Of a stretch of DNA of 64,000 nucleotides, positions 1 through 64,000 are shown piece by piece (position 1 is the first letter of the stretch; each line of letters begins with the position of its first letter). The stretch comes from Carpediemonas membranifera BICM (lineage: Eukaryota > Protista > Fornicata). Both the position numbers and the translations under genes were made by a program. Under the pieces are notes generated by a model that was not told where the DNA came from, made no database searches, and saw only the letters and a program-made list of their open reading frames with translations. The stretch is taken from NCBI GenBank assembly GCA_019828565.1, contig JAHDYR010000036.1:77820-141819 (forward strand), in the 5' to 3' direction.

Positions 1-362
1 ACGATAACATAGCCCGTAGTGATAAGCGTGGGCGACCCATACTCCTTGGGGGTGAAGTGGGTCATGTCTATGCTGCCCTCACCGACTGCGCGGCGGTTTA
101 TGGCACTGTCGTCAAGAGAAGGGAAGGGGGCGATGGAGGGAAAGTCTGCCACGTGCACGGAACCGCGAAGGCACTGAACATCAATGCGAGCTACACTCTT
201 GGAATCCGCCTGGACGGAGAAAACGTAGTAGTTGCTTGGCTTGACGGTGATTTCTTCCCATCCTTTGCCAATGATACCAGTGAGCGGGTAGTAGTCTGTG
301 ATCCACGTCGAAGCGACGCATGCTGCTAGTAAGAATAGCACTGCGAGAAGCCTGGTCGTCAT
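1..362 (-). CDS. Partial secreted/membrane hypothetical protein (N-terminus; runs off window start)
   Basis: Not in the ORF track. Manual translation from ATG at 362 gives MTTRLLAVLFLLAACVASTWITDYYPLTG..., stop-free to base 1, with a signal-peptide-like start. Confidence 0.7.
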   Translation of the reverse strand, partial: MTTRLLAVLFLLAACVASTWITDYYPLTGIIGKGWEEITVKPSNYYVFSVQADSKSVARIDVQCLRGSVHVADFPSIAPFPSLDDSAINRRAVGEGSIDMTHFTPKEYGSPTLITTGYVI

Positions 363-701
363 GGTTCACTTTAGAGGGTGAAGGCGTTGTCGTCTCGACT
401 TGCTCTCCGATGTTGACCCACAACGACACCATGTGGGTTGGCTTTGGTGGGTCTTTAGAGGGCATTGGGCAGTGCCGTGAGCTAGCTGCCCCCCTTGAAA
501 TCATCAAGGTCGTGTCTGCTGCGATGATACGGATTGGGGGGCTAGATGGTGCTCATGGCGTGATTGTGAGACAAGAGCTATAAATAGGTAGCTGGCATGC
601 TCTGGGATGGCTGGAATGCGTCTTTTCCGCCATTTACTTGTGCTTCACGTAATTGATATTTAGACACGTTGGCTTGCCGCGCAAAGAACCGAGAAATCTC
701 G

Positions 702-3700
702 ATGGACAAAGCGCCATCGGATTGTTTGTGAAGTGAGTTGGAATTAACACAGATCTTCAAGGCGTTCGAGCAGAACTAACGGCCCTTCGAGATGACCATA
801 GTTCATATCTCTCTCTCTTTGGTCAGTTTGATGAGGAACGCCCTCTGATGGTTTCAAGAGTGCCTGTACCTGTGAAGAGAGAAGAGATTTCCAAGATCCC
901 CGAAGGAGAACTCTTCTCACTGCCGCTTTCAGGCGTATTTACGTCCGAGCAGAAGGCTGGATTCACGAAACACATCCGCGAGGACCTCCGCAAGATCCCG
1001 TGCGCACCACCGCCCATTATACTGTCCCAGGACCCGCACTCGTTCCTCCTACGCGAGCTAGAGTGGATGGCGACTGATTTCATCGAGGAGCGTCGCCTCA
1101 AGGCCGCAATCCGCCGTAAGCTCGCCGTAGACGCCGCTAGAGAGCTGAAGAGCAGACAGAAGGCTGTGGAGCAGCTGCGCGAGAAGCACTGTCGTGAGCA
1201 GAAGGCGCTGATCCGAGCATGGTGGAAGTCCGTCCATAAGGCTGTCGACAGGCGCGGCGGCCTCGTCCGCGAACTCACCCAGCGCCAGGAGGAGGAGCGG
1301 CAGGCCAAGGAGAACATGCGGAAGATTCTCGAGCGTACCAAGATCCTGACGAAGATGCTGCATGGAACCCTGGAGCAAGAGCCAGTGCGGGTCGAGTCCC
1401 TCTCTGCCAGCGACGACGAGGAGGCCCCGCAGCTGCCTGTACCCCGCCCTGCAAGTCCAGTGCATGCTGTTGACACGGTTGCCCGACCTTGGCTGCTGGA
1501 GTCCAAGCTCGAGCTGAGGGATTACCAAATGGTCGGGCTGACCTGGATGAGCCGAATGTTCACCCACAGACTCAACGGCATCCTCGCAGACGAGATGGGG
1601 CTTGGCAAGACCATCCAGACGATCTCACTGCTCGCCCACCTCGCCACGGAACACAGTATCTGGGGTCCTCATCTCATCGTCGTGCCCACGTCTGTCCTGC
1701 TCAACTGGGAGATGGAGCTACACCGCTGGTGCCCTAAACTGCGGGCTGTGGCGTACTACGGATCTAAGGAGCATCGTAAGAACATGCGATCCGGCTGGGA
1801 CGAACAGGTTGCGGAGAACTCGTTCAACGTGCTTCTGACGTCGTACGAGATTGCCGTGGCCGACGAGTATGCTCTCAAACGGAAGAACTGGGTGTATCTG
1901 ATCCTAGACGAGGCCCACCGCATCAGGAACGCACAGAGCAGGACGTGGAGTACCCTGCTGGGGTTCAAGACCAAGCGGAGACTGCTACTAACGGGCACAC
2001 CGCTGCAGAACGACATCAGGGAGTTGTGGGCGCTGCTTCATTTCCTGATGCCCAAGTTCTTCGAGTCTAGATCCGAGTTCATGACGTTGTTCGGCCGTGA
2101 TGTTTCCGCCATGGCAGAGGGCGACAGACGGGTCAACGAGGAGCTCATCACGCAGGTCCACGATATGCTTGGACCGTTCATCCTTCGCCGTCTGAAGCAC
2201 GACGTCGAGACCCAACTGCCCAAGAAGCGAGAGTACATCGTCTGGTCAAAGCTGGCCAGGCGGCAGGAGATGTTGTACGAGGAGTTCGTCCAGGCCGACT
2301 CAACCCGCCACGCCATGGCCAGCGGAGAGTACCTCGCTGTGGCGTCCATTCTCATGCAGCTGAGGAAGGTGTGCAACCACCCAGACCTCTTCATGCCCCG
2401 CATCGTCTGCTCGCCCTACTACCAGCCCAACGACACGCTCACCCAGGTGCTGTCGGGCAGGCTCCTCCGCTGGTTGGGCGACGAGGGACTCTTCACCCAC
2501 CCCACGACCCTGCCACTCCTCTCAGGGCCCAGATACTCCGTCGGACGGACTAACAAGGGCCCTATGCTGGTCGATGTGACGCTCCCTTCTGCCCACGAGG
2601 CGTACTACCTTGGAAAATACGGCATGCAACCCAGGGACTTCGTGAACATGAGGTGGGCCCCGCCCCGATGCCCTACTACTGTTGACGATGGAGAATCGCT
2701 GCAGACGATGCTGCTGGATTACATCCCCGGCCTCACTGGAAACGGCGTCATAGGGTCCCAGGCGTGGGCTCGATACAAGGCATTCTTCGAGAGTAAGAAG
2801 GGTGCGCTGACACGTCATGCCGTCCTAAACCACGTAAGAACTGCCCTCACCGCCTTCTGCGGCAGCCTGCATGCCCCCGTCACCGACGAGGCCTTCCGTC
2901 TCTTCTTCGACCCGACCATCTGCCTCGGATCAGTCACAACCTCCCCCACAACCTCCCTCAAACCCCAGGGCGACCCTGCCACCCTGGTCCGGTGGCTGCA
3001 CGAAGAGGGCCTGACCCCGGCCAGCACGTGTGCGTACGTTCCTAAGGCGAGCAGCGCAGGCCCTATGGCGCAGGTCTTCAACCCTCATCGTCTACCCAGC
3101 AACATCGAGGTGAGGGACTACAACACACTGACCAGGCGGGTGGTGTCTGCCGGGCAGCTGACCCGTGGTCTGTCGGACGTCTCCTGGGACTATACTGTGC
3201 GGCTTAAGGTGCGGTTCCCCGACCGCGAGCTGGTCCAGTCTGACTGCGGGAAGTTACAGACACTTAGCACGCTCCTCAAGCGACTCAAGGAGAACGGGCA
3301 TCGGGTCATCATTTTCACTCAGATGACCAAGATGCTAGACGTCCTCGAGCCCTTCCTGTCGCTTCACTCGTACCCCTACCTCCGTCTCGACGGTGGCATG
3401 AATCCCAAAGACCGTCTACAGACTGTGGAGCTATTCAACAGCAACCCCAAGTACTTCGTCTTCATCAGCACAACTCGGGCCGGTGGTGTGGGCATCAACC
3501 TGACTGGCGCAGACACTGTGGTCTTCTACGACTCTGACTGGAACCCGCAGATGGACGCACAGGCACAGGACAGGGCCCATAGGATCGGGCAGACCAAGAA
3601 GGTTAGTATTTACCGGTTAGTGTCACAGGCGACGGTCGAGGAGAACATCCTCACTCGGGCGTCGCAGAAGAGAGTGCTCAAGGAGCTCGTGGTCGACAGC

Positions 3701-5716
3701 GGCAGGAAGACCAGTCTGGAGGGCCTCAGGGGCCGCGGACTCCCCAAGTTTGCCCGACTGGAGATCGATAAGAACCACCAGCGGCGTGAGCTCGAGGGAA
3801 CCGGACTGGTGCTGGATAAGGTGCTGCCCTCGGAGATGGAGGCACCGATAGATGAGGAGGGTGATGACGTCCTGCTCCAGGCCGAGGACGTCGAGGACAG
3901 GCTAGCTACGGAGCAGGTCCTAATGGACGACAACGCTGAGATCGTGGTGGAAGGCGACGACCAGCCAGTCGAGACGACGATGATCACGGAGATCAGGGGG
4001 AAGCTGGACGCATTCACCCGGGACCTCGGGATGATGAACAGCCTCAGCAGTGCCGCCTGGAAGAGAGCGGAGACTATGCACGAGATGAACGCCGTCCCAA
4101 TGGCTGCGATAGCCCAGGACAAGCCCCAGGACGACCTCGACCAGTGGACAAGGGAACAAGCGGAGAAGGTGCAGGAGATGACAGCGTTGGAGTCGTTCGA
4201 CGCCGATGACGTTCTGTTCTACACGCTACCTGCGACGACGGACCTCAACGACCGCATTAGGGCCGCCGTCAAGGAGATCCGGGCCTCCATGCACTTCTTC
4301 GTGGACCCTAAACCCCTACCGACAAAGTCCAAGACGCCCGGTGGGAGGGGTGGCCGCAAGCCAGCACCAGCGGATAAGAGACCGCATCTAGACGATGATA
4401 CGAAGGCAACGCGGCCAATTCGGCGCCCGAAGCCAGTACCGAAGCCCGAGAAGCCAAGCAACAAGCAGCCCAAGCGGCCTATTCTTGACCAAGTCATCGC
4501 ACCAGAACCACAAGCCGCCGGCCAGCCCCACGGCGTCACGTTCTCGATTCGGGCCGACATGTCAAGTGGAGAGGTTTTCAACATCGTGCTCCCATCGAGC
4601 CACGGCGAGATGAACATCGACCCGCCGGTCCACATGGTGGTCAGGGTTGGTGCACGGGCTGTCAGACTCAGGATGGGGGATCTTATGGGCCGACTGCAGC
4701 ACGACGCGTACGCCACCAGGGGCGGGGACCAGACGCTTCCGTTCAAACTGTCGGACAAGCGCACCCATCATGCGACGTACACGCCCAGCTCTGCCCATTT
4801 CACTGAACTCGAGGCCTTGTTCCTTCTTAGGGCAGTGGCTGTATTGTCCAGCGAGGGTGTTGTCGGACCATCATGGGGAACACAGAGCATGGCGAGTTTG
4901 ATCCACAGCCTGACGTCCGTATGCACCCTGCACAACAGAACACACCCGGCACTGGCAGTGCGTGGAGCGTATGCTTTCCTGACGCATAGTGATCAGCCAG
5001 AGGTAGATAAGTCGAGGAGCCCGTTGGAACCTTTAAGTCGAAAGCTCGGCAAGCTGCGGCAGATGGTAGCGGACATCGAGGATCGGATTTTCAGCCATCT
5101 CCTCATCAACATGCTGATGCCAGTGAGCTTGGTGGTGGAAGAGAAGACGAGGGCCATTACTGGCCAGCGTAGAGCAGAGGTAGTGAACCACATCATGCAC
5201 CTCGATAGGGTACACATGCAACGGGTGATTCAAGACCAGGTGACGCCCGCTGCCCCGGTCGATCAGACAGCAACCCGGCATCTCGAGATGATGCACACCC
5301 GGGTTACCAAGAACGTCAGCCTTGTCAATGAGATCGACGCCCAGCTCGGCACGATGGTCGACACCGAGCTCAGGCCCCGCCTGTCGATGAGGCCCCCAGA
5401 CCGGAGTGGTCGACTCCCGTCCAACGGCATGGACGGCGTGCTCGCGGATATCCAGGAGCTCTCCAGGAGTCCACCGGCTGAGACAGTTGAATCAGTACTC
5501 GGCCTCGGCGTCCCTGGCGCCATTGAGAGTCTAAGACAAGACCAGCTGCTGCAGCTGAGCCAGCGTTACATGAGTATCACTGCGCCGCCTGCCGCCGTCC
5601 TCCCAACGCTTGTTACAACTCACACAAGGTCCGAGAAAGAAGGTGACTGCCATCGGCCTTATGCATCAGATCGCACTGGCGTTAACACCGCCATACAGAC
5701 GCCGTGGGCCATTTGA
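702..5716 (+). CDS. SWR1: SWR1/Domino-family SNF2 chromatin remodeler; join(702..723,753..5716)
   Basis: HSA-like LRELEWMATDFIEERR, ILADEMGLGKT, DEAH box, long split-ATPase insertion, FYDSDWNPQMDAQAQDRAHRIGQ. Removing a 29-nt GTTTGT...TTAACACAG intron (724-752) joins ATG702 in frame. Confidence 0.93.
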
Positions 5717-5786
5717 ACATAGGAAATTCGTTGTATCGATAAAGGATGATTTTACTATGATGTGAATGGATGGTATCGTCGCAGCT

Positions 5787-6347
5787 TCATCTCAGAACAA
5801 TGTTGATAATGTTGGTGATCTCGCCATCCAGGCTTGGACCCTGACGGCGGGGCTCTGGACGTCTCTGCGGCCTCGGTCTCTCCATGAACGACGGAGGTGC
5901 ATATGACGGCGGTGCATACGATGGTTCGGGTTGCCTGGGTGGCTCAGTGCGCTCGGGTTCTGGCAAGTCTGCTCGGACGGGGATACGGAGGGTGGCGATG
6001 AGTTTGTCCAGCACCGTGTTCGTGGCATAGTCAAAGGGCAGCCCCGAGGCGCGGTGAATTGTCTCCAGGGAGGCAGGGGGCACTGCGGCCTCTTCCTGAA
6101 GCATCTGGGCGGATGTTGTGAAGCCAGACGCATTCATGAACTGGATGCAGATCTGTGCAAGAAGCTTTCCTTCGGCCGTGGCTATTGGATCGCCACAGGC
6201 ATTCATTCTCTTGAAGGACGCAGCCCTTGTCGTTGCTTTCAGCTTATTAAGGTCTCCAGTCCGCGACAAAGCGGCTTCTAACGCCAATAGCTCTTCGTTC
6301 TTTCTGTTTGTCCCCCTATGTTGCTCATGAGCGGGGTCATTCACCAT
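5787..6347 (-). CDS. FOP/FGFR1OP-like LisH-domain centrosomal/basal-body protein
   Basis: ALSRTGDLNKLKATTRAASF followed by LisH-like LLAQICIQFMNASGFTTSAQMLQEEA. Start placed at the ATG of MVNDPAHE. Confidence 0.6.
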   Translation of the reverse strand: MVNDPAHEQHRGTNRKNEELLALEAALSRTGDLNKLKATTRAASFKRMNACGDPIATAEGKLLAQICIQFMNASGFTTSAQMLQEEAAVPPASLETIHRASGLPFDYATNTVLDKLIATLRIPVRADLPEPERTEPPRQPEPSYAPPSYAPPSFMERPRPQRRPEPRRQGPSLDGEITNIINIVLR

Positions 6348-6611
6348 ATTTGCCGTTTCTTTCAGCGCGAAATACCCCAAAATTTCTTCAGCGCCCAGAC
6401 CACACTGAGGGCACCCCGTGTGGAAAGGGCAGGGTGTGGTTAGCGTAGCTATACTCGCACTAATTTTATTCATTATCTTCTGCCCGGCTGATCACAATGA
6501 CGAGAGACGACAGAGTGAAACCATCCACCCAGACGCACTGCAGAGATGAGTGTTGCTTGCCTGCTAACGGCAACGCTATCCTTTGTGAGTCCGAGCAGGA
6601 TTGCCACATCG

Positions 6612-7946
6612 ATGACGACACCACTCACCATCGCGATATGCTCAGACGCGTTTTACCCATCGATTGGAGGCGTAGAGCACCACATATTATCCATCGCCAC
6701 CGAGCTAGTTCGTCGTGGTAACCGGGTTATCGTCTTAACAATGCAGTATCCCGGCTACAGCGGCATCCGCTACCTGGATGTCTCTGACCCAGCAGATTCA
6801 TCTATTAAGAAGCTGATCAAAGTGTTCTATCTGCCCATCAAGACCTATTCCCTTGGGATGGAGGGCTTGAAGCTTTCCATCACCAGCGGCTTCGGCAGTC
6901 TTGCCCTCTACCGCAACATCTTCCTGCGGGAAGGGGTCGAAATCATCCACGGTCACCAGGCTAACAGCTTTGTAGCCCTGGAGGCAGTGTGGATTGGCAA
7001 CGCCATGGGATTACGGACGATCTTCACAGACCACAGCCTCATACGGATGGGATCACCCCTGACAGTCCTGACCAACAAGATCCTGTCGTACGCTCTAGCA
7101 AGTACGGACAGGCTTATCGCTGTGTCGGCTGAGAGTGGAGAGAACACCTCTCTCCGGTCGGGCCGCAGTCGACTCCCCGGGTCAGTTCACATCATACCGA
7201 ACGCTGTAGATAGTAGATTCATGCCAGACCGCAGTAAGGTGTCTGATCCGGCTGATGTCATCCGAATTGTGACTGTATCGCGTCTGTCGTTTAGAAAGGG
7301 TGCTGATCTTTTGATTAGGGCCATCAGGGCCATCCTATCTGATTCTACGATGCCCAACGTGCACTTCGACGTTGTCGGGCCAGGTAGCGAGGCCTACATT
7401 TCTCAGCTCACGGCACTGGGCCCATGCGTCACCTATCACGGAGGTTTGCCCCACGACCAGGTTGTCAACGTCCTGCAGTCGGGTCATATCTCACTCACCA
7501 CAAGCCTCACCGAGGCCTTCTGCATCGCAGTGCTGGAGGGGGCGGCCTGTGGTCTTGAGGTGGTCTCCACAGCGGTCGGCGGGGTCGTCAACGTACTGCC
7601 GCCCGACTACATAACTCTGTGCCGGCTGGAGAAGGAGCTGTCCGGCGTAGAGCTGGTGGGGGGGCTGAAGCAGACCATAGCCAGGGTCCACAGCTTGGGG
7701 GGTCCTGGTAATGCTGGGAAACGCGACAGACGGGCGGCCGAGCTCCATGAGTTCGTCAGGGGGAACTACTCATGGCCGCGGGTAGCAGAAGAGACCGAGA
7801 CCGTCTACCGTTTGGCCATGGATCAGCCAAGGATAGGCCAGTGGACGAGATACATGACCGTCGGCGGTCTGGTGGCAGCCATAGTGTTCTTTATGTGCAC
7901 CATGGGAATAAGTCACGTGTTCAGCGTCATGGACTCCTTATGGTGA
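6612..7946 (+). CDS. PIGA: GPI-GlcNAc transferase catalytic subunit (PIG-A/GPI3)
   Basis: SDAFYPSIGGVEHH, IIHGH, IFTDHSL, SRLSFRKG, SLTEAFCIAVLEGAACGL and a C-terminal TM segment. Confidence 0.95.
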   Translation: MTTPLTIAICSDAFYPSIGGVEHHILSIATELVRRGNRVIVLTMQYPGYSGIRYLDVSDPADSSIKKLIKVFYLPIKTYSLGMEGLKLSITSGFGSLALYRNIFLREGVEIIHGHQANSFVALEAVWIGNAMGLRTIFTDHSLIRMGSPLTVLTNKILSYALASTDRLIAVSAESGENTSLRSGRSRLPGSVHIIPNAVDSRFMPDRSKVSDPADVIRIVTVSRLSFRKGADLLIRAIRAILSDSTMPNVHFDVVGPGSEAYISQLTALGPCVTYHGGLPHDQVVNVLQSGHISLTTSLTEAFCIAVLEGAACGLEVVSTAVGGVVNVLPPDYITLCRLEKELSGVELVGGLKQTIARVHSLGGPGNAGKRDRRAAELHEFVRGNYSWPRVAEETETVYRLAMDQPRIGQWTRYMTVGGLVAAIVFFMCTMGISHVFSVMDSLW

Positions 7947-7993
7947 GTCGGCTGGGTCGATGCATTGCAAGGAGAAATTTACTACTCATAAAC

Positions 7994-9493
7994 TTATGCC
8001 CGAGGATTGAACAAAGCTGACAGCTGGTTGTTGAGCATGGGGAGAGGTCTGTCTGGATGGGGCTGGGCCTCGTACTGCATGAACTCGAGTTCAGTCGAGC
8101 GGCCAGTGTAGAAACCGACAGCGCCCTTGTTCGTGTTGAAGTCGCAGTAGCGGGCGGCACTGAAGACGGTGGCGACCTTGGGGCCCTTGGGGAATTCGAC
8201 CTTGTAGCCGTCGTCGACAACCTGGTGGGCTCGGACGACCTGAGTGAGGTTGTTCAAGGTCATAAACTCGTCAGCAACATCAGGGCCGAACTGGAAGCTG
8301 GTGCCTCTAGGACTGGGGGTGCGGCCCGGTGCGAGCGTCGGGTCTGACCAGAGGAGGTCGGTAAAGATGCCAGAAGAGGGGGGTTGCTGGTTGCGGTGGA
8401 GAAGGTTGATCTCGGGGAGGCGCGTCTTCGGGTCCGGGAGGCCGCCGTGAACAAACATCGTGCGATCGACACCTTCGATGTCGGCTACAGCAGCGAGGGG
8501 CAGCCGGTTGAAGATATCATCCAGGGCCTCGCTGAGCTTGGCAGTGTATCGCTGGACGATCTCAGCGTTGAGGCCGAACATGCTGTTCATGTCCTTCGTC
8601 TCGTGGTTGCCTCTCAGCATCGTGACCGAATTAGGGCACATGACCTTGAGCGCAACGATGAGGACGAAGCAGGGAACGCCCCAGGCACCACGGTCGACGT
8701 AGTCGCCCATGAATACCATGCGGTGGGTGTCGCTGGGCATTCCGACGGTCTCGATGAGGTGAACGAGGTCGAAGAACTGGCCGTGCACGTCCCCGAAGAC
8801 GGTAAGAACGCGGTTATCACCCGCAGCCTGGAGCTCGGCCTTGCTGATAGAGAACTCGACGAGGTTGGGCTCTGCGTTGAGGATCTCGAAGCCGCGCTTG
8901 AGGATCTGCAGTATATTGCGGTGAGGGATCTCCTTGTCCTGCTTGCAGAAGGCGATCAGACGGCGGATGTACTCTGGCGTGATGGGATCTGTCGGGGTAA
9001 GCTCAAGCTCCGGGACCTCTACGGGGCCGGCGCCAGAAATGGAGAGATCGTAAAGCGCGAAGAATGACTTCGGTTGGATGCGGATAGCAGCCTCGAACAG
9101 CCGCTTCTTGTGCTCCTTCAGAGCTTGGTCGTACAGCTTGCGGGCCTTAGCGTCGTTCGGCTTGATAGCTACGAGGCTCTTGAAGTCCGAGGCGGCCTCC
9201 TTGAAGTGGAACAGGGAGGTGTGAGCGAGGGCACGGCGGTAAAACGCCTTGTATGACTGAGGGTTCAGATCCAGGGCCCTCGTGCAGTCTTGGAGGACAG
9301 TTCCATAGAGCTCAAGCTTCATAGCGGCAGCAGCACGGTTCGTCAGTAGGGCTTCCATGAATTCGGAGCTATCCGAGGCTTCCAGAGCCTGAGAGTAGTT
9401 GTAGATCGCCTCCTGGAACTTCTGCTGCTTAAAGTTGTCGTTGCCGAGTTGTTTCAAGCCTGCAACGAGCTGGTCGACAGATTTTGCCGTCAT
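7994..9493 (-). CDS. PPP5C: Ser/Thr protein phosphatase 5 (TPR + PPP domain)
   Basis: Three N-terminal TPRs; GDVHGQ, GDYVDRG, LRGNHE, DLLWSDP and TVFSAARYC motifs. Confidence 0.95.
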   Translation of the reverse strand: MTAKSVDQLVAGLKQLGNDNFKQQKFQEAIYNYSQALEASDSSEFMEALLTNRAAAAMKLELYGTVLQDCTRALDLNPQSYKAFYRRALAHTSLFHFKEAASDFKSLVAIKPNDAKARKLYDQALKEHKKRLFEAAIRIQPKSFFALYDLSISGAGPVEVPELELTPTDPITPEYIRRLIAFCKQDKEIPHRNILQILKRGFEILNAEPNLVEFSISKAELQAAGDNRVLTVFGDVHGQFFDLVHLIETVGMPSDTHRMVFMGDYVDRGAWGVPCFVLIVALKVMCPNSVTMLRGNHETKDMNSMFGLNAEIVQRYTAKLSEALDDIFNRLPLAAVADIEGVDRTMFVHGGLPDPKTRLPEINLLHRNQQPPSSGIFTDLLWSDPTLAPGRTPSPRGTSFQFGPDVADEFMTLNNLTQVVRAHQVVDDGYKVEFPKGPKVATVFSAARYCDFNTNKGAVGFYTGRSTELEFMQYEAQPHPDRPLPMLNNQLSALFNPRA

Positions 9494-9783
9494 CACACCC
9501 TGGATGGCGCAGGTTTATTCATCTTTGCAGGTACCGTCCTGGAAACGATCTGGGCACAGTATGAGGGCATGAAGACCTATAGGGCGGGGTCAGGTTCAGA
9601 CTGGGTAACCTAATCACTCTCAAGTGTTCAAATCAGGGCAATCATAGAACTGACTGTCAATGGTCTCGGCTACAGGATGCATCTCGATGACGCCCGCTTT
9701 CTCATTTCCAGCCGATTTACGTGATTTGATTTATGTTGCATAGCACGGAGTCACGAAGAGTCAAGCGAAGAAACTTGCTCAAA

Positions 9784-11136
9784 ATGGCTCGTTTGGCAGC
9801 GATTCTTCTTGCTTTGGTCGTTGTTTGCACCGCCTTCCCCAATCCTTTCGCCCTTGGCGAAAGCTGGCCGAAGAAGGTCCCCGAATTCGCGTTCAAGGGC
9901 TATAACCTTGGGACAACCAAGAACCCTTACAAGGACGTTCTTACTACCAACGGCTTCGAGTCTGCCATGAAGGAGGCTCTGAAGCACGCTAAGAAGGACC
10001 TCGATACCGCCGATCAGACCAAGATCCTCTCGAACATCAACGCCTTCTTCTCGACCAATGCTCGCGCCCACATCGCCGACATGGCTGCTGTTATTCCTTC
10101 CATCTCTGTCAACGACCTCTACATCCTCAACGTCTGGTACGACATGACCTATGGTGATGCTTCTACCACCATCATCGTCCGTTCTTCCGAAGAGTCTGTT
10201 TCTGGCCGCCCCATCATCGGCTTCTCCTTCAACGCCGACAAGATCTCCGCCACCGACGACCGCATGGATCGCAGCTACGACCTCCTCCAGCGCCTGTCCC
10301 TTGTCCTCAACTACGAGGACAACACGGGTTCCATGGTTCAGCGTATCGCCACCCTCGCCGGTTCCGCCGGTATGCTTATGGGCCTCTCCAACCTCGGCAG
10401 CGAGGGCTATGCCATGACCGTCTCGCCCAACTACGACAGCAAGAAGAATCCTCAGATCAAGACGATGATCGACAGCTGGACTTCTGAGTACTCACTGCCC
10501 ATGCTCTATGCCAGAGAGATGCTCATGAACACACCCAAGTACACTGCTGTCGACCAGGTCGTGAAGGGTGAGGTTCGCACGAAGATCCCACTTTTCCTGA
10601 CTGTCGCCGGCGCTGGCGCATATTCTGCCGATGTCTACATCACCGACGGCGAGGCTGTGAACGACCACATCCCCTTCACCTACCAGCACCACGTGATCAT
10701 CGTAGATTCCTCTAAGAAGGAGACAGGCATCCTCTCGAAGTACGACGCTGTCAAGACCGCCATCAGCGGGGCCCCCGTCTCTGCTGACTCGATGATGAAG
10801 ACTGTTATGACCACGTACCCCGCCCGCACAGAGAAGACCGTCTTCATCGCCACCTCTGACGTCTCGTCGTCCAAATTCCAGGCGACCAAGCAAAAGTGCG
10901 AGTACATCAAGGCCTTCAATGACCACGCCAGCCTCATCGTCGACGGCTGCAACAACCCTCCCGCCCCCGTCAACCTCGCCATCCCCGCCCTCTCTGTCGT
11001 CATCTTCCTTGGTGTCATCACGATGGCAGTTTATGGTTTCTTCGAGAGACGTCGCCAGATGAAGCTCATCAAGACCGCCACGAAGGCCGCCTCCGAGTCC
11101 CAGGCGGTCTATGAGCCCATTGCTGATGAGGAATAA
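9784..11136 (+). CDS. Acid ceramidase/NAAA-like Ntn-hydrolase homolog, type I membrane protein with altered catalytic site
   Basis: Signal peptide; LYILNVWYDMTYGDASTTIIVR aligns by eye with NxxYE...CTSIV; TLAGSAGMLMG resembles FAGYVGxLTG; C-terminal TM and YEPI tail. Confidence 0.6.
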   Translation: MARLAAILLALVVVCTAFPNPFALGESWPKKVPEFAFKGYNLGTTKNPYKDVLTTNGFESAMKEALKHAKKDLDTADQTKILSNINAFFSTNARAHIADMAAVIPSISVNDLYILNVWYDMTYGDASTTIIVRSSEESVSGRPIIGFSFNADKISATDDRMDRSYDLLQRLSLVLNYEDNTGSMVQRIATLAGSAGMLMGLSNLGSEGYAMTVSPNYDSKKNPQIKTMIDSWTSEYSLPMLYAREMLMNTPKYTAVDQVVKGEVRTKIPLFLTVAGAGAYSADVYITDGEAVNDHIPFTYQHHVIIVDSSKKETGILSKYDAVKTAISGAPVSADSMMKTVMTTYPARTEKTVFIATSDVSSSKFQATKQKCEYIKAFNDHASLIVDGCNNPPAPVNLAIPALSVVIFLGVITMAVYGFFERRRQMKLIKTATKAASESQAVYEPIADEE

Positions 11137-11234
11137 GATTTGTTTGGTAAAATTCGAATAATATGACTGTTTCAGCTCGCTTAGTTTACTCAAGTCGAAG
11201 AGAAGCAAGGGGTTCGTAAACAGAGGCCTGGCCC

Positions 11235-14200
11235 CTATCTGTTGTGCATGACGATGTTGCCGAAGCCGCTGATGGTTTCCTTAGTTACGTTCGGCTTGGC
11301 TTTCTCTCTCCTCTGGGGGCGGGGGCGATGGCGCTCCTCGTCGCTGGCCTCGAGATCGAAGTCCCCTGCTGCTGCTCTATGCTTCAGGAACTCGGCCAGC
11401 TTCTCGTTGTGGCCCTCATCTTCGTCGACGACCTTGCCGACTGCCTGCCGACCCAACTTCGAATCAGCCTCGACCGAGAAGGTTCGGGTGACGCTCTTGT
11501 GCCCCTTCTTGACCAGCAGCGTCATCGTCACGTTGTCCTCCTCCTCCTCGTCTTCCTTGACTCTTGCGGCCAATGGAATGCGGACATCCATGTGGCCCGC
11601 CCTCACTTGCTTGGCGAGGGTGACGTCTTGGTCTACGATGAGATCCAGCTCGCGGTCGACCTCATCTTCCATCCGGGCCTTCTCGTCGGCCTCCTCCTGG
11701 CGCCTCTTCTCGTCCTCCTGCCTGAGCTGCTCCAGCTTATCACGGTGCGTCTGTGGCTCTGGACGAGGGTCAGCCCCATCGGTTAGGTCAGACGCATGTG
11801 CCATTACTGTCATGTTGCCCATAACGCTGGTGGCCATGGCGATGTTGAGGTCCTCCTCACATTCGTATCTCTCCATCAGTGTGTTAAAGTGCGCGTGAAA
11901 ATCCTGCAGCATGAATTCATGATCCAAGAGGATGTCCGATTTGGTGAAGACGTATTTCTGGAAGTCAAGCAGTGTCTGTCGCATTCTGGGGTCAAATTGC
12001 ACCAGATCTAGCGGGATACGGTCGAATAATTCGCACACGAGTACGATTCTGAATCCGTCCTGCTTCGAGTCGAAAGGATTATCCCCAACGATGCTCTGGG
12101 CTGTATGCCCGTGTTCCATTATCAGCCGGGAGACACAGAAAAGCGTGTCGGCCGAAACAACACCCTCGACAAACAACGCGGCCAGCAGCCTGCAGTGAGC
12201 CACCCGGGCCTGCTCAGCGACCCTAGCCCTGCTGGCGGCGTGCTGGGCAACGACACTACACCGCTCGCCCTGTGCCAGGCCCGCTGCGATCCTCTCCATG
12301 AGCAAGTCGAGAATGAGGGCTCTGGGGACTTCGGTGTCGGCCAGCAGAGCCGTGGTGTGGGCGATCGCGGCTATGTGGGACAGGCCATGTCTATGGGCCC
12401 TGACCATCTCCTTTGACAGCTGGACAAAGCAACCGCGCCAGTCTAGTTTGGCGATGAGGCGGGCCGCCACATCAGGACTGTAGCACGTCGAGGGCTCATC
12501 GTCCCCAGCCACCGAGGATGGCACCACGGTGCCATCCATGGAAGTGTGAGAAAGCACGTGCCGGAGATAACGGACGTGAGGGTGTTTGAGTTGCTTGGGC
12601 TCAGGAACAGCGGCGGTGCCGGGCTGGCTGGCGAGTATGGCGTTGGCAAGGACGGCATCGAGCTCCTGACTGCGACCCACAGACTTTCTTATCGTCTCGA
12701 CCTCTGACAGGTGGTTCGTCAGCGCGGTGCGGGTGCTCGTCTGCATGAAGAGCCACAGACCACAGGAGTGAAGTATTGACGCCAGCACCCGCAGCGAGGC
12801 CTCTGTGCGGTCAGTCTCGAGTCTGTTAAGGGCTCTGAAGACGACGTGGGTGTCAACCACACGGAACTTTGCTAGCTCGGCTATAAGAGCGCCGTTCCGG
12901 ACCCGAACGTCGATATCCTTCTGGTTCTTGGCGAGGTTGTCGAAGTTGGTGGCGACCGCGTCTTCAACCTCCTTGGGTGGTAGGAAACCAGCGATCTTCG
13001 TCAGGCCGGCGATTGCCCTTGCGACCAGCGGGATGACGTAGGACGGAGTGTGACCTGACGCGTGTGTGACGGTTGACAGCAGCTTGTTGTTGAACTTCGG
13101 GCCTAATAGTGCGAAATCAAATGTCCATTGATCCGCGGCGACGGTGTTGGGAAGCTGGTACAGCTTGGCCAGTAGACAGCGGGCGGTGACGGTGTCAGTG
13201 TCGTGGCCGTCATCCTCGTCCCGTTTCTCCCGCTGGAACACAGTTGGAGGCAGCTCTCCTGTGATGTCGGGCACCCTGGTGTAAAAGACGACGTCGGCTG
13301 GATCAACAAAGGGAACCTCAACCTCAGGGGTGTCTGTATCCACGGGATGCTCCGTCGGCAGCGTCACCTCCGCTGGGGCTGTTACCGAGGGCATCTCAGT
13401 GCCAATGATCTCAGCAAGTGCTGCCATGTGTGTGTCGAGACGCGACATCGTCTCCTGGGATTTCGAAAAGGCCTCAGTCTTGGTACTAGGGACATCGCCG
13501 CGCTCCTTCATCTCGCGCTGGATCTCACGCTCGAGTTTGAGGTGCCTGCGCTTTGTCGCAGTGTAGTAATTTGCCAGCTTAGCCCAGTAGTCGCCAATGA
13601 TGGCATTGAACGTCGAAACCTCACTGGGAGACAGCAGGGGAGGTATCTCAGTCCCACCGATGTTGCCACCGACGAGGGGCACCATCGATGCCTTGAGGTA
13701 CGAGACGACGATGACAAGGTTCGTGCTGGGGTCCTCGAGGCGTTGGTCGGGCTGGATCAGGAGGGTCAGGGATTGCTGAACCATCTTGAATGAGGGAAGA
13801 ACGCCGACGAGGAAGAGATCGGTCGTCAGGCGAGCGATGTTGCGGCGGACAACCTTCGTGTCGGAGTTGCCCGCGCTGCTGATCTTCACCTGCTCCTTGA
13901 TCAAAGGGAGGAGGCAATCGAGGAAGCCCTTGCCCCCTGAGGCGTCAGGAGGGTACCGTTGAGTCATCTTGGCGCACAGCTGGGCGCCGAAATAGAACTC
14001 GGGCTTGTACGAGAACTTCATCACCGCATCGGCCACCTCGTCCAGATGGCGGCTAAGATTGAGCTTCTCTAGATCGGCGAGGAGCGGCGTTGGTGGCTTC
14101 GGAGGGTTCTTGGCGAGTCGGTTCGTGAACTTCTTGTTGTCGGCCTGCGAAGGCTTACAAAGCTCGAATGTAACCTTTTTCTTAACTAACTCGATGTGTT

Positions 14201-14258
14201 TTCGGCGCTCTTCACGCCGTTGAGCGATCTGTGTGGCAATAGCGTCAGTTGACGACAT
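11235..14258 (-). CDS. UPF2: Nonsense-mediated decay factor UPF2 (MIF4G repeats)
   Basis: KLNLSRHLDEVADAV, RVRNGALIAELAKFRV, DGFRIVLVCEL and an acidic C-terminal region with MTLLVKKGHK. Confidence 0.85.
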   Translation of the reverse strand: MSSTDAIATQIAQRREERRKHIELVKKKVTFELCKPSQADNKKFTNRLAKNPPKPPTPLLADLEKLNLSRHLDEVADAVMKFSYKPEFYFGAQLCAKMTQRYPPDASGGKGFLDCLLPLIKEQVKISSAGNSDTKVVRRNIARLTTDLFLVGVLPSFKMVQQSLTLLIQPDQRLEDPSTNLVIVVSYLKASMVPLVGGNIGGTEIPPLLSPSEVSTFNAIIGDYWAKLANYYTATKRRHLKLEREIQREMKERGDVPSTKTEAFSKSQETMSRLDTHMAALAEIIGTEMPSVTAPAEVTLPTEHPVDTDTPEVEVPFVDPADVVFYTRVPDITGELPPTVFQREKRDEDDGHDTDTVTARCLLAKLYQLPNTVAADQWTFDFALLGPKFNNKLLSTVTHASGHTPSYVIPLVARAIAGLTKIAGFLPPKEVEDAVATNFDNLAKNQKDIDVRVRNGALIAELAKFRVVDTHVVFRALNRLETDRTEASLRVLASILHSCGLWLFMQTSTRTALTNHLSEVETIRKSVGRSQELDAVLANAILASQPGTAAVPEPKQLKHPHVRYLRHVLSHTSMDGTVVPSSVAGDDEPSTCYSPDVAARLIAKLDWRGCFVQLSKEMVRAHRHGLSHIAAIAHTTALLADTEVPRALILDLLMERIAAGLAQGERCSVVAQHAASRARVAEQARVAHCRLLAALFVEGVVSADTLFCVSRLIMEHGHTAQSIVGDNPFDSKQDGFRIVLVCELFDRIPLDLVQFDPRMRQTLLDFQKYVFTKSDILLDHEFMLQDFHAHFNTLMERYECEEDLNIAMATSVMGNMTVMAHASDLTDGADPRPEPQTHRDKLEQLRQEDEKRRQEEADEKARMEDEVDRELDLIVDQDVTLAKQVRAGHMDVRIPLAARVKEDEEEEDNVTMTLLVKKGHKSVTRTFSVEADSKLGRQAVGKVVDEDEGHNEKLAEFLKHRAAAGDFDLEASDEERHRPRPQRREKAKPNVTKETISGFGNIVMHNR

Positions 14259-14409
14259 CTTCGAAGAGTGCTGAGATAAACTGCGGAGTTGACCCAGGAG
14301 CCCCGCAGGGAGCGTATTCCCTGCCATATGCATGGGAAACCGACGCAGGACCGTCTACCATCCGTTATTTTATCGTGACCCTTTTCTGACAATACCTTCT
14401 GCCGCATTG

Positions 14410-14823
14410 ATGCCAGTTGAAAGGAAGAGGCAGGAGAAGAAACCGCCCAAACGTCTTCAATCAGGATCATTGACACAGCTTGTGAACTTTGATGCCCTTG
14501 TCGGCAAGCATAAGGTCCTGTCGAGCTCGAAGTCGCTGCTGGATCAAGGGTTCAAGTGCCCGGTCTGTGGTTACAAGATGCAGGACTCTATTACCTACAG
14601 AGACCATGTGAAAAGGCACGAACAGTTCATGTCCAAGAGAAAGGGATCAATGTCTTTCGAGTACCTTGCCGCGTACTATGAGCTCGCGTTGTCGCAGGCA
14701 GAGCTACCTGGAAACGTTGCCACTTACACAGATGTCCCGATTACCGATGCTGAGATTCGTCTGCGACGTGACGAGGCCCGTGTGACCATCTTGAAGGAGC
14801 TTGGGGTGAGTGAAAGTGGCTGA
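14410..14823 (+). CDS. Matrin-type C2H2 zinc finger, Snu23/ZMAT2-like spliceosomal protein
   Basis: GFKCPVCGYKMQDSITYRDHVKRH resembles the Snu23 GyyCxvCdxxxKDSxxyLDHi motif. Confidence 0.6.
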   Translation: MPVERKRQEKKPPKRLQSGSLTQLVNFDALVGKHKVLSSSKSLLDQGFKCPVCGYKMQDSITYRDHVKRHEQFMSKRKGSMSFEYLAAYYELALSQAELPGNVATYTDVPITDAEIRLRRDEARVTILKELGVSESG

Positions 14824-14904
14824 GACATGATGCCAATACCGCAGTAGGTGTCTCTTATCAGACCATCGTATTAAACCATGCAGCGTCGCTACTTTACTAC
14901 AAAC

Positions 14905-16401
14905 CTAAGGGTACCAGCGCTCTGCTCTGACAGGCCAGCGGGCGTCCTGCGCGCTGGGGTCTGATTCCATCTTTCTCTTGGACATGATCGCGAAGTAGAC
15001 GTCCTGCTGGGGCCAACGGGGAATGGAATGCAGCCCCTCGAGGGTGTCCCAGGAGAGGAAAGGAAGTCGGACGGCCTTCCATAGCTCATCGATGGTCGCA
15101 TCGTCAAGGTCAGTATTGGCCTTCATGTAGGCGACGACGAAGTCCAGCAGCTGATCCTCGTCCTGAGGTACCAGGCCGCCATCCTGTACAATACGGACGA
15201 CGCGACTGGGCTTAAGGGGAAGCATGGCACCCCAAGTATCGGGAGAGGAGTAGTAGCCGAAGTCATCAATGATACGCTGGCAGCAGAGCTCATGAAGGTC
15301 CGCGGCGTTCTCGATATTATCGTAGAACATCAGCACCTGGGGAGCAAGTGGCGGTGTGATGGTAGTGATCAGGGGTGCGAAGACCTCTAAAGCCATAGAC
15401 GACGGTATCGAGCTCGAGCCAAGGGTTCTCAGCCCATGGAGGTAGTGGGCGAGCAGGAAAGCGGGTATGAGCTTGAACCTGTCGCCCCGGTCCAGAGCTT
15501 GCTGGGAGATGTACTTCACACAGCTGAACGTAGTACCGGCAAGGGCCTGGATAAGAGGAGGCACCGGAGTCTTGCCAGGCATGGCTCCCTCGTCGATTAG
15601 TCGCCTCAAATCGGGAAGCAATAGATCGATGCACATGCTGCCCGCCCTGATGAGATAGGGGCCAGGCGATGTGACGGCGTTGATCCTATTGAGGAGAGTC
15701 AACACAACTCTGGGATCAATGTCCTTAATCTGTGCGGCCCAGCGCTCGAGGATGTCGGCACCCATGTACTGCGAGTCCGGGCCAGAGAGCGTCAGCGCGT
15801 GGGCCCACAGCTTAGAGGCGAATGTGAGAGGTGGGTTGTCCATTCTTGTGAGCAGGTCGAGGACGGCATCCACCCCCAGGGCCCAGAGGTCGTGCTTGTG
15901 GAGGAACTTCTCAAGGTTCTTCGCCGCAACGTTCTTGGCCTCTTCAATGAGAGGTGTCTGGATGTTGAGCACCTGGAATGCCTTGAGGAACTGGAGCACT
16001 GTCCTGTCGCTCAGCATCTTCCGCCCATGCTCAAGGAGGGCATCAGAGATGGCTTGGTCGGCTCCAAACTCAGCGCACGCCACCATGCAATGGGGCAGGG
16101 TTTCAGCGGTGATGCGGGCACTGCCAGTGTAGACGGCCTCGAGCAACAGGGGCAAGACAAGCGCGAGGGGGTTGGAGGAAAGATCGTCGCGGGGATTGGA
16201 TGGCGAGTTCTTAGAGAACCAGAGCTTCTTAAAGTAACTGAAACGGGCCGCAAGGATGCATTTGTGGATCGGGTATTGCGTTCCGCCGATTATGAGAACA
16301 TGATCGCTCGTAGCGGCGTCATTATAGAGTACTGCGATCGTTGGCTCGAATTTAAGCTCTGTTTTGTCTTCTACTGGCCTTCTCTGCATAGACATTGACA
16401 T
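14905..16401 (-). CDS. BTB/POZ (+BACK-like) domain protein
   Basis: SDHVLIIGGTQYPIHKCILAARFSYF, LLEAVYTG, EDQLLDFVVAY...LWKAVRLPFLS. Confidence 0.85.
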   Translation of the reverse strand: MSMSMQRRPVEDKTELKFEPTIAVLYNDAATSDHVLIIGGTQYPIHKCILAARFSYFKKLWFSKNSPSNPRDDLSSNPLALVLPLLLEAVYTGSARITAETLPHCMVACAEFGADQAISDALLEHGRKMLSDRTVLQFLKAFQVLNIQTPLIEEAKNVAAKNLEKFLHKHDLWALGVDAVLDLLTRMDNPPLTFASKLWAHALTLSGPDSQYMGADILERWAAQIKDIDPRVVLTLLNRINAVTSPGPYLIRAGSMCIDLLLPDLRRLIDEGAMPGKTPVPPLIQALAGTTFSCVKYISQQALDRGDRFKLIPAFLLAHYLHGLRTLGSSSIPSSMALEVFAPLITTITPPLAPQVLMFYDNIENAADLHELCCQRIIDDFGYYSSPDTWGAMLPLKPSRVVRIVQDGGLVPQDEDQLLDFVVAYMKANTDLDDATIDELWKAVRLPFLSWDTLEGLHSIPRWPQQDVYFAIMSKRKMESDPSAQDARWPVRAERWYP

Positions 16402-16845
16402 AGCCGTTTCGCGTTGGCAGCCAAGTCGATGCTGTAGTGATTGCTCGACAAAGGTGCGAAAATTTTGGATGTATCGAGTGAGGTTGGCTGGGTCGGTTGT
16501 GTGGCAGGCATCATCTGGGTCGGCTAAGCATGTTGAATATTTCTCGAATTTCGTGGCTCTCACCAGGCTCAACACGTCTCATTGTGGCATTCTATTCATA
16601 CCCAACTAAATGCTCGCTGCGGTGTTTGCCATGCTACTATAACAGTGGCGGAGTGGCCCTCGTTGCCGTCACTCTTAAGCATGCCATACGACGGTCATTG
16701 GGCCAATGCGCCTGCCCTTGACCCAAACAGCGCCGCTAGCCCCAGCCCAGCATCCATGAGGGTTGTGGGCAGCTGATATCAGAAGTCGTCGATTGTCGCG
16801 GCATCGAATCGCGTCTCATGGAACGCTGCTGAAAGTGGCATTAGC

Positions 16846-18174
16846 ATGACGGCGCTGCTTGATGTCCTTCCAACCGTTGTATACAATTCAGTGAAGGCTG
16901 CGATACCGGTCTTCATCCTTATTGGCCTTGGCTTCTTCTTTGGCAAGTCAGGTCGAATGGGCTCCCAGCATGTCGCTATACTAAACCAGTATACGTTCAA
17001 GGTGGCTGTGGCGGTGATAGGGTTCGCAAACATTGTCCAGTCCGAGCCGTTTTCCTGGGGCGACGTTCTCTTCATTCTCTGTGCCGCCAGTATGACCATT
17101 TTCCACCTGTTCAACGCGTTAATCGTCACCCTACTCCAGCCCAAGCGTGATCGCTGCCCCCGCTTCTACGCCCAGACCGTGATGATGTTCTGCTGGCCCA
17201 ACTCTATCATTGTTGGCGTTCCCGTTCTTTCGGCCGTCTACTCCACATCCGTCGCTGAGCACTACCCCATTTTATACGTCATTAGCAACATGATGTTCAG
17301 CGTGCCACTGTTCCAGACCCTTCAGACCGCATCAGCTGCCACTGAACGGTATCTTGCCAACCGGAAGGCTCTCAAGACCGTCGACCATCCAGATCTTGAG
17401 GCGGATATACCGTCTGACAACCCCGAGGACATCCCAGAGGATCAGAGCCCTGAGCTGACCCAGGACGAAGAGGCTGAGCCCCCAGTGTCCACCCTCGGGC
17501 TGCCAGGGGCAGGCCTCTACCCGACTATGCCGACTGTGCCGGAGACACAGAACGCTATTGTCACGTCTATTCCGCAGTCTACCGTGGATTCGACAGCGGG
17601 CGACCTCACAGAGGATCTAGCAGAGGTCTCGGTCGCCGACGACGACGCCCAGATGAAGGAAGGGAGCAAGCGGCCTCTGTGGGCTAGCGTCGCCATTTCC
17701 TTGGCTAAGTTCGTCTGGAACACGTATCTTACGAACCCCTTCATCATTTTGATGGCTGCTGGTATCCTGTGGAAGTTGACCGGTGTCGCCGTCCCGTATC
17801 CAATCTTGACTCCCGCCAAGTGGCTCGCGTCGTCATGCACCCCCGTTGGCCTCTTTACTCTCGGCGTCTTCATCGCCATCAATCCGGCCAAGCCACGCAT
17901 CCGCACTTCTTTGATCTTCCTATTGGGACGGCAGGCCATGACACCGTTGATGATGACCGGCATGGTGTTGCTCACCGGCATGAAGGGCGAACGGGCGCTG
18001 GCTGCCATCGTTTGCAGCTCGATGCCTGTTGCATTGAGCTCGTTCACCTTCTCGAAGCACTACGAGAATCGGACCGAAAATGTGCCACCCGTCATTGTTG
18101 GCTCTATCTTCTTTATGATCGTCGTGTTTTCAGTGATCTTTACTCTTCATGCCATAATCACGGGCGAGTCATGA
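16846..18174 (+). CDS. Auxin-efflux-carrier (AEC/PIN-like) membrane transporter
   Basis: Two hydrophobic halves separated by an acidic loop; WPNSIIVGVP, NPFII, PVGLFTLG, SMPVAL. Confidence 0.85.
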   Translation: MTALLDVLPTVVYNSVKAAIPVFILIGLGFFFGKSGRMGSQHVAILNQYTFKVAVAVIGFANIVQSEPFSWGDVLFILCAASMTIFHLFNALIVTLLQPKRDRCPRFYAQTVMMFCWPNSIIVGVPVLSAVYSTSVAEHYPILYVISNMMFSVPLFQTLQTASAATERYLANRKALKTVDHPDLEADIPSDNPEDIPEDQSPELTQDEEAEPPVSTLGLPGAGLYPTMPTVPETQNAIVTSIPQSTVDSTAGDLTEDLAEVSVADDDAQMKEGSKRPLWASVAISLAKFVWNTYLTNPFIILMAAGILWKLTGVAVPYPILTPAKWLASSCTPVGLFTLGVFIAINPAKPRIRTSLIFLLGRQAMTPLMMTGMVLLTGMKGERALAAIVCSSMPVALSSFTFSKHYENRTENVPPVIVGSIFFMIVVFSVIFTLHAIITGES

Positions 18175-18300
18175 TCTGCTCAATGATAAACTTGCGGCGT
18201 TGACTCAGAGAGATCAAGGCAAGTCAAGTCAAGTCAAACATACCACGAGTACTCATCATGAAGTACAAGCGAAGGTTAATTGTTAATACAGCCGGCCCAC

Positions 18301-19260
18301 TCATTTGACCGAGAGCACTGTTTCACCCCTGATCGAGACACTGAATACCACCTCGTACCGCGCCTTCACACCCACTAACAGCCCGAGCAGCCCAAACAGC
18401 ACAGCCACGACGACCACGAGCTTGGTCTCGAAGGCGGCCTGCTCAATCATGGTGATCTGATTGCGGGCCGTGCTAATCTCGGATAGAATCATGCCCTTGT
18501 TCACCATGCGTCCCTCGACTGCGCTGAGTCGTGACTCGAGTGAAGTCAGGTCCCGGCCCAATGATGACACTCTGTCGATGATCTCCGAATCTAACTCGAC
18601 CAGGGGCTCCCTCGCGGACTTTTCAAGGGACCGTTCAGCGTCGTTCATGGGCGCCGACGCCAGTGTCTTTGGCCTAATGAGCGGGCTGTCGTTAAAGTGC
18701 GGCGACTCTGAGTCCTGTGTGTGTTCAATGACGGAGAGCGAGTCCGAGTCAGAGGGCAATGAGGCCTCGGAGTCAGGCAGGGCTGTCTGAGAGAGGGCGA
18801 GGTCGGACCTGGTCCTCTGGGGCGCGTCGCCCTTGTTGCCGACTGGGGTGAGAGTCGCGTCCATTGCCTGGGTCATGGAGTTCGACCGTGTCCGCTGGTG
18901 GCCCTTGGCTGGGGCTGGGGCGTCCAGCAGGGTGGGGCCGCGGGGCTGGGGCTGCGAGGAAGGCTCGGGCGCGTTCTGAGCTGGGCCCGTGGGTGTTGAG
19001 ACCGCTGTCCTTGGTTCAGACGCGGGGTTCTTGGCGAAGTTGGCTGCGTAGCTCCTGAACGAACCGCTTTTCACCTGCTTGTAGTGCTCTTCCAGGGAGC
19101 GCTTGGTAGCCTCAGTCTGGCTGCTTGGATCTGTGTTTGTGTTTGCTGCATTTCGAGGATCGCTTGCTCCTATCATCGTCAGCTTCCCGCTGCTATCCAT
19201 CATCATCAGGGGTTGTAGTTCCGACATACATGTGTTGTAGGACGAGTTAGCATCGCTCAT
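18301..19260 (-). CDS. Hypothetical tail-anchored protein (disordered region, coiled coil, C-terminal TM)
   Basis: 319-aa ORF with a heptad segment RVSSLGRDLTSLESRLSAVE and a hydrophobic stretch near the C-terminus. Confidence 0.7.
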   Translation of the reverse strand: MSDANSSYNTCMSELQPLMMMDSSGKLTMIGASDPRNAANTNTDPSSQTEATKRSLEEHYKQVKSGSFRSYAANFAKNPASEPRTAVSTPTGPAQNAPEPSSQPQPRGPTLLDAPAPAKGHQRTRSNSMTQAMDATLTPVGNKGDAPQRTRSDLALSQTALPDSEASLPSDSDSLSVIEHTQDSESPHFNDSPLIRPKTLASAPMNDAERSLEKSAREPLVELDSEIIDRVSSLGRDLTSLESRLSAVEGRMVNKGMILSEISTARNQITMIEQAAFETKLVVVVAVLFGLLGLLVGVKARYEVVFSVSIRGETVLSVK

Positions 19261-19286
19261 TGTCCTTATCTATGTCTATTGTCTGT

Positions 19287-19322
19287 GGTTTAGGCGGTTA
19301 AGGCGGTTAAGGTGGTTTAGGT
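19287..19322. repeat. 4 x 9-bp tandem repeat GGTTWAGGY
   Basis: ggtttaggc ggttaaggc ggttaaggt ggtttaggt read directly from the sequence. Confidence 0.8.
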
Positions 19323-19560
19323 GCGCTGCTGATTGGCTCGACTCTCTTTGGCGAGGCTGATTCATCGAGACGAGACCAAGGGTCAGGGTGATGGTTATAA
19401 AGATGGAATTGTGTGCTGCCGATCGCCCAGAGGCCCGCAATACCCAAGACCCTGTCTGTCCCGTCTAGATAAGCGATGCGCCTGGGACGATGGGATTAGG
19501 CCATTGACTTCTATGAACTGGGCAGGAAAAGGAAGGAAAGGTGATAAACCGATAGTGCAT

Positions 19561-21393
19561 TTACTCCTCCTGGTTGACGTTCTCCTCCTCCCGGCGGGCA
19601 ATCTCCGGCTTCATGAGCGGGAAGAGCAGGACCTCTCTGATCGAGCACTGATCCATCAGGAACATCACAAGGCGGTCCACACCGATGCCCCAGCCGGCAG
19701 TGGGAGGCAGGGCATACTCCAGGGAGTTGAGGAACGTCTGGTCGGCGTACATCGCCTCGTCGTCGCCTGCCGCCTTCTGGGCGGCCTGCTCCTCGAACCT
19801 GGTACGCTGGACAACGGGGTTGTTGAGCTCCGTGTATGCGTTGAGAAGCTCGTGCTGGCAGACGAGCAGCTCGAAGCGCTCCGTCTGGCCCGGCTTGGCG
19901 CGGTGGTACTTGGCCAGGGGCGACATGATCTCGGGGTGGTCGCAGAGGAAGACGGGGTCCCAGGCGTTGTTCTCGATGTACTTCTCGGCCATCTTGTCCA
20001 GGAGGCGGGGGATCGTGTGAGGCTCCTCGCAGGGGATGTGGCGGGCCTTGCAGATCTCCACAAGGCGGAGGCGGCCGGCCTCCTCGGCATCAGAGTCGGC
20101 AAAGGCGAGGGAGGGAAGGGTGTTAGCCTCGCGAAGGGCCGCGATCTCGGCCTCGTTGGTGAGACCCTGCTCGGCGATGAGCGCGTCAACCTCAGCGAAG
20201 ACGCCCTCCTGGATGCCGTCCATGAACGAGACGCGCTTGAACGGGCGCTTGAAGGAGATGGTCTTGCCGGTCTTGGCGTACGGCCCATCCGCGGGGTGGT
20301 AGACGAACTCGGTCTTACCATGGATCATCAGCGCCATGCTCTCAAGGAGCTCCTCGGTGAGGGTGATGAGGTCGTTGTAGTCCGCGTAGGCCCAGTAGAA
20401 CTCCAGGGTGGTGAACTCGGGGTTGTGGGTCAAGTCGGCGGACTCGTTACGGAACTGGCGGCCCATCTCGTAGACCTTCTCCATGCCGCCGACAACGAGC
20501 ATCTTAAGGTAAAGCTCGGGCGCGATACGCATGAAGAGGTCGATGTCGTGGTGGTTGTGGTGGGTGACGAAGGGTCTCGCGGTGGCACCGCCGGGGATGG
20601 CGTTCATCATCGGGGTCTCGACCTCAAGGAAGCCGCGCTCGTCAAGGAACGTGCGGAGGGCAGAGACGATGCGGCTGCGGGCACGCATGGTGTCGCGGAC
20701 CTTGGAGTTGACCATGAGGTCGAGGTAGCGCATGCGGTAGCGGGTCTCCTTGTCTGTAAACATCTCCTTGCCGACAACGTTCTGGGGCATCATCTGGAGG
20801 CAGGGGGCAAGGATGGTCATCTCCTTGACGTACACGGAGAGCTGGCCGTTCTTGGTGCGGCCAGCGTGGCCACGCATGCCGACGATATCACCGCGGCGGA
20901 CGGAGTCATGGAACGCCTTGAACGCGCCGGGGGTCTTGTTCTCCCAGTAGTTCTTCCACGCGAAGATCTGGATGCGGGAGATGTCGATGACACCCTCGCC
21001 GTCAGGGTTGGGGAGGAGAGACGTCAGGGGAACGCCGGGTGTGGCATCCTTGCCGCCGTAGAAGTCGCCCTGAAGATCGTAGAAGTAGATGGCCTTGCCA
21101 GAAGAACGCTTGTTGACCACGCGGCCGGCAACCCAGAAGGTCTTGGCCTCGAAGATCTGGCCGTTGGGGATGACGATGTGGCCATTCTCAAGAACAGAGC
21201 ACTCCTCAGCACCCTCAGCAGCAACATCGCCGCAAAGGAAGTTGATCTCGGGGACGGGAGTGAGATCTCTGGTTTCGCCTTCAACCTGAGGGGGGTACTT
21301 GTGGGGATAGGCCTCCACATTCTCAGCCATCATGCTCTTGACCTGGTTGATGCGGTTTTCGCGGTACTTGGAGGGATCAAGCTGCTCGGACAT
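19561..21393 (-). CDS. KARS1: Lysyl-tRNA synthetase, class II
   Basis: [69 protein letters not shown]. Confidence 0.98.
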
Positions 21394-21698
21394 TTGCTAA
21401 GCACGTTCTCAGACGATCAGCATTATCCTGCGCCCCTTAAACTCTTCGCTTAATTTTTTTGATACGGACGAAATCGAGATTCTGCCTGTCTTTGAAACAA
21501 ATAGAATCAGGAAAATGATTTTGAGCTCGTTATTAAACCAAATGAACACAGTTCTGACCTCTCCAGCACCCTGCAATGCTCGAACGGAAGACGGCCGTCT
21601 CACAATGTGGTTCGGCCTCTGATCGAGAAACATGGCTCCTAAGGAAGATTTCCAGGCAGTAAGAGCGCACGTGCTGTGTTAGTGCTCACAGTGAAAGC

Positions 21699-22673
21699 AT
21701 GGTCCTCTTGATCCTTGGCACCTCGTTCACTGATTGTGTCAAATCTGGCAACACATCACAACATCGCCATAAATCAATGAATACGAGCTCTTCGGAGCTA
21801 TCTATGCGAATAGATACTCAACGCACAATGAAATCGGTGAGGTTGTCGTCAAAAGACGATGAAGTTATCGATAGTGGCCGTTCAGTGTTTATTGCGCCGT
21901 CTCTCGCCCCTCCTTCACCTGCAGGGACTATACGTACCCATCACGCAGGATACCGGGGATCTAGGGCCATGTCACGTTATTCCACGCACCATCGGCATCA
22001 CGAGTCTGCGCCCATGTGCAAGACGGACATCGAACTGCAACAGCTGCTCTTTGCCATCGCTAGAGACGTTATGGTGGACTATATCACAGTAATATACCGT
22101 GACCGGGTCCGGAAAGCGACACAGCGCTGCTTGAACGCCCGTAACAAGAGCATCAACGACGCTCCCTCGCTGATTGCTGGCCACCACTACACGGAGATGG
22201 TCAGGGCAATTGTGTTGGATGAGGCGAAGCATGCCATTAGACGGGCTGCACTGGAGATCGTCAAACAACGCAGGGCTGACGCGGCTCGGGAGGACGGTGC
22301 TGGCGATGGCCCTACGGAGGCGTCATGGACGGCGAGTCCAGTCGTGCAAAATGATGATGATGATGATAGTGCACTTGAAGCATTTATTAAGCCTATAGTT
22401 TACACTCAAGCGACAGACGCGGTGGCTGACGCTCTGCTGCTGTCGCTGGTCAGAGGCGTTGTCGAGAAGTCCATACAACAACGTCTAGCCGCCAGTGACA
22501 GTCCAACACCCACCCTTCAGGAAGAGGGCATGCCTATGTCACCCGAAATTGAGTCAGACGACACTGTTATCGCCCCCGTTGAATCATTCAGCAATCTGCC
22601 TCGGACCCCGGCTATCTTGGGTGGGAAGAAAGTGAAGAAACGCCGATTTGGCCTCTTTGGACGGAAGAAATGA
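21699..22673 (+). CDS. Hypothetical protein (true start may be ATG 21777)
   Basis: 324-aa ORF filling the gap between genes, with a basic C-terminus KKVKKRRFGLFGRKK. Confidence 0.65.
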   Translation: MVLLILGTSFTDCVKSGNTSQHRHKSMNTSSSELSMRIDTQRTMKSVRLSSKDDEVIDSGRSVFIAPSLAPPSPAGTIRTHHAGYRGSRAMSRYSTHHRHHESAPMCKTDIELQQLLFAIARDVMVDYITVIYRDRVRKATQRCLNARNKSINDAPSLIAGHHYTEMVRAIVLDEAKHAIRRAALEIVKQRRADAAREDGAGDGPTEASWTASPVVQNDDDDDSALEAFIKPIVYTQATDAVADALLLSLVRGVVEKSIQQRLAASDSPTPTLQEEGMPMSPEIESDDTVIAPVESFSNLPRTPAILGGKKVKKRRFGLFGRKK

Positions 22674-22795
22674 GTGGATAAGGCGATCATTTTATGATTT
22701 GATTTTAGCACCGGTACGGTGCATAAATCTTCGAGAGATATAGATACAGATAGATATAGATACAGTAATAGTGACAAACACATCACGGCAGCAGG

Positions 22796-25700
22796 CTACA
22801 GCTTGCTGGTGAAGTCATAAGTGTTGTCCAGCAGGAACCTGGCGATGACCTGATTCCTTCGAGCGTACTCCTCGGGGATCTGGTACAATAATGACCGTAA
22901 ACTGCGCTCCTCCCTTACCAACCTGAGGAAGATGGACCGGTTGAGCCGACGAACGAGGGAGGCGGCGTTCAGAACAAGACCGGCTGAAATGACTAGAAGG
23001 GCAACGCGAAGGACTATGATTCGGATCCGGAGGGCATAGTAGACGTCCGCAGCCTTCTTTCCGATGACGTCGTCAAACGCAAGGTCAATATCCTTGAGTA
23101 ATTCGAGACCAGAATTGCCGGTCCCGTTAAGAACTCCGCATTGGCTTGATAGATCAGGGTCGAGAAGGCCGAAAGCCGTCTTGAGTCGAGCTGCGTCTTG
23201 CAGCATGACAGCGGTGTTCGATGGGCGACCAAGCAGCGTTCTTGAGAGATACTGCAGGAAATAGTACATTCGAGGGCTATCACATTCTAAGATTGGAATT
23301 GATCGCATCATTCGGTGAGACATCCTGTGCATCGACTGGGGCGCGGCAGCGCTAGTGGGGTAATGAATCGTATCATATGCAGAGGCCACAGCGTATCTGT
23401 GATCTTGTAAGATTTGGACCGTCTGTGTCATCTTTTGGAATGCATCGCGTGTTGTGATCCCGAACGATGCTATCACAAGAAGTATAACAACCCACACAAA
23501 TAGCTGCCCTCCGACGGTCAGAACAAATCTCGTGATACTGTAAGTCAGCGTTGTACGAGCAACCTTCTGTCTGATTATGCGTGCCTTTCGAACGCTTGGC
23601 GGTGTTGCGACAGAAGGGAACAGAACTGCGATGGCAAGCCACAGCGCAGGTGCCAGCAGGGCCACGGATGCCGCCAACAGCTGGTGGGATCGGGCAGAGT
23701 CGAATTGTGACTGCGCAGTGGTCTCGAGACGGTCAGTGGCGATGGTGTACGCCGACATAAAGCTGTCCCAGGCCGCGTTGTACCGAGATTGGCCCAGAGA
23801 ATCGAACAGAGTGCCCCATGCCATGGACAGCTGAGTTTCAGATGGCCGGGCGAGGTCTGAAGCAGTGTCACTGTATGCTGCAGGCCGGTCGAACGTGGTG
23901 GCGGTGTGAACATAATCGGGCTCTGCAGTGTAGTTCCATACGACACCAGCGAACACGGGCATGGCTGCAGGGTCGACCCCGTGCGAACCCATGGCCATTC
24001 GCACGGCGATGGCGATCATATCCATGAGCGCCGACCAAGCTGAGCTCGATGAGGTGATGGCGGAGGCGATATCAGTGGATCCAAAGTCGATGAGTTCCGA
24101 TTGGACCGTCGAGGGGAGGGCGGGAATTGATTCGTTGACAATCTTGCTGAAAGTCTGCTCCAGATGCTGTCCGATATCAAGATCACCGGTCTGGATGAAT
24201 CTATAGATCTGATCGAATATCTTGTAGCCATCTAGCATCACCATGGTCTTGAACTGCATCAGACCAACTCTAGCGTCAACAAGGGCCGGGAGCGTGTCGC
24301 TCGTTCCGTCCATGAGGGTTATCGTGAGCGCTATTGTCAGTACGGCCGCTGTCACAATAAACAGGATGGTGACAGATACATAGCGGGCAAGGAGGGCGCC
24401 GTTGGAACGCACAACTGGCCACACTGTGGTGACAACCGCTGCAACCTTTTGGCGGAGGTCGGTCATTGAAACATCGGCTGAGTTCGTTGCCGTCAAGGAG
24501 AGGGCGGTGCGGTATGTCGCGTCGAAGTCTGTGTTGGCGAGGTTGCTATTGTCGGTGGCGGGGGCAAGCAGCTCATCCTCGAGGAACATGGCGTCGACAG
24601 TCTGATAGTCGAACAGCTGCCTCTTCCGCCTGTGGACTCTGATGCTCAGTATCATCGAGCCCACCATCATGACATAAACTGCACTCATAGCTATGAGAAT
24701 GAAGATGAACGAGCTGACGAGGGCGTAGGAGGCGTACCTAGCCCGGCGGTCCCATTCCATCATGTCATCCCGGATCGCATCGGTGGCGTCCCGCCCTGCT
24801 TGGCGCAGGTTCGATAGAACGTCCTTCTTGGCGCTGATGTACTGGCTGCTCCCAAGCACACTTGTCGAGATCGCCCAGGCTTGGGTGTGACTGAGTGCGC
24901 TGTCCGAGGCTGTGTCGGCGTACCAACCGTCGGGTCTGTCCGCGGCGTAGAGGGCGTCCTGTTCTTCCCAGTCAGCTTCTGCGGAGTAGTTGTACTTAAA
25001 GTGCGTCTTGTCACAAACCAGTGACGCATCAATGTCACCAGTTGTGGTCATGAGATACCACACAATATTCTCGTATCGTATCTGTCTCTTGGCCGCAGTG
25101 AGTGCTGTCGTCATCGGATCGACCTGCCGAGCAAAGACGTGCTCGAAGGAGCTTGCCTCCAAGGTGTCTAGAGCATCAGTGTGCTCTCTACTGGCAGCGA
25201 CAGAAGGGTAATACATAAACTTCACGGTGCTCTTGGTCATGGTGTAGCAGGCGGTCACAATCTCACCCACCTCATTGTCGATGACATTGATATCGGCGAC
25301 GTGTGATGCTGCTTGGCTCCGGCTGGTTGAAATGACATCCATCGCCACAAGACCGGCGATGAAGACGGCTAGCGCTGCAACGACTGTCGACACGACGAGA
25401 ATCGTAAAGACATGAATGTGGGTATGCAGCACCCGTATCCGACGCTCGATCGATGAAATCTGAGTCTGTATATCTGCCATATCTAGCTCGCTGGAGACGG
25501 TCCGCTCTGTTGCCAGCACTGGGAAGATCGAGGAGTGTCGAGTCTCGAAGTCATCCGAGTCGCGTGATTGAGCATCAGCGAATCTGATAGCTCTTGTTCT
25601 TGTGACAGGCGTGGGAGCAGGTACGGTGACCTGGGTGGCGATGGCCATCTTCCGGGCAAGGGTGGAGGGTAAGTGGAGATACATGTTGGCGGCTTCCTGT

Positions 25701-28225
25701 CTTGAACGTCGGACTGCTTTGAACGCTGGTATAACGACGAATATCACATAAATGAAAGCAGTACAGCAGATGCCGACGACAAGCTGGACAAGGACTGATC
25801 CAACTTGAGTCCACATGTCATCGACGGCCTCATCCATCTCAGCTGCCATCAAATCCACTCGGCTAGTTACGCCGCTGTACTTGAGATTGGCGAAGATATA
25901 GAGATAATCGGCCTCAGTGGCATTACCAATAGAAATCCTTGTTGCCGCATCGATGAAGCCAGCGGCCACATCAACCATTCGGGCCGGCGTCTCCATGATG
26001 AGGCCATCGTCGGTGGTGTTGGGGACGGCCTCGACCGTCGTTGAGGAAAACACCGCCCCATACGCAGGTGACATCAGGAGCAGAGGGGATGAAGCCAGGG
26101 CCGTGAATGTGTCGACGTCGGCGCTGAACTGGGCGATGAATGAATCCAGGGACTCTCGGATGGCGGCCGTGTCTGGGAAGTCCTTGCTGAAGGCAGCATT
26201 AGAGTTATCGGCCGCCAACTGGAGCATGCGTACCATCTTGTAAACACCCGCAGCCTTGGTCACCGCAGACATCGTCACGTAGCCAAGTTGGTAGAGACGT
26301 TCTTCACGGAAACTGAGCAGAGACAATACGGCGGCCAGCACGAGGAAGGAGCTGATCATGGGAACAAACGCTGCAAGCATGACGTTCCTCGCCCTGACAA
26401 TGGCTGTCCCAGCCCCGTGATGTGTGTGGGGGGTCTTCGACAGACGGTGAATCGTCCGTGCCCATCGCTTGGATGCCTTAACCTGCTCATGATCGTGGGG
26501 GTCATTGATCGCCACACTGGTGATGGCAGTACTGCTGGCCGAGGGTGACTGGGCGGTCATAGATCTCAGCTCCCTGATGCGACCGTCGATGCTGTCCGCG
26601 ATGGCGGGCTGCATGAACACGTGTCGTATGAGTTGACTGTACAACGCTAGCAGCGTGATCTGATCGGGATTCCGTTTGAGGAGATCTGTGACCGCTGACT
26701 CGACTCTCATTGACAAAAAGGTGATCTTGTCGATAATAGATACGATATCATTGATATCGACTGACGGGCCCGCCAGTGTCAGCCAGAACAAGTGGACAAG
26801 ACGTCGTGCCGAATCTATGTCGACCGTCGCCTGCCTCTCAGTTGCCCTGATGAGCACCTCTGTGTCTGCCTCCGCCGCCTCACCGAGCACAGCGCTCAAT
26901 GTCGCTCTGATTGCCCCGAACATGATGAGTTCGGCCGGGTCTACCCGTATTACACCCCGGACAGCGAGCTCCATACTACGCTGGGCCTCGGCCAATGCAG
27001 CTGTCGAGTCTGCTGCGACTGTGGCGTGGTAGAGGATTGAGACGAGTCGACCTGTGAGATCGTTGCTGTGGATGGCAGAAGTATGACCAAGGAAGAGCGA
27101 CAGACGGTGAATGGTCTCCACTCTGGTCTCGCTAGTAGCTTTGCGGGTGAGGAATATATAATGTACTGTGCTTGAGAACAGTGCCAGTGCCGGCGTCTTG
27201 ATGCTGACGCCCATGGTTGGCTTCAAGATAGATCCCGGGGTCCGCGTAGGGGGGCTGATCCTCGCTAGGACCGGGTTCAATAGGTAGTTGTACCAGGCGA
27301 TCGCAGCGACAACAAGGGTGCCGCATACCGCCAAGGATGGGATGCTGAGCAAGAGGACGGCCGGGCTGCGGGTGAAGGTCAGGAACACAACGCCGCATGC
27401 CGCAAACCGCCATATATCCAAGGTCCATGTTATCGGGTGCATATTATGGGGCACGACTGCATGGGCAGCTGCCGACCCAAGGGCGAATGCTGCGGCTGTC
27501 AGATGGAGAGCGACGACGGTGTAAGGGGCTGATGCGTGGCGGATAGCGGCTGATATGATGGCCAACAGGGCAGGGCCGGTTATCTGCAGCACGTGCATCC
27601 TGGCCGAAGGAAATAACACGCCGAAGAAGGATCCCGGGAGCATGGGTGCGACGAAGGTTGACAGACTCACAAAGGACGCCGGGACAAGGGCGAGGACACC
27701 CGCCAGTGATGCAAGCGCGGCGATGGGGCGATTGGAATCGCTGCAATAGGATCCCGGGCACATTGAGATGCCGAAGAGCAGCTGCAACGCCGGGATCAGG
27801 AGCACGCGGGTGGAAACCTCGGTCAGGAAACAGAGCGTGTACCGTCGTAGTGACCGCATGAAGCCCATGTGGCCCAATACGAAGATCTCCAGGGGCAGGA
27901 GGACAAGGAGCGTCGTTAAACCAATCACGGAGGGCACAACGAGCAAGGCGAGGAGAATTGGGTTCGAGAAGGCGATGGAAACAAGATCAGGGCCGTAGAA
28001 CAGAGTGATTATCTGTATAGTTCTAATGGCGTACAGGAGCGTGTGGTATACATAGCGGAAACGGCCGAGGGATACTTCAAAAGAACGGTACAGCTGTACA
28101 AAGACTAGCAAGCTGTCTAATGTGCGGCTACCTGGCGAATAAGGGTATGTTAACTTGTTACGGGCAAATACCGAGGTTCCATCGGGCTTCATGGAAACTG
28201 TCGCGATCTCCGAAAATGACTGCAT
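22796..28225 (-). CDS. Large polytopic membrane protein, TmcB/TmcC (tiny macrocyst)-like
   Basis: About 1800 aa; N-terminal multi-TM block, TPR-like LLKRNPDQITLLALYSQLIRHV, repeated TM-pair modules ending in LP/IP motifs (YLHLPS, LYQIPE). Start placed at the first in-frame ATG. Confidence 0.7.
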   Translation of the reverse strand: MQSFSEIATVSMKPDGTSVFARNKLTYPYSPGSRTLDSLLVFVQLYRSFEVSLGRFRYVYHTLLYAIRTIQIITLFYGPDLVSIAFSNPILLALLVVPSVIGLTTLLVLLPLEIFVLGHMGFMRSLRRYTLCFLTEVSTRVLLIPALQLLFGISMCPGSYCSDSNRPIAALASLAGVLALVPASFVSLSTFVAPMLPGSFFGVLFPSARMHVLQITGPALLAIISAAIRHASAPYTVVALHLTAAAFALGSAAAHAVVPHNMHPITWTLDIWRFAACGVVFLTFTRSPAVLLLSIPSLAVCGTLVVAAIAWYNYLLNPVLARISPPTRTPGSILKPTMGVSIKTPALALFSSTVHYIFLTRKATSETRVETIHRLSLFLGHTSAIHSNDLTGRLVSILYHATVAADSTAALAEAQRSMELAVRGVIRVDPAELIMFGAIRATLSAVLGEAAEADTEVLIRATERQATVDIDSARRLVHLFWLTLAGPSVDINDIVSIIDKITFLSMRVESAVTDLLKRNPDQITLLALYSQLIRHVFMQPAIADSIDGRIRELRSMTAQSPSASSTAITSVAINDPHDHEQVKASKRWARTIHRLSKTPHTHHGAGTAIVRARNVMLAAFVPMISSFLVLAAVLSLLSFREERLYQLGYVTMSAVTKAAGVYKMVRMLQLAADNSNAAFSKDFPDTAAIRESLDSFIAQFSADVDTFTALASSPLLLMSPAYGAVFSSTTVEAVPNTTDDGLIMETPARMVDVAAGFIDAATRISIGNATEADYLYIFANLKYSGVTSRVDLMAAEMDEAVDDMWTQVGSVLVQLVVGICCTAFIYVIFVVIPAFKAVRRSRQEAANMYLHLPSTLARKMAIATQVTVPAPTPVTRTRAIRFADAQSRDSDDFETRHSSIFPVLATERTVSSELDMADIQTQISSIERRIRVLHTHIHVFTILVVSTVVAALAVFIAGLVAMDVISTSRSQAASHVADINVIDNEVGEIVTACYTMTKSTVKFMYYPSVAASREHTDALDTLEASSFEHVFARQVDPMTTALTAAKRQIRYENIVWYLMTTTGDIDASLVCDKTHFKYNYSAEADWEEQDALYAADRPDGWYADTASDSALSHTQAWAISTSVLGSSQYISAKKDVLSNLRQAGRDATDAIRDDMMEWDRRARYASYALVSSFIFILIAMSAVYVMMVGSMILSIRVHRRKRQLFDYQTVDAMFLEDELLAPATDNSNLANTDFDATYRTALSLTATNSADVSMTDLRQKVAAVVTTVWPVVRSNGALLARYVSVTILFIVTAAVLTIALTITLMDGTSDTLPALVDARVGLMQFKTMVMLDGYKIFDQIYRFIQTGDLDIGQHLEQTFSKIVNESIPALPSTVQSELIDFGSTDIASAITSSSSAWSALMDMIAIAVRMAMGSHGVDPAAMPVFAGVVWNYTAEPDYVHTATTFDRPAAYSDTASDLARPSETQLSMAWGTLFDSLGQSRYNAAWDSFMSAYTIATDRLETTAQSQFDSARSHQLLAASVALLAPALWLAIAVLFPSVATPPSVRKARIIRQKVARTTLTYSITRFVLTVGGQLFVWVVILLVIASFGITTRDAFQKMTQTVQILQDHRYAVASAYDTIHYPTSAAAPQSMHRMSHRMMRSIPILECDSPRMYYFLQYLSRTLLGRPSNTAVMLQDAARLKTAFGLLDPDLSSQCGVLNGTGNSGLELLKDIDLAFDDVIGKKAADVYYALRIRIIVLRVALLVISAGLVLNAASLVRRLNRSIFLRLVREERSLRSLLYQIPEEYARRNQVIARFLLDNTYDFTSKL

Positions 28226-28744
28226 CAACAGTGTCGACCTAGTTCTCCAGGCCAGCTCGCATGCTTGATTATGGTCATAGCTGGCGTGGGCTACAGCCAC
28301 GCTTCCCTCCGCCAACTCTCATTAGTGTCTTAAAATGCGGAGTGAGTAAGTGACGTCTGCAATAGACGATTGAGAGTGATTTTACTGCTTGCACTGTGCA
28401 CTCTATGATACTTCATTACCCCTTCCCGCTCTCCCTTCCTTCTTCTTGAGAGTGATATTTCGATAGTCAGTCATCATCGTCGGGGGTCATCAATCAGTGC
28501 TTCTCCAGTCCTCTCGCCAAGCAACTAGCTTCCCACCTATCTTCTACCCCATCTTACTTCCATCCGCTCTCTTCTGCTTGTCGGATTTCGGGGTCTTGAT
28601 CATGACGTCTTTGCATCATCACCATGGCCTTCCATCGCACAGCGGGCTCTTCTATGCCGCTGCCTGAAGATAAAACACTTCAGTTCTTCTAATTCTCGCC
28701 ATTATCACTGCATAGTCTCGTTCATTAAACATCTGTCGTCTTTG

Positions 28745-30271
28745 ATGTGTGTTGTTAACGTGATCGGTTCATTCACCGCAAAACGCAGAGCTTCGCATGA
28801 CCAGCATCTATACGGCGCCACGAGCACCAAGCTGTGGCTCGTCAAGGCCCTTGAAGGTTACTGCTGGCGCCTGGCGAAGGTCATCACTCGGGTCGACACT
28901 GCCCTGACTCAGCGTGATCCAGACGTGCCCCGGGACGACATCACCCGGTTGCGCACCGAACAACGTGCTGTCAAGGCGATCGTTGATGAGCACCTTGCAA
29001 AGATCTCAACTCCGGGACGAGTCGACGAGGGCGTTCTACTCACGCTGCCCTGCGTCTGGCGGATCTCCGCGGCTCTGGGAGAGCTCACGGATATGGTTGC
29101 GGCATTCAACACCGCCCATCCACCTCTTCCGGGTGACAAGCCGCTGGCTGGCCCCAAGCTTGTTCCGCTTGTCCCGATGGCTCCGGTCCGCCCCGGGTTC
29201 ATGCACGTTCCCTGTTCTCTCAACGTGCTGAACCCGGCTTGGCTTGCCCAACTTGGGGTCGACCCGGAGCATCACGCCACTGAGCGCATGACGCGAGAGC
29301 AGCTGGAGGCTCTTCCTCCGAACATCCGTCGGGTGCTGTCTGTCAAGACAGATGGGGTCGCCGTGGACCTCACGGTCCAAGTTGGTGCTCTGTCATACGT
29401 CAGCAGACGTGCCAGTGGCAACCCGACGATGAAGCGAAAGGTTCGGGAGCGTCTGGGTGTGGATGACGCGGATGCTCGCCCCGCGCCAGACCCCAATGCC
29501 CACCTCATGGGCTTCGACCCTGGTGCTCGGTCGCTGGGCGGCTACACGATCCGCCGCCCAGACGGGCAGAGTGTATCTGGCGTACTCGCTAAGTGTGGCT
29601 ACACTGCCACCCCCTCTTTCCGCGTGAATATGAGCGCAGCATCGTTCAAAACGACAAGTCTAGAGGCTCTCAAACAGTCGATTAGGTTTGTCCATGAGAA
29701 CATCGTTCAGATCATCAACGAGGGGACGAGAAAGTGTTTCCGCCGTGCGACTTTTGCCAATCACTGTCTGCGCCAGAAGCACTTCGCCCGGGCTGGACGT
29801 CAACTCCTGGATGATCTCGGCGGGCGCCCCCCGGAGCCCATTCACCTCGAAGTCGCGTATGGGGCTGCACTGTTCGGTTCCGCCGGCACTCCCTCGTGTG
29901 CTCCGTACCGCCACTTTGCTCGAGCACTTCCTGGCATAATGCTCCGGCACAACGTCGTCGTGATTGTCACGATGGTCTCCGAATTCCGCACTTCCATCGT
30001 GTGCCCATACTGCAAAGCACACTTCAGACGTGTGGTGCACACACACCGCACCATGCTCTGCCAGAATCCCGCGTGCGAGGGAGCTCCATGGCGCGTTGAA
30101 CGGCTACGTCGGCATCCCGAGCAGAGAGACATACTTCTCAATCTCTCTCACCGAGATAAGAGCGCCAGCGAGAACATCCTTTGGTGCACCTTCGATGCAA
30201 CTTCAGATCAGATAGAGCAATCTCCTTTCCACTACGACTCCCAGAGAGGTGCTCTTCCTCGCTATCATTAA
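28745..30271 (+). CDS. Fanzor1-like (eukaryotic TnpB/OMEGA) RNA-guided endonuclease, possibly N-terminally truncated
   Basis: SVKTDGV motif; RuvC-I GFDPG; VAYG; rearranged RuvC-II E in VSEFRTSIVCPYC; second Zn pair CQNPAC; RuvC-III HRDKSASENIL. Confidence 0.88.
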   Translation: MCVVNVIGSFTAKRRASHDQHLYGATSTKLWLVKALEGYCWRLAKVITRVDTALTQRDPDVPRDDITRLRTEQRAVKAIVDEHLAKISTPGRVDEGVLLTLPCVWRISAALGELTDMVAAFNTAHPPLPGDKPLAGPKLVPLVPMAPVRPGFMHVPCSLNVLNPAWLAQLGVDPEHHATERMTREQLEALPPNIRRVLSVKTDGVAVDLTVQVGALSYVSRRASGNPTMKRKVRERLGVDDADARPAPDPNAHLMGFDPGARSLGGYTIRRPDGQSVSGVLAKCGYTATPSFRVNMSAASFKTTSLEALKQSIRFVHENIVQIINEGTRKCFRRATFANHCLRQKHFARAGRQLLDDLGGRPPEPIHLEVAYGAALFGSAGTPSCAPYRHFARALPGIMLRHNVVVIVTMVSEFRTSIVCPYCKAHFRRVVHTHRTMLCQNPACEGAPWRVERLRRHPEQRDILLNLSHRDKSASENILWCTFDATSDQIEQSPFHYDSQRGALPRYH

Positions 30272-30420
30272 CTTGCTAAGTTGAGCAAACACGCGCTGCA
30301 GCGCGCGTGATATGCTGCGCACGATTGATAGAGTATGATGTACCACACTGCGATCCTGATGCTGCTTGGATCACTGTGTGTTTTGGACTCAACAATTCTA
30401 ATCCTGCGCAGCACACAGTA
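30272..30420 (+). ncRNA. Putative Fanzor omega-RNA scaffold
   Basis: Directly after the stop codon: stems 30290-96/30303-09, 30313-26/30400-13 (13 of 14 bp), 30344-48/30376-80, 30352-56/30368-72, plus a crossing pair 30280-85/30388-93. Boundaries are inferred. Confidence 0.6.
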
Positions 30421-30680
30421 AGCGCGACAGATTGTTCACCCGTTATAGCAGACATTGCCTTAGGGATGACGAGAAACTGAGGGTTGTGCAAGCAAACGTC
30501 AGACTGACGAAGCAACAGAACGGCCCTGTGCTGGCAATTCTGACCCGCGAAGGAGAGCCAAGAAGACCTCAACAGAACAATGGTAAAGCGGGGATAGCAG
30601 AGTTTATAAGCGCTAGAAAGCGGGATGATGTTGGTTATCTGTTGGTGTCTTTTGACACCGTTTTAGATTGATTGTTTGAC

Positions 30681-31058
30681 TTATTCCTCGTCAGCCGCGT
30701 TGGACTGGTACTTGGTGATGGACTTAGTACCCTCGGAGATGGCGTGGCGGGAGAGCTCGCCGGGGAGGACAAGGCGGCAGGCAGAGTGGATCTCGCGGGA
30801 GGAGAGGGTGGAGCGCTTGTTGAGGCGAGCAAGGCGGCCAGCCTCCTCGGCGATGCGCTCGAAGAGATCGACGACAAGGGAGTCCATGACGTTCATGCCC
30901 TTGGTGGAGATACCGAAGTCGGGGTGGACCTGGCGGAGAACACGGTAGATGTACGAGTGGTAGGTCTCCTTGCGAGCCTTCTTGCGGGCGGGGCCCTCGT
31001 GGGTCTTCTCGACCTTCTCGGCAGCGGGCTTAGTTTCCTTCTTTTCCTTGGGAGCCAT
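30681..31058 (-). CDS. H2B: Histone H2B
   Basis: [26 protein letters not shown]...[20 protein letters not shown]. Confidence 0.98.
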
Positions 31059-31473
31059 TTTGTTACTCTCGAATAGCGGATGCCTTTGCCTTCGGCATAA
31101 TTATTGCTTGGAGAATATTGCAAGCACTTTGCCAAATGGAGCTTAGTTTATGGCTTTAAAAATTTGAAAGGAAACGATTCAATTGTGGGGTATTGAAGAC
31201 AGAAACAAGCAAACAGGAGCAAAGAAAGCAACAAAATAACGATAAGAAGAGCATTTAGTAGTAAGAAGTTTCTTTCTGATGTTTTGCACAGATGTTACAG
31301 GCTTCAATCAACATTTCGTTCGAGGATCGAGCGCTAACGTGGCAAATGAAAGCAAGAACGCTCAATTGCGTTACATTGCATCGTTTGACAGTATGATCAT
31401 TGACCTTTACTCTCTTTCAAGGTCATTGCAATTTGCTCCACTTGGGAACCACGCGAATGTGATGACCTGAAGC

Positions 31474-31798
31474 TCACTGGTAGTACAGCTCAACATTGGT
31501 CTTGTCATGGATCTCGTCTGTGTGAACTGGTGCGATTGTACGTACAGTCCTGGAGGGTGAGGTGGTTCTGAAGAATCTCGCCAGCCTTCTGAAGACGGAT
31601 CTTCTCGGCTCTTGTGCCTGTGTAAATTGGTGATAGCTATGAAATACTAACCGATCTTAGTCGCTACAGCCTTCTTCATCACGAGAATGGTGTCCTCGTC
31701 GCTGTGTGAACGAATAGGGCGCGAAGCACATACTCTACTTGAACAAATGTCTTGTTCTGCTGCATGCGATCATCAACACGGACAGATATGCGCACCAT
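31474..31798 (-). CDS. UBL5: Ubiquitin-like protein Hub1/UBL5; complement(join(31474..31517,31546..31617,31652..31701,31734..31798))
   Basis: Removing three GT...ACACAG introns (32, 34, 28 nt) gives 76 aa MVRISVRVDDRMQQNKTFVQVDDEDTILVMKKAVATKIGTRAEKIRLQKAGEILQNHLTLQDYEIHDKTNVELYYQ, with the diagnostic DYEIHD and C-terminal LYYQ. Confidence 0.92.
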
Positions 31799-32032
31799 GC
31801 AGTCTTGTCTTGATGTACGAGGGATCTCGTCGTCTGACTGCCCACAGTCGACGGACGGCGAGGCATCGGCTACTCGCATCAAGCTCCCAAGGATGAGTTC
31901 TTGTGGTCATCTACGGTGCTACGCTATCACCGGGTGAGACTGTTGCTTGCTTGGCCGACTTCCCAGCGCGAATTGCTCTACACATGCTGATGAGAGAATA
32001 AAGTGCGACTTTCCCCAACAACCTAGCAAGAT

Positions 32033-32598
32033 TTACTCGTAGATCCACTTCTCGCAGGCATCCTCGTAGTTGATCTTGTCCTCGCCGAACCAGAGCTTGA
32101 TCTCGCGCTCAGCAGCCTCGGCGCAGTCAGAGCCGTGGACAAGGTTGCGGCCAACCTCGATGGAGAAGTCGCCACGGATGGTGCCGGGGGCGGCATCCTT
32201 GGTGGCACCCATCATGGCGCGGGAGCGGGCGATGACGCCCTTGCCCTTCCACTGCATGGCAACAACGGGGCCGCCGCAGAGGTAGTCAACAAGGCCGTTG
32301 TAGAAGCCCTTGCCCTTGTGCTCGGCGTAGTGCTCCTCAACGAGCTCGCGAGGGGGCTGGATCATCTTCATGGCGACGAGCTGGAAGCCCTTCTCCTAAG
32401 TAACGTGGTCAAACGAAGTAACAAACCTCAAAGCGCTGGATGATCTTACCAACAAGGCGGCGGTTGACACCGTCGGGCTTGACTGCGATGAAAGTGGTCT
32501 GTGTGAGAGAAGCATGAAGCTGGCTCGTTCTTGCAATGACACAACGCATTCATATGTGCGCTAATCGAGCATACGGCTCGCTTGTGACAAACCTCCAT
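32033..32598 (-). CDS. NDK: Nucleoside diphosphate kinase; complement(join(32033..32395,32427..32498,32593..32598))
   Basis: Splicing two GTTTGT introns (94 and 31 nt) gives [30 protein letters not shown]...PGTIRGDF...NLVHGSD. Confidence 0.95.
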
Positions 32599-32759
32599 AA
32601 GAATTCGAGCTTTCTGTCGATAAGCTGCGGGAAGAACTTTCTTGACTCCGGATAAATGTCTCTTTTCAAGCCAGAAGCATTCCACTCGAACGTCATTCCA
32701 TCCAAACATGCATCAGCTATGGCTGTATGGTTTTATAGCAACTAAACCGCAGCTCAGGC

Positions 32760-35700
32760 TCAACTCTGGCTGATCGGGAGCTTCGGCTGAACGGGAAGCA
32801 GACTTCTTGTCAGCCACCGAGGGTCGAAGCAGCTCCGAACCCGCATCGTCGGCGGCGGGGTGGCTCTGAATGACGGCATTGCAAGTCTAATGAAGACGTC
32901 GCGGTCGGCAATGCGCACACGGACGGGCATATCGATAATCTGAGGCAACGACGGGGGCAGAATCTCAACGTATCTGACTGAATCTGCGAGATACGACTCA
33001 GCGAATGAGTTATCAATCAGACACAGCTCTCTGAAGGTCTCCTGGGCGGCCGAGTCGTCCTCAAGGTGTGTGAGCATTAGGCCCTTGAGAAGGAGTGCAG
33101 ACGTGTTGTTTGCGAACGCCGGGCTTGATACAAGGAGATCCAGGGCATGGTTGTACTGCTCCAGCTGGAGGTATGCGACCATCTTGTTCAGGATGAGCTG
33201 TTGCGACGGTGCAGAGATGCCGTCTGCAGATGCTGCCAGTGCAATGGCCCTATCGTAGTCTTCCAATGCTGATTGGGCGTTCCCGATGCAGTGTTGCACG
33301 ACGCCCCTTACCGCGTGGACGAAGGCGAGGTGGGTGACGCGGCCGTCTGCCGCAGCCTTGACAGCGGCCTTGGTCGTCGTGTGCGTGGGGGAAAAGATGC
33401 CCGCATACGCGCCAGACGAATGAATTGCCGGAGACGGCAGGACTGACCCGACTGCGGGCACTGAGGTCCGTCTGGGTGATGGTTGCGGCGTGCTACCCTC
33501 TCTTGGCCTGTGGGGAGTGTCCTGTATCCGCTGCGCCCTGGATAGTACGTTTGACTCCGCTCCGACGAAGTGCCAGGGGTACGAGAGAGTTGGGTCGACG
33601 AGTTGGCCCGTCTGCACAGTCTTAACATGCGTGTCCTTCGCTGTCTCAGATGCCAGCAGGGAGTTGAGCTTCCTCAGAACCTGCAGGACGAACCTGTTGG
33701 TGTTCTTAGGATCCACGGGTCCAGCAAAGTCTAGGGGGCAGTCAAACAATGATGCAATCAATCCAGCGACGTCCCGGTCGAATAGGAAAGCCCTGGCTGC
33801 TGGGTGCTGCTGGACGACGGTGTTCATCGACGAACAGGCGGCCGTCCACTTGCCGAGCTCCAGCTGGATGCGGGCGACACATACGTAGGCCCTGACGCTG
33901 CGGGGATACTCTTTGATCGCCTCCTGGTATGACGCAAGGGCGTCTGTGAGCTTACCGCACCACCACTCAACGTCGGCCTTCTCACACAGACGCACAGCCT
34001 TCTCGCGGCCCTCGGGTGCATGCCTGACCGCCCTCGTGAGGTCGGCGATCGCAGTAGACAGTCGGCCGGCTGTGTGGTGGAGCCGTCCTCTCATCGACAG
34101 GACAAGCGATAGGGCTTCCTTGTCTGGCTCGAGGGAGGCTAGTCCGCGCACCGTTTGAGCGAACGGCGGCGGTGTCATCGTTGAGTAGGACGGCGTACAG
34201 GACACGCTCTCGGTCATCTCGGTGTCACTGTACAGCCGGTCCGTGGGTGGCTCCGAGATGTCCAGAGGCGTGTGACTGCTGTCGGGTGTTACTGAGGGCG
34301 CTAGCTCGCTGTACGTCCTGCTCTCAGGCCGGTCATACGCCAGCATCATCGCCTGGAGGTCCGCGTTGAGGTCTGCGATGTGGCTCAAGCTCGTATCAGC
34401 CCTCTGTGCCAAAGCTCTTGGTGTCAGCGCCTCTGCTACTGGGGTACGGGAGGCGGCGCGGGTCGAGCTCTGGCTCTTCTTGGCGGGCTCAAGCTGAGTG
34501 ATGATCTCTGTCAGCGACTCGATGGCAGAGTCGAGATCATCCCTCCCTATGAGATCGGCTAGGGCTGCGGCCACCAGATAGTCGGTCACTTTGCCCTGGC
34601 TGGTCGTAGCCGCGCTCTGGATGGACGCGGCGGCCTCCTTCCCCCGTCCCAGAGAAGCGAGGAGGAAGCCCTTGATGAAGTGCATCGTGTGCAGCTGCTT
34701 AGTGGGATCGGGGCCGGCGTCCGTGTATCTGTCCCAGTCCATTCGGGCCCGGTCAATCTCAACCTCGCACTTGGCGATGGCGGCGTCGACCTCAACCAGG
34801 GCCCCCTCCATTGTATCGGGCACAAGGTCTTGGTCACCAAAGACGACCGCCAGTGCCTTGTAAACATGCGGCTGTGGTTCGTTGGGCATGATGTTGCTGG
34901 CCTTCGCGAAGATGTTGTAGGCCTTGGCGTTCTTACCCTCATCCATCGCCTGAAGGCCGGCTGCCATCGCGTTGTTAAACTGCACGTGAGGCTGACCAGC
35001 CAGGCCGGGGTCGAGCTTTCCAGCCTGGGTGATGGATCTAATAGCAGCGGTAAGATTGTTGGATCGCATTGCAAGATATGATCTGCATAGATACGCCATT
35101 GCTGGTGCGTCAGGCCTCGACAGGAGCGAGTCAACGATGGTCTCAGCCCGACCGAGTCGCCCCACTTGCATGTGGCGCACAGCCTGTGCCAGCTGCACCT
35201 GGGCATGGGCCCGGGTGTCTGAGGCTGACCCGAGGATGCCCAGGGCTGCCTGGACTTTGCCCTGGTGGAGGGCACACTCGCCCAAGTCAGTCACAGCCTC
35301 AGGGAACCGGGAGCACTTTAGCGCAAGCAGGCCGCGCAGGTCCTCTTCGGCGCCAGCCCAGTCCCTTCGCCGCATGAGCAGTGAAGCTCTCAGGCGAAGC
35401 ACTACAGGGTCGTCGCAGACACCCTGGGGGTTGAATGTGGCGCTCAGCTCAGCTGACTTGGTGTATGCGGTAAATGCCTCGTCATCGTCATCTAGAGCTT
35501 CGAATGTCTCGCCCATGTGGCGACGGATATCGGCCACGCGAGAGTCGACCTCAAGAGCCTTACGATAATAGGTCAGCGCCTTCCTGAAGGCCCCTAGATT
35601 ATGACTTACTCGACCCAAACCGTCGAGTGCGAGGCATCTGAGGCTGTGTAGGAAAGCAGTGACATTGCCACCGTGGGCATTGGGGACAAAGATGGTCGCC

Positions 35701-36422
35701 ACCATGGAGAACACCTTCCTCGTTGTCAGCTGCTGGCTGGTCTCCTTCTCGACTCTGCTGAAGTCGACGAGGGCCTTATCCGTGAGATTGAGATACAGCT
35801 GGACGTTGGCTCGGGCAAGACAAGCGAGATAGTGGTGGGGGCGGAGCTTCAGCGCCCCAGACAGACGCCGCATGGCTGCCTGCATCTGTCCGGCGAGTAT
35901 GTCGCACTGCGCGTGGATGCAATAGGCGAAACATCTGTCCAATGCGGGGGCGTCGCTGGACCACACGGCCTCAGCATCCGCTACGGCGCGGTCCAGTCGG
36001 CCGAGAAGAACATAGAGCGCTGAACGCAGCACACGGAGAATGGAGATGTTGTTGTACAGTTTGGCGGCGTTGTTGACTTCTGCAAGGGCCTCGGGAAGCT
36101 CGTTGTTTTGAACGTGAAGCTTGGCGTAGTAAATGAACCGGCCGTAGTCATGGCGTGTCTTGTCAAGTTCTATTGATGCGTTAACATCCGGGGACATGGG
36201 CGGTAATGACTTGATGGTGGAGGAGGGCTGTGGCTCGTCGTTCATCGCGCAGATCTGATGAACCATGTCCTGTGCGAACTGAGAGGAGGTCTGGATCATC
36301 TCTAAAGTTGATATTGACGGGAATGAACGCATATGACGAGGCTTTGGGCGTGTAGCTAACCTCGCTGTTCGCTGCGATTTCTGGGAATTCCGCAGGTTAA
36401 TGTTCGTGTCGACCCGCATCAT
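32760..36422 (-). CDS. Large multi-TPR protein
   Basis: Many TPR-like helices (e.g. RANVQLYLNLTDKALVDFSR, RGRLHHTAGRLSTAIADLTRAV). Start placed at MMRVDT to avoid overlap with the next gene. Confidence 0.8.
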   Translation of the reverse strand: MMRVDTNINLRNSQKSQRTARLATRPKPRHMRSFPSISTLEMIQTSSQFAQDMVHQICAMNDEPQPSSTIKSLPPMSPDVNASIELDKTRHDYGRFIYYAKLHVQNNELPEALAEVNNAAKLYNNISILRVLRSALYVLLGRLDRAVADAEAVWSSDAPALDRCFAYCIHAQCDILAGQMQAAMRRLSGALKLRPHHYLACLARANVQLYLNLTDKALVDFSRVEKETSQQLTTRKVFSMVATIFVPNAHGGNVTAFLHSLRCLALDGLGRVSHNLGAFRKALTYYRKALEVDSRVADIRRHMGETFEALDDDDEAFTAYTKSAELSATFNPQGVCDDPVVLRLRASLLMRRRDWAGAEEDLRGLLALKCSRFPEAVTDLGECALHQGKVQAALGILGSASDTRAHAQVQLAQAVRHMQVGRLGRAETIVDSLLSRPDAPAMAYLCRSYLAMRSNNLTAAIRSITQAGKLDPGLAGQPHVQFNNAMAAGLQAMDEGKNAKAYNIFAKASNIMPNEPQPHVYKALAVVFGDQDLVPDTMEGALVEVDAAIAKCEVEIDRARMDWDRYTDAGPDPTKQLHTMHFIKGFLLASLGRGKEAAASIQSAATTSQGKVTDYLVAAALADLIGRDDLDSAIESLTEIITQLEPAKKSQSSTRAASRTPVAEALTPRALAQRADTSLSHIADLNADLQAMMLAYDRPESRTYSELAPSVTPDSSHTPLDISEPPTDRLYSDTEMTESVSCTPSYSTMTPPPFAQTVRGLASLEPDKEALSLVLSMRGRLHHTAGRLSTAIADLTRAVRHAPEGREKAVRLCEKADVEWWCGKLTDALASYQEAIKEYPRSVRAYVCVARIQLELGKWTAACSSMNTVVQQHPAARAFLFDRDVAGLIASLFDCPLDFAGPVDPKNTNRFVLQVLRKLNSLLASETAKDTHVKTVQTGQLVDPTLSYPWHFVGAESNVLSRAQRIQDTPHRPREGSTPQPSPRRTSVPAVGSVLPSPAIHSSGAYAGIFSPTHTTTKAAVKAAADGRVTHLAFVHAVRGVVQHCIGNAQSALEDYDRAIALAASADGISAPSQQLILNKMVAYLQLEQYNHALDLLVSSPAFANNTSALLLKGLMLTHLEDDSAAQETFRELCLIDNSFAESYLADSVRYVEILPPSLPQIIDMPVRVRIADRDVFIRLAMPSFRATPPPTMRVRSCFDPRWLTRSLLPVQPKLPISQS

Positions 36423-36531
36423 GGCGAGCATGCCGGTAGTCGCTGGGCCAGTCGCTGGAAGGCTACAGGTGCATAGTTTCATGACGAATATTTCCTCTTC
36501 CAGTGGCAAGCATCTCGAACGAATCCTCAGA

Positions 36532-38112
36532 ATGGAGCGGCGAAGAGCCCCCTTCACCGAAGAGAACGTTGAGAGTAAGGAACTTGCATCGCTTGGGCAA
36601 GCGTATGAGTCGTTATGCAGCAGTCATGGGCCGCAATCGACCGAAGCACGCGCTAAGAAGCATGAGGTTGCAATCGCGGCAGTACGGATCGCCAAACGAT
36701 CTGTTGATAGATGTTTGTACCCCGCGCAACGATTCTTTGGTTATACAGCTAACATTGGTCATGCTCGGTCGCTTCTTTCTTGGCTGGACGAAGAAACCAG
36801 CCCTGACATGGCCGATTCATGGCCCAGCCACGAGCACAGGATGCGCATTAGAGCAGCGACAGCGCATCTCCTTGCGAAGATAGAATCCAACCCCGACGAG
36901 GCTGTCGCCCACCTCAATCGTGCGCTCAAGCTTGAGTCGAGACTGAAGCTACGCCCGTCAATCGCATCGACACACCTCAAGCTGGCGTCACTAGATGCAG
37001 CAGCGGGACGGCACGTGAAGGCAACCCAGCATTGCACGTCTGCTGTCGAGACGCTCGATTACTCCTCGGCGCCCGTCAGCCTGCTCCTTACGGCCCTTCA
37101 CAACCTTGCCATAGCACACCAGATGCAGGGGAGGACCAGGTTGGCACTCAGCCCAGTCCGGAGGGCGTATGAGCTTGCCATCCGACACCTTGGAGAGGAC
37201 GCCGAGCAGACGAAGACGATCAACCGCACCTTGAAGAAGATCCTCAGCGCTAGCACGGCTGACCCTGCTACTCCGACCACACCGGTCACACGCGGTGCAG
37301 ACCGGCCTTCTGTCCGCACTCTACTGGGCACATCCAGCCGGCCCTCGTCGCCGTTCACCCACAACCGCCGTGGACGCAAGTTCGACCCGGATTCACCCGT
37401 GATGATGGACCTCCATGTCGACCCCTCGGCCCCGCGCTGGGCCCGGGGCATGTCACCCCTGCCCTTTGCTCATGGATCAGAGTTTATCAGATCCCGGTCA
37501 CAGTCGATTGAGTCGATACTGACCATGCCCGGTATGTCAGAGACGCCGCAGCTGCTGGGGTCGGCATCAGCCTCATCACTGCCCGACAGCACGCCGCCCA
37601 CGGTTACCGGGATACGGCCACAGTTTGACAGCCCCCTCCGACAAGTGGAGCCATCTCATGCTGATGACGGCCGCACGATGGTCAGCAGGCCCGGGGACAA
37701 GGGCGCTAATGCCCAGTCACCCGCCCCGAGTCGCCTCAGGGAGGTCTGCCCCGCTCCCGCCGAGACTCAGCTGGCAATGGCCGGTAGCTCCCCGGCACAT
37801 ATGCAGACGGAGGCCGAGACCGTCCCCCTTGCAAGCCAGACTAGGCCCCAGCTGACGACTGCAACGACTCAAACCGACCCAGTCATGGTAGACCGTGGCA
37901 GTGACCCGGTCAATGTCGAACACGAGACACAGCTGAGGCCCGGCACGGGCTCTAGTAGGGCCAGCACTGGACGGAGGGACGGCTACCAACACTTTGTGGT
38001 CGGCAACTCTACCGTCGCCGTGCCGATGTCTCGTGTTTGGACCACACCCACACACCATGGGATGGGCGACTCCCAGTCACCGCTCCGGACACCGAGGCTG
38101 GGAGTTCAATGA
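36532..38112 (+). CDS. TPR-containing protein with long disordered S/P/T-rich C-terminus
   Basis: ALHNLAIAHQMQGR...AYELAIRHLGEDAEQT resembles a kinesin-light-chain-type TPR. Start inferred. Confidence 0.7.
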   Translation: MERRRAPFTEENVESKELASLGQAYESLCSSHGPQSTEARAKKHEVAIAAVRIAKRSVDRCLYPAQRFFGYTANIGHARSLLSWLDEETSPDMADSWPSHEHRMRIRAATAHLLAKIESNPDEAVAHLNRALKLESRLKLRPSIASTHLKLASLDAAAGRHVKATQHCTSAVETLDYSSAPVSLLLTALHNLAIAHQMQGRTRLALSPVRRAYELAIRHLGEDAEQTKTINRTLKKILSASTADPATPTTPVTRGADRPSVRTLLGTSSRPSSPFTHNRRGRKFDPDSPVMMDLHVDPSAPRWARGMSPLPFAHGSEFIRSRSQSIESILTMPGMSETPQLLGSASASSLPDSTPPTVTGIRPQFDSPLRQVEPSHADDGRTMVSRPGDKGANAQSPAPSRLREVCPAPAETQLAMAGSSPAHMQTEAETVPLASQTRPQLTTATTQTDPVMVDRGSDPVNVEHETQLRPGTGSSRASTGRRDGYQHFVVGNSTVAVPMSRVWTTPTHHGMGDSQSPLRTPRLGVQ

Positions 38113-38192
38113 TGATACTATAGCATGATTTACTGAATAGACCCGACGGCTCAGTATTATTGTCAAACCGATAATAAAAGCCGATTTAAAAC

Positions 38193-39203
38193 TTACCCTG
38201 CTGGGTTCCATATGATCTCGGCGAGCGGTGCTTGTATGAACAGCAGCGGCAGGTACCCGGCCAACCCGACCAGGCTCACACTCGCCATGAGCCCTGCGCC
38301 CAGCCCGAACTCCTGGCTCATCCCGAATACTGTGCGGGCCAAGGGGAGCGTGGCGACGACAATGACGGCGACGGCGTCCCTGGTGCGAGGAATGCCGAGA
38401 ACCATCATGACCAAGCTCATCGTGAGGAATGATAGGATGTGCCGCAGGAAGAGGAGACTGAGTATCTTGGCGGCGTCGCTCCTGCTGGGGAAGAGAAGCT
38501 TGAAGTCAAACGTTGCTCCGAGGGCAAACAGACCTGTGGCCGTGAGACTCTTGCCCATTGTGGTCCCGACGTCGACCAGGACAGATGGGAGGCTGATACC
38601 GGCCAGTGACAGCAATATTCCAGCTATAACACACAAGAACATGGGGTTGGCGACGACTTTCCTCACAGTTCGGGTCAATAGGCGGGCCGTCTCCTTGGGG
38701 GTCTTGGATCCGGCACCCAGCTCCTGTCTGGCCTTGTAATACTCGCACAGTGCCCATAGTACCGGTAGTGTGATGGCTCTGTCGACGGTGCTGCTGATGG
38801 CATTGATGTAGATGTACTCAGAGCCGAGCAGACTGTCGACTACGGGTATCCCGAGCGCTATAGTGTTTCCCCACGTCATGCAGGTGTATCCCATGAAAAA
38901 AGCAGGGATGGAGAGGCTCTTGGCTGCCCAGAGCACGGGTAATAAGGCTGCAATGTTGGCAAGGCGGAACACGACGAAGACCAGCAGAAGCCGCTTATCG
39001 AGGGTGTAGAAATCAGTTTCAGCCATTAGCTTCAGGAGTAGAAGCGGCGCTGCGGCTCGGGTTGCAAAGCTGTTCACTCCAAAGACCATGCGGTTGTCAA
39101 AAGTGCCTGTTATGCGGCGATAGGCGAAGCCTATGCCAAGGAAGGTGAATATGTACAGCTCAACTTCAAGGATACGAAGGATGAGCTCTGCGGTGAGGGC
39201 CAT
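38193..39203 (-). CDS. Second AEC/PIN-like membrane transporter
   Basis: WGNTIALGIP, NPMFL, GLFALG, TLPLA and about 10 hydrophobic segments. Confidence 0.85.
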   Translation of the reverse strand: MALTAELILRILEVELYIFTFLGIGFAYRRITGTFDNRMVFGVNSFATRAAAPLLLLKLMAETDFYTLDKRLLLVFVVFRLANIAALLPVLWAAKSLSIPAFFMGYTCMTWGNTIALGIPVVDSLLGSEYIYINAISSTVDRAITLPVLWALCEYYKARQELGAGSKTPKETARLLTRTVRKVVANPMFLCVIAGILLSLAGISLPSVLVDVGTTMGKSLTATGLFALGATFDFKLLFPSRSDAAKILSLLFLRHILSFLTMSLVMMVLGIPRTRDAVAVIVVATLPLARTVFGMSQEFGLGAGLMASVSLVGLAGYLPLLFIQAPLAEIIWNPAG

Positions 39204-39631
39204 GCATCTGAGCTCATGATCAATTTTTACAGACCAAGAACTGGGCGCAGTCAGCCAGAAGGCTCCCACTGGTCAGGCGACCGGGTGGTTACTGGGACTG
39301 TCTGGGACGGGGTCCAGCGGATCCACCAGCCCTGAAGCTCCTCCTCACTCTGAAGTTGCCCTGAATCAAGGCGAGATAAAGATCAAACTTGAACGATGCA
39401 GGGGTCCAGTCCGTGACCAGGGCCTTGCTTGCGGCAGCCAGGATCTTAATAAGGCGGTCGAAGCCGTCAGCGAGGATGCATGATAAAATGATCTCTTCAT
39501 ATTCCATATTCCTGCCGCACCGGGTCAGAGGCCCGTCCTGGCAGAACGCATGGCTCGGGTGGCCAGTAAGCGATCTGACCAGACTTGACCTGTCGAAAGT
39601 GATCGTGGAAGATTGACGACGATCGGTGGCT

Positions 39632-42600
39632 ATGAGCAGGATCGCTACGATGATGCGTCTCCTGGTAGTGATAGTGCTTATCGTGTCCCTGATCGCTCCT
39701 GTTTCAGGCAAGGATGCTTCATACCACCTCACTGCTGCCAACAGCCACCCGAACGACGGATTTGGCTGGGCCATTGCCCTTGACGGCGAGGTCATGGTTG
39801 TTGGAGCCATTGGCACCGAGTCAGAGAAAGGCAGCGTATACGTCTTCACCAAGGACTTGGGCAAAATTGCGTGGAGCCAGCAAAAGCAGCACCACGCCAG
39901 CAACGGCCACGCGCAGGACAACTTCGGCAGTGCTGTCCGCCTAGACGATAGCTGGCTCATAGTTGGGGCCAGCCACTTCTCAAACGGCCAGGGCGCTGTG
40001 TACACGTTCGAGCGTGACGGGCTGAAATTCACCCAGACCCAGATGCTGCAAGCCAGCAACAAGGCTGACGCCGCCAACTTTGGCTATGCATTGGATCTGG
40101 AGGGGAACACCCTTCTTGTAGGCCAGCCCTACCTCGCCAAGACGACGGGGACGGGCACGTTTGACGCCTACGTCTTCACCCTCTCTGGCGGGGAATGGAG
40201 CAGTGAAGCCAAGCTGTCTGCACGCAGCGCCAGCCTCACCATGCAATATGGCCGGTCTGTGGCCCTCAGTGGCGATTTTGCTTTCATCGGCGCTCCCCGT
40301 AGCGGTAATAACGGTGCTGTCTACGTCTGGAACCATGACGGCAAGAGATGGTACAACAACCTACTGTGGCAGGGTTACGTCGCCGGCGAGCAGTTCGGCA
40401 CGGCTGTAGCGACCGACAATGCCCGGGTCGCCATCGGAGCGCCCTACTGCTCCCACAGCGGCAAGGGAGGAGACGGGTATGGTCTATATTTATAACCTGG
40501 CGAGCGGGTCATGGAAGGAGGAGCAACAGGTCTCGGCCCCCGACCCCAATGCGAAGGATCACTTCGGCAGCTCGGTTGGGGTGTTCGGACATTACCTGAC
40601 GATCGGAGCCCCGCTCGACGACGGCGACGCCACCGACAGCGGGGCTCTCTACCTCTACAAGCACGTCGGATCATGGGCATACAATCAGAAGATGGCGCCC
40701 ATCTCTTCGCTGGGGAACCAGGCCCACCTTGGCAACGCCGTCTTCATGGATAAGAACATGATCGTCGCCGGGGCCGTAGATGAGAGCACCGGGGCCGGAG
40801 CCGTCTACACTGACGAGGAGGTATGCCCACCGGGCACATTCGCCTCTGACGAGCAGACCTGTACCGCCTGCCCGACCGGCCAATATTCGGGTGAGGATGC
40901 GTTGGAATGCATCAAGGCATCGCCGGGGTATCACGTCACTGGTGATGACCACACGAAGCAACGGCCTTGTCATAACGGCAAATACCAGCCGAAGGAGGGC
41001 CAGAGCGCGTGTGTCGAGGCCTCGGCGGGATTCCATGTCCCCGACGACGGCAAGGCTCACGCCGCGCAGGACTATTGTGACAACGGAACGTGGCAGGCTA
41101 AGACCGGTCAGGCCAACTGTGACCCGGCGGACAAGGGGTATCACGTGCCGAAGGACAGTCGACCACACGCGACACAGGACCCGTGTGACATGGGCGGGAA
41201 GTACCAGGACGAGACTGGCAAGAGCGGCTGCAAGACCACCAGCGCTGGCTACTACCGTGCCGACGATACTGCTGCAAAGACGCCTCACCCGACGCAGCTG
41301 CCATGCTACAACGGCAAGTACCAGCCGAAGGAGGGCCAGAGCGAATGCGTGGTAGCCAGCAAGGGCTACTTCGTGCCCGACAAGGCCGAGGCCCATCCGA
41401 GCCAGACAGCCTGTGCCAAGGGCAAGCACCAGGACGCGGTCGGTCAGAGTCACTGTGTCACGTGTGAGTCGGGTTATTACACTAACGTCACCGCGACGGT
41501 CGACTGCAATCCTGCTACAGCCGGGTGGTATGTTTATGACGGCAACCACGGTGAGCAGGTGGTGTGTGACAGTGGCATGTACCAGCCTAAACCTGCACAG
41601 AGCAAGTGTCTCGAGACCCAGCCCGGGTACTATGTTCCTGACGACGGTGAACCCCACCTTCGTCCCATCCCGTGCCCAGACGGCCAGTACCAGGACAAGC
41701 CGCACGAGACGCGGTGTACCATGTGCCCCATCGGCCACTATGCCCCCACTACAGGCGAGGCCGACTGTCTGCCCGCCAGAGCCGGTTACTACGTGCCAGA
41801 CAGCGACCGAGCCGAGGAGCTGCCATGCGATGACGGAAAGTACCAGCCTAATGAAGGCCAGGACAGTTGCTTAACAGCGGACAAGGGTTGTTTCGTCCCA
41901 TCCGATGGGAAACCGCATGCAACCCAGGACTATTGTGACAACGGCACGTGGCAGGCCAAGACCGGTCAGGCCAACTGTGACCCGGCGGACAAGGGGTATC
42001 ACGTGCCGAAGGACAGTCGACCACACGCGACACAGGACCCGTGTGACATGGGCGGGAAGTACCAGGACGAGACTGGCAAGAGCGGCTGCAAGACCACCAG
42101 CGCTGGCTACTACCGTGCCGACGATACTGCTGCAAAGACGCCTCACCCGACGCAGCTGCCATGCTACAACGGCAAGTACCAGCCGAAGGAGGGCCAGAGC
42201 GCGTGTGTCGAGGCCTCGGCGGGATTCCATGTCCCCGACGACGGCAAGGCTCACGCCGCCCAGGACTATTGTGACAACGGAACGTGGCAGGCTAAGACCG
42301 GTCAGGCCAACTGTGACCCGGCGGACAAGGGGTATCACGTGCCGAAGGACAGTCGACCACACGCGACACAGGACCCGTGTGACATGGGCGGGAAGTACCA
42401 GGACGAGACTGGCAAGAGCGGCTGCAAGACCACCAGCGCTGGCTACAACCGTGCCGACGATACTGCTGCAAAGACGCCTCACCCGACGCAGCTGCCATGC
42501 TACAACGGCAAGTACCAGCCGAAGGAGGGCCAGAGCGAATGCGTGGTAGCCAGCAAGGGCTACTTCGTGCCCGACAAGGCCGAGGCCCATCCGAGCCAGA

Positions 42601-44516
42601 CAGCCTGTGCCAAGGGCAAGCACCAGGACGCGGTCGGTCAGAGTCACTGTGTCACGTGTGAGTCGGGTTATTACACTAACGTCACCGCGACGGTCGACTG
42701 CAATCCTGCTACAGCCGGGTGGTATGTGAAAGACGCTGATCACACGCAGCAGCTGGTGTGTGATGACGGCCACTATCAGCCAGAGTCAGCCAAGGCCGTC
42801 TGCATCGAGTCTGCCCCCGGCTACTACGTCCCTGACGACAACAAGCCCCACCTACAGCAGACACAATGCGCGCCAGGGTCCTTCCAACCGGACCGAGCCC
42901 AGCCGTCCTGCCCAACGTGCGGTGTCGGCAACTACACGACTGACCCGACACAGGTGGCCTGCAAGATGGCGGACCCTGGGTGGTTCGTGAGCGATTCAGA
43001 CCACACGCGAGAGCTCCCATGCTTCGATGGCAAGTATCAGCCCGACAGAATGCAGGACCGTTGTGTCATCGCGAGCAAGGGCCACTACGTCCCCAACGAC
43101 GGCCAACCCCACCCGGCCCAGACCCCGTGCGACCTGGGCTATCACCAGACCTACACCGGGATGAGTATGTGCGACCCTTGCCTGACCGGCCGCTACTCTG
43201 ACGAGACCGGCATGACCGACTGCAAGCTGTCAGATCCAGGGTACTACGTGCTCGACACTGACCACACGAGGCAACGGTGGTGCGTCAATGGCACGTATCA
43301 ACCGGCCGCGGAGACTGACGGCTGCTTAGATGCAGACGCTGGGTATCACGTCCCTAGAAACGCCTCGGCGGTCCAATATCCGTGTAATGCCGGCCAGTAC
43401 CAGCCTGAACACGGCAAGGAGTTCTGCCTCGACACGACGCCGGGCTACTTCGTCCCCAACGACGGGCAGCCCCACATCTACGCCCAGGCCTGCGATGGTG
43501 GCCGCTTCCAGCCCATTTCCCACGCCAGTAGCTGTGAGTTCTGCCCCGCCGAGTCCAGCACGCCCGACGACGACCAGCCGCACAAGTCGTGCGTGCGCTG
43601 GGTCCCCGTGGCGCCCAAGATCGACGCCAAGGACCGCATGGTGATCGAATCGTCCGTCATGAACGAGACTGTGGCGACGGTGGCGTTCGGCAAGGAGACC
43701 AACCCCTGCCAGCTGGTGCAGACGGCCGACGGCAACACTACGATCATCCCAGTTGTCACGGAGCCGACGGTCAAGGCCGGTACTTACCCGATGAAGCTGG
43801 CCTACTCCGACGGCACTGCCGCCACGATCAACGTCAACGTCCCGACGGATTACACCATCCCCGAGGCCCGGACGTCGCTCAAGGGCGTCGTCATGCAGAC
43901 CAGAGTCAACAGCACCATCTGCCCCGCCTCCATGACCGCCAGCCTGCTCGGGCCGACTGGGTTGACGGCCGCGGAGGTGGCCGACGACGGCACCGCGGTC
44001 TGTATTGCCCAGCAGGAGATCGACGCAGCCATCCTCACGGCCAAGCTGATCCCCGAGATGGAGCAGTCGCCGACGAACGTGTGTGCCCAGCTGCACGACG
44101 TGACGTTCAACTCGACTGAGCAGATCGGCATGCTCGCTGCAGGCGTGGAGCTCGCGCCCTATCTTGACGAGTTCGGCCGGCTCTGCGCCAGTACCGGGGC
44201 GGCCCATGTAGCCGTGAAGGAGGGAACTGACGCGAAGGAGGACGGCGACAACTACGTTTACGTCAGTCTCGACGGCCGCAGCTTCATCAGGGTCGTCATG
44301 GACAACTATGACCCTGCCTCAAGCCCCGACGCCGGCTCCAGCCCAGGCATGGCCGTCATCGTCGGTGGGTTCCTCCTCATCGGGGCATTCGTTGCTGTGT
44401 TCATTTCCGCCGTGGGCATGATAGCTGCGGTCGTTGTCTTTGGGGCGATCCATCAGCACCGGGCCCAGGACGGGATGAGGAAGCGGGTCAAGGTCAAGTA
44501 CGCTAGATTGGAGTAG
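39632..44516 (+). CDS. Surface protein: signal peptide, FG-GAP beta-propeller, Cys-rich (GCC2/GCC3-like) repeats, TM; +1 frameshift at about 40465
   Basis: FGWAIALDG/FGSAV/FGYAL...VGA repeats in ORF 39626-40495 continue in ORF 40419-44516. Deleting one G of GGG 40465-67 gives ...HSGKEETGMVYIY. CxxGxYQ repeats, then TM and a YARL tail. Confidence 0.85.
40983..42727 (+). repeat. Near-identical intragenic duplications in the Cys-rich stalk
   Basis: 40983-41533 matches 42177-42727 (offset 1194, about 2 mismatches); 41067-41342 matches 41925-42200 (offset 858). Confidence 0.9.
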
Positions 44517-44736
44517 CCGGGTGGCATCTTTCATAAAGTACCTTATTTCACTCAGCCCATTTCAGGTGACCCCATGGTTGGAAAGAGGGCACAAGTCACC
44601 GAATCAACGGTCACCCGCCAACTGGCGGCCAGGCCAGGCATGCTCAAAGTCAGCCATACCATCATTTGTGGAGCGGGGTCCATGCGGCATAATGGTACAA
44701 ATCCAAGGTCAAGAGAAATCCAGGCTGACAGAACTC

Positions 44737-46344
44737 ATGACGATGCAGAGCCTTGAAGACGTTCGTAGAGCATTTAAGCCTAATCTTCCCGCTGTACTCA
44801 CTGCCAAACATCACACTGTTGCTGAAACTAGCCGCGTGGTGTCCGTCACCACCTCCATCCGCTCTTCCTTCCCGTCCACCTCCAACATGCCTTTCATTCG
44901 GTTTGAAGCAGGCGAAGGTTCTGATGCCGTGCGTCCCATGCGTGTTGGCGCCGTTCTTTCTGGTGGCCCAGCCCCCGGTGGCCACAATGTCATCACTGGC
45001 CTATATGATTCGTTGAAGGCCTTCCACCCCGAGTCGCGCCTGTACGGCTTCCTCAACGGCCCCAGTGGTATCGTCAGCAACGACCACCTCCTTCTGGACG
45101 ACGAGACGATCGCCCGCTACCGTAACCAGGGCGGCTTCGACATGCTGGGCTCTGGCCGCACGAAGCTCGAGACAGCCGAGCAGTTCGAGCGGGTCAACGC
45201 CACTGCCAAGGAGCTCGAGCTCGACGGCATCGTTGTCATCGGCGGCGATGACTCTAACACCAACGCCGCCGTCATGGCCGAATGGTTTGCGGCGAACGGG
45301 TCACCACTTCGTGTCATCGGCGTGCCCAAGACCATTGACGGTGATCTCAAGAACGAGGACATCGAGGTCTCCTTTGGCTTCCACACTGCCACTCGCCTCT
45401 ACTCTGAGCTCATCGGCAACGTCATGAAGGACGCCCGGTCCGGCCGCAAGTACTGGCACTTCATCCGCCTTATGGGCCGCGCCGCCTCGCATGTGACACT
45501 GGAGTGCGCCCTCGCCACGCACCCCAACGTCGTCCTCATCTCGGAGGAGATCTTCGCCAAGAACCAGAGCCTTAAGGATATCGTCGCCTACCTCGCCGAT
45601 GTGGTTGTCGCGCGTGCCGACAAGGGCAAGAACTATGGCGTCGTGGTGTTCCCTGAGGGCATCGTCGACAACGTTCCCATGCTGCGTTCCCTCATCGAGG
45701 AGCTCAACGACGTGACGACCGGCATGGACACCGCCTCCCCTGCCCTGGTCACTGAGCGCCTTGCCCCCCAGTCCGCCGAGACCTACACTTCCCTGCCGGA
45801 CGTCGTCCAGGAGCAGCTGCTGCTCGATCGGGACTCCCACGGTAACATCCAGATCTCCCGCATTGAGACGGAGAAGCTCCTCATCGAACTACTGCAGCGG
45901 GAGCTTGAGGACCGCCGCGATTACAAGGGCAGTTTCGACCCCATGGCCCACTTCTTCGGCTACGAGGGCAGAGCCGGCCTCCCCTCGAACTTCGACTGCA
46001 CGTACTGCTACGGACTCGGCGTCACGGCCAGCGCCCTTGTTCGCGGCGGCCACACCGGCGTGATGTCTGCGCTGAAGGGACTCCACCTCCCAGCGGAGCA
46101 GTGGACCCCGCTCGGCGTCCCCATCGTCTCGATGATGCACGAGGAGATCAGACACGGCGTCCCCAAGCCCGTGATCGAGAAGGCCCTGGTCGACCTCTGC
46201 GGAGCTAACTTCAAGCGTCTCGAGGCCGAGCGGCAGGCCTGGGAGGTTGAAGACAAGTTCGTGTGCGCCGGCCCCCTGCAGTTCGAAGGTGCTACTGCTG
46301 ACTATGCGCCCATCAGCGTCCTCATCGACTCTGGGTGTCTTTGA
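44737..46344 (+). CDS. pfp: Pyrophosphate-dependent phosphofructokinase (long-clade PPi-PFK)
   Basis: SGGPAPGGHN, GGFDMLGSGR, GGDDSN (Asp indicates PPi specificity), PKTIDGD, MGR, FFGYEGR. Confidence 0.95.
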   Translation: MTMQSLEDVRRAFKPNLPAVLTAKHHTVAETSRVVSVTTSIRSSFPSTSNMPFIRFEAGEGSDAVRPMRVGAVLSGGPAPGGHNVITGLYDSLKAFHPESRLYGFLNGPSGIVSNDHLLLDDETIARYRNQGGFDMLGSGRTKLETAEQFERVNATAKELELDGIVVIGGDDSNTNAAVMAEWFAANGSPLRVIGVPKTIDGDLKNEDIEVSFGFHTATRLYSELIGNVMKDARSGRKYWHFIRLMGRAASHVTLECALATHPNVVLISEEIFAKNQSLKDIVAYLADVVVARADKGKNYGVVVFPEGIVDNVPMLRSLIEELNDVTTGMDTASPALVTERLAPQSAETYTSLPDVVQEQLLLDRDSHGNIQISRIETEKLLIELLQRELEDRRDYKGSFDPMAHFFGYEGRAGLPSNFDCTYCYGLGVTASALVRGGHTGVMSALKGLHLPAEQWTPLGVPIVSMMHEEIRHGVPKPVIEKALVDLCGANFKRLEAERQAWEVEDKFVCAGPLQFEGATADYAPISVLIDSGCL

Positions 46345-46666
46345 TTGATGAGCATACAGCCCGCATAATTGATATTTTGTAAAGATACTCTCCACAATGC
46401 TCTACTTTATTCTCCTTCCTTGAGATCTCCATCCGGGAGTCTGGCCGCAGTGAAGAATATCAGAAACTGCCAGACCAAATTGTAGCGTTATGCAGGGTCT
46501 AATCGAAGCAGCGCGGGTCCACGCATGTCCTGGTACAGCCCATGGCAGGTCAGCAAAAGTCCCCCCCGACGGTGACACGAACACCGCTAAGAATCGAACC
46601 CACGAAATGCCCCATAGAGAGCGATCATACAGCAGTGCAGTGAGAGTAAGCACTCAGGAAGAGGAA

Positions 46667-48682
46667 ATGCAGAAGCAGAAGGCCAAGTACCTCAAGATCC
46701 TCTCTCAACAGTACCCGACGCTGGAAACGGCCGCATGCGAGGCTATCAACCTCCGCGCTATCCTCGGGCTGCCGAAGGGTACTGAGCAATATGTCAGTGA
46801 CCTGCATGGCGCGTTCTACTCGTTCGATCATACCCTTAGAAACGCCAGTGGCGTTGTACGTTTCAAGATCGAGCAGGCCTTCGGCATGACGCTTTCTGAG
46901 TCTGAGCGGGCAGAACTAGGCATGCTCGTCTACTACCCCGAGCAGAAGATGCGTCTCATATTCCAGGCGATGCCCGAGGTCGCTGCGAGAGATGACTGGC
47001 TCGCCGTCAACATCTACAGGCTCGTGATGGTAGCCCGACTGGCCGCATCGAAGTACACCCGGTCGAAGGTGACCAAGGCCCTCCCCAAGCAGTTCAGCTA
47101 CATGATCAACGAGCTCATCCATGAGCAAGAGACGGATCCCGACAAGCGAACCTACTATACCTCCATCATCCGGGAGGCCATTGACCTCGGTCAGGGCGCG
47201 TCTCTGCTCGTTGCCCTTTGCCGTCTGATCCAACGTCTGGCTGTGGACCACCTCCATGTTCTGGGCGATGTTTACGACCGCGGCTCCATGGCACACCGCA
47301 TCATGGACACCCTCATGCATTTCCACAGCATCGACGTCGCCTGGGGCAACCATGACATGCTGTGGATGGGTGCTGCGGCTGGGTCGCTCGCCTGCATCTG
47401 CAACGTTCTCAGAATCAGCCTCCGTTATAACAACCTCGACACGATCGAGAACGGGTACGGTATCAGCCTGCTTCCACTCGCGACCTTTGCTATGGAGACC
47501 TACGCCGACGACCCATGCGAGCAGTTCATCCCCAAGGGCGAGAAGGGCATGAACCAACGCCTCGTGTCACAGCTCCATAAGGCTATTGCGGTCATGCAGT
47601 TTAAGGTAGAGTCAACACTCATCGACCGCAACCCGTCGTTCGACATGGCAGACCGGCAGTCTCTCCGCATGGTCGACTGGGAGAACTACACGATCACCAT
47701 CGACGGGCAGACATATCCGCTCAAGGACAAGGTGTGGCCCACGGTCGACCCAGCCAACCCGACTGCCCTCAGCGAGGCCGAGATCAAGGTGCTGCAGCGG
47801 CTGCGGTACTCCTTCCAATCGTCCCCGGGTCTGCAGGAGCACATCCGGTTCCTATTCCAGGTGGGGTCCATCTATCTGGTCAAGAACGGTGACCTCCTCT
47901 TCCATGGCTGCATCCCAGTCAACGCGGATGGTACACTCATCCCGAACCGGATATTCGGAAAGCCCCTGGTCGGTGTGGCACAGCTTGACGCCTTCGACAA
48001 GGCTGCCCGCGATGGTTATTTCCTTCCCGAGATCACGCCCATTGAGCTGGCAGCCCATGAAGGCGACCAAAGCACGTCCGGACATGCCCGTAAGCAGTTT
48101 GGCCAGGACGTCGCTTGGTATCTTTGGGCTGGTCCTGTCTCGCCCCTGTTTGGCCGTAGCAAAATGGCCACCTTCGAGCGGTACTTCATTGAAGATAAGG
48201 CTCAGTGGAAGGAGCCGGGCAACGCGTACTACAAGCTGAGAGAAGACGAGGAGTTCGTCAAGAAGATCCTGGCTGAGTTCGATGCGGACGTCACCCACGG
48301 GCACATCATCAACGGGCACGTCCCTGTGAGAGCCAAGGACGGTGAGATGCCGGTCAAGGCCAACGGCCGACTCATTGCCATTGATGGGGGCTACTGCGAG
48401 GCATATCAGGGGGAGACGGGGACGGCGGGGTACACGCTCATCAACGACTCCCATGGCCTCAAGCTAGCCATTCACAGACCATTCTCTTCGAGACACCACG
48501 CTGTCGACACGAACGAGGACATGGTCACTGAGCTTAAGATCATTGAGAAGTGGAGCCACAGGCTGAGGGTGGCTGAGACCGACACGGGCATCAGGCTCAA
48601 GGAGAGGGTCCAGGATCTGAAGGACCTCATGGACGCCTATAGGGCTGGTGATCTGGCTGAGGGGACGTATTTTAATGGATGA
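46667..48682 (+). CDS. fbp: Fructose-1,6-bisphosphatase class III (Firmicute-type)
   Basis: INLRAILGLPKGTEQYVSDLHG, KYTRSKV, GDVYDRG, WGNHD, SPLFGRSKMATFERYF, NGHVPV, IDGG. Confidence 0.93.
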   Translation: MQKQKAKYLKILSQQYPTLETAACEAINLRAILGLPKGTEQYVSDLHGAFYSFDHTLRNASGVVRFKIEQAFGMTLSESERAELGMLVYYPEQKMRLIFQAMPEVAARDDWLAVNIYRLVMVARLAASKYTRSKVTKALPKQFSYMINELIHEQETDPDKRTYYTSIIREAIDLGQGASLLVALCRLIQRLAVDHLHVLGDVYDRGSMAHRIMDTLMHFHSIDVAWGNHDMLWMGAAAGSLACICNVLRISLRYNNLDTIENGYGISLLPLATFAMETYADDPCEQFIPKGEKGMNQRLVSQLHKAIAVMQFKVESTLIDRNPSFDMADRQSLRMVDWENYTITIDGQTYPLKDKVWPTVDPANPTALSEAEIKVLQRLRYSFQSSPGLQEHIRFLFQVGSIYLVKNGDLLFHGCIPVNADGTLIPNRIFGKPLVGVAQLDAFDKAARDGYFLPEITPIELAAHEGDQSTSGHARKQFGQDVAWYLWAGPVSPLFGRSKMATFERYFIEDKAQWKEPGNAYYKLREDEEFVKKILAEFDADVTHGHIINGHVPVRAKDGEMPVKANGRLIAIDGGYCEAYQGETGTAGYTLINDSHGLKLAIHRPFSSRHHAVDTNEDMVTELKIIEKWSHRLRVAETDTGIRLKERVQDLKDLMDAYRAGDLAEGTYFNG

Positions 48683-49731
48683 TATGTAAATACGTAAATA
48701 CCTGGCGAGCACTGGTGATTGTGAAGATCACCGCAGTTTCAGCATTGCTGTGCTGACCTCATCGTGACGACTCTGCAAATATAGCTCCATAGCCCGTTGC
48801 TGAGTGCCTCAACCACACCGCAGTGTCTCTATTGCCGTCTCTCTTGGTGACACGCGAAGAGTCTGGGGCTGTCAAATCCCTGGAATTGATAAAAATGTGA
48901 CAACTAAATCGGCAGTCTGAATCAGCCTCACATAACAGTTAACGTTTCATTCTACGGTTAACAATGGGTTGGAATCTGCGGGTCTACGTCTTGGGCGCTC
49001 GTTATATCATCATCCCATTCTTGGTGGCCGCCGTGTGGGCGTTCCCCTTGGTATGCCCTGGAGAGTCTGCCGGCCATACCATCTGCTGTCAGCATGGTGA
49101 TAACCCACGTTGTATAAGTATCCTCTTGTGTTATCCCAGTGAGAGTGCATCGAACGATCATGCATAACAATGACAGTTACGTGCGGATCAGCATTTACCA
49201 GGGGTGCCGGGTCAGCCTCGGACCGGGGCAGGCGCCCGGGAGGGGGCGCCTGCATGCCTCTAAAAAAGAACTCCCGCTCCGCGGCGTGCTAAATACTGAC
49301 GACTCCGCTCGACTCCACCCTGATTCGGCCGCGATCCTGTAAGTGGGCCGCCAAATTGTTTCGGCTGCCGCAAAGAAAAGTGAATTAGCATTGATTGTCG
49401 TTGGGTCACCCGGTTCTATCACTGACGACGAGGTGATATGGCCACTCTGAGAACCCACTTGTGACTGATTATCGTGGATGGGTCCGACCGACCCAATGTC
49501 ACCTCGGTCACATCAAGCAGACCCGGGGAAGTGTTTATAGCCGAAGATTACCATCCAAGGCCAAGTACCCTTTCACGGCATGTCTGAGAACTGCCAGTCT
49601 GATATCTTCATCAGTGACGACGCGCCATGGACACGCTCTCAGGCATTGTGAACTCTGTCCCACGGCTGAAGAAAGTCTTAAAATGTTGGTTATTTATCGC
49701 GCATACTCTGCTGAGGAACAATGGTGTTTTT

Positions 49732-51327
49732 TTAAATAATACCTCCGAGGTCGACATCGCCATACTCATCATCACCGCCGTCCTCCTGCTCCTCCTTCTT
49801 CGGCTTCTCCGGAGGTATCTCGCCCATCACCATCGCGATGTCCTCTGCCCGGCGGAATGCCGCAGACCCCGAGATGTTCAGCAGGATAGGCTGCCGCTTC
49901 TTCTGGTCGGGCCCCACTGGTTTGCGTCGGAAGACAAGCGCCTTATAAATGGTGATCGCCTCCCACTGCGCCTGGTCAAACTCCTCGATCGAGTGAGGCA
50001 ACCGGAACTGATTGGTGGCCAGGGACTCAAACTGACTGAACTGGGACTGGACGAGTTTCAGTAGCTCCACGAGCGGCTTGTTGGCAACTGTCTCAGTCCG
50101 CGGGCAGCGACGGCGGGCGTTGGGATCATGTATGTCGACCTTCTCGGCCGTCCTGAACATCTGGAACAGTTCAGCAAAGGGAATCGAGTCGACAAGCTCC
50201 ATACCGCAGCTGTTAGCAATGACATGGTCAATCGTGTCGTCGTCGGGCAGCAGATACTCAGGGATGGCGTGGATGGCATCCACCAGCCTGAATATGTACC
50301 TAGCACCGAACGTCGGCACGTGCAGCTCGCCCCTTGCGTCAACTGTAACCCGCTCGGACTCGGGCTGCGTCTCGTGCGGCTCAAATCTGAGACCGTACAC
50401 ACTCTCAGGGTCAGTATAGCCATCAAGGAGCTGGTTAGACCCGCAGTGGAGCACTGGCTGCTCCGGGCCATTACCTGCGGCCTTGTCTAGGCGATACTGC
50501 TCCAGGTCAGAGTCATACTGGGCCTTAACCCGCTTAATGATCTCAGCGCGGTTGGGCACAGTCGCCACGAAGAATGCTCCAGGCTTCAGGGAAGATGCGA
50601 CGTTCTGCATGAAACGCGTGGCGCGGAACTCGCTTTCAAAGCTGTAATGCATGGCAAACTGACAGGAAATAAAGTCAAACCAGCCTCTAAAGATCATGGG
50701 GTCAGCGATGAGCTTATTCATCGATGCATTCACTGCCCTCTCGAGCTTCCGACGCTCCTCAGACCCAGGTGCGGTCTTCTTGATGTCAGCGACGTTCAGC
50801 TTCAGGAGGTCGTTGTCCTCGATCACATAGTCCCCTCTTACAACTGACTGGAGAGAGAAGTTGAGGTCCGTGTGGCTGGGATTAAACCAGTGCATGAGAA
50901 AGTCGTTGCACACGTCGGCCCAAACAAAGTTGGCATGGAACACCGCGGGGGTCTCACCGGGCATTAAGGACTGGTACTGCTGGTCTAAGTACTTGTTGTA
51001 GCGGACGACGGACTCAACAACGGACCAATAGGTCAGGTCAACGAAGGAGACGAAGCGAGGCTTGGCCTTCGCCCATTTCATCATATCACCGCCCTTGCCA
51101 GAGCAATAGTCCATACAGTCATCATCCTGACGCGCGAATAAACCGATAAGCACTGCTTTGACCCAGTTGTTCATCACTCGAAGCTGGGAAATAGCCGATT
51201 CCATGCGCTTCTCTTGGTTACGGTTCAAATCGGCATAATGCAGCGCGATAGCATCACGGTCAATCGAAGGCCCGTTCTTATCGGCAGTAGTATCCCTATT
51301 CACCGAAGAACCGTTGTAATCCGCCAT
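49732..51327 (-). CDS. RNMT: mRNA cap guanine-N7 methyltransferase
   Basis: LRVMNNWVKAVLI, DYCSGKGGDMMKW, FDFISCQFAMHYSFE, FGARYIFRL, PEYL. Confidence 0.93.
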   Translation of the reverse strand: MADYNGSSVNRDTTADKNGPSIDRDAIALHYADLNRNQEKRMESAISQLRVMNNWVKAVLIGLFARQDDDCMDYCSGKGGDMMKWAKAKPRFVSFVDLTYWSVVESVVRYNKYLDQQYQSLMPGETPAVFHANFVWADVCNDFLMHWFNPSHTDLNFSLQSVVRGDYVIEDNDLLKLNVADIKKTAPGSEERRKLERAVNASMNKLIADPMIFRGWFDFISCQFAMHYSFESEFRATRFMQNVASSLKPGAFFVATVPNRAEIIKRVKAQYDSDLEQYRLDKAAGNGPEQPVLHCGSNQLLDGYTDPESVYGLRFEPHETQPESERVTVDARGELHVPTFGARYIFRLVDAIHAIPEYLLPDDDTIDHVIANSCGMELVDSIPFAELFQMFRTAEKVDIHDPNARRRCPRTETVANKPLVELLKLVQSQFSQFESLATNQFRLPHSIEEFDQAQWEAITIYKALVFRRKPVGPDQKKRQPILLNISGSAAFRRAEDIAMVMGEIPPEKPKKEEQEDGGDDEYGDVDLGGII

Positions 51328-51518
51328 CCGCACTTGCTTCGTCGAATATGCACGCTAGCCGCATAAACGCGTAAACACGTAAATCGACTTCAAGTTTGCA
51401 ACCAGGGTGCTAACAACCCCACCCGGTCATGATAGGGCAAATCAATCTTCATGAGGCGGGAATCCATTCCAAATCGTCCAAAACTGCACATTTTCGCAAT
51501 CAGCCCCTGACTCGAGAT

Positions 51519-52595
51519 ATGGGCCGTGCGAAAGTGCTTCTTGGGGGAAGAATCGTGCTTGGCCCCGAGGTTAAGTATCTTATTGGCTCAGTTCTCCTCA
51601 TTACACTCCCATCGGCCTATTTTTTGCTGACGAGCGCGCTTCCTTTCTCTCTACTCGTTCATTGGGCGCCAATGATCCCTCTTTACCCTTTACCATTCCT
51701 AGTTCTATACTTGCTGCTCAAGGCATCACTGACGGACCCCGGGATCATTCCTCGGCGGACTCTCCCAGGTGTTGCGGACACACCGTTCGATCCCACAGCT
51801 GGCATAGCCATCCACAACGTCGTGGTGCATGGTAACAGGATGAACATTCGAGAATGCGACACCTGCCACATTTATCGGCCCTTGCGGACATACCACTGTC
51901 GTATATGCGACGTGTGCGTCAGAAAGCACGACCATCACTGTCCCTGGCTCGGCACATGCGTTGGTGCGCATAACTACAAGTCATTCATCTTCCTCATCGT
52001 CTCTGTCTCCGTGTACTGCGCAGTTCTTGCCCTATATCTGGTTGGGATTTGGCTGACCGCTATTGTCAGCGGCATATATTGGCTCGCCAAGGAAGAATAC
52101 GTCAGAGCCGCTTACACATTCTTTGTTCTAGCGGTACCCCCGCTCCCCGTCGCTCCGGTCGTCGTGGTTGTCGGCAGTGGCATCCTCATGCTCACCGCCC
52201 AGCATGTCAAGCTTATCGCCCGCGGAGAGACCACACACGAATATCTGACCGTCGCTAGCTCTAGTAAGAAGCCGTTCCAAGGGTCTTGGTTCCGTAACAT
52301 CCACGAGTTCCTTCGCTTCTCCCCTCAGTCCCTGCTTCGTCAGTCCGATATTGACTATGACGCACTTTTAGACCACAGCGGGAGCTACGTGATCAGGCAC
52401 GGCACAGTACGCATGGCATACGAGCCTGCCGAGCCCTCAGTGTTTGAATACTCGAGAGCGTTGCATTCTACCGTCGACCCTGAGGACCCATTCGAATTCG
52501 TGGAGGAATGCATCGCTGTTGACCCAGCCAGAGAGGAGCCCGAGCCCGCTGCAGAGAAGGTCGCTGTTATCGAGCCAGCAATGACGGCCCTCTGA
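51519..52595 (+). CDS. DHHC palmitoyl acyltransferase (Erf2/ZDHHC9-like)
   Basis: TDPGIIPR, CDTCHIYRPLRTYHCRICDVCVRKHDHHCPWLGTCVG, TTHE. Confidence 0.95.
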   Translation: MGRAKVLLGGRIVLGPEVKYLIGSVLLITLPSAYFLLTSALPFSLLVHWAPMIPLYPLPFLVLYLLLKASLTDPGIIPRRTLPGVADTPFDPTAGIAIHNVVVHGNRMNIRECDTCHIYRPLRTYHCRICDVCVRKHDHHCPWLGTCVGAHNYKSFIFLIVSVSVYCAVLALYLVGIWLTAIVSGIYWLAKEEYVRAAYTFFVLAVPPLPVAPVVVVVGSGILMLTAQHVKLIARGETTHEYLTVASSSKKPFQGSWFRNIHEFLRFSPQSLLRQSDIDYDALLDHSGSYVIRHGTVRMAYEPAEPSVFEYSRALHSTVDPEDPFEFVEECIAVDPAREEPEPAAEKVAVIEPAMTAL

Positions 52596-53213
52596 CGTCT
52601 GTTGATCCACGTTCACTGCTATACTCACCAACCCATGCTTTTCGCACATTATAAACTTTGCAGCAATGCAGGCTGACTGGTGGTGCGATACCAGCCGGCC
52701 ACCGGGCACAAGATTCTGTCGAGTGGCGCTTTGAAGGTTGCTCCTCGCATCAAGAATCGCAAAATTAATGAATTCGACCATTCTTGGCCGAAGAAGACTG
52801 CTCTGGAAATGTGATGCTGTACGTCACATTGTGGGTGACTGTGAGGCAGCTCCTGGTCTCATGGCCCTCGCCGGCGGATGACGGCATAACAGTGGACTCG
52901 TGCAATGCCTGGTGGGCTGGGCCGACAATGGGACGAGTGCGGAGGAGGGCGCTTGGGAAGAACAGCTGTAGTGCTTATCGTTTATTCATCAAATCATCAA
53001 TCAAATCAGTCTGTAGCCGCTACTCTCGCCCCGGCCACACAGCCCATTCCAGGGTCCAAATCCAAGCACATTAAATTTCTTTCCTTTCTCAGGGCGCTTG
53101 AATACGATGGTGCACATGACTGTACGGTGGAGGTCGCAAACGCCGAGTAGTGATGGAGTCCGATGCTTTAATCGGTCAGCTAGTCATTTATAATGATATC
53201 TAAATTGAGTCAG

Positions 53214-56200
53214 TCATAGTCGACTGGACGAATCTCGAAGGGGGCCGTCAAACACGCGCCAGGTCTTGCTGGTAGGTGCAGACAGTGACGAGCTGCTGCT
53301 CAGCATGCTCTGTGAGAATGTCCCGGGCTGTTGGCGGAGGTATGCCGGCGCAGTCGACATGCCCGTGAATGTCGTAGCCGTGCTGGTCCGGCTGTAAGCT
53401 GAGGGGGCGTAGTAGCTGTCGGCCATGGTCGACTGGGGCCGGGCCACAGGATACCGGAAGGAGGCGGGGACCCCCTGGGGTGCGGGGGGAGATGCCAGCC
53501 AGATTCGGGCCTTCTTGAAGAAGATATGAGTTGACTTGGCACAGACTGCTGCGCATGTACAGGAGACGCAGGTGGTAATGATACACGCGAGACAGAGGGC
53601 GATGGTCACAAAGATTGCGAGGGCGACCCCAATCACGGTCAGCCAGGGGAACTCGTCCACGACCATCGGCTCGACGACAAACTCGGTGGAGAAGACGGAT
53701 GCCTCATCAAACAGCAGCGAGAGAGACACCGCGCCGTCACCGGTCACTGGGACGATAGCAGCGTCGGTAGATACGAAGGACGCGTCAACACAAACTCGGG
53801 ATGACTCAATCACAGTCGACTGAGTCACGCCGTTGAGATCGATCAAATATCTGCTAGAATCAGTGAATCCGGCGGTCGAGTTCGTCACCGTGTCCAGGAT
53901 GCCGACACAGAGGTGCTCTGGGGTAACTGGGGTCGACCCGTTAGCAATCGGGACAGTGCTGCTGTCCTCATAAACTGCATACGTCATTGTCGCCAGCATG
54001 TTGGCCGAAACGGTCTCGGTGGTGACGCAGTAGATGGTGCCATCCTCCAGGGTCACCGTAGTCACGTTCATCTCACCCAAATAGCTGGCCTCGAGGCTAG
54101 CGGCGCAGGATCCGTTCACAGCAGGTGTGCGGGCCATCATAGTGTCGTTACTGATCGTGACGGCACCGGTGGCGTTGTAGCGGACCGTTGTCGCGGGGAT
54201 AGCGACCTCGAGTGTCTCTGTGGTGCCGTCGGACAGCGTTACCGTCATCGACGTCGTGCCATTGACTGTTGACCCGATGGGGACGTAGATGGCCTCGCCT
54301 GAAGTCGAGTTCCTCACAGTCACACCAGTCTGACCGCTCACGCTGACATTTGTCACTGCCATGTCATTCATGGTGTCAAAAATGATGCTGTGGTAAGTCG
54401 AGTTCGAGGCGCGGGCTTTTCCGGCAATCACGTTGCTCTGGTCGATCGCCATATATGTCAGCGTCAGCACCTTCGTCATTGTCACATTCTGGCAGTTAGT
54501 GACAGTGAGTAATGTCACATTAGACGCTGGCTGTGGTCCAGTTGGGGCCAGGATCAGCGCCGTGTCATTGACTGTCGCCCAGTCGGGGGCTTGGGTCAGG
54601 CTGTAGGTCAGGGGGCATGCTGTCCCGAGGGGTGTGGCCCAATAGCCCAGGTCGTAGTCCCGGTTCCCGTTCACCCGTCCGACCACGTGAGACCGGACAA
54701 GACCAGCGGGCTCAGTCAAGCCCTGGAGCTGCAGCACGGCAGAGCCAGAGAACACTGTGCCGCCTGCCTCGAACGAAACAGTCAGGACAGTGTCGACGGG
54801 CTCGGTACAGGTCAGGACGGTGCTAGCGAGGGAACACTGGGGCGGGACTGTGGCGATCCCGATGTTGGAGATCACGAGATCGGTCGTGGTGTTGACGAAT
54901 TCAGCTAAATCTATTGAAACAGATTCAGTGTATCCCGTGATATAATCGAGGAATCTGGAGCAGCCCGTGAAGTCCTCAGTGACGTCGAACCCGTCGGGGC
55001 AGGACAACGGTTCGGCCCAGGCCCCGCTGACGGGCGTGTACTGGCCGGGGGTGCTGACGTTCTTGCACTCGAGCTGGCCTGTCTCATCCTGGAACTGGCC
55101 TGAGTTGCAAGGGATGTGGGCCGTGTGGTTGACGAGGGCGTAATAGCCCAGCTCGGCCTCAGTGCAGCTGTCAGCCCTGCCGTATGAGTAGAAGCCCGTG
55201 GCGCAGGGGAGCTGTGTCGCCCGGTCGCCGCTGGAGTAGTAGCCCGCGGCAGTGACCTTGCACGTCGTCTGGCCCGTCTCGTCCTGGTATTGGCCTGTCC
55301 CATCGCAGAGTACGTGGTCAGTGTTGTTACAGAGGGCGTAGTACCCGGGCTCGGCCTCAGTACATCCCGTTGCCGACCCCGCCCCGCCCAGAGAGTACGT
55401 GCCGGCCACCGTGCACCTGATTTGCGCCGTCCGGTCTGACGTCGAGACGTAGTACGCTGGGTCCGCGGCAGTGCAGGTCTCGCAGCCATCTGTCGGTGAG
55501 TAGTAGCCGTCCTCGCAGTGCTGCTGGTCAGTCCTGTCCGCTGTTGGGTAGTATCCGGCCTCGGTCGTCCTACACCCGGTCTGGCCGACCTCGTCCTGGT
55601 ACTCCCCCGTGCCGTCGCACAGCACATGGTCGGTGTGGTTGGCCAGCGCGTAGTAGCCCAGCTCGGCCTGAGTGCAGGCGTCCGCAGCGCCGTACGAGTA
55701 ATAGCCTGTCGCACATAGCACGGCTGCTGTCCTGTCCGCGGAGGGGTAGTAGCCCTCGGCGACTGTCTTGCACGTGGTCTGGCCGGTTTCGTCCTGATAA
55801 CCACCCACATCGTCACAGTATACGATGCCAGTAAAGTTCGTCAAGGCCCTATAGCCCTTGGCAACCGTGGTGCAGCCACTGGCGGCACCGAGGGAGTACG
55901 TGCCGAGAACGGTGCACCCCCACTGCTTGGTCTTGTTCGAGGAGAGCACGTAGTGGCCGGGGTCCGAGGCCGTGCAGGCGTTGGCCCCTCCCTCGCTGTA
56001 GTAGCCAGTCGCACACGCCACTTGGGCGGTGTGGTCGTCGTTGGCGAAGTAGCCGGCCGCCGCTGTCTTGCACGATGAAGCCCCCGACTCGTCCTGGTAC
56101 TGCCCGGTGCCGTTGCAGGGCAGCTGGGCAATGGAGGCGGCCGACGGGACGAAGTAGCCCGGGCTGGCCGTGAGGCAGGCTGACTGTCCCGTGTATGGCT

Positions 56201-58553
56201 GATACTTGCCCGCATCGCAGGGAAGCTGGGCCGACTTGTTGCTGGAGTCGACGTAGTAGCCAGCAGAGGCCAAGGTGCAGCTGTCAACGCCACCAGCACT
56301 GTAGGTACCGGTCGCACAGGCCACCTGGCTCTGTCTGTTCTCTGCTGGACGGTAGCCGGCGTCTGCCTTCTTACAGGTAGCCTGCCCGGTCTCGTCCTGG
56401 TAGTCACCCACGCCGTCACAGTCGATCTGGGCGATCTGGGCGCCACCAGTGGGGACCTTGTGCCCCTTGCTGGCTGTGAGACACTCTGTTTGACCAGAGT
56501 TCGGCTGGTACTTGCCGTTGTTACACGCCACCTGCTCTGATCTGTCAGTCGTGCTGACGTAGTATCCGGCCTGGGCCCTGGTGCATGAGTCCAGCTCGCC
56601 AGGAGAGTAGTAGCCGTCCGAGCAACTCACCTGGCTCTGTCTGTTCTCTGCTGGACGGTAGCCGGCGTCTGCCTTCTTACAGGTAGCCTGCCCGGTCTCG
56701 TCCTGGTAGTCACCCACGCCGTTACATGACGTCTGAACTGTCTGGGCGCCGTTTGCAGGGACGTAGTGACCCTTTGCCGCGGTGAGGCATGCCGTCTGCC
56801 CTGCGTCAGGCTGGTATTTGCCGTCGTTGCACATGTATGGCTTCGACAGGTCACTGGACTTGGCGTAGTTACCGGCCGATACCTGCGTGCACGAGGCTGA
56901 CTGAGCTGGGGCGTAATAACCCGACGCACAGGCCGACTGACTCGTCTGGGGTGTGGTAGCGGGGGCGTAGTACCCGACTCCAGAGATCAGACAGGAGGAC
57001 TGGCCGGAGTTGGGCTGGTAGTGGCCGTTCCAGCACTCCCGCTGCTTCGTCTTGTCAGAACTAAGAACGTAGTACCCGGCCTGGGCCTGCGTGCACGAGT
57101 CGCAGTTACCCTCACTGTAGTAGCCGGTGGAGCACACCGACTGGCCTGTCCGGCCGCTGTTGGCATAGTAACCCGGGGACACGCTGTCACAGCTGGTCTG
57201 GGCGGTGCTGTCCTGGTAAGTGCCACTGCCGCATGACGAGTACGTGCTCACTGGCCCCGACATCGTTGAGACGTATCCGCCGGCTGGGGCGGCCGTGCAA
57301 TCAGTGGCGGAGGTAGAGGCCGAGTAGTACCCAGTGTTGCAGGGGTAGTTGGAGCTGGTGGTCAGACAGACCGACCCTGCTGACACGGAGCAGGCCATGC
57401 TGATTCTGTGTGCCAACCCCGCCTGCGTCCCCTCAGGCGACGACCCCGGTCCGCCTATGAGGAGCGAGGAGCCGTACACTGACAGGGCCGCGCCGTAGTT
57501 GTTGTTGGCAGTCGATGTGTATGAGAAGTACTGTCTGTGTCCCCACGCCCCCTTGATCTCAGTCCAGTAGTGAACGCGGCCATTGTCGGAGTTCTCTCCA
57601 GGGGCACCACCGTACACAATGTTGCTGTAGACGCCGACAGCGGTGCCGAGTTTCCCAGACGTTGACGCGGTGGGGGAAGTGAATCGCTGCTCTTGCGACC
57701 ACGTGGTTCCTGAGCGGGTATACGAGTACAGAGCGCCGTCGCTGCTGTATGTGGCGGAATAATAGGGGGCACCGACAACGACGCGGGCTGAGTGAATGGC
57801 GACGGAGGTCCCAAAGGCGTCTCCTGCATTGGTACTGCTGCCCGTGAGCTTGGCCTGCTGAGACCACGACGACGATGATCCTGTGAACACGTAGGCAGCG
57901 CCTTTGTCAGAGGACTCCCCGGGTGCGCCGACCACCAGGTATGAGCTGATGATGGCGACACTCTGGCCGAAGTAATCATTCTCAGCGGCATCGCTGGCCT
58001 GGACCATCGTCTGGTACGTCCATGACGCCCCTCCGCCGGTGTAAATGTAGACAGCCCCCGTGGCACTGTCGTAGCCATACGCACCGACCGCCAGCGTAGA
58101 CGTGGTCATCGCTAGAGCTGCGCCGAAGTTCGCAAAGACAGGATTAGATGGTGGCGTCAGTTTCTGCTGCTGACTGAAGACGTGCGTCGATGTGTACGAG
58201 AAAATGTACACAGCACCAGCAATAGTGTCACCCTTGCGTGGAGCACCCACCGCAAGGACGGAGCTCGAAGGCATCGCCACTGCTGTTCCAAACTTGTCGC
58301 CCTCCTCGATGTCAGAGGAGATGAGGACGTCGTAAGTGCTCGAGGACCACACAGCATATGCTCTTCCAGCAGCTGTGCCGTAGGTAGCGTCGCCAGGAGC
58401 ACCAACAACACCAACACCGGTGCTTCCATGAGCAACAGATGTGCCATAAAGGTCGTAGCTGTTCACATTGGACGGAAGCCAATCATATGTCGCACCAGAG
58501 AAGGCCCCGTTCGTCGTGGTGACAAAAATCGAAAGAAATATTACCAGTATCAT
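53214..58553 (-). CDS. Second FG-GAP + Cys-rich-repeat type I surface protein
   Basis: Signal peptide MILVIFLSIFV; about seven FG-GAP repeats (FGTAVA...VGAP); many CxxGxY repeats; TM followed by Cys-rich CLACIITTCVSCTCAAVC. Exact 95-bp internal duplication 56322-56416/56628-56722. Confidence 0.88.
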   Translation of the reverse strand: MILVIFLSIFVTTTNGAFSGATYDWLPSNVNSYDLYGTSVAHGSTGVGVVGAPGDATYGTAAGRAYAVWSSSTYDVLISSDIEEGDKFGTAVAMPSSSVLAVGAPRKGDTIAGAVYIFSYTSTHVFSQQQKLTPPSNPVFANFGAALAMTTSTLAVGAYGYDSATGAVYIYTGGGASWTYQTMVQASDAAENDYFGQSVAIISSYLVVGAPGESSDKGAAYVFTGSSSSWSQQAKLTGSSTNAGDAFGTSVAIHSARVVVGAPYYSATYSSDGALYSYTRSGTTWSQEQRFTSPTASTSGKLGTAVGVYSNIVYGGAPGENSDNGRVHYWTEIKGAWGHRQYFSYTSTANNNYGAALSVYGSSLLIGGPGSSPEGTQAGLAHRISMACSVSAGSVCLTTSSNYPCNTGYYSASTSATDCTAAPAGGYVSTMSGPVSTYSSCGSGTYQDSTAQTSCDSVSPGYYANSGRTGQSVCSTGYYSEGNCDSCTQAQAGYYVLSSDKTKQRECWNGHYQPNSGQSSCLISGVGYYAPATTPQTSQSACASGYYAPAQSASCTQVSAGNYAKSSDLSKPYMCNDGKYQPDAGQTACLTAAKGHYVPANGAQTVQTSCNGVGDYQDETGQATCKKADAGYRPAENRQSQVSCSDGYYSPGELDSCTRAQAGYYVSTTDRSEQVACNNGKYQPNSGQTECLTASKGHKVPTGGAQIAQIDCDGVGDYQDETGQATCKKADAGYRPAENRQSQVACATGTYSAGGVDSCTLASAGYYVDSSNKSAQLPCDAGKYQPYTGQSACLTASPGYFVPSAASIAQLPCNGTGQYQDESGASSCKTAAAGYFANDDHTAQVACATGYYSEGGANACTASDPGHYVLSSNKTKQWGCTVLGTYSLGAASGCTTVAKGYRALTNFTGIVYCDDVGGYQDETGQTTCKTVAEGYYPSADRTAAVLCATGYYSYGAADACTQAELGYYALANHTDHVLCDGTGEYQDEVGQTGCRTTEAGYYPTADRTDQQHCEDGYYSPTDGCETCTAADPAYYVSTSDRTAQIRCTVAGTYSLGGAGSATGCTEAEPGYYALCNNTDHVLCDGTGQYQDETGQTTCKVTAAGYYSSGDRATQLPCATGFYSYGRADSCTEAELGYYALVNHTAHIPCNSGQFQDETGQLECKNVSTPGQYTPVSGAWAEPLSCPDGFDVTEDFTGCSRFLDYITGYTESVSIDLAEFVNTTTDLVISNIGIATVPPQCSLASTVLTCTEPVDTVLTVSFEAGGTVFSGSAVLQLQGLTEPAGLVRSHVVGRVNGNRDYDLGYWATPLGTACPLTYSLTQAPDWATVNDTALILAPTGPQPASNVTLLTVTNCQNVTMTKVLTLTYMAIDQSNVIAGKARASNSTYHSIIFDTMNDMAVTNVSVSGQTGVTVRNSTSGEAIYVPIGSTVNGTTSMTVTLSDGTTETLEVAIPATTVRYNATGAVTISNDTMMARTPAVNGSCAASLEASYLGEMNVTTVTLEDGTIYCVTTETVSANMLATMTYAVYEDSSTVPIANGSTPVTPEHLCVGILDTVTNSTAGFTDSSRYLIDLNGVTQSTVIESSRVCVDASFVSTDAAIVPVTGDGAVSLSLLFDEASVFSTEFVVEPMVVDEFPWLTVIGVALAIFVTIALCLACIITTCVSCTCAAVCAKSTHIFFKKARIWLASPPAPQGVPASFRYPVARPQSTMADSYYAPSAYSRTSTATTFTGMSTAPAYLRQQPGTFSQSMLSSSSSLSAPTSKTWRVFDGPLRDSSSRL

Positions 58554-58812
58554 GCCAAATGATCCATGTGGAGCAAAATGTGAGGTAACGGATTGGCGCA
58601 TCGCCAATAAAGTCGTTGGAGAAACGTCGACCGTGCAGAATATGGCAAGATTTTGAAGACCCATGATTCCGGGGCAGGCTTGGGCGATGCAAAGGCAGAA
58701 AAAGTTCTTGAAAGTCTGGTTGCTTGAAGATCTGATTTGAGCGATAATTTCCTGTACACATAGCCGGTATCTTGCCCGATTTTCCCGACCGCTTGATGAG
58801 ATGCGCACCGTC

Positions 58813-58865
58813 TGTGGTATGGATAGAACAGCTAGCGAAAGAGGTTTAATCAATTGATTGGGACA
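58813..58865 (-). repeat. 3' LTR (53 bp)
   Basis: + strand TGTGGTATGGATAGAACAGCTAGCGAAAGAGGTTTAATCAATTGATTGGGACA; contains the pol stop codon. Confidence 0.93.
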
Positions 58866-61800
58866 CTACCCCTCTCCTCGAGGTGACGGCGCACGACGGA
58901 CGTGCGGGCGGCGTCAGAGTTGGGACCCTCCCACGTGGCCTTAGCCTCAGGGAAGCCGAGCCACTTAATGAGGAGGTCGCCAGTCTCGTCGTCGACCTCT
59001 AGGACTTTCTCGACGTAATACTCCTCGTCGTCGGTAGCCGCGATGCGCAACAGTTCGGCGTCGCTGAGGGGGCCTTGGCAGATGCGGATTAACTGGCTCA
59101 GGTGGACCCGGCGGCTCTTGCCGCCAGTGAGCGGCGTGATCTCCGCTGCGTAACCGTCGGCGGCTGTGATGCGGAATGGGCCGCGGTGGCCGTGTAGCTT
59201 CGTGGGGCTCTCGTTCTTACGAAGGACCAGAGTGCCCGGCTCGATCGGGGGCGTCGGCTCTGCGGTCCTTGTCATTGCCTGCTGGCGGTTGAGGGCCTGG
59301 TCGGCGAGGATCTGGAGGTGCTCGGTGAGCGCGTCGATGTAGGAGGCTATGTCGTCCAGGGGAGTATGAACTCTACCCTCCTCCTTGGGTGCGATCGTGA
59401 AGTCGCGAGCGGAGGCATGCTTGCCCATCAAGAGAGCAATGGGTTCGACGCCGGTGACGGAGTGGACCGTAGTGTTCAGGATGTACTGGACGTATGGGAC
59501 CACGGAGGCCCAGGCGTCGTAACGGTCAAACATCAGACAGAGCACACGTAAGTGTCGCTTGACTTCCTGGTTGCGTCTCTCGGCCAGGCCGTTTGACTGA
59601 GGGTGGAAAGGGATTGTCCGGTGGTACGTGACCTGCAAGCGATCAAGGAAAGCTTCTATCATCCGATTGCGGTACTCGGGGCCGTTGTCCGAAAAGGAAC
59701 TCGCGAGGCACACCGTAGCGTCCGATGATGGACCAAAGTGCCAGCCCGACCGTCGTCGCGTTGTTGGAAGCTGTGGGGATGAGCTCCGTGAAGCGGGTAA
59801 ACATGTCGGTTGCCACCACGATGTATCTGAAACCCTCGGAGTCGACAGGGAAAGGACCCATGGTGTCTACAGCGATGGTCTGGAAGGGTCGGTCGCGCAG
59901 AGAAGACTGCGTTGTGGTCTTAATGAAAGCGGAGAGGCGTGCCTTAGCGCAGTACACGCAGGTTGACACGACTGCGTGCACGTCGGAGTGGAGGCCTGGC
60001 CAATCGTGCCCAAGCTGGCGGACGTTCCTGATGGTGGCCTGCTCGCCCTCGTGGTATCGGTGAGCTTCTTGCACGATCTTGCGCTTGGCGTCTTCGTCGA
60101 GCTCGGCCTCTGAGACGTTGTTGACCTGCGTGACTGTGGCCTGCGGGTTGTATCGACTGAGTGCGTCGGCCAGTGTGTTCTGCGCGCCTGCGATGTGTCT
60201 GATGACGAACTCGAACTCTTGGATCATAAGCAGCCAGCGGAGGTGCTTACGGTTTTCCTGGCCAGCCTTGGAGTGCAGGTAGACCAAGTTGCGGTGGTCC
60301 GTCCAGATCGTCAGGTCCTGGTGGACTCTAAAGATGGGCGAGAGGTCAGGCCGAGTGAGGCAGTAGATGATCGCGAACAGCTCCTGGTCGTACGTGCACC
60401 AACGCGACTGTGTGTCGTTGAAGACCTTTGAGAAGAATGACACGACGCGCCATGTGTTGTCCGAGTCAAGCTGCAGTAAGACACCGCCGATGCCTTCGAG
60501 AGAGGCGTCGGTCTCGAGGCGCCAGGGCCTGCTCTGGTCCGGATGGGCGAGGACCTCTTCGTCTGTCACGGCCTGCTTGAGCTGATCAAACAGAGCCTGA
60601 AGCGTGTCGTCCCAGTCGTTGAAGGTGTAGGGTGGGACCTTGCTGACCAAGGCCTGGAGCGGCTTGAGGCGTGTCTGGCAGTCGGGGATATAGTCACTGA
60701 GGTATGTGAACATACCGATGATCATGCGTAGGTCCTTGACCGAGTGAGGTGCGGCGAGGTCCTGCATGGATCTGACACGAGTAGGGCTCATGCGGCGGCC
60801 CTTGCCATCGACGATATCGCCGAGGATCTCGATAGACGTCGCCCCGAAGACACACTTGTCGCCGCGGAGGCGGACGTTGCGTTCCTCTGCGATACAGAGT
60901 AGGCGGTCGACGTGGTCTAGAAGCTCCTGAGGTGTCTTGGCTCGACCAAAGATGTCGTCGATGTAGTTCTTCGTACCGTCGGCGCGCACAGGGGCAAGGA
61001 TTGCCTGGATGGCCCGCTGGAACTGTGACGGTAGGTTACGAAGACCAAAGGGTGCAAAGTTGTACTCTTTGAACCGGCCTGGCAGCGTTATAGCGGTGAG
61101 GTACTTGTGGTCTTCGCGTACTGGCATTTGATGAAAGCCTGACCGGAGGTCGGCGAAGAAGTACTTGGCACAGATGAAGTCGTTGGTGAAGGTGAGGATA
61201 TCTGCGAGGGGGAACCTGTCTGGTGTAGTTACCGAGTTAAGCTCGCGGTAGTCGGCGCAAAGTCGTAACTCGCTTGACTTCTTCACTACGATGACGGCGG
61301 CGGATGCCACGTGGCTGTAGGAATCGCGTACGATGCCCTGTCTGTCCATGTCGTCGATAATCTCGTGCACTCTTTCGGCGGTGGATTCCGTGAGCGGTCG
61401 AGGGGCATGGTTGGGTAGGGGTGCGCCTGGCACGATGTCAATCGTTGCGGCGCCGATCTGGGCGCCGTCAGGGTGCAGCTCGCCGAATACCGGTGCGTGC
61501 CGGCGGATGACATCAGCCATCTCGGCTTTGAGCGGGAAGTCGCTTGCGATGCGTGTGCCAAGTGGGCCCGCGTCGTCGCTGACGATGTTGTTGACTGCGT
61601 GGAAGTCATCGGTCTGGTCGTCGGGGAGGCCTTCGTCCTCGCCGTCGTGAACTTTGCGGGCGGAGGCGAAGCATGATGCCCTCGTCGGACATGAGGCCTA
61701 AGAACCACAATATATCCGAGCCGATGAGGACCTTATCGGCCCTGCCGCTGATGACGTGCAGGGGCCAATCGATGATCGTTCGGCGGTCGCCCAAGCGGTC

Positions 61801-63270
61801 CGCGACCAGCGTTGTCTCGAAGGTGCCGTGTTGCTGGAGACCTTGGTCGTCAGGGCCCGTCAGCTGGACCATGTCGGGGCCCCTCCTGCCAAACTGGGCG
61901 AGTGCGTTGGCGAGGTCCAGCGAGATGGTGGACACTACGGAGCCAGGGTCGACCGTCGCTGAGATAAGCGTGTCACCTATCGTCACTGGAATCCGGAGAA
62001 GCCGGCCCGGCGAGTAAGCGTGCTCGGCATGCTCTACGTTCTGAACGCTGCCTTGTTGGGGCTTGTTGGGGGGTGTCGGTGTGAATGGTGTGGCCTGCTT
62101 GGGGTTCTGCCTGAACTGCCAAGGACCCTTCGACGTCGATGGTTGCTGGGGCTGCTGTGGTTGTCCAGCGGCCTGTCGTTGGGGACCAACTGCCTGCGGC
62201 TGGCGTGACTGGTTCTGCTGGGCGGCTGAGGCTTGGTGTGGTGTGCGTTGAGAGGCCTGGCCCTGGCGGGGATCTTGAGGTTGGCGGCCCGCCGGTGTGG
62301 CTCTGTTAGCCTGACTCTGGCGCTTCAGCAGCCGGCACTCTTCAGTAGAGTGGCCGCCGGGACCGTGGACGCGGCAGGTCTTGCGGCCGTTGCCCGGTGT
62401 AGCGGGGACCTTGGCGCCTGCCATGGGACCGGAGGTCCTCTGGCAGAAGGACCAAGGCGTGACGATCGTCCCATCGGAGTTAGTTGGCAAAGCCAGGATG
62501 CGGTGCTGGACGTCATCGATGGTGGTGGCGCCGTCGGCGAAATCCTCGAAGGCGAGGGCGGCTTCGGTGACGTCAAAACCGCGGGTCAGCACGCGGAAAA
62601 GCGTGGATATCAGCCTCTTCTCGGTGAGGGGCGTGTAACCGTTTTCTTCTGTCGGGAACTTGGGGTTCAGCTGGCGACAGTGCTTGCCGAAAGCTAGGAA
62701 CATCTTCTGCATAGAGGTGATGTCTCCACCTGTGAGCGTGGTCCTTTCCAGGATCGCCGCCGCGCGAGCGCTGGGTTAGCCCGCTGGGCGGGTGTCAGCT
62801 CGAAGTACGCGGTGTAGGTGAGCAAGAGGTCCGCCCGCTCGCGGAGCTCCTCCCTCGAGAGGCGCTCTGAGGCGTTGGTCGAGGTGTCTGGGGCCGTCGG
62901 TGGCGGACTGACCGCCTTGAGGGCTGCGGTGATGAAGGCCTGCTTCAGCTCGTCTGAAGCGATCGAGAGCCGCTTGGGTGTCTATATCCTTGAGCTTGGC
63001 CAGGAGAGCGCTGAGCTCCTCGGCCGATTTGTCGTCGTCGTTCTTCTCGGGTTCATTCTGCTCGGAAGGCTTATGAATGGGAGGACGGATCTCTGTCTCA
63101 AAGAAGCATTGGAAATCCTCGAATGTTGGGAATCTCGTTGTCGGGATGAACGCCGCGCGGATTTCGGCTAGTTTCTCGCTCCCGAGGAAAAAGAGGATGC
63201 TAGACGGCTGCTTTTTGCTTGCAACATGAAGACGATACTCGTCTAAACGGCTGTTGCTGACTAAAACCAT
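58850..63270 (-). CDS. Gag-Pol polyprotein of about 1470 aa, broken by four single-base indels (about 62977, 62765, 61665, 59693)
   Basis: Gag knuckle CRVHGPGGHSTEEC; protease VDPGS; RT LCADYRELN, DLRSGFHQ, PFGLRN, YIDD; RNase H TDAS, ELFAI, TDH, ADALSR; IN H-H-CxxC, DTMGP, SDNG, NGLAER; chromodomain YYVEKVL...IKWLGFPEAKATWE. Confidence 0.9.
58866..58879 (-). promoter_or_regulatory. Polypurine tract (PPT)
   Basis: Minus-strand GAGGAGAGGGGTAG abuts the 3' LTR. Confidence 0.85.
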
Positions 63271-63282
63271 GACAGTGATCAC

Positions 63283-63335
63283 TGTGGTATGGATAGAACA
63301 GCTAGCGAAAGAGGTTTAATCAATTGATTGGGACA
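63283..63335 (-). repeat. 5' LTR (53 bp)
   Basis: Identical to 58813-58865 and followed on the + strand by the TSD CCGTC. Confidence 0.93.
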
Positions 63336-63516
63336 CCGTCTACCACCGCCGCATACATCCCAGGTATTCGAACGAGCTAGCAGATGACGTGGACCTCCTG
63401 TCTGTAGGGATGGGCGACCACTTTATGTGATGTGAAGTGCACCTTTGCAAGACGGACGAATTCACCAGAACCGACATCGGATCGGTGGTTGCGAAAGCGG
63501 ATCATCAAAAGTTCCC

Positions 63517-64000
63517 ATGGAGGACGATTCGGATGGCAATGAGCCTATGAATCCGTTCTCTGAACCCATAAGGGACGTTGAGCAACGGTTTTCCGCCTTC
63601 AACGATACCCTTCGTGCAGTTCGACGTGATTACCGAGAGAAAATCCCAGTAGCATTCCTTCAAACTTGGGACTCACCATAAGGTGTTCTTAACACCTTTA
63701 GGAACGAGGACACCTTGAAGGACATTCTCAAGACGACTAGAAAGCGGATCAAGTGCAGCGACTTTTTCGATATGCTTGTAATCCTGGTGGATGCGGCCCT
63801 TCCGCAGCGACCCGCGTGGTTCCCCGATGCCAGGTCCATGAAAACAGTAGAACGCGTGCAGCGCTATTGTTCCAAGTTCATCAGAGACATCGAGCACGAG
63901 TTCGTTTTCGTTCGTCCGCCCCCCTCACGAGCCGCTCCACTTGGCTCGTCTGATCCCCCAATTCCCCCCAGACAGCAGCTTCCTGTTGACGTACTCACTG
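63517..64000 (+). pseudogene. Possible gene or pseudogene fragment with an in-frame TAA at 63679
   Basis: MEDDSDG...TWDSP* continues in the same frame (GVLNTFRNEDTLKDILK...) without a stop to the window end. Confidence 0.35.

Follow-up and report, generated by a model that had tools for sequence, protein, structure and literature searches.

The closest described counterparts of the retroelement analysed here are the chromoviruses of the Metaviridae, with Tf1, Maggy and, as solved reference, Ty3, to which it was matched on features rather than by placement in a tree. These elements share the order of reverse transcriptase, RNase H and integrase, an integrase with zinc and core domains and a C-terminal chromodomain, TG..CA ends, a target-site duplication (TSD) of 5 bp and a polypurine tract. 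In contrast, their long terminal repeats (LTRs) measure hundreds of base pairs, compared to 53 bp in the family from Carpediemonas. The length of an LTR is usually treated as being bounded from below by the need to accommodate a promoter, R and U5, a view that is embodied in the 100-bp default of search tools such as LTRharvest. The same minimum is used by LTR_Finder (PMC10741241), which bears out a preliminary description of this locus that had placed the common default near 100 bp. At about half the minimum assumed by standard search programs, the 53-bp repeats illustrate the extent to which the control ends of a retrovirus-like element can be reduced in size.

Short LTRs have been described in several other systems. 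Within Ty3/gypsy elements, mag of Bombyx mori carries LTRs of about 77 bp and a tRNA primer site; both the longer LTRs and the primer site distinguish it from the family described here, a comparison that should be taken as a lead rather than a test. LTRs that are also very short (76/90 bp) are found in FRetro64, an autonomous Ty1/copia element of rice relatives, and in its derivatives SMART/FRetro129, where an 85-bp LTR is part of a 292-bp derivative (PMC3281118). As in the Carpediemonas family, these elements show TGT..ACA ends and a 5-bp TSD, and they have given rise to solo LTRs although their repeats are short (PMC3281118), but they belong to a different superfamily and host kingdom and their LTRs are about 1.5 times longer, whereas the Carpediemonas element is autonomous and young, with a coding frame that overlaps the LTR. 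TRIMs likewise have LTRs below 100 bp and are missed at default LTR-finder settings (PMC10741241), although they are non-coding and non-autonomous, in contrast to the full gag-pol encoded here. A limited literature search for shorter published LTRs gave only plant and insect cases of at least 76 bp; the shortest published autonomous example found was FRetro64, and 'shortest known' has to be read within the limits of this search. The genome paper of Carpediemonas membranifera leaves retrotransposons unmentioned (PMC8516963), and the 53-bp family warns of an under-annotation of LTR elements in the genomes of protists.

Organization of the copy in the window

The analysed window, a stretch of 64,000 nucleotides of contig JAHDYR010000036.1, contains one copy of an element which, at 4,524 bp, is nearly all coding. 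Its features, listed from the 5' to the 3' end of the element, are:

63336 to 63340, no strand: target-site duplication CCGTC on the element-sense 5' side (same pentamer at 58808-58812)
63283 to 63335, minus strand: 5' LTR of 53 bp, identical to the 3' LTR (pairwise identity, genome-wide 53-mer matches)
63272 to 63285, minus strand: perfect 14-bp palindrome ACAGTGATCACTGT, covering the terminal 3 nt of the 5' LTR together with the expected tRNA primer-binding position (sequence)
62776 to 63270, minus strand: frame piece 1, N-terminal gag, with an ATG at 63268-63270, 12 nt after the 5' LTR (ORF reading)
61606 to 62712, minus strand: frame piece 2, gag/protease region (ORF reading; no match in the Pfam search)
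59643 to 61520, minus strand: frame piece 3, reverse transcriptase, RNase H, integrase zinc domain and start of the integrase core (Pfam matches; Ty3 Gag-Pol, E=1.9e-70)
about 60819 to 61283, minus strand: reverse transcriptase (Pfam)
about 60213 to 60614, minus strand: RNase H (Pfam)
about 59937 to 60098, minus strand: integrase zinc domain (Pfam)
about 59682 to 59894, minus strand: start of the integrase core (Pfam)
58850 to 59713, minus strand: frame piece 4, end of the integrase core and chromodomain (ORF reading, Pfam)
58928 to 59014, minus strand: chromodomain at the integrase C-terminus (Pfam Chromo, 17.7 bits, sub-threshold; HP1/CBX5 chromodomains, E=1.2e-5)
58866 to 58879, minus strand: polypurine tract, sense GAGGAGAGGGGTAG, abutting the 3' LTR within the coding sequence (same tract before every 3' LTR)
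58813 to 58865, minus strand: 3' LTR of 53 bp, sense TGT...ACA (pairwise identity, genome-wide 53-mer matches)
58808 to 58812, no strand: target-site duplication CCGTC on the element-sense 3' side (same pentamer at 63336-63340)

Since the coding strand is the minus strand, the repeat at 63283-63335 constitutes the 5' LTR and the one at 58813-58865 the 3' LTR. Both are 100% identical over 53 bp when compared within the window and CCGTC is located directly outside either of them, as had been described initially; a single C adjoining the repeats at either end matches by coincidence and extends the identity to 55 bp. The perfect 12-bp palindrome AATCAATTGATT that was previously assigned to the LTR is present in both repeats (58848-58859 and 63318-63329). 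The preliminary description had also placed a polypurine tract inside the 3' copy. Such a tract exists and a purine-rich stretch of 14 nt precedes the 3' LTR in every copy of the family, with a similar ..GGGTAG tract ending before the LTR in relatives, but it resides inside the element beside the 3' LTR and not within the repeat. Similarly, the designation of the element as complete holds for its structure only, because the copy in the window is frameshifted, with its reading frame broken into four pieces.

Frames were read in the natural copies, unrepaired. In 4 of 14 full-length copies, gag-pol is an uninterrupted frame of 1,473 codons, which starts 12 nt past the 5' LTR (sense position 66), reads across the polypurine tract and terminates in the 3' LTR, at LTR positions 14-16. 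This LTR thus holds the last four codons and the TGA stop (58850-58852), directly followed by TTAAAC. Compared to chromoviruses, the element is hence devoid of untranslated regions, with the ATG following closely on one LTR and the stop contained in the other. On the intact frame, RVT_1 spans residues 663-818, RNase H 887-1020 and integrase 1059-1224, which is the order found in Ty3/gypsy pol, and Ty3 Gag-Pol is the best solved relative. The C-terminal chromodomain of the integrase that is characteristic of chromoviruses is detected by its similarity to HP1/CBX5, while the Pfam Chromo match is below the curated cut-off. The full gag-pol in four copies also sets the family apart from TRIM/SMART elements, which are defined by their lack of coding capacity. 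Frames are broken in the other 10 of the 14 copies, including the one in the window; part of these interruptions may stem from misassembly of short homopolymers or may represent real decay. Collectively, we consider it probable (roughly 0.8) that the element in the window is a frameshifted member of a young and autonomous family of Ty3/gypsy chromodomain elements with genuine 53-bp LTRs, an estimate that refers to this assignment jointly with the compressed U3-R-U5, the compact host signals and the priming by a palindrome proposed below.

Copies of the family and LTR length in its relatives

The 24.2 Mb genome of C. membranifera, in 69 contigs with a GC content of 57.1% (PMC8516963), was searched with the 53-mer of the LTR, which yielded 39 matches at up to 1 mismatch compared to 0 for a reversed control. 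Across the whole genome, the family comprises 14 full-length copies (4523-4529 bp), 4 split copies and 1 solo LTR. The 19 testable insertions all share the 53-bp ends, and each has a perfect 5-bp duplication that differs from those of the others; they thus display the TG..CA ends and the TSD of 4-6 bp that define an LTR retrotransposon. Three paralogous empty sites are uninterrupted and contain a single copy of the duplicated pentamer, which fixes the exact boundaries of the insertions. The 53-bp repeats are therefore true termini of integrase-type insertions, and the further copies with different TSDs that the preliminary description had named as a check exist, as does one solo LTR. The divergence between copies amounts to about 0.2% on average and the family is young. 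Its solo LTR shows that a homology of 53 bp still supports recombination between LTRs.

The described features bear on the concern that the repeats might be remnants, left in a non-autonomous or internally deleted descendant of a long-LTR element, or might result from a collapsed assembly. Nothing speaks for such an origin beyond prior expectation on LTR length, and it is already contradicted by the identical ends and individual TSDs of 19 of 19 insertions, the exact boundaries at empty sites, the full gag-pol frame in four copies, the short LTRs of relatives in another assembly and the published assembly itself, which was built from long reads and consists of 69 contigs (PMC8516963). We thus assign a negligible likelihood to this explanation. 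A derivation by deletion had been named at the outset as the finding that would overturn the proposal of a miniaturised lineage, and it fails because no copy of the family in the genome has longer LTRs.

In a second assembly, probably of C. frisia, relatives with the same layout and 41-60% identity carry LTRs of 57, 77, 78, 78, 90 and 128 bp. The short-LTR elements form a clade of 13 rows (SH-aLRT 99) in a tree that took in database relatives only, whereas a more distant metagenomic relative outside of this clade has an LTR of 298 bp. Because the relatives carry LTRs of 57-128 bp, the short LTR is a lineage trait, as initially suggested. In all seven LTRs of the clade, the last TAAA box is located 32-47 nt from the LTR end, whereas the part upstream of this box covers a range of 17-91 nt, with 17 nt in the 53-bp family. 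As the distance of the box to the LTR end is kept while the upstream part shrinks from 91 to 17 nt, sequence was lost on the U3 side. A young multi-copy family with 53-bp LTRs and an unbroken frame in some copies, within a clade ranging from 53 to 128 bp, thus shows that a host whose expression signals are very compact allows a far lower bound on LTR length.

Proposed expression signals and priming in a 53-bp LTR

In the host, an 8-nt motif of the GCAGTTTA type is located directly upstream of long ORFs, 0-41 nt before start codons. The motif GCAGTTTA is found 8 times where 0.86 occurrences are expected, a number reached in 0 of 100 shuffles. At the opposite end of genes, 7 of 22 stops are followed by GTAAA at a distance of up to 50 nt, compared to 1.8% of random windows (p=8e-8). 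Host expression might thus rely on this upstream motif and on an NTAAA signal at or just after stops. Such tiny signals may be the reason why a small LTR is possible, as they would have permitted the loss of all LTR sequence upstream of the core box. In the organization we propose, the LTR would be a stripped-down U3-R-U5, where about 10 nt at each end would serve the integrase, an AT-rich box consisting of the palindrome and TGA-TTAAAC (LTR positions 7-22) would carry the poly(A) signal and probably also the initiation signal, and the last 32 nt or so would comprise R plus U5. The ends of Logan contigs were ruled out as transcript ends, since they break exactly k-1=30 nt inside the LTR and reflect a break in the assembly.

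The assignment of a promoter to this box is weak because the host motif GCAGTTTA has no sense-strand copy in the 53-bp LTR, where the closest match is AGGTTTA in antisense orientation. This absence, the mere 17 nt upstream of the TAAA box and one insertion that adjoins a host promoter motif would also be compatible with an LTR that provides integrase sites, a short R and a poly(A) signal only, with transcription driven by an internal promoter located downstream, as in non-LTR elements, or by host read-through. Yet, no motif indicating a target-site preference is visible in the 70-nt flanks of 14 insertions, several of which sit within other repeats, and dependence on read-through would therefore leave most copies dead on arrival, which is at odds with a family that is young and has multiplied. 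Moreover, at the corresponding position of their LTRs, sister elements carry boxes on the sense strand that resemble GCAGGTTTA or TATAAA. Transcription from outside of the LTR thus appears unlikely.

We tentatively suggest, at somewhat less than even odds, that no smaller functional LTR has been described in an autonomous retroelement and that this one is near-minimal, with two integrase-binding ends, one AT-rich box for initiation and poly(A), an R of perhaps 10-25 nt, a frame overlapping the LTR and self-priming by the palindrome. If true, it would be the promoter architecture of the host rather than the replication mechanism that sets the size of an LTR. The family offers a natural minimal system in which the LTR nucleotides required for each of integration, initiation, polyadenylation and strand transfer could be defined.

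A further property that distinguishes the element from chromoviruses concerns the presence of a palindrome in place of the tRNA site. A tRNA-type primer-binding site was not found after the 5' LTR, where the 14-bp palindrome occupies its position, and in every relative examined the 5' LTR ends with 1-3 nt that form part of a perfect palindrome of 12-16 bp. The 12-mer complement of the palindrome region has 4 genome matches outside of element copies, which is about the number expected by chance and leaves a tRNA primer unsupported. With regard to the complementarity to the 5' end of the RNA that characterizes Tf1, a comparison that depends on the position of the mRNA start, the palindrome was the sole stretch of the LTR complementary to the sequence after it. 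A similar placement is found in the fungal GalEa elements, where a palindromic 'conserved hairpin site' replaces the primer-binding site and takes in the final A of the 5' LTR (PMC5445492). However, GalEa belongs to copia and not to gypsy, its LTRs are not miniature and it contains a second complementary sequence 12-41 bp downstream (PMC5445492), whereas none was seen in the first ~80 nt of the Carpediemonas element. We thus suggest that minus-strand synthesis might be primed not by a tRNA but by the palindrome located at the edge of the LTR.

The same conserved palindrome and the absent tRNA-type site could alternatively point to an element without usable R, whose ends are regenerated non-canonically via the edge palindrome, for example when two genomic RNAs or read-through transcripts pair with each other. 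The AT-rich box, if acting as a -30 TATA box, would indeed place initiation at the LTR end. In contrast, the location of the host promoter motif at 0-41 nt from the ATG argues for initiation near the box, so that an R of roughly 10-25 nt could be accommodated, and retroviral R regions of about 12-20 nt are known to suffice for minus-strand transfer. Such non-canonical regeneration is thus improbable, and the classical scheme is in keeping with both the polypurine tract and the identity of paired LTRs.

Ends of the element and its copies in the genome

The 53-bp LTRs of the Ty3/gypsy chromodomain element in the window are real, and the core interpretation of the preliminary description holds. 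The placement of the two repeats, their identity, their TGT and ACA ends and the CCGTC found outside both of them were all borne out. Since every long frame between the repeats is carried by the minus strand, the repeat at 63283-63335 is the 5' LTR. The purine tract, which had been located within the 3' repeat, instead lies inside the element.

Terminal features of the window copy
58813-58865, minus strand: 3' LTR, 53 bp, starting with TGT and ending with ACA, identical to the 5' LTR
58866-58879, minus strand: purine tract, internal to the element and abutting the 3' LTR
63272-63285: 14-bp palindrome ACAGTGATCACTGT, occupying the place of the tRNA site
63283-63335, minus strand: 5' LTR, 53 bp, identical to the 3' LTR

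The genome of C. membranifera, reported with 24.2 Mb in 69 contigs and a GC content of 57.1% in a paper that does not mention retrotransposons (PMC8516963, Table 1), was searched in its entirety (24,237,836 bases, 69 contigs). The 53-mer has 39 matches at up to one mismatch, compared to none for its reversed control. These searches, proposed in the preliminary description as a way to find further copies or solo LTRs with different duplications, revealed 14 full-length copies of 4523-4529 bp, each between perfect 5-bp duplications whose sequence is different in every copy. Later insertions or deletions have split four more copies, whose outer pentamers still agree, even in one case where the halves are 42 kb apart, and a lone LTR with a duplication of its own is thus a solo LTR. 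An uninterrupted site with a single pentamer is seen in three paralogous sequences: two insertions at positions 35 bp apart, within copies of another repeat, are mutual empty sites, and the third case is a local duplication with an insertion in one unit and none in the other. Together, the duplications flanking full, split and solo copies and the empty sites define the 53-bp repeats as the true ends of the element. The existence of other copies with long LTRs, which the preliminary description had named as evidence against its proposal, was examined, and longer repeats were found in no copy of the family in the genome, which favours the finding. Assembly collapse is ruled out by 19 independent junction pairs.

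The split copy with distant halves (L023 and L015, G000:C6:1045809-1092850) is a single insertion with the common duplication AGGGC; its 42-kb separation therefore reflects either the entry of a large block into the copy or a rearrangement of the region. The insertions L004 and L011, the pair spaced by 35 bp, reside in copies of another retroelement-like repeat, in a region resembling an integrase C-terminus, which shows nesting among retroelements. A lone 130-bp piece of the gag region (L026, G000:C54:854498-854627) is 100% identical to the family and has no LTR nearby.

Coding capacity and frame breaks

According to Pfam, the element encodes, in this order, a reverse transcriptase (active site YIDD), RNase H, an integrase zinc domain and an integrase core, plus a chromodomain that is weak in Pfam but confirmed by comparison with solved HP1/CBX5 chromodomains (E=1.2e-5); its best solved relative is Ty3 Gag-Pol (E=1.9e-70). 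Frames were judged in natural copies as they stand, with neither consensus nor frame repair. In 4 of the 14 full-length copies, an uninterrupted frame of 1,473 codons starts at sense position 66, 12 nt past the 5' LTR, and stops at positions 14-16 of the 3' LTR, so that coding sequence takes up about 98% of the element and includes the purine tract. The remaining 10 copies contain frame breaks, including the window copy, where they are found around sense positions 367-565, 1681, 2183 and 3641; other copies share a part of these breaks.

Frame pieces of the window copy
62776-63270, minus strand
61606-62712, minus strand
59643-61520, minus strand
58850-59713, minus strand

On average, the 14 copies are 9 substitutions (0.2%) apart, with a few additional single-base indels. 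A stretch of about 320 bp in the window copy (61137-61453, sense 1883-2199) contains a cluster of private substitutions and a deletion of 4-5 nt, also private; outside this stretch, the copy barely differs from the family. The patch could stem from a diverged copy, through recombination or template switching, or from a local assembly problem.

Relatives and the length of their LTRs

The closest proteins, with 41-60% identity across the region from reverse transcriptase to integrase, come from the assembly GCA_002919055.1, where LTRs read from the contigs measure 78, 77, 78, 57, 90 and 128 bp. A relative from a sequencing run has an LTR of about 100 bp and a metagenomic relative one of about 298 bp. 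A quick maximum-likelihood tree was built from 41 reverse transcriptase-integrase rows, leaving out rows with partial coverage or fused architecture (e.g. P0013, P0024, P0026, P0027). In it, our family and those of GCA_002919055.1 form a clade of 13 rows (SH-aLRT 99), with the 100-bp-LTR element as its sister and the 298-bp-LTR element in the other half of the tree. Common to the clade are TGT..CACA ends, a purine tract ending in ..GTAG or ..AGGA, and a perfect palindrome of 12-16 bp overlapping the final 1-3 nt of the 5' LTR. As in our element, the ATG of three relatives is located 12-18 nt past the LTR and the stop 14-20 nt into the 3' LTR; a fourth relative has its ATG directly after the LTR and its stop 11 nt short of the 3' LTR. 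Between pol and the 3' LTR, the relative with 128-bp LTRs (L069:4368-10362, about 6 kb) harbours an additional ORF on the antisense strand (8892-10130), whose 412-residue product has no recorded Pfam hit.

In the seven measured clade LTRs, the distance from the last TAAA box to the 3' end is 32, 33, 47, 39, 39, 34 and 33 nt, while the segment ahead of the box comprises, in the same order, 17, 20, 26, 35, 35, 52 and 91 nt. LTR length thus varies almost entirely at the 5' (U3) side, with a retained tail of about 32-47 nt. This tail would correspond to R plus U5, with the TAAA box as putative core signal.

The element represents an autonomous chromodomain Ty3/gypsy family with extremely short LTRs of 53 bp, in a Carpediemonas clade where LTRs range from 53 to 128 bp. 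The LTRs of mag from Bombyx mori measure about 77 bp. The shortest published cases we found are the autonomous copia element FRetro64, whose LTRs measure 76 and 90 bp, and a 292-bp derivative of it, whose LTRs measure 85 bp (PMC3281118); a phrase-based, non-exhaustive literature search returned none of 53 bp or less. TRIMs have LTRs below 100 bp, which is the default minimum of LTR_Finder (PMC10741241).

Expression signals and priming

Diplomonad promoters and poly(A) signals are compact. The window contains 8 occurrences of GCAGTTTA compared to 0.86 expected (about nine-fold; 0 of 100 shuffles reach 8), and six long ORFs have this motif or a close variant 0-41 nt ahead of their ATG, which makes it a candidate core promoter or initiator of the host.

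Examples of GCAGTTTA sites
34976-34983, minus strand
24675-24682, minus strand
14277-14284, minus strand
47596-47603, plus strand

GTAAA is found at a distance of up to 50 nt after 7 of 22 host stop codons, compared to 1.8% of random windows (p=8e-8), and the looser class NTAAA after 15 of 22, suggesting a candidate poly(A) signal. In light of both motifs, the expression signals of the host look Giardia-like in their compactness, which may explain why 53 bp could suffice. A weakness of this explanation is that the sense strand of the family's LTR lacks GCAGTTTA, the best match being on the antisense strand. Its box consists of the 12-bp palindrome already noted in the preliminary description plus TTAAAC, and TGA-TTAAAC agrees with the host 3' signal. 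In sister LTRs, this position is taken by palindromic boxes resembling GCAGGTTTA and TATAAA.

Support for priming by a tRNA was not found: the genome contains 23 occurrences of the complement of the 12-mer following the LTR, 19 of them at element copies and 4 elsewhere, the latter being about the number expected by chance. A similar palindrome, covering the last A of the LTR, was described in fungal GalEa copia elements, with a mechanism published as unknown (PMC5445492), and resembles ACAGTGATCACTGT at the place of the tRNA site. In the best-supported reading of these sequence features, the LTR would be a compressed U3-R-U5 with an AT-rich box of dual use, and the palindrome would prime in place of a tRNA.

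A gene in the same orientation follows the element at a distance of about 150-260 bp (58553-58812 region); it encodes an FG-GAP/ephrin-receptor-like surface protein of 1,800 residues (minus strand, ending at 53214), and read-through from the 3' LTR into this gene is conceivable. Elsewhere in the window, a 1,365-codon ORF (40419-44516) contains a tandem duplication (40983-42727) that is nearly perfect and has a 1,194-bp period.
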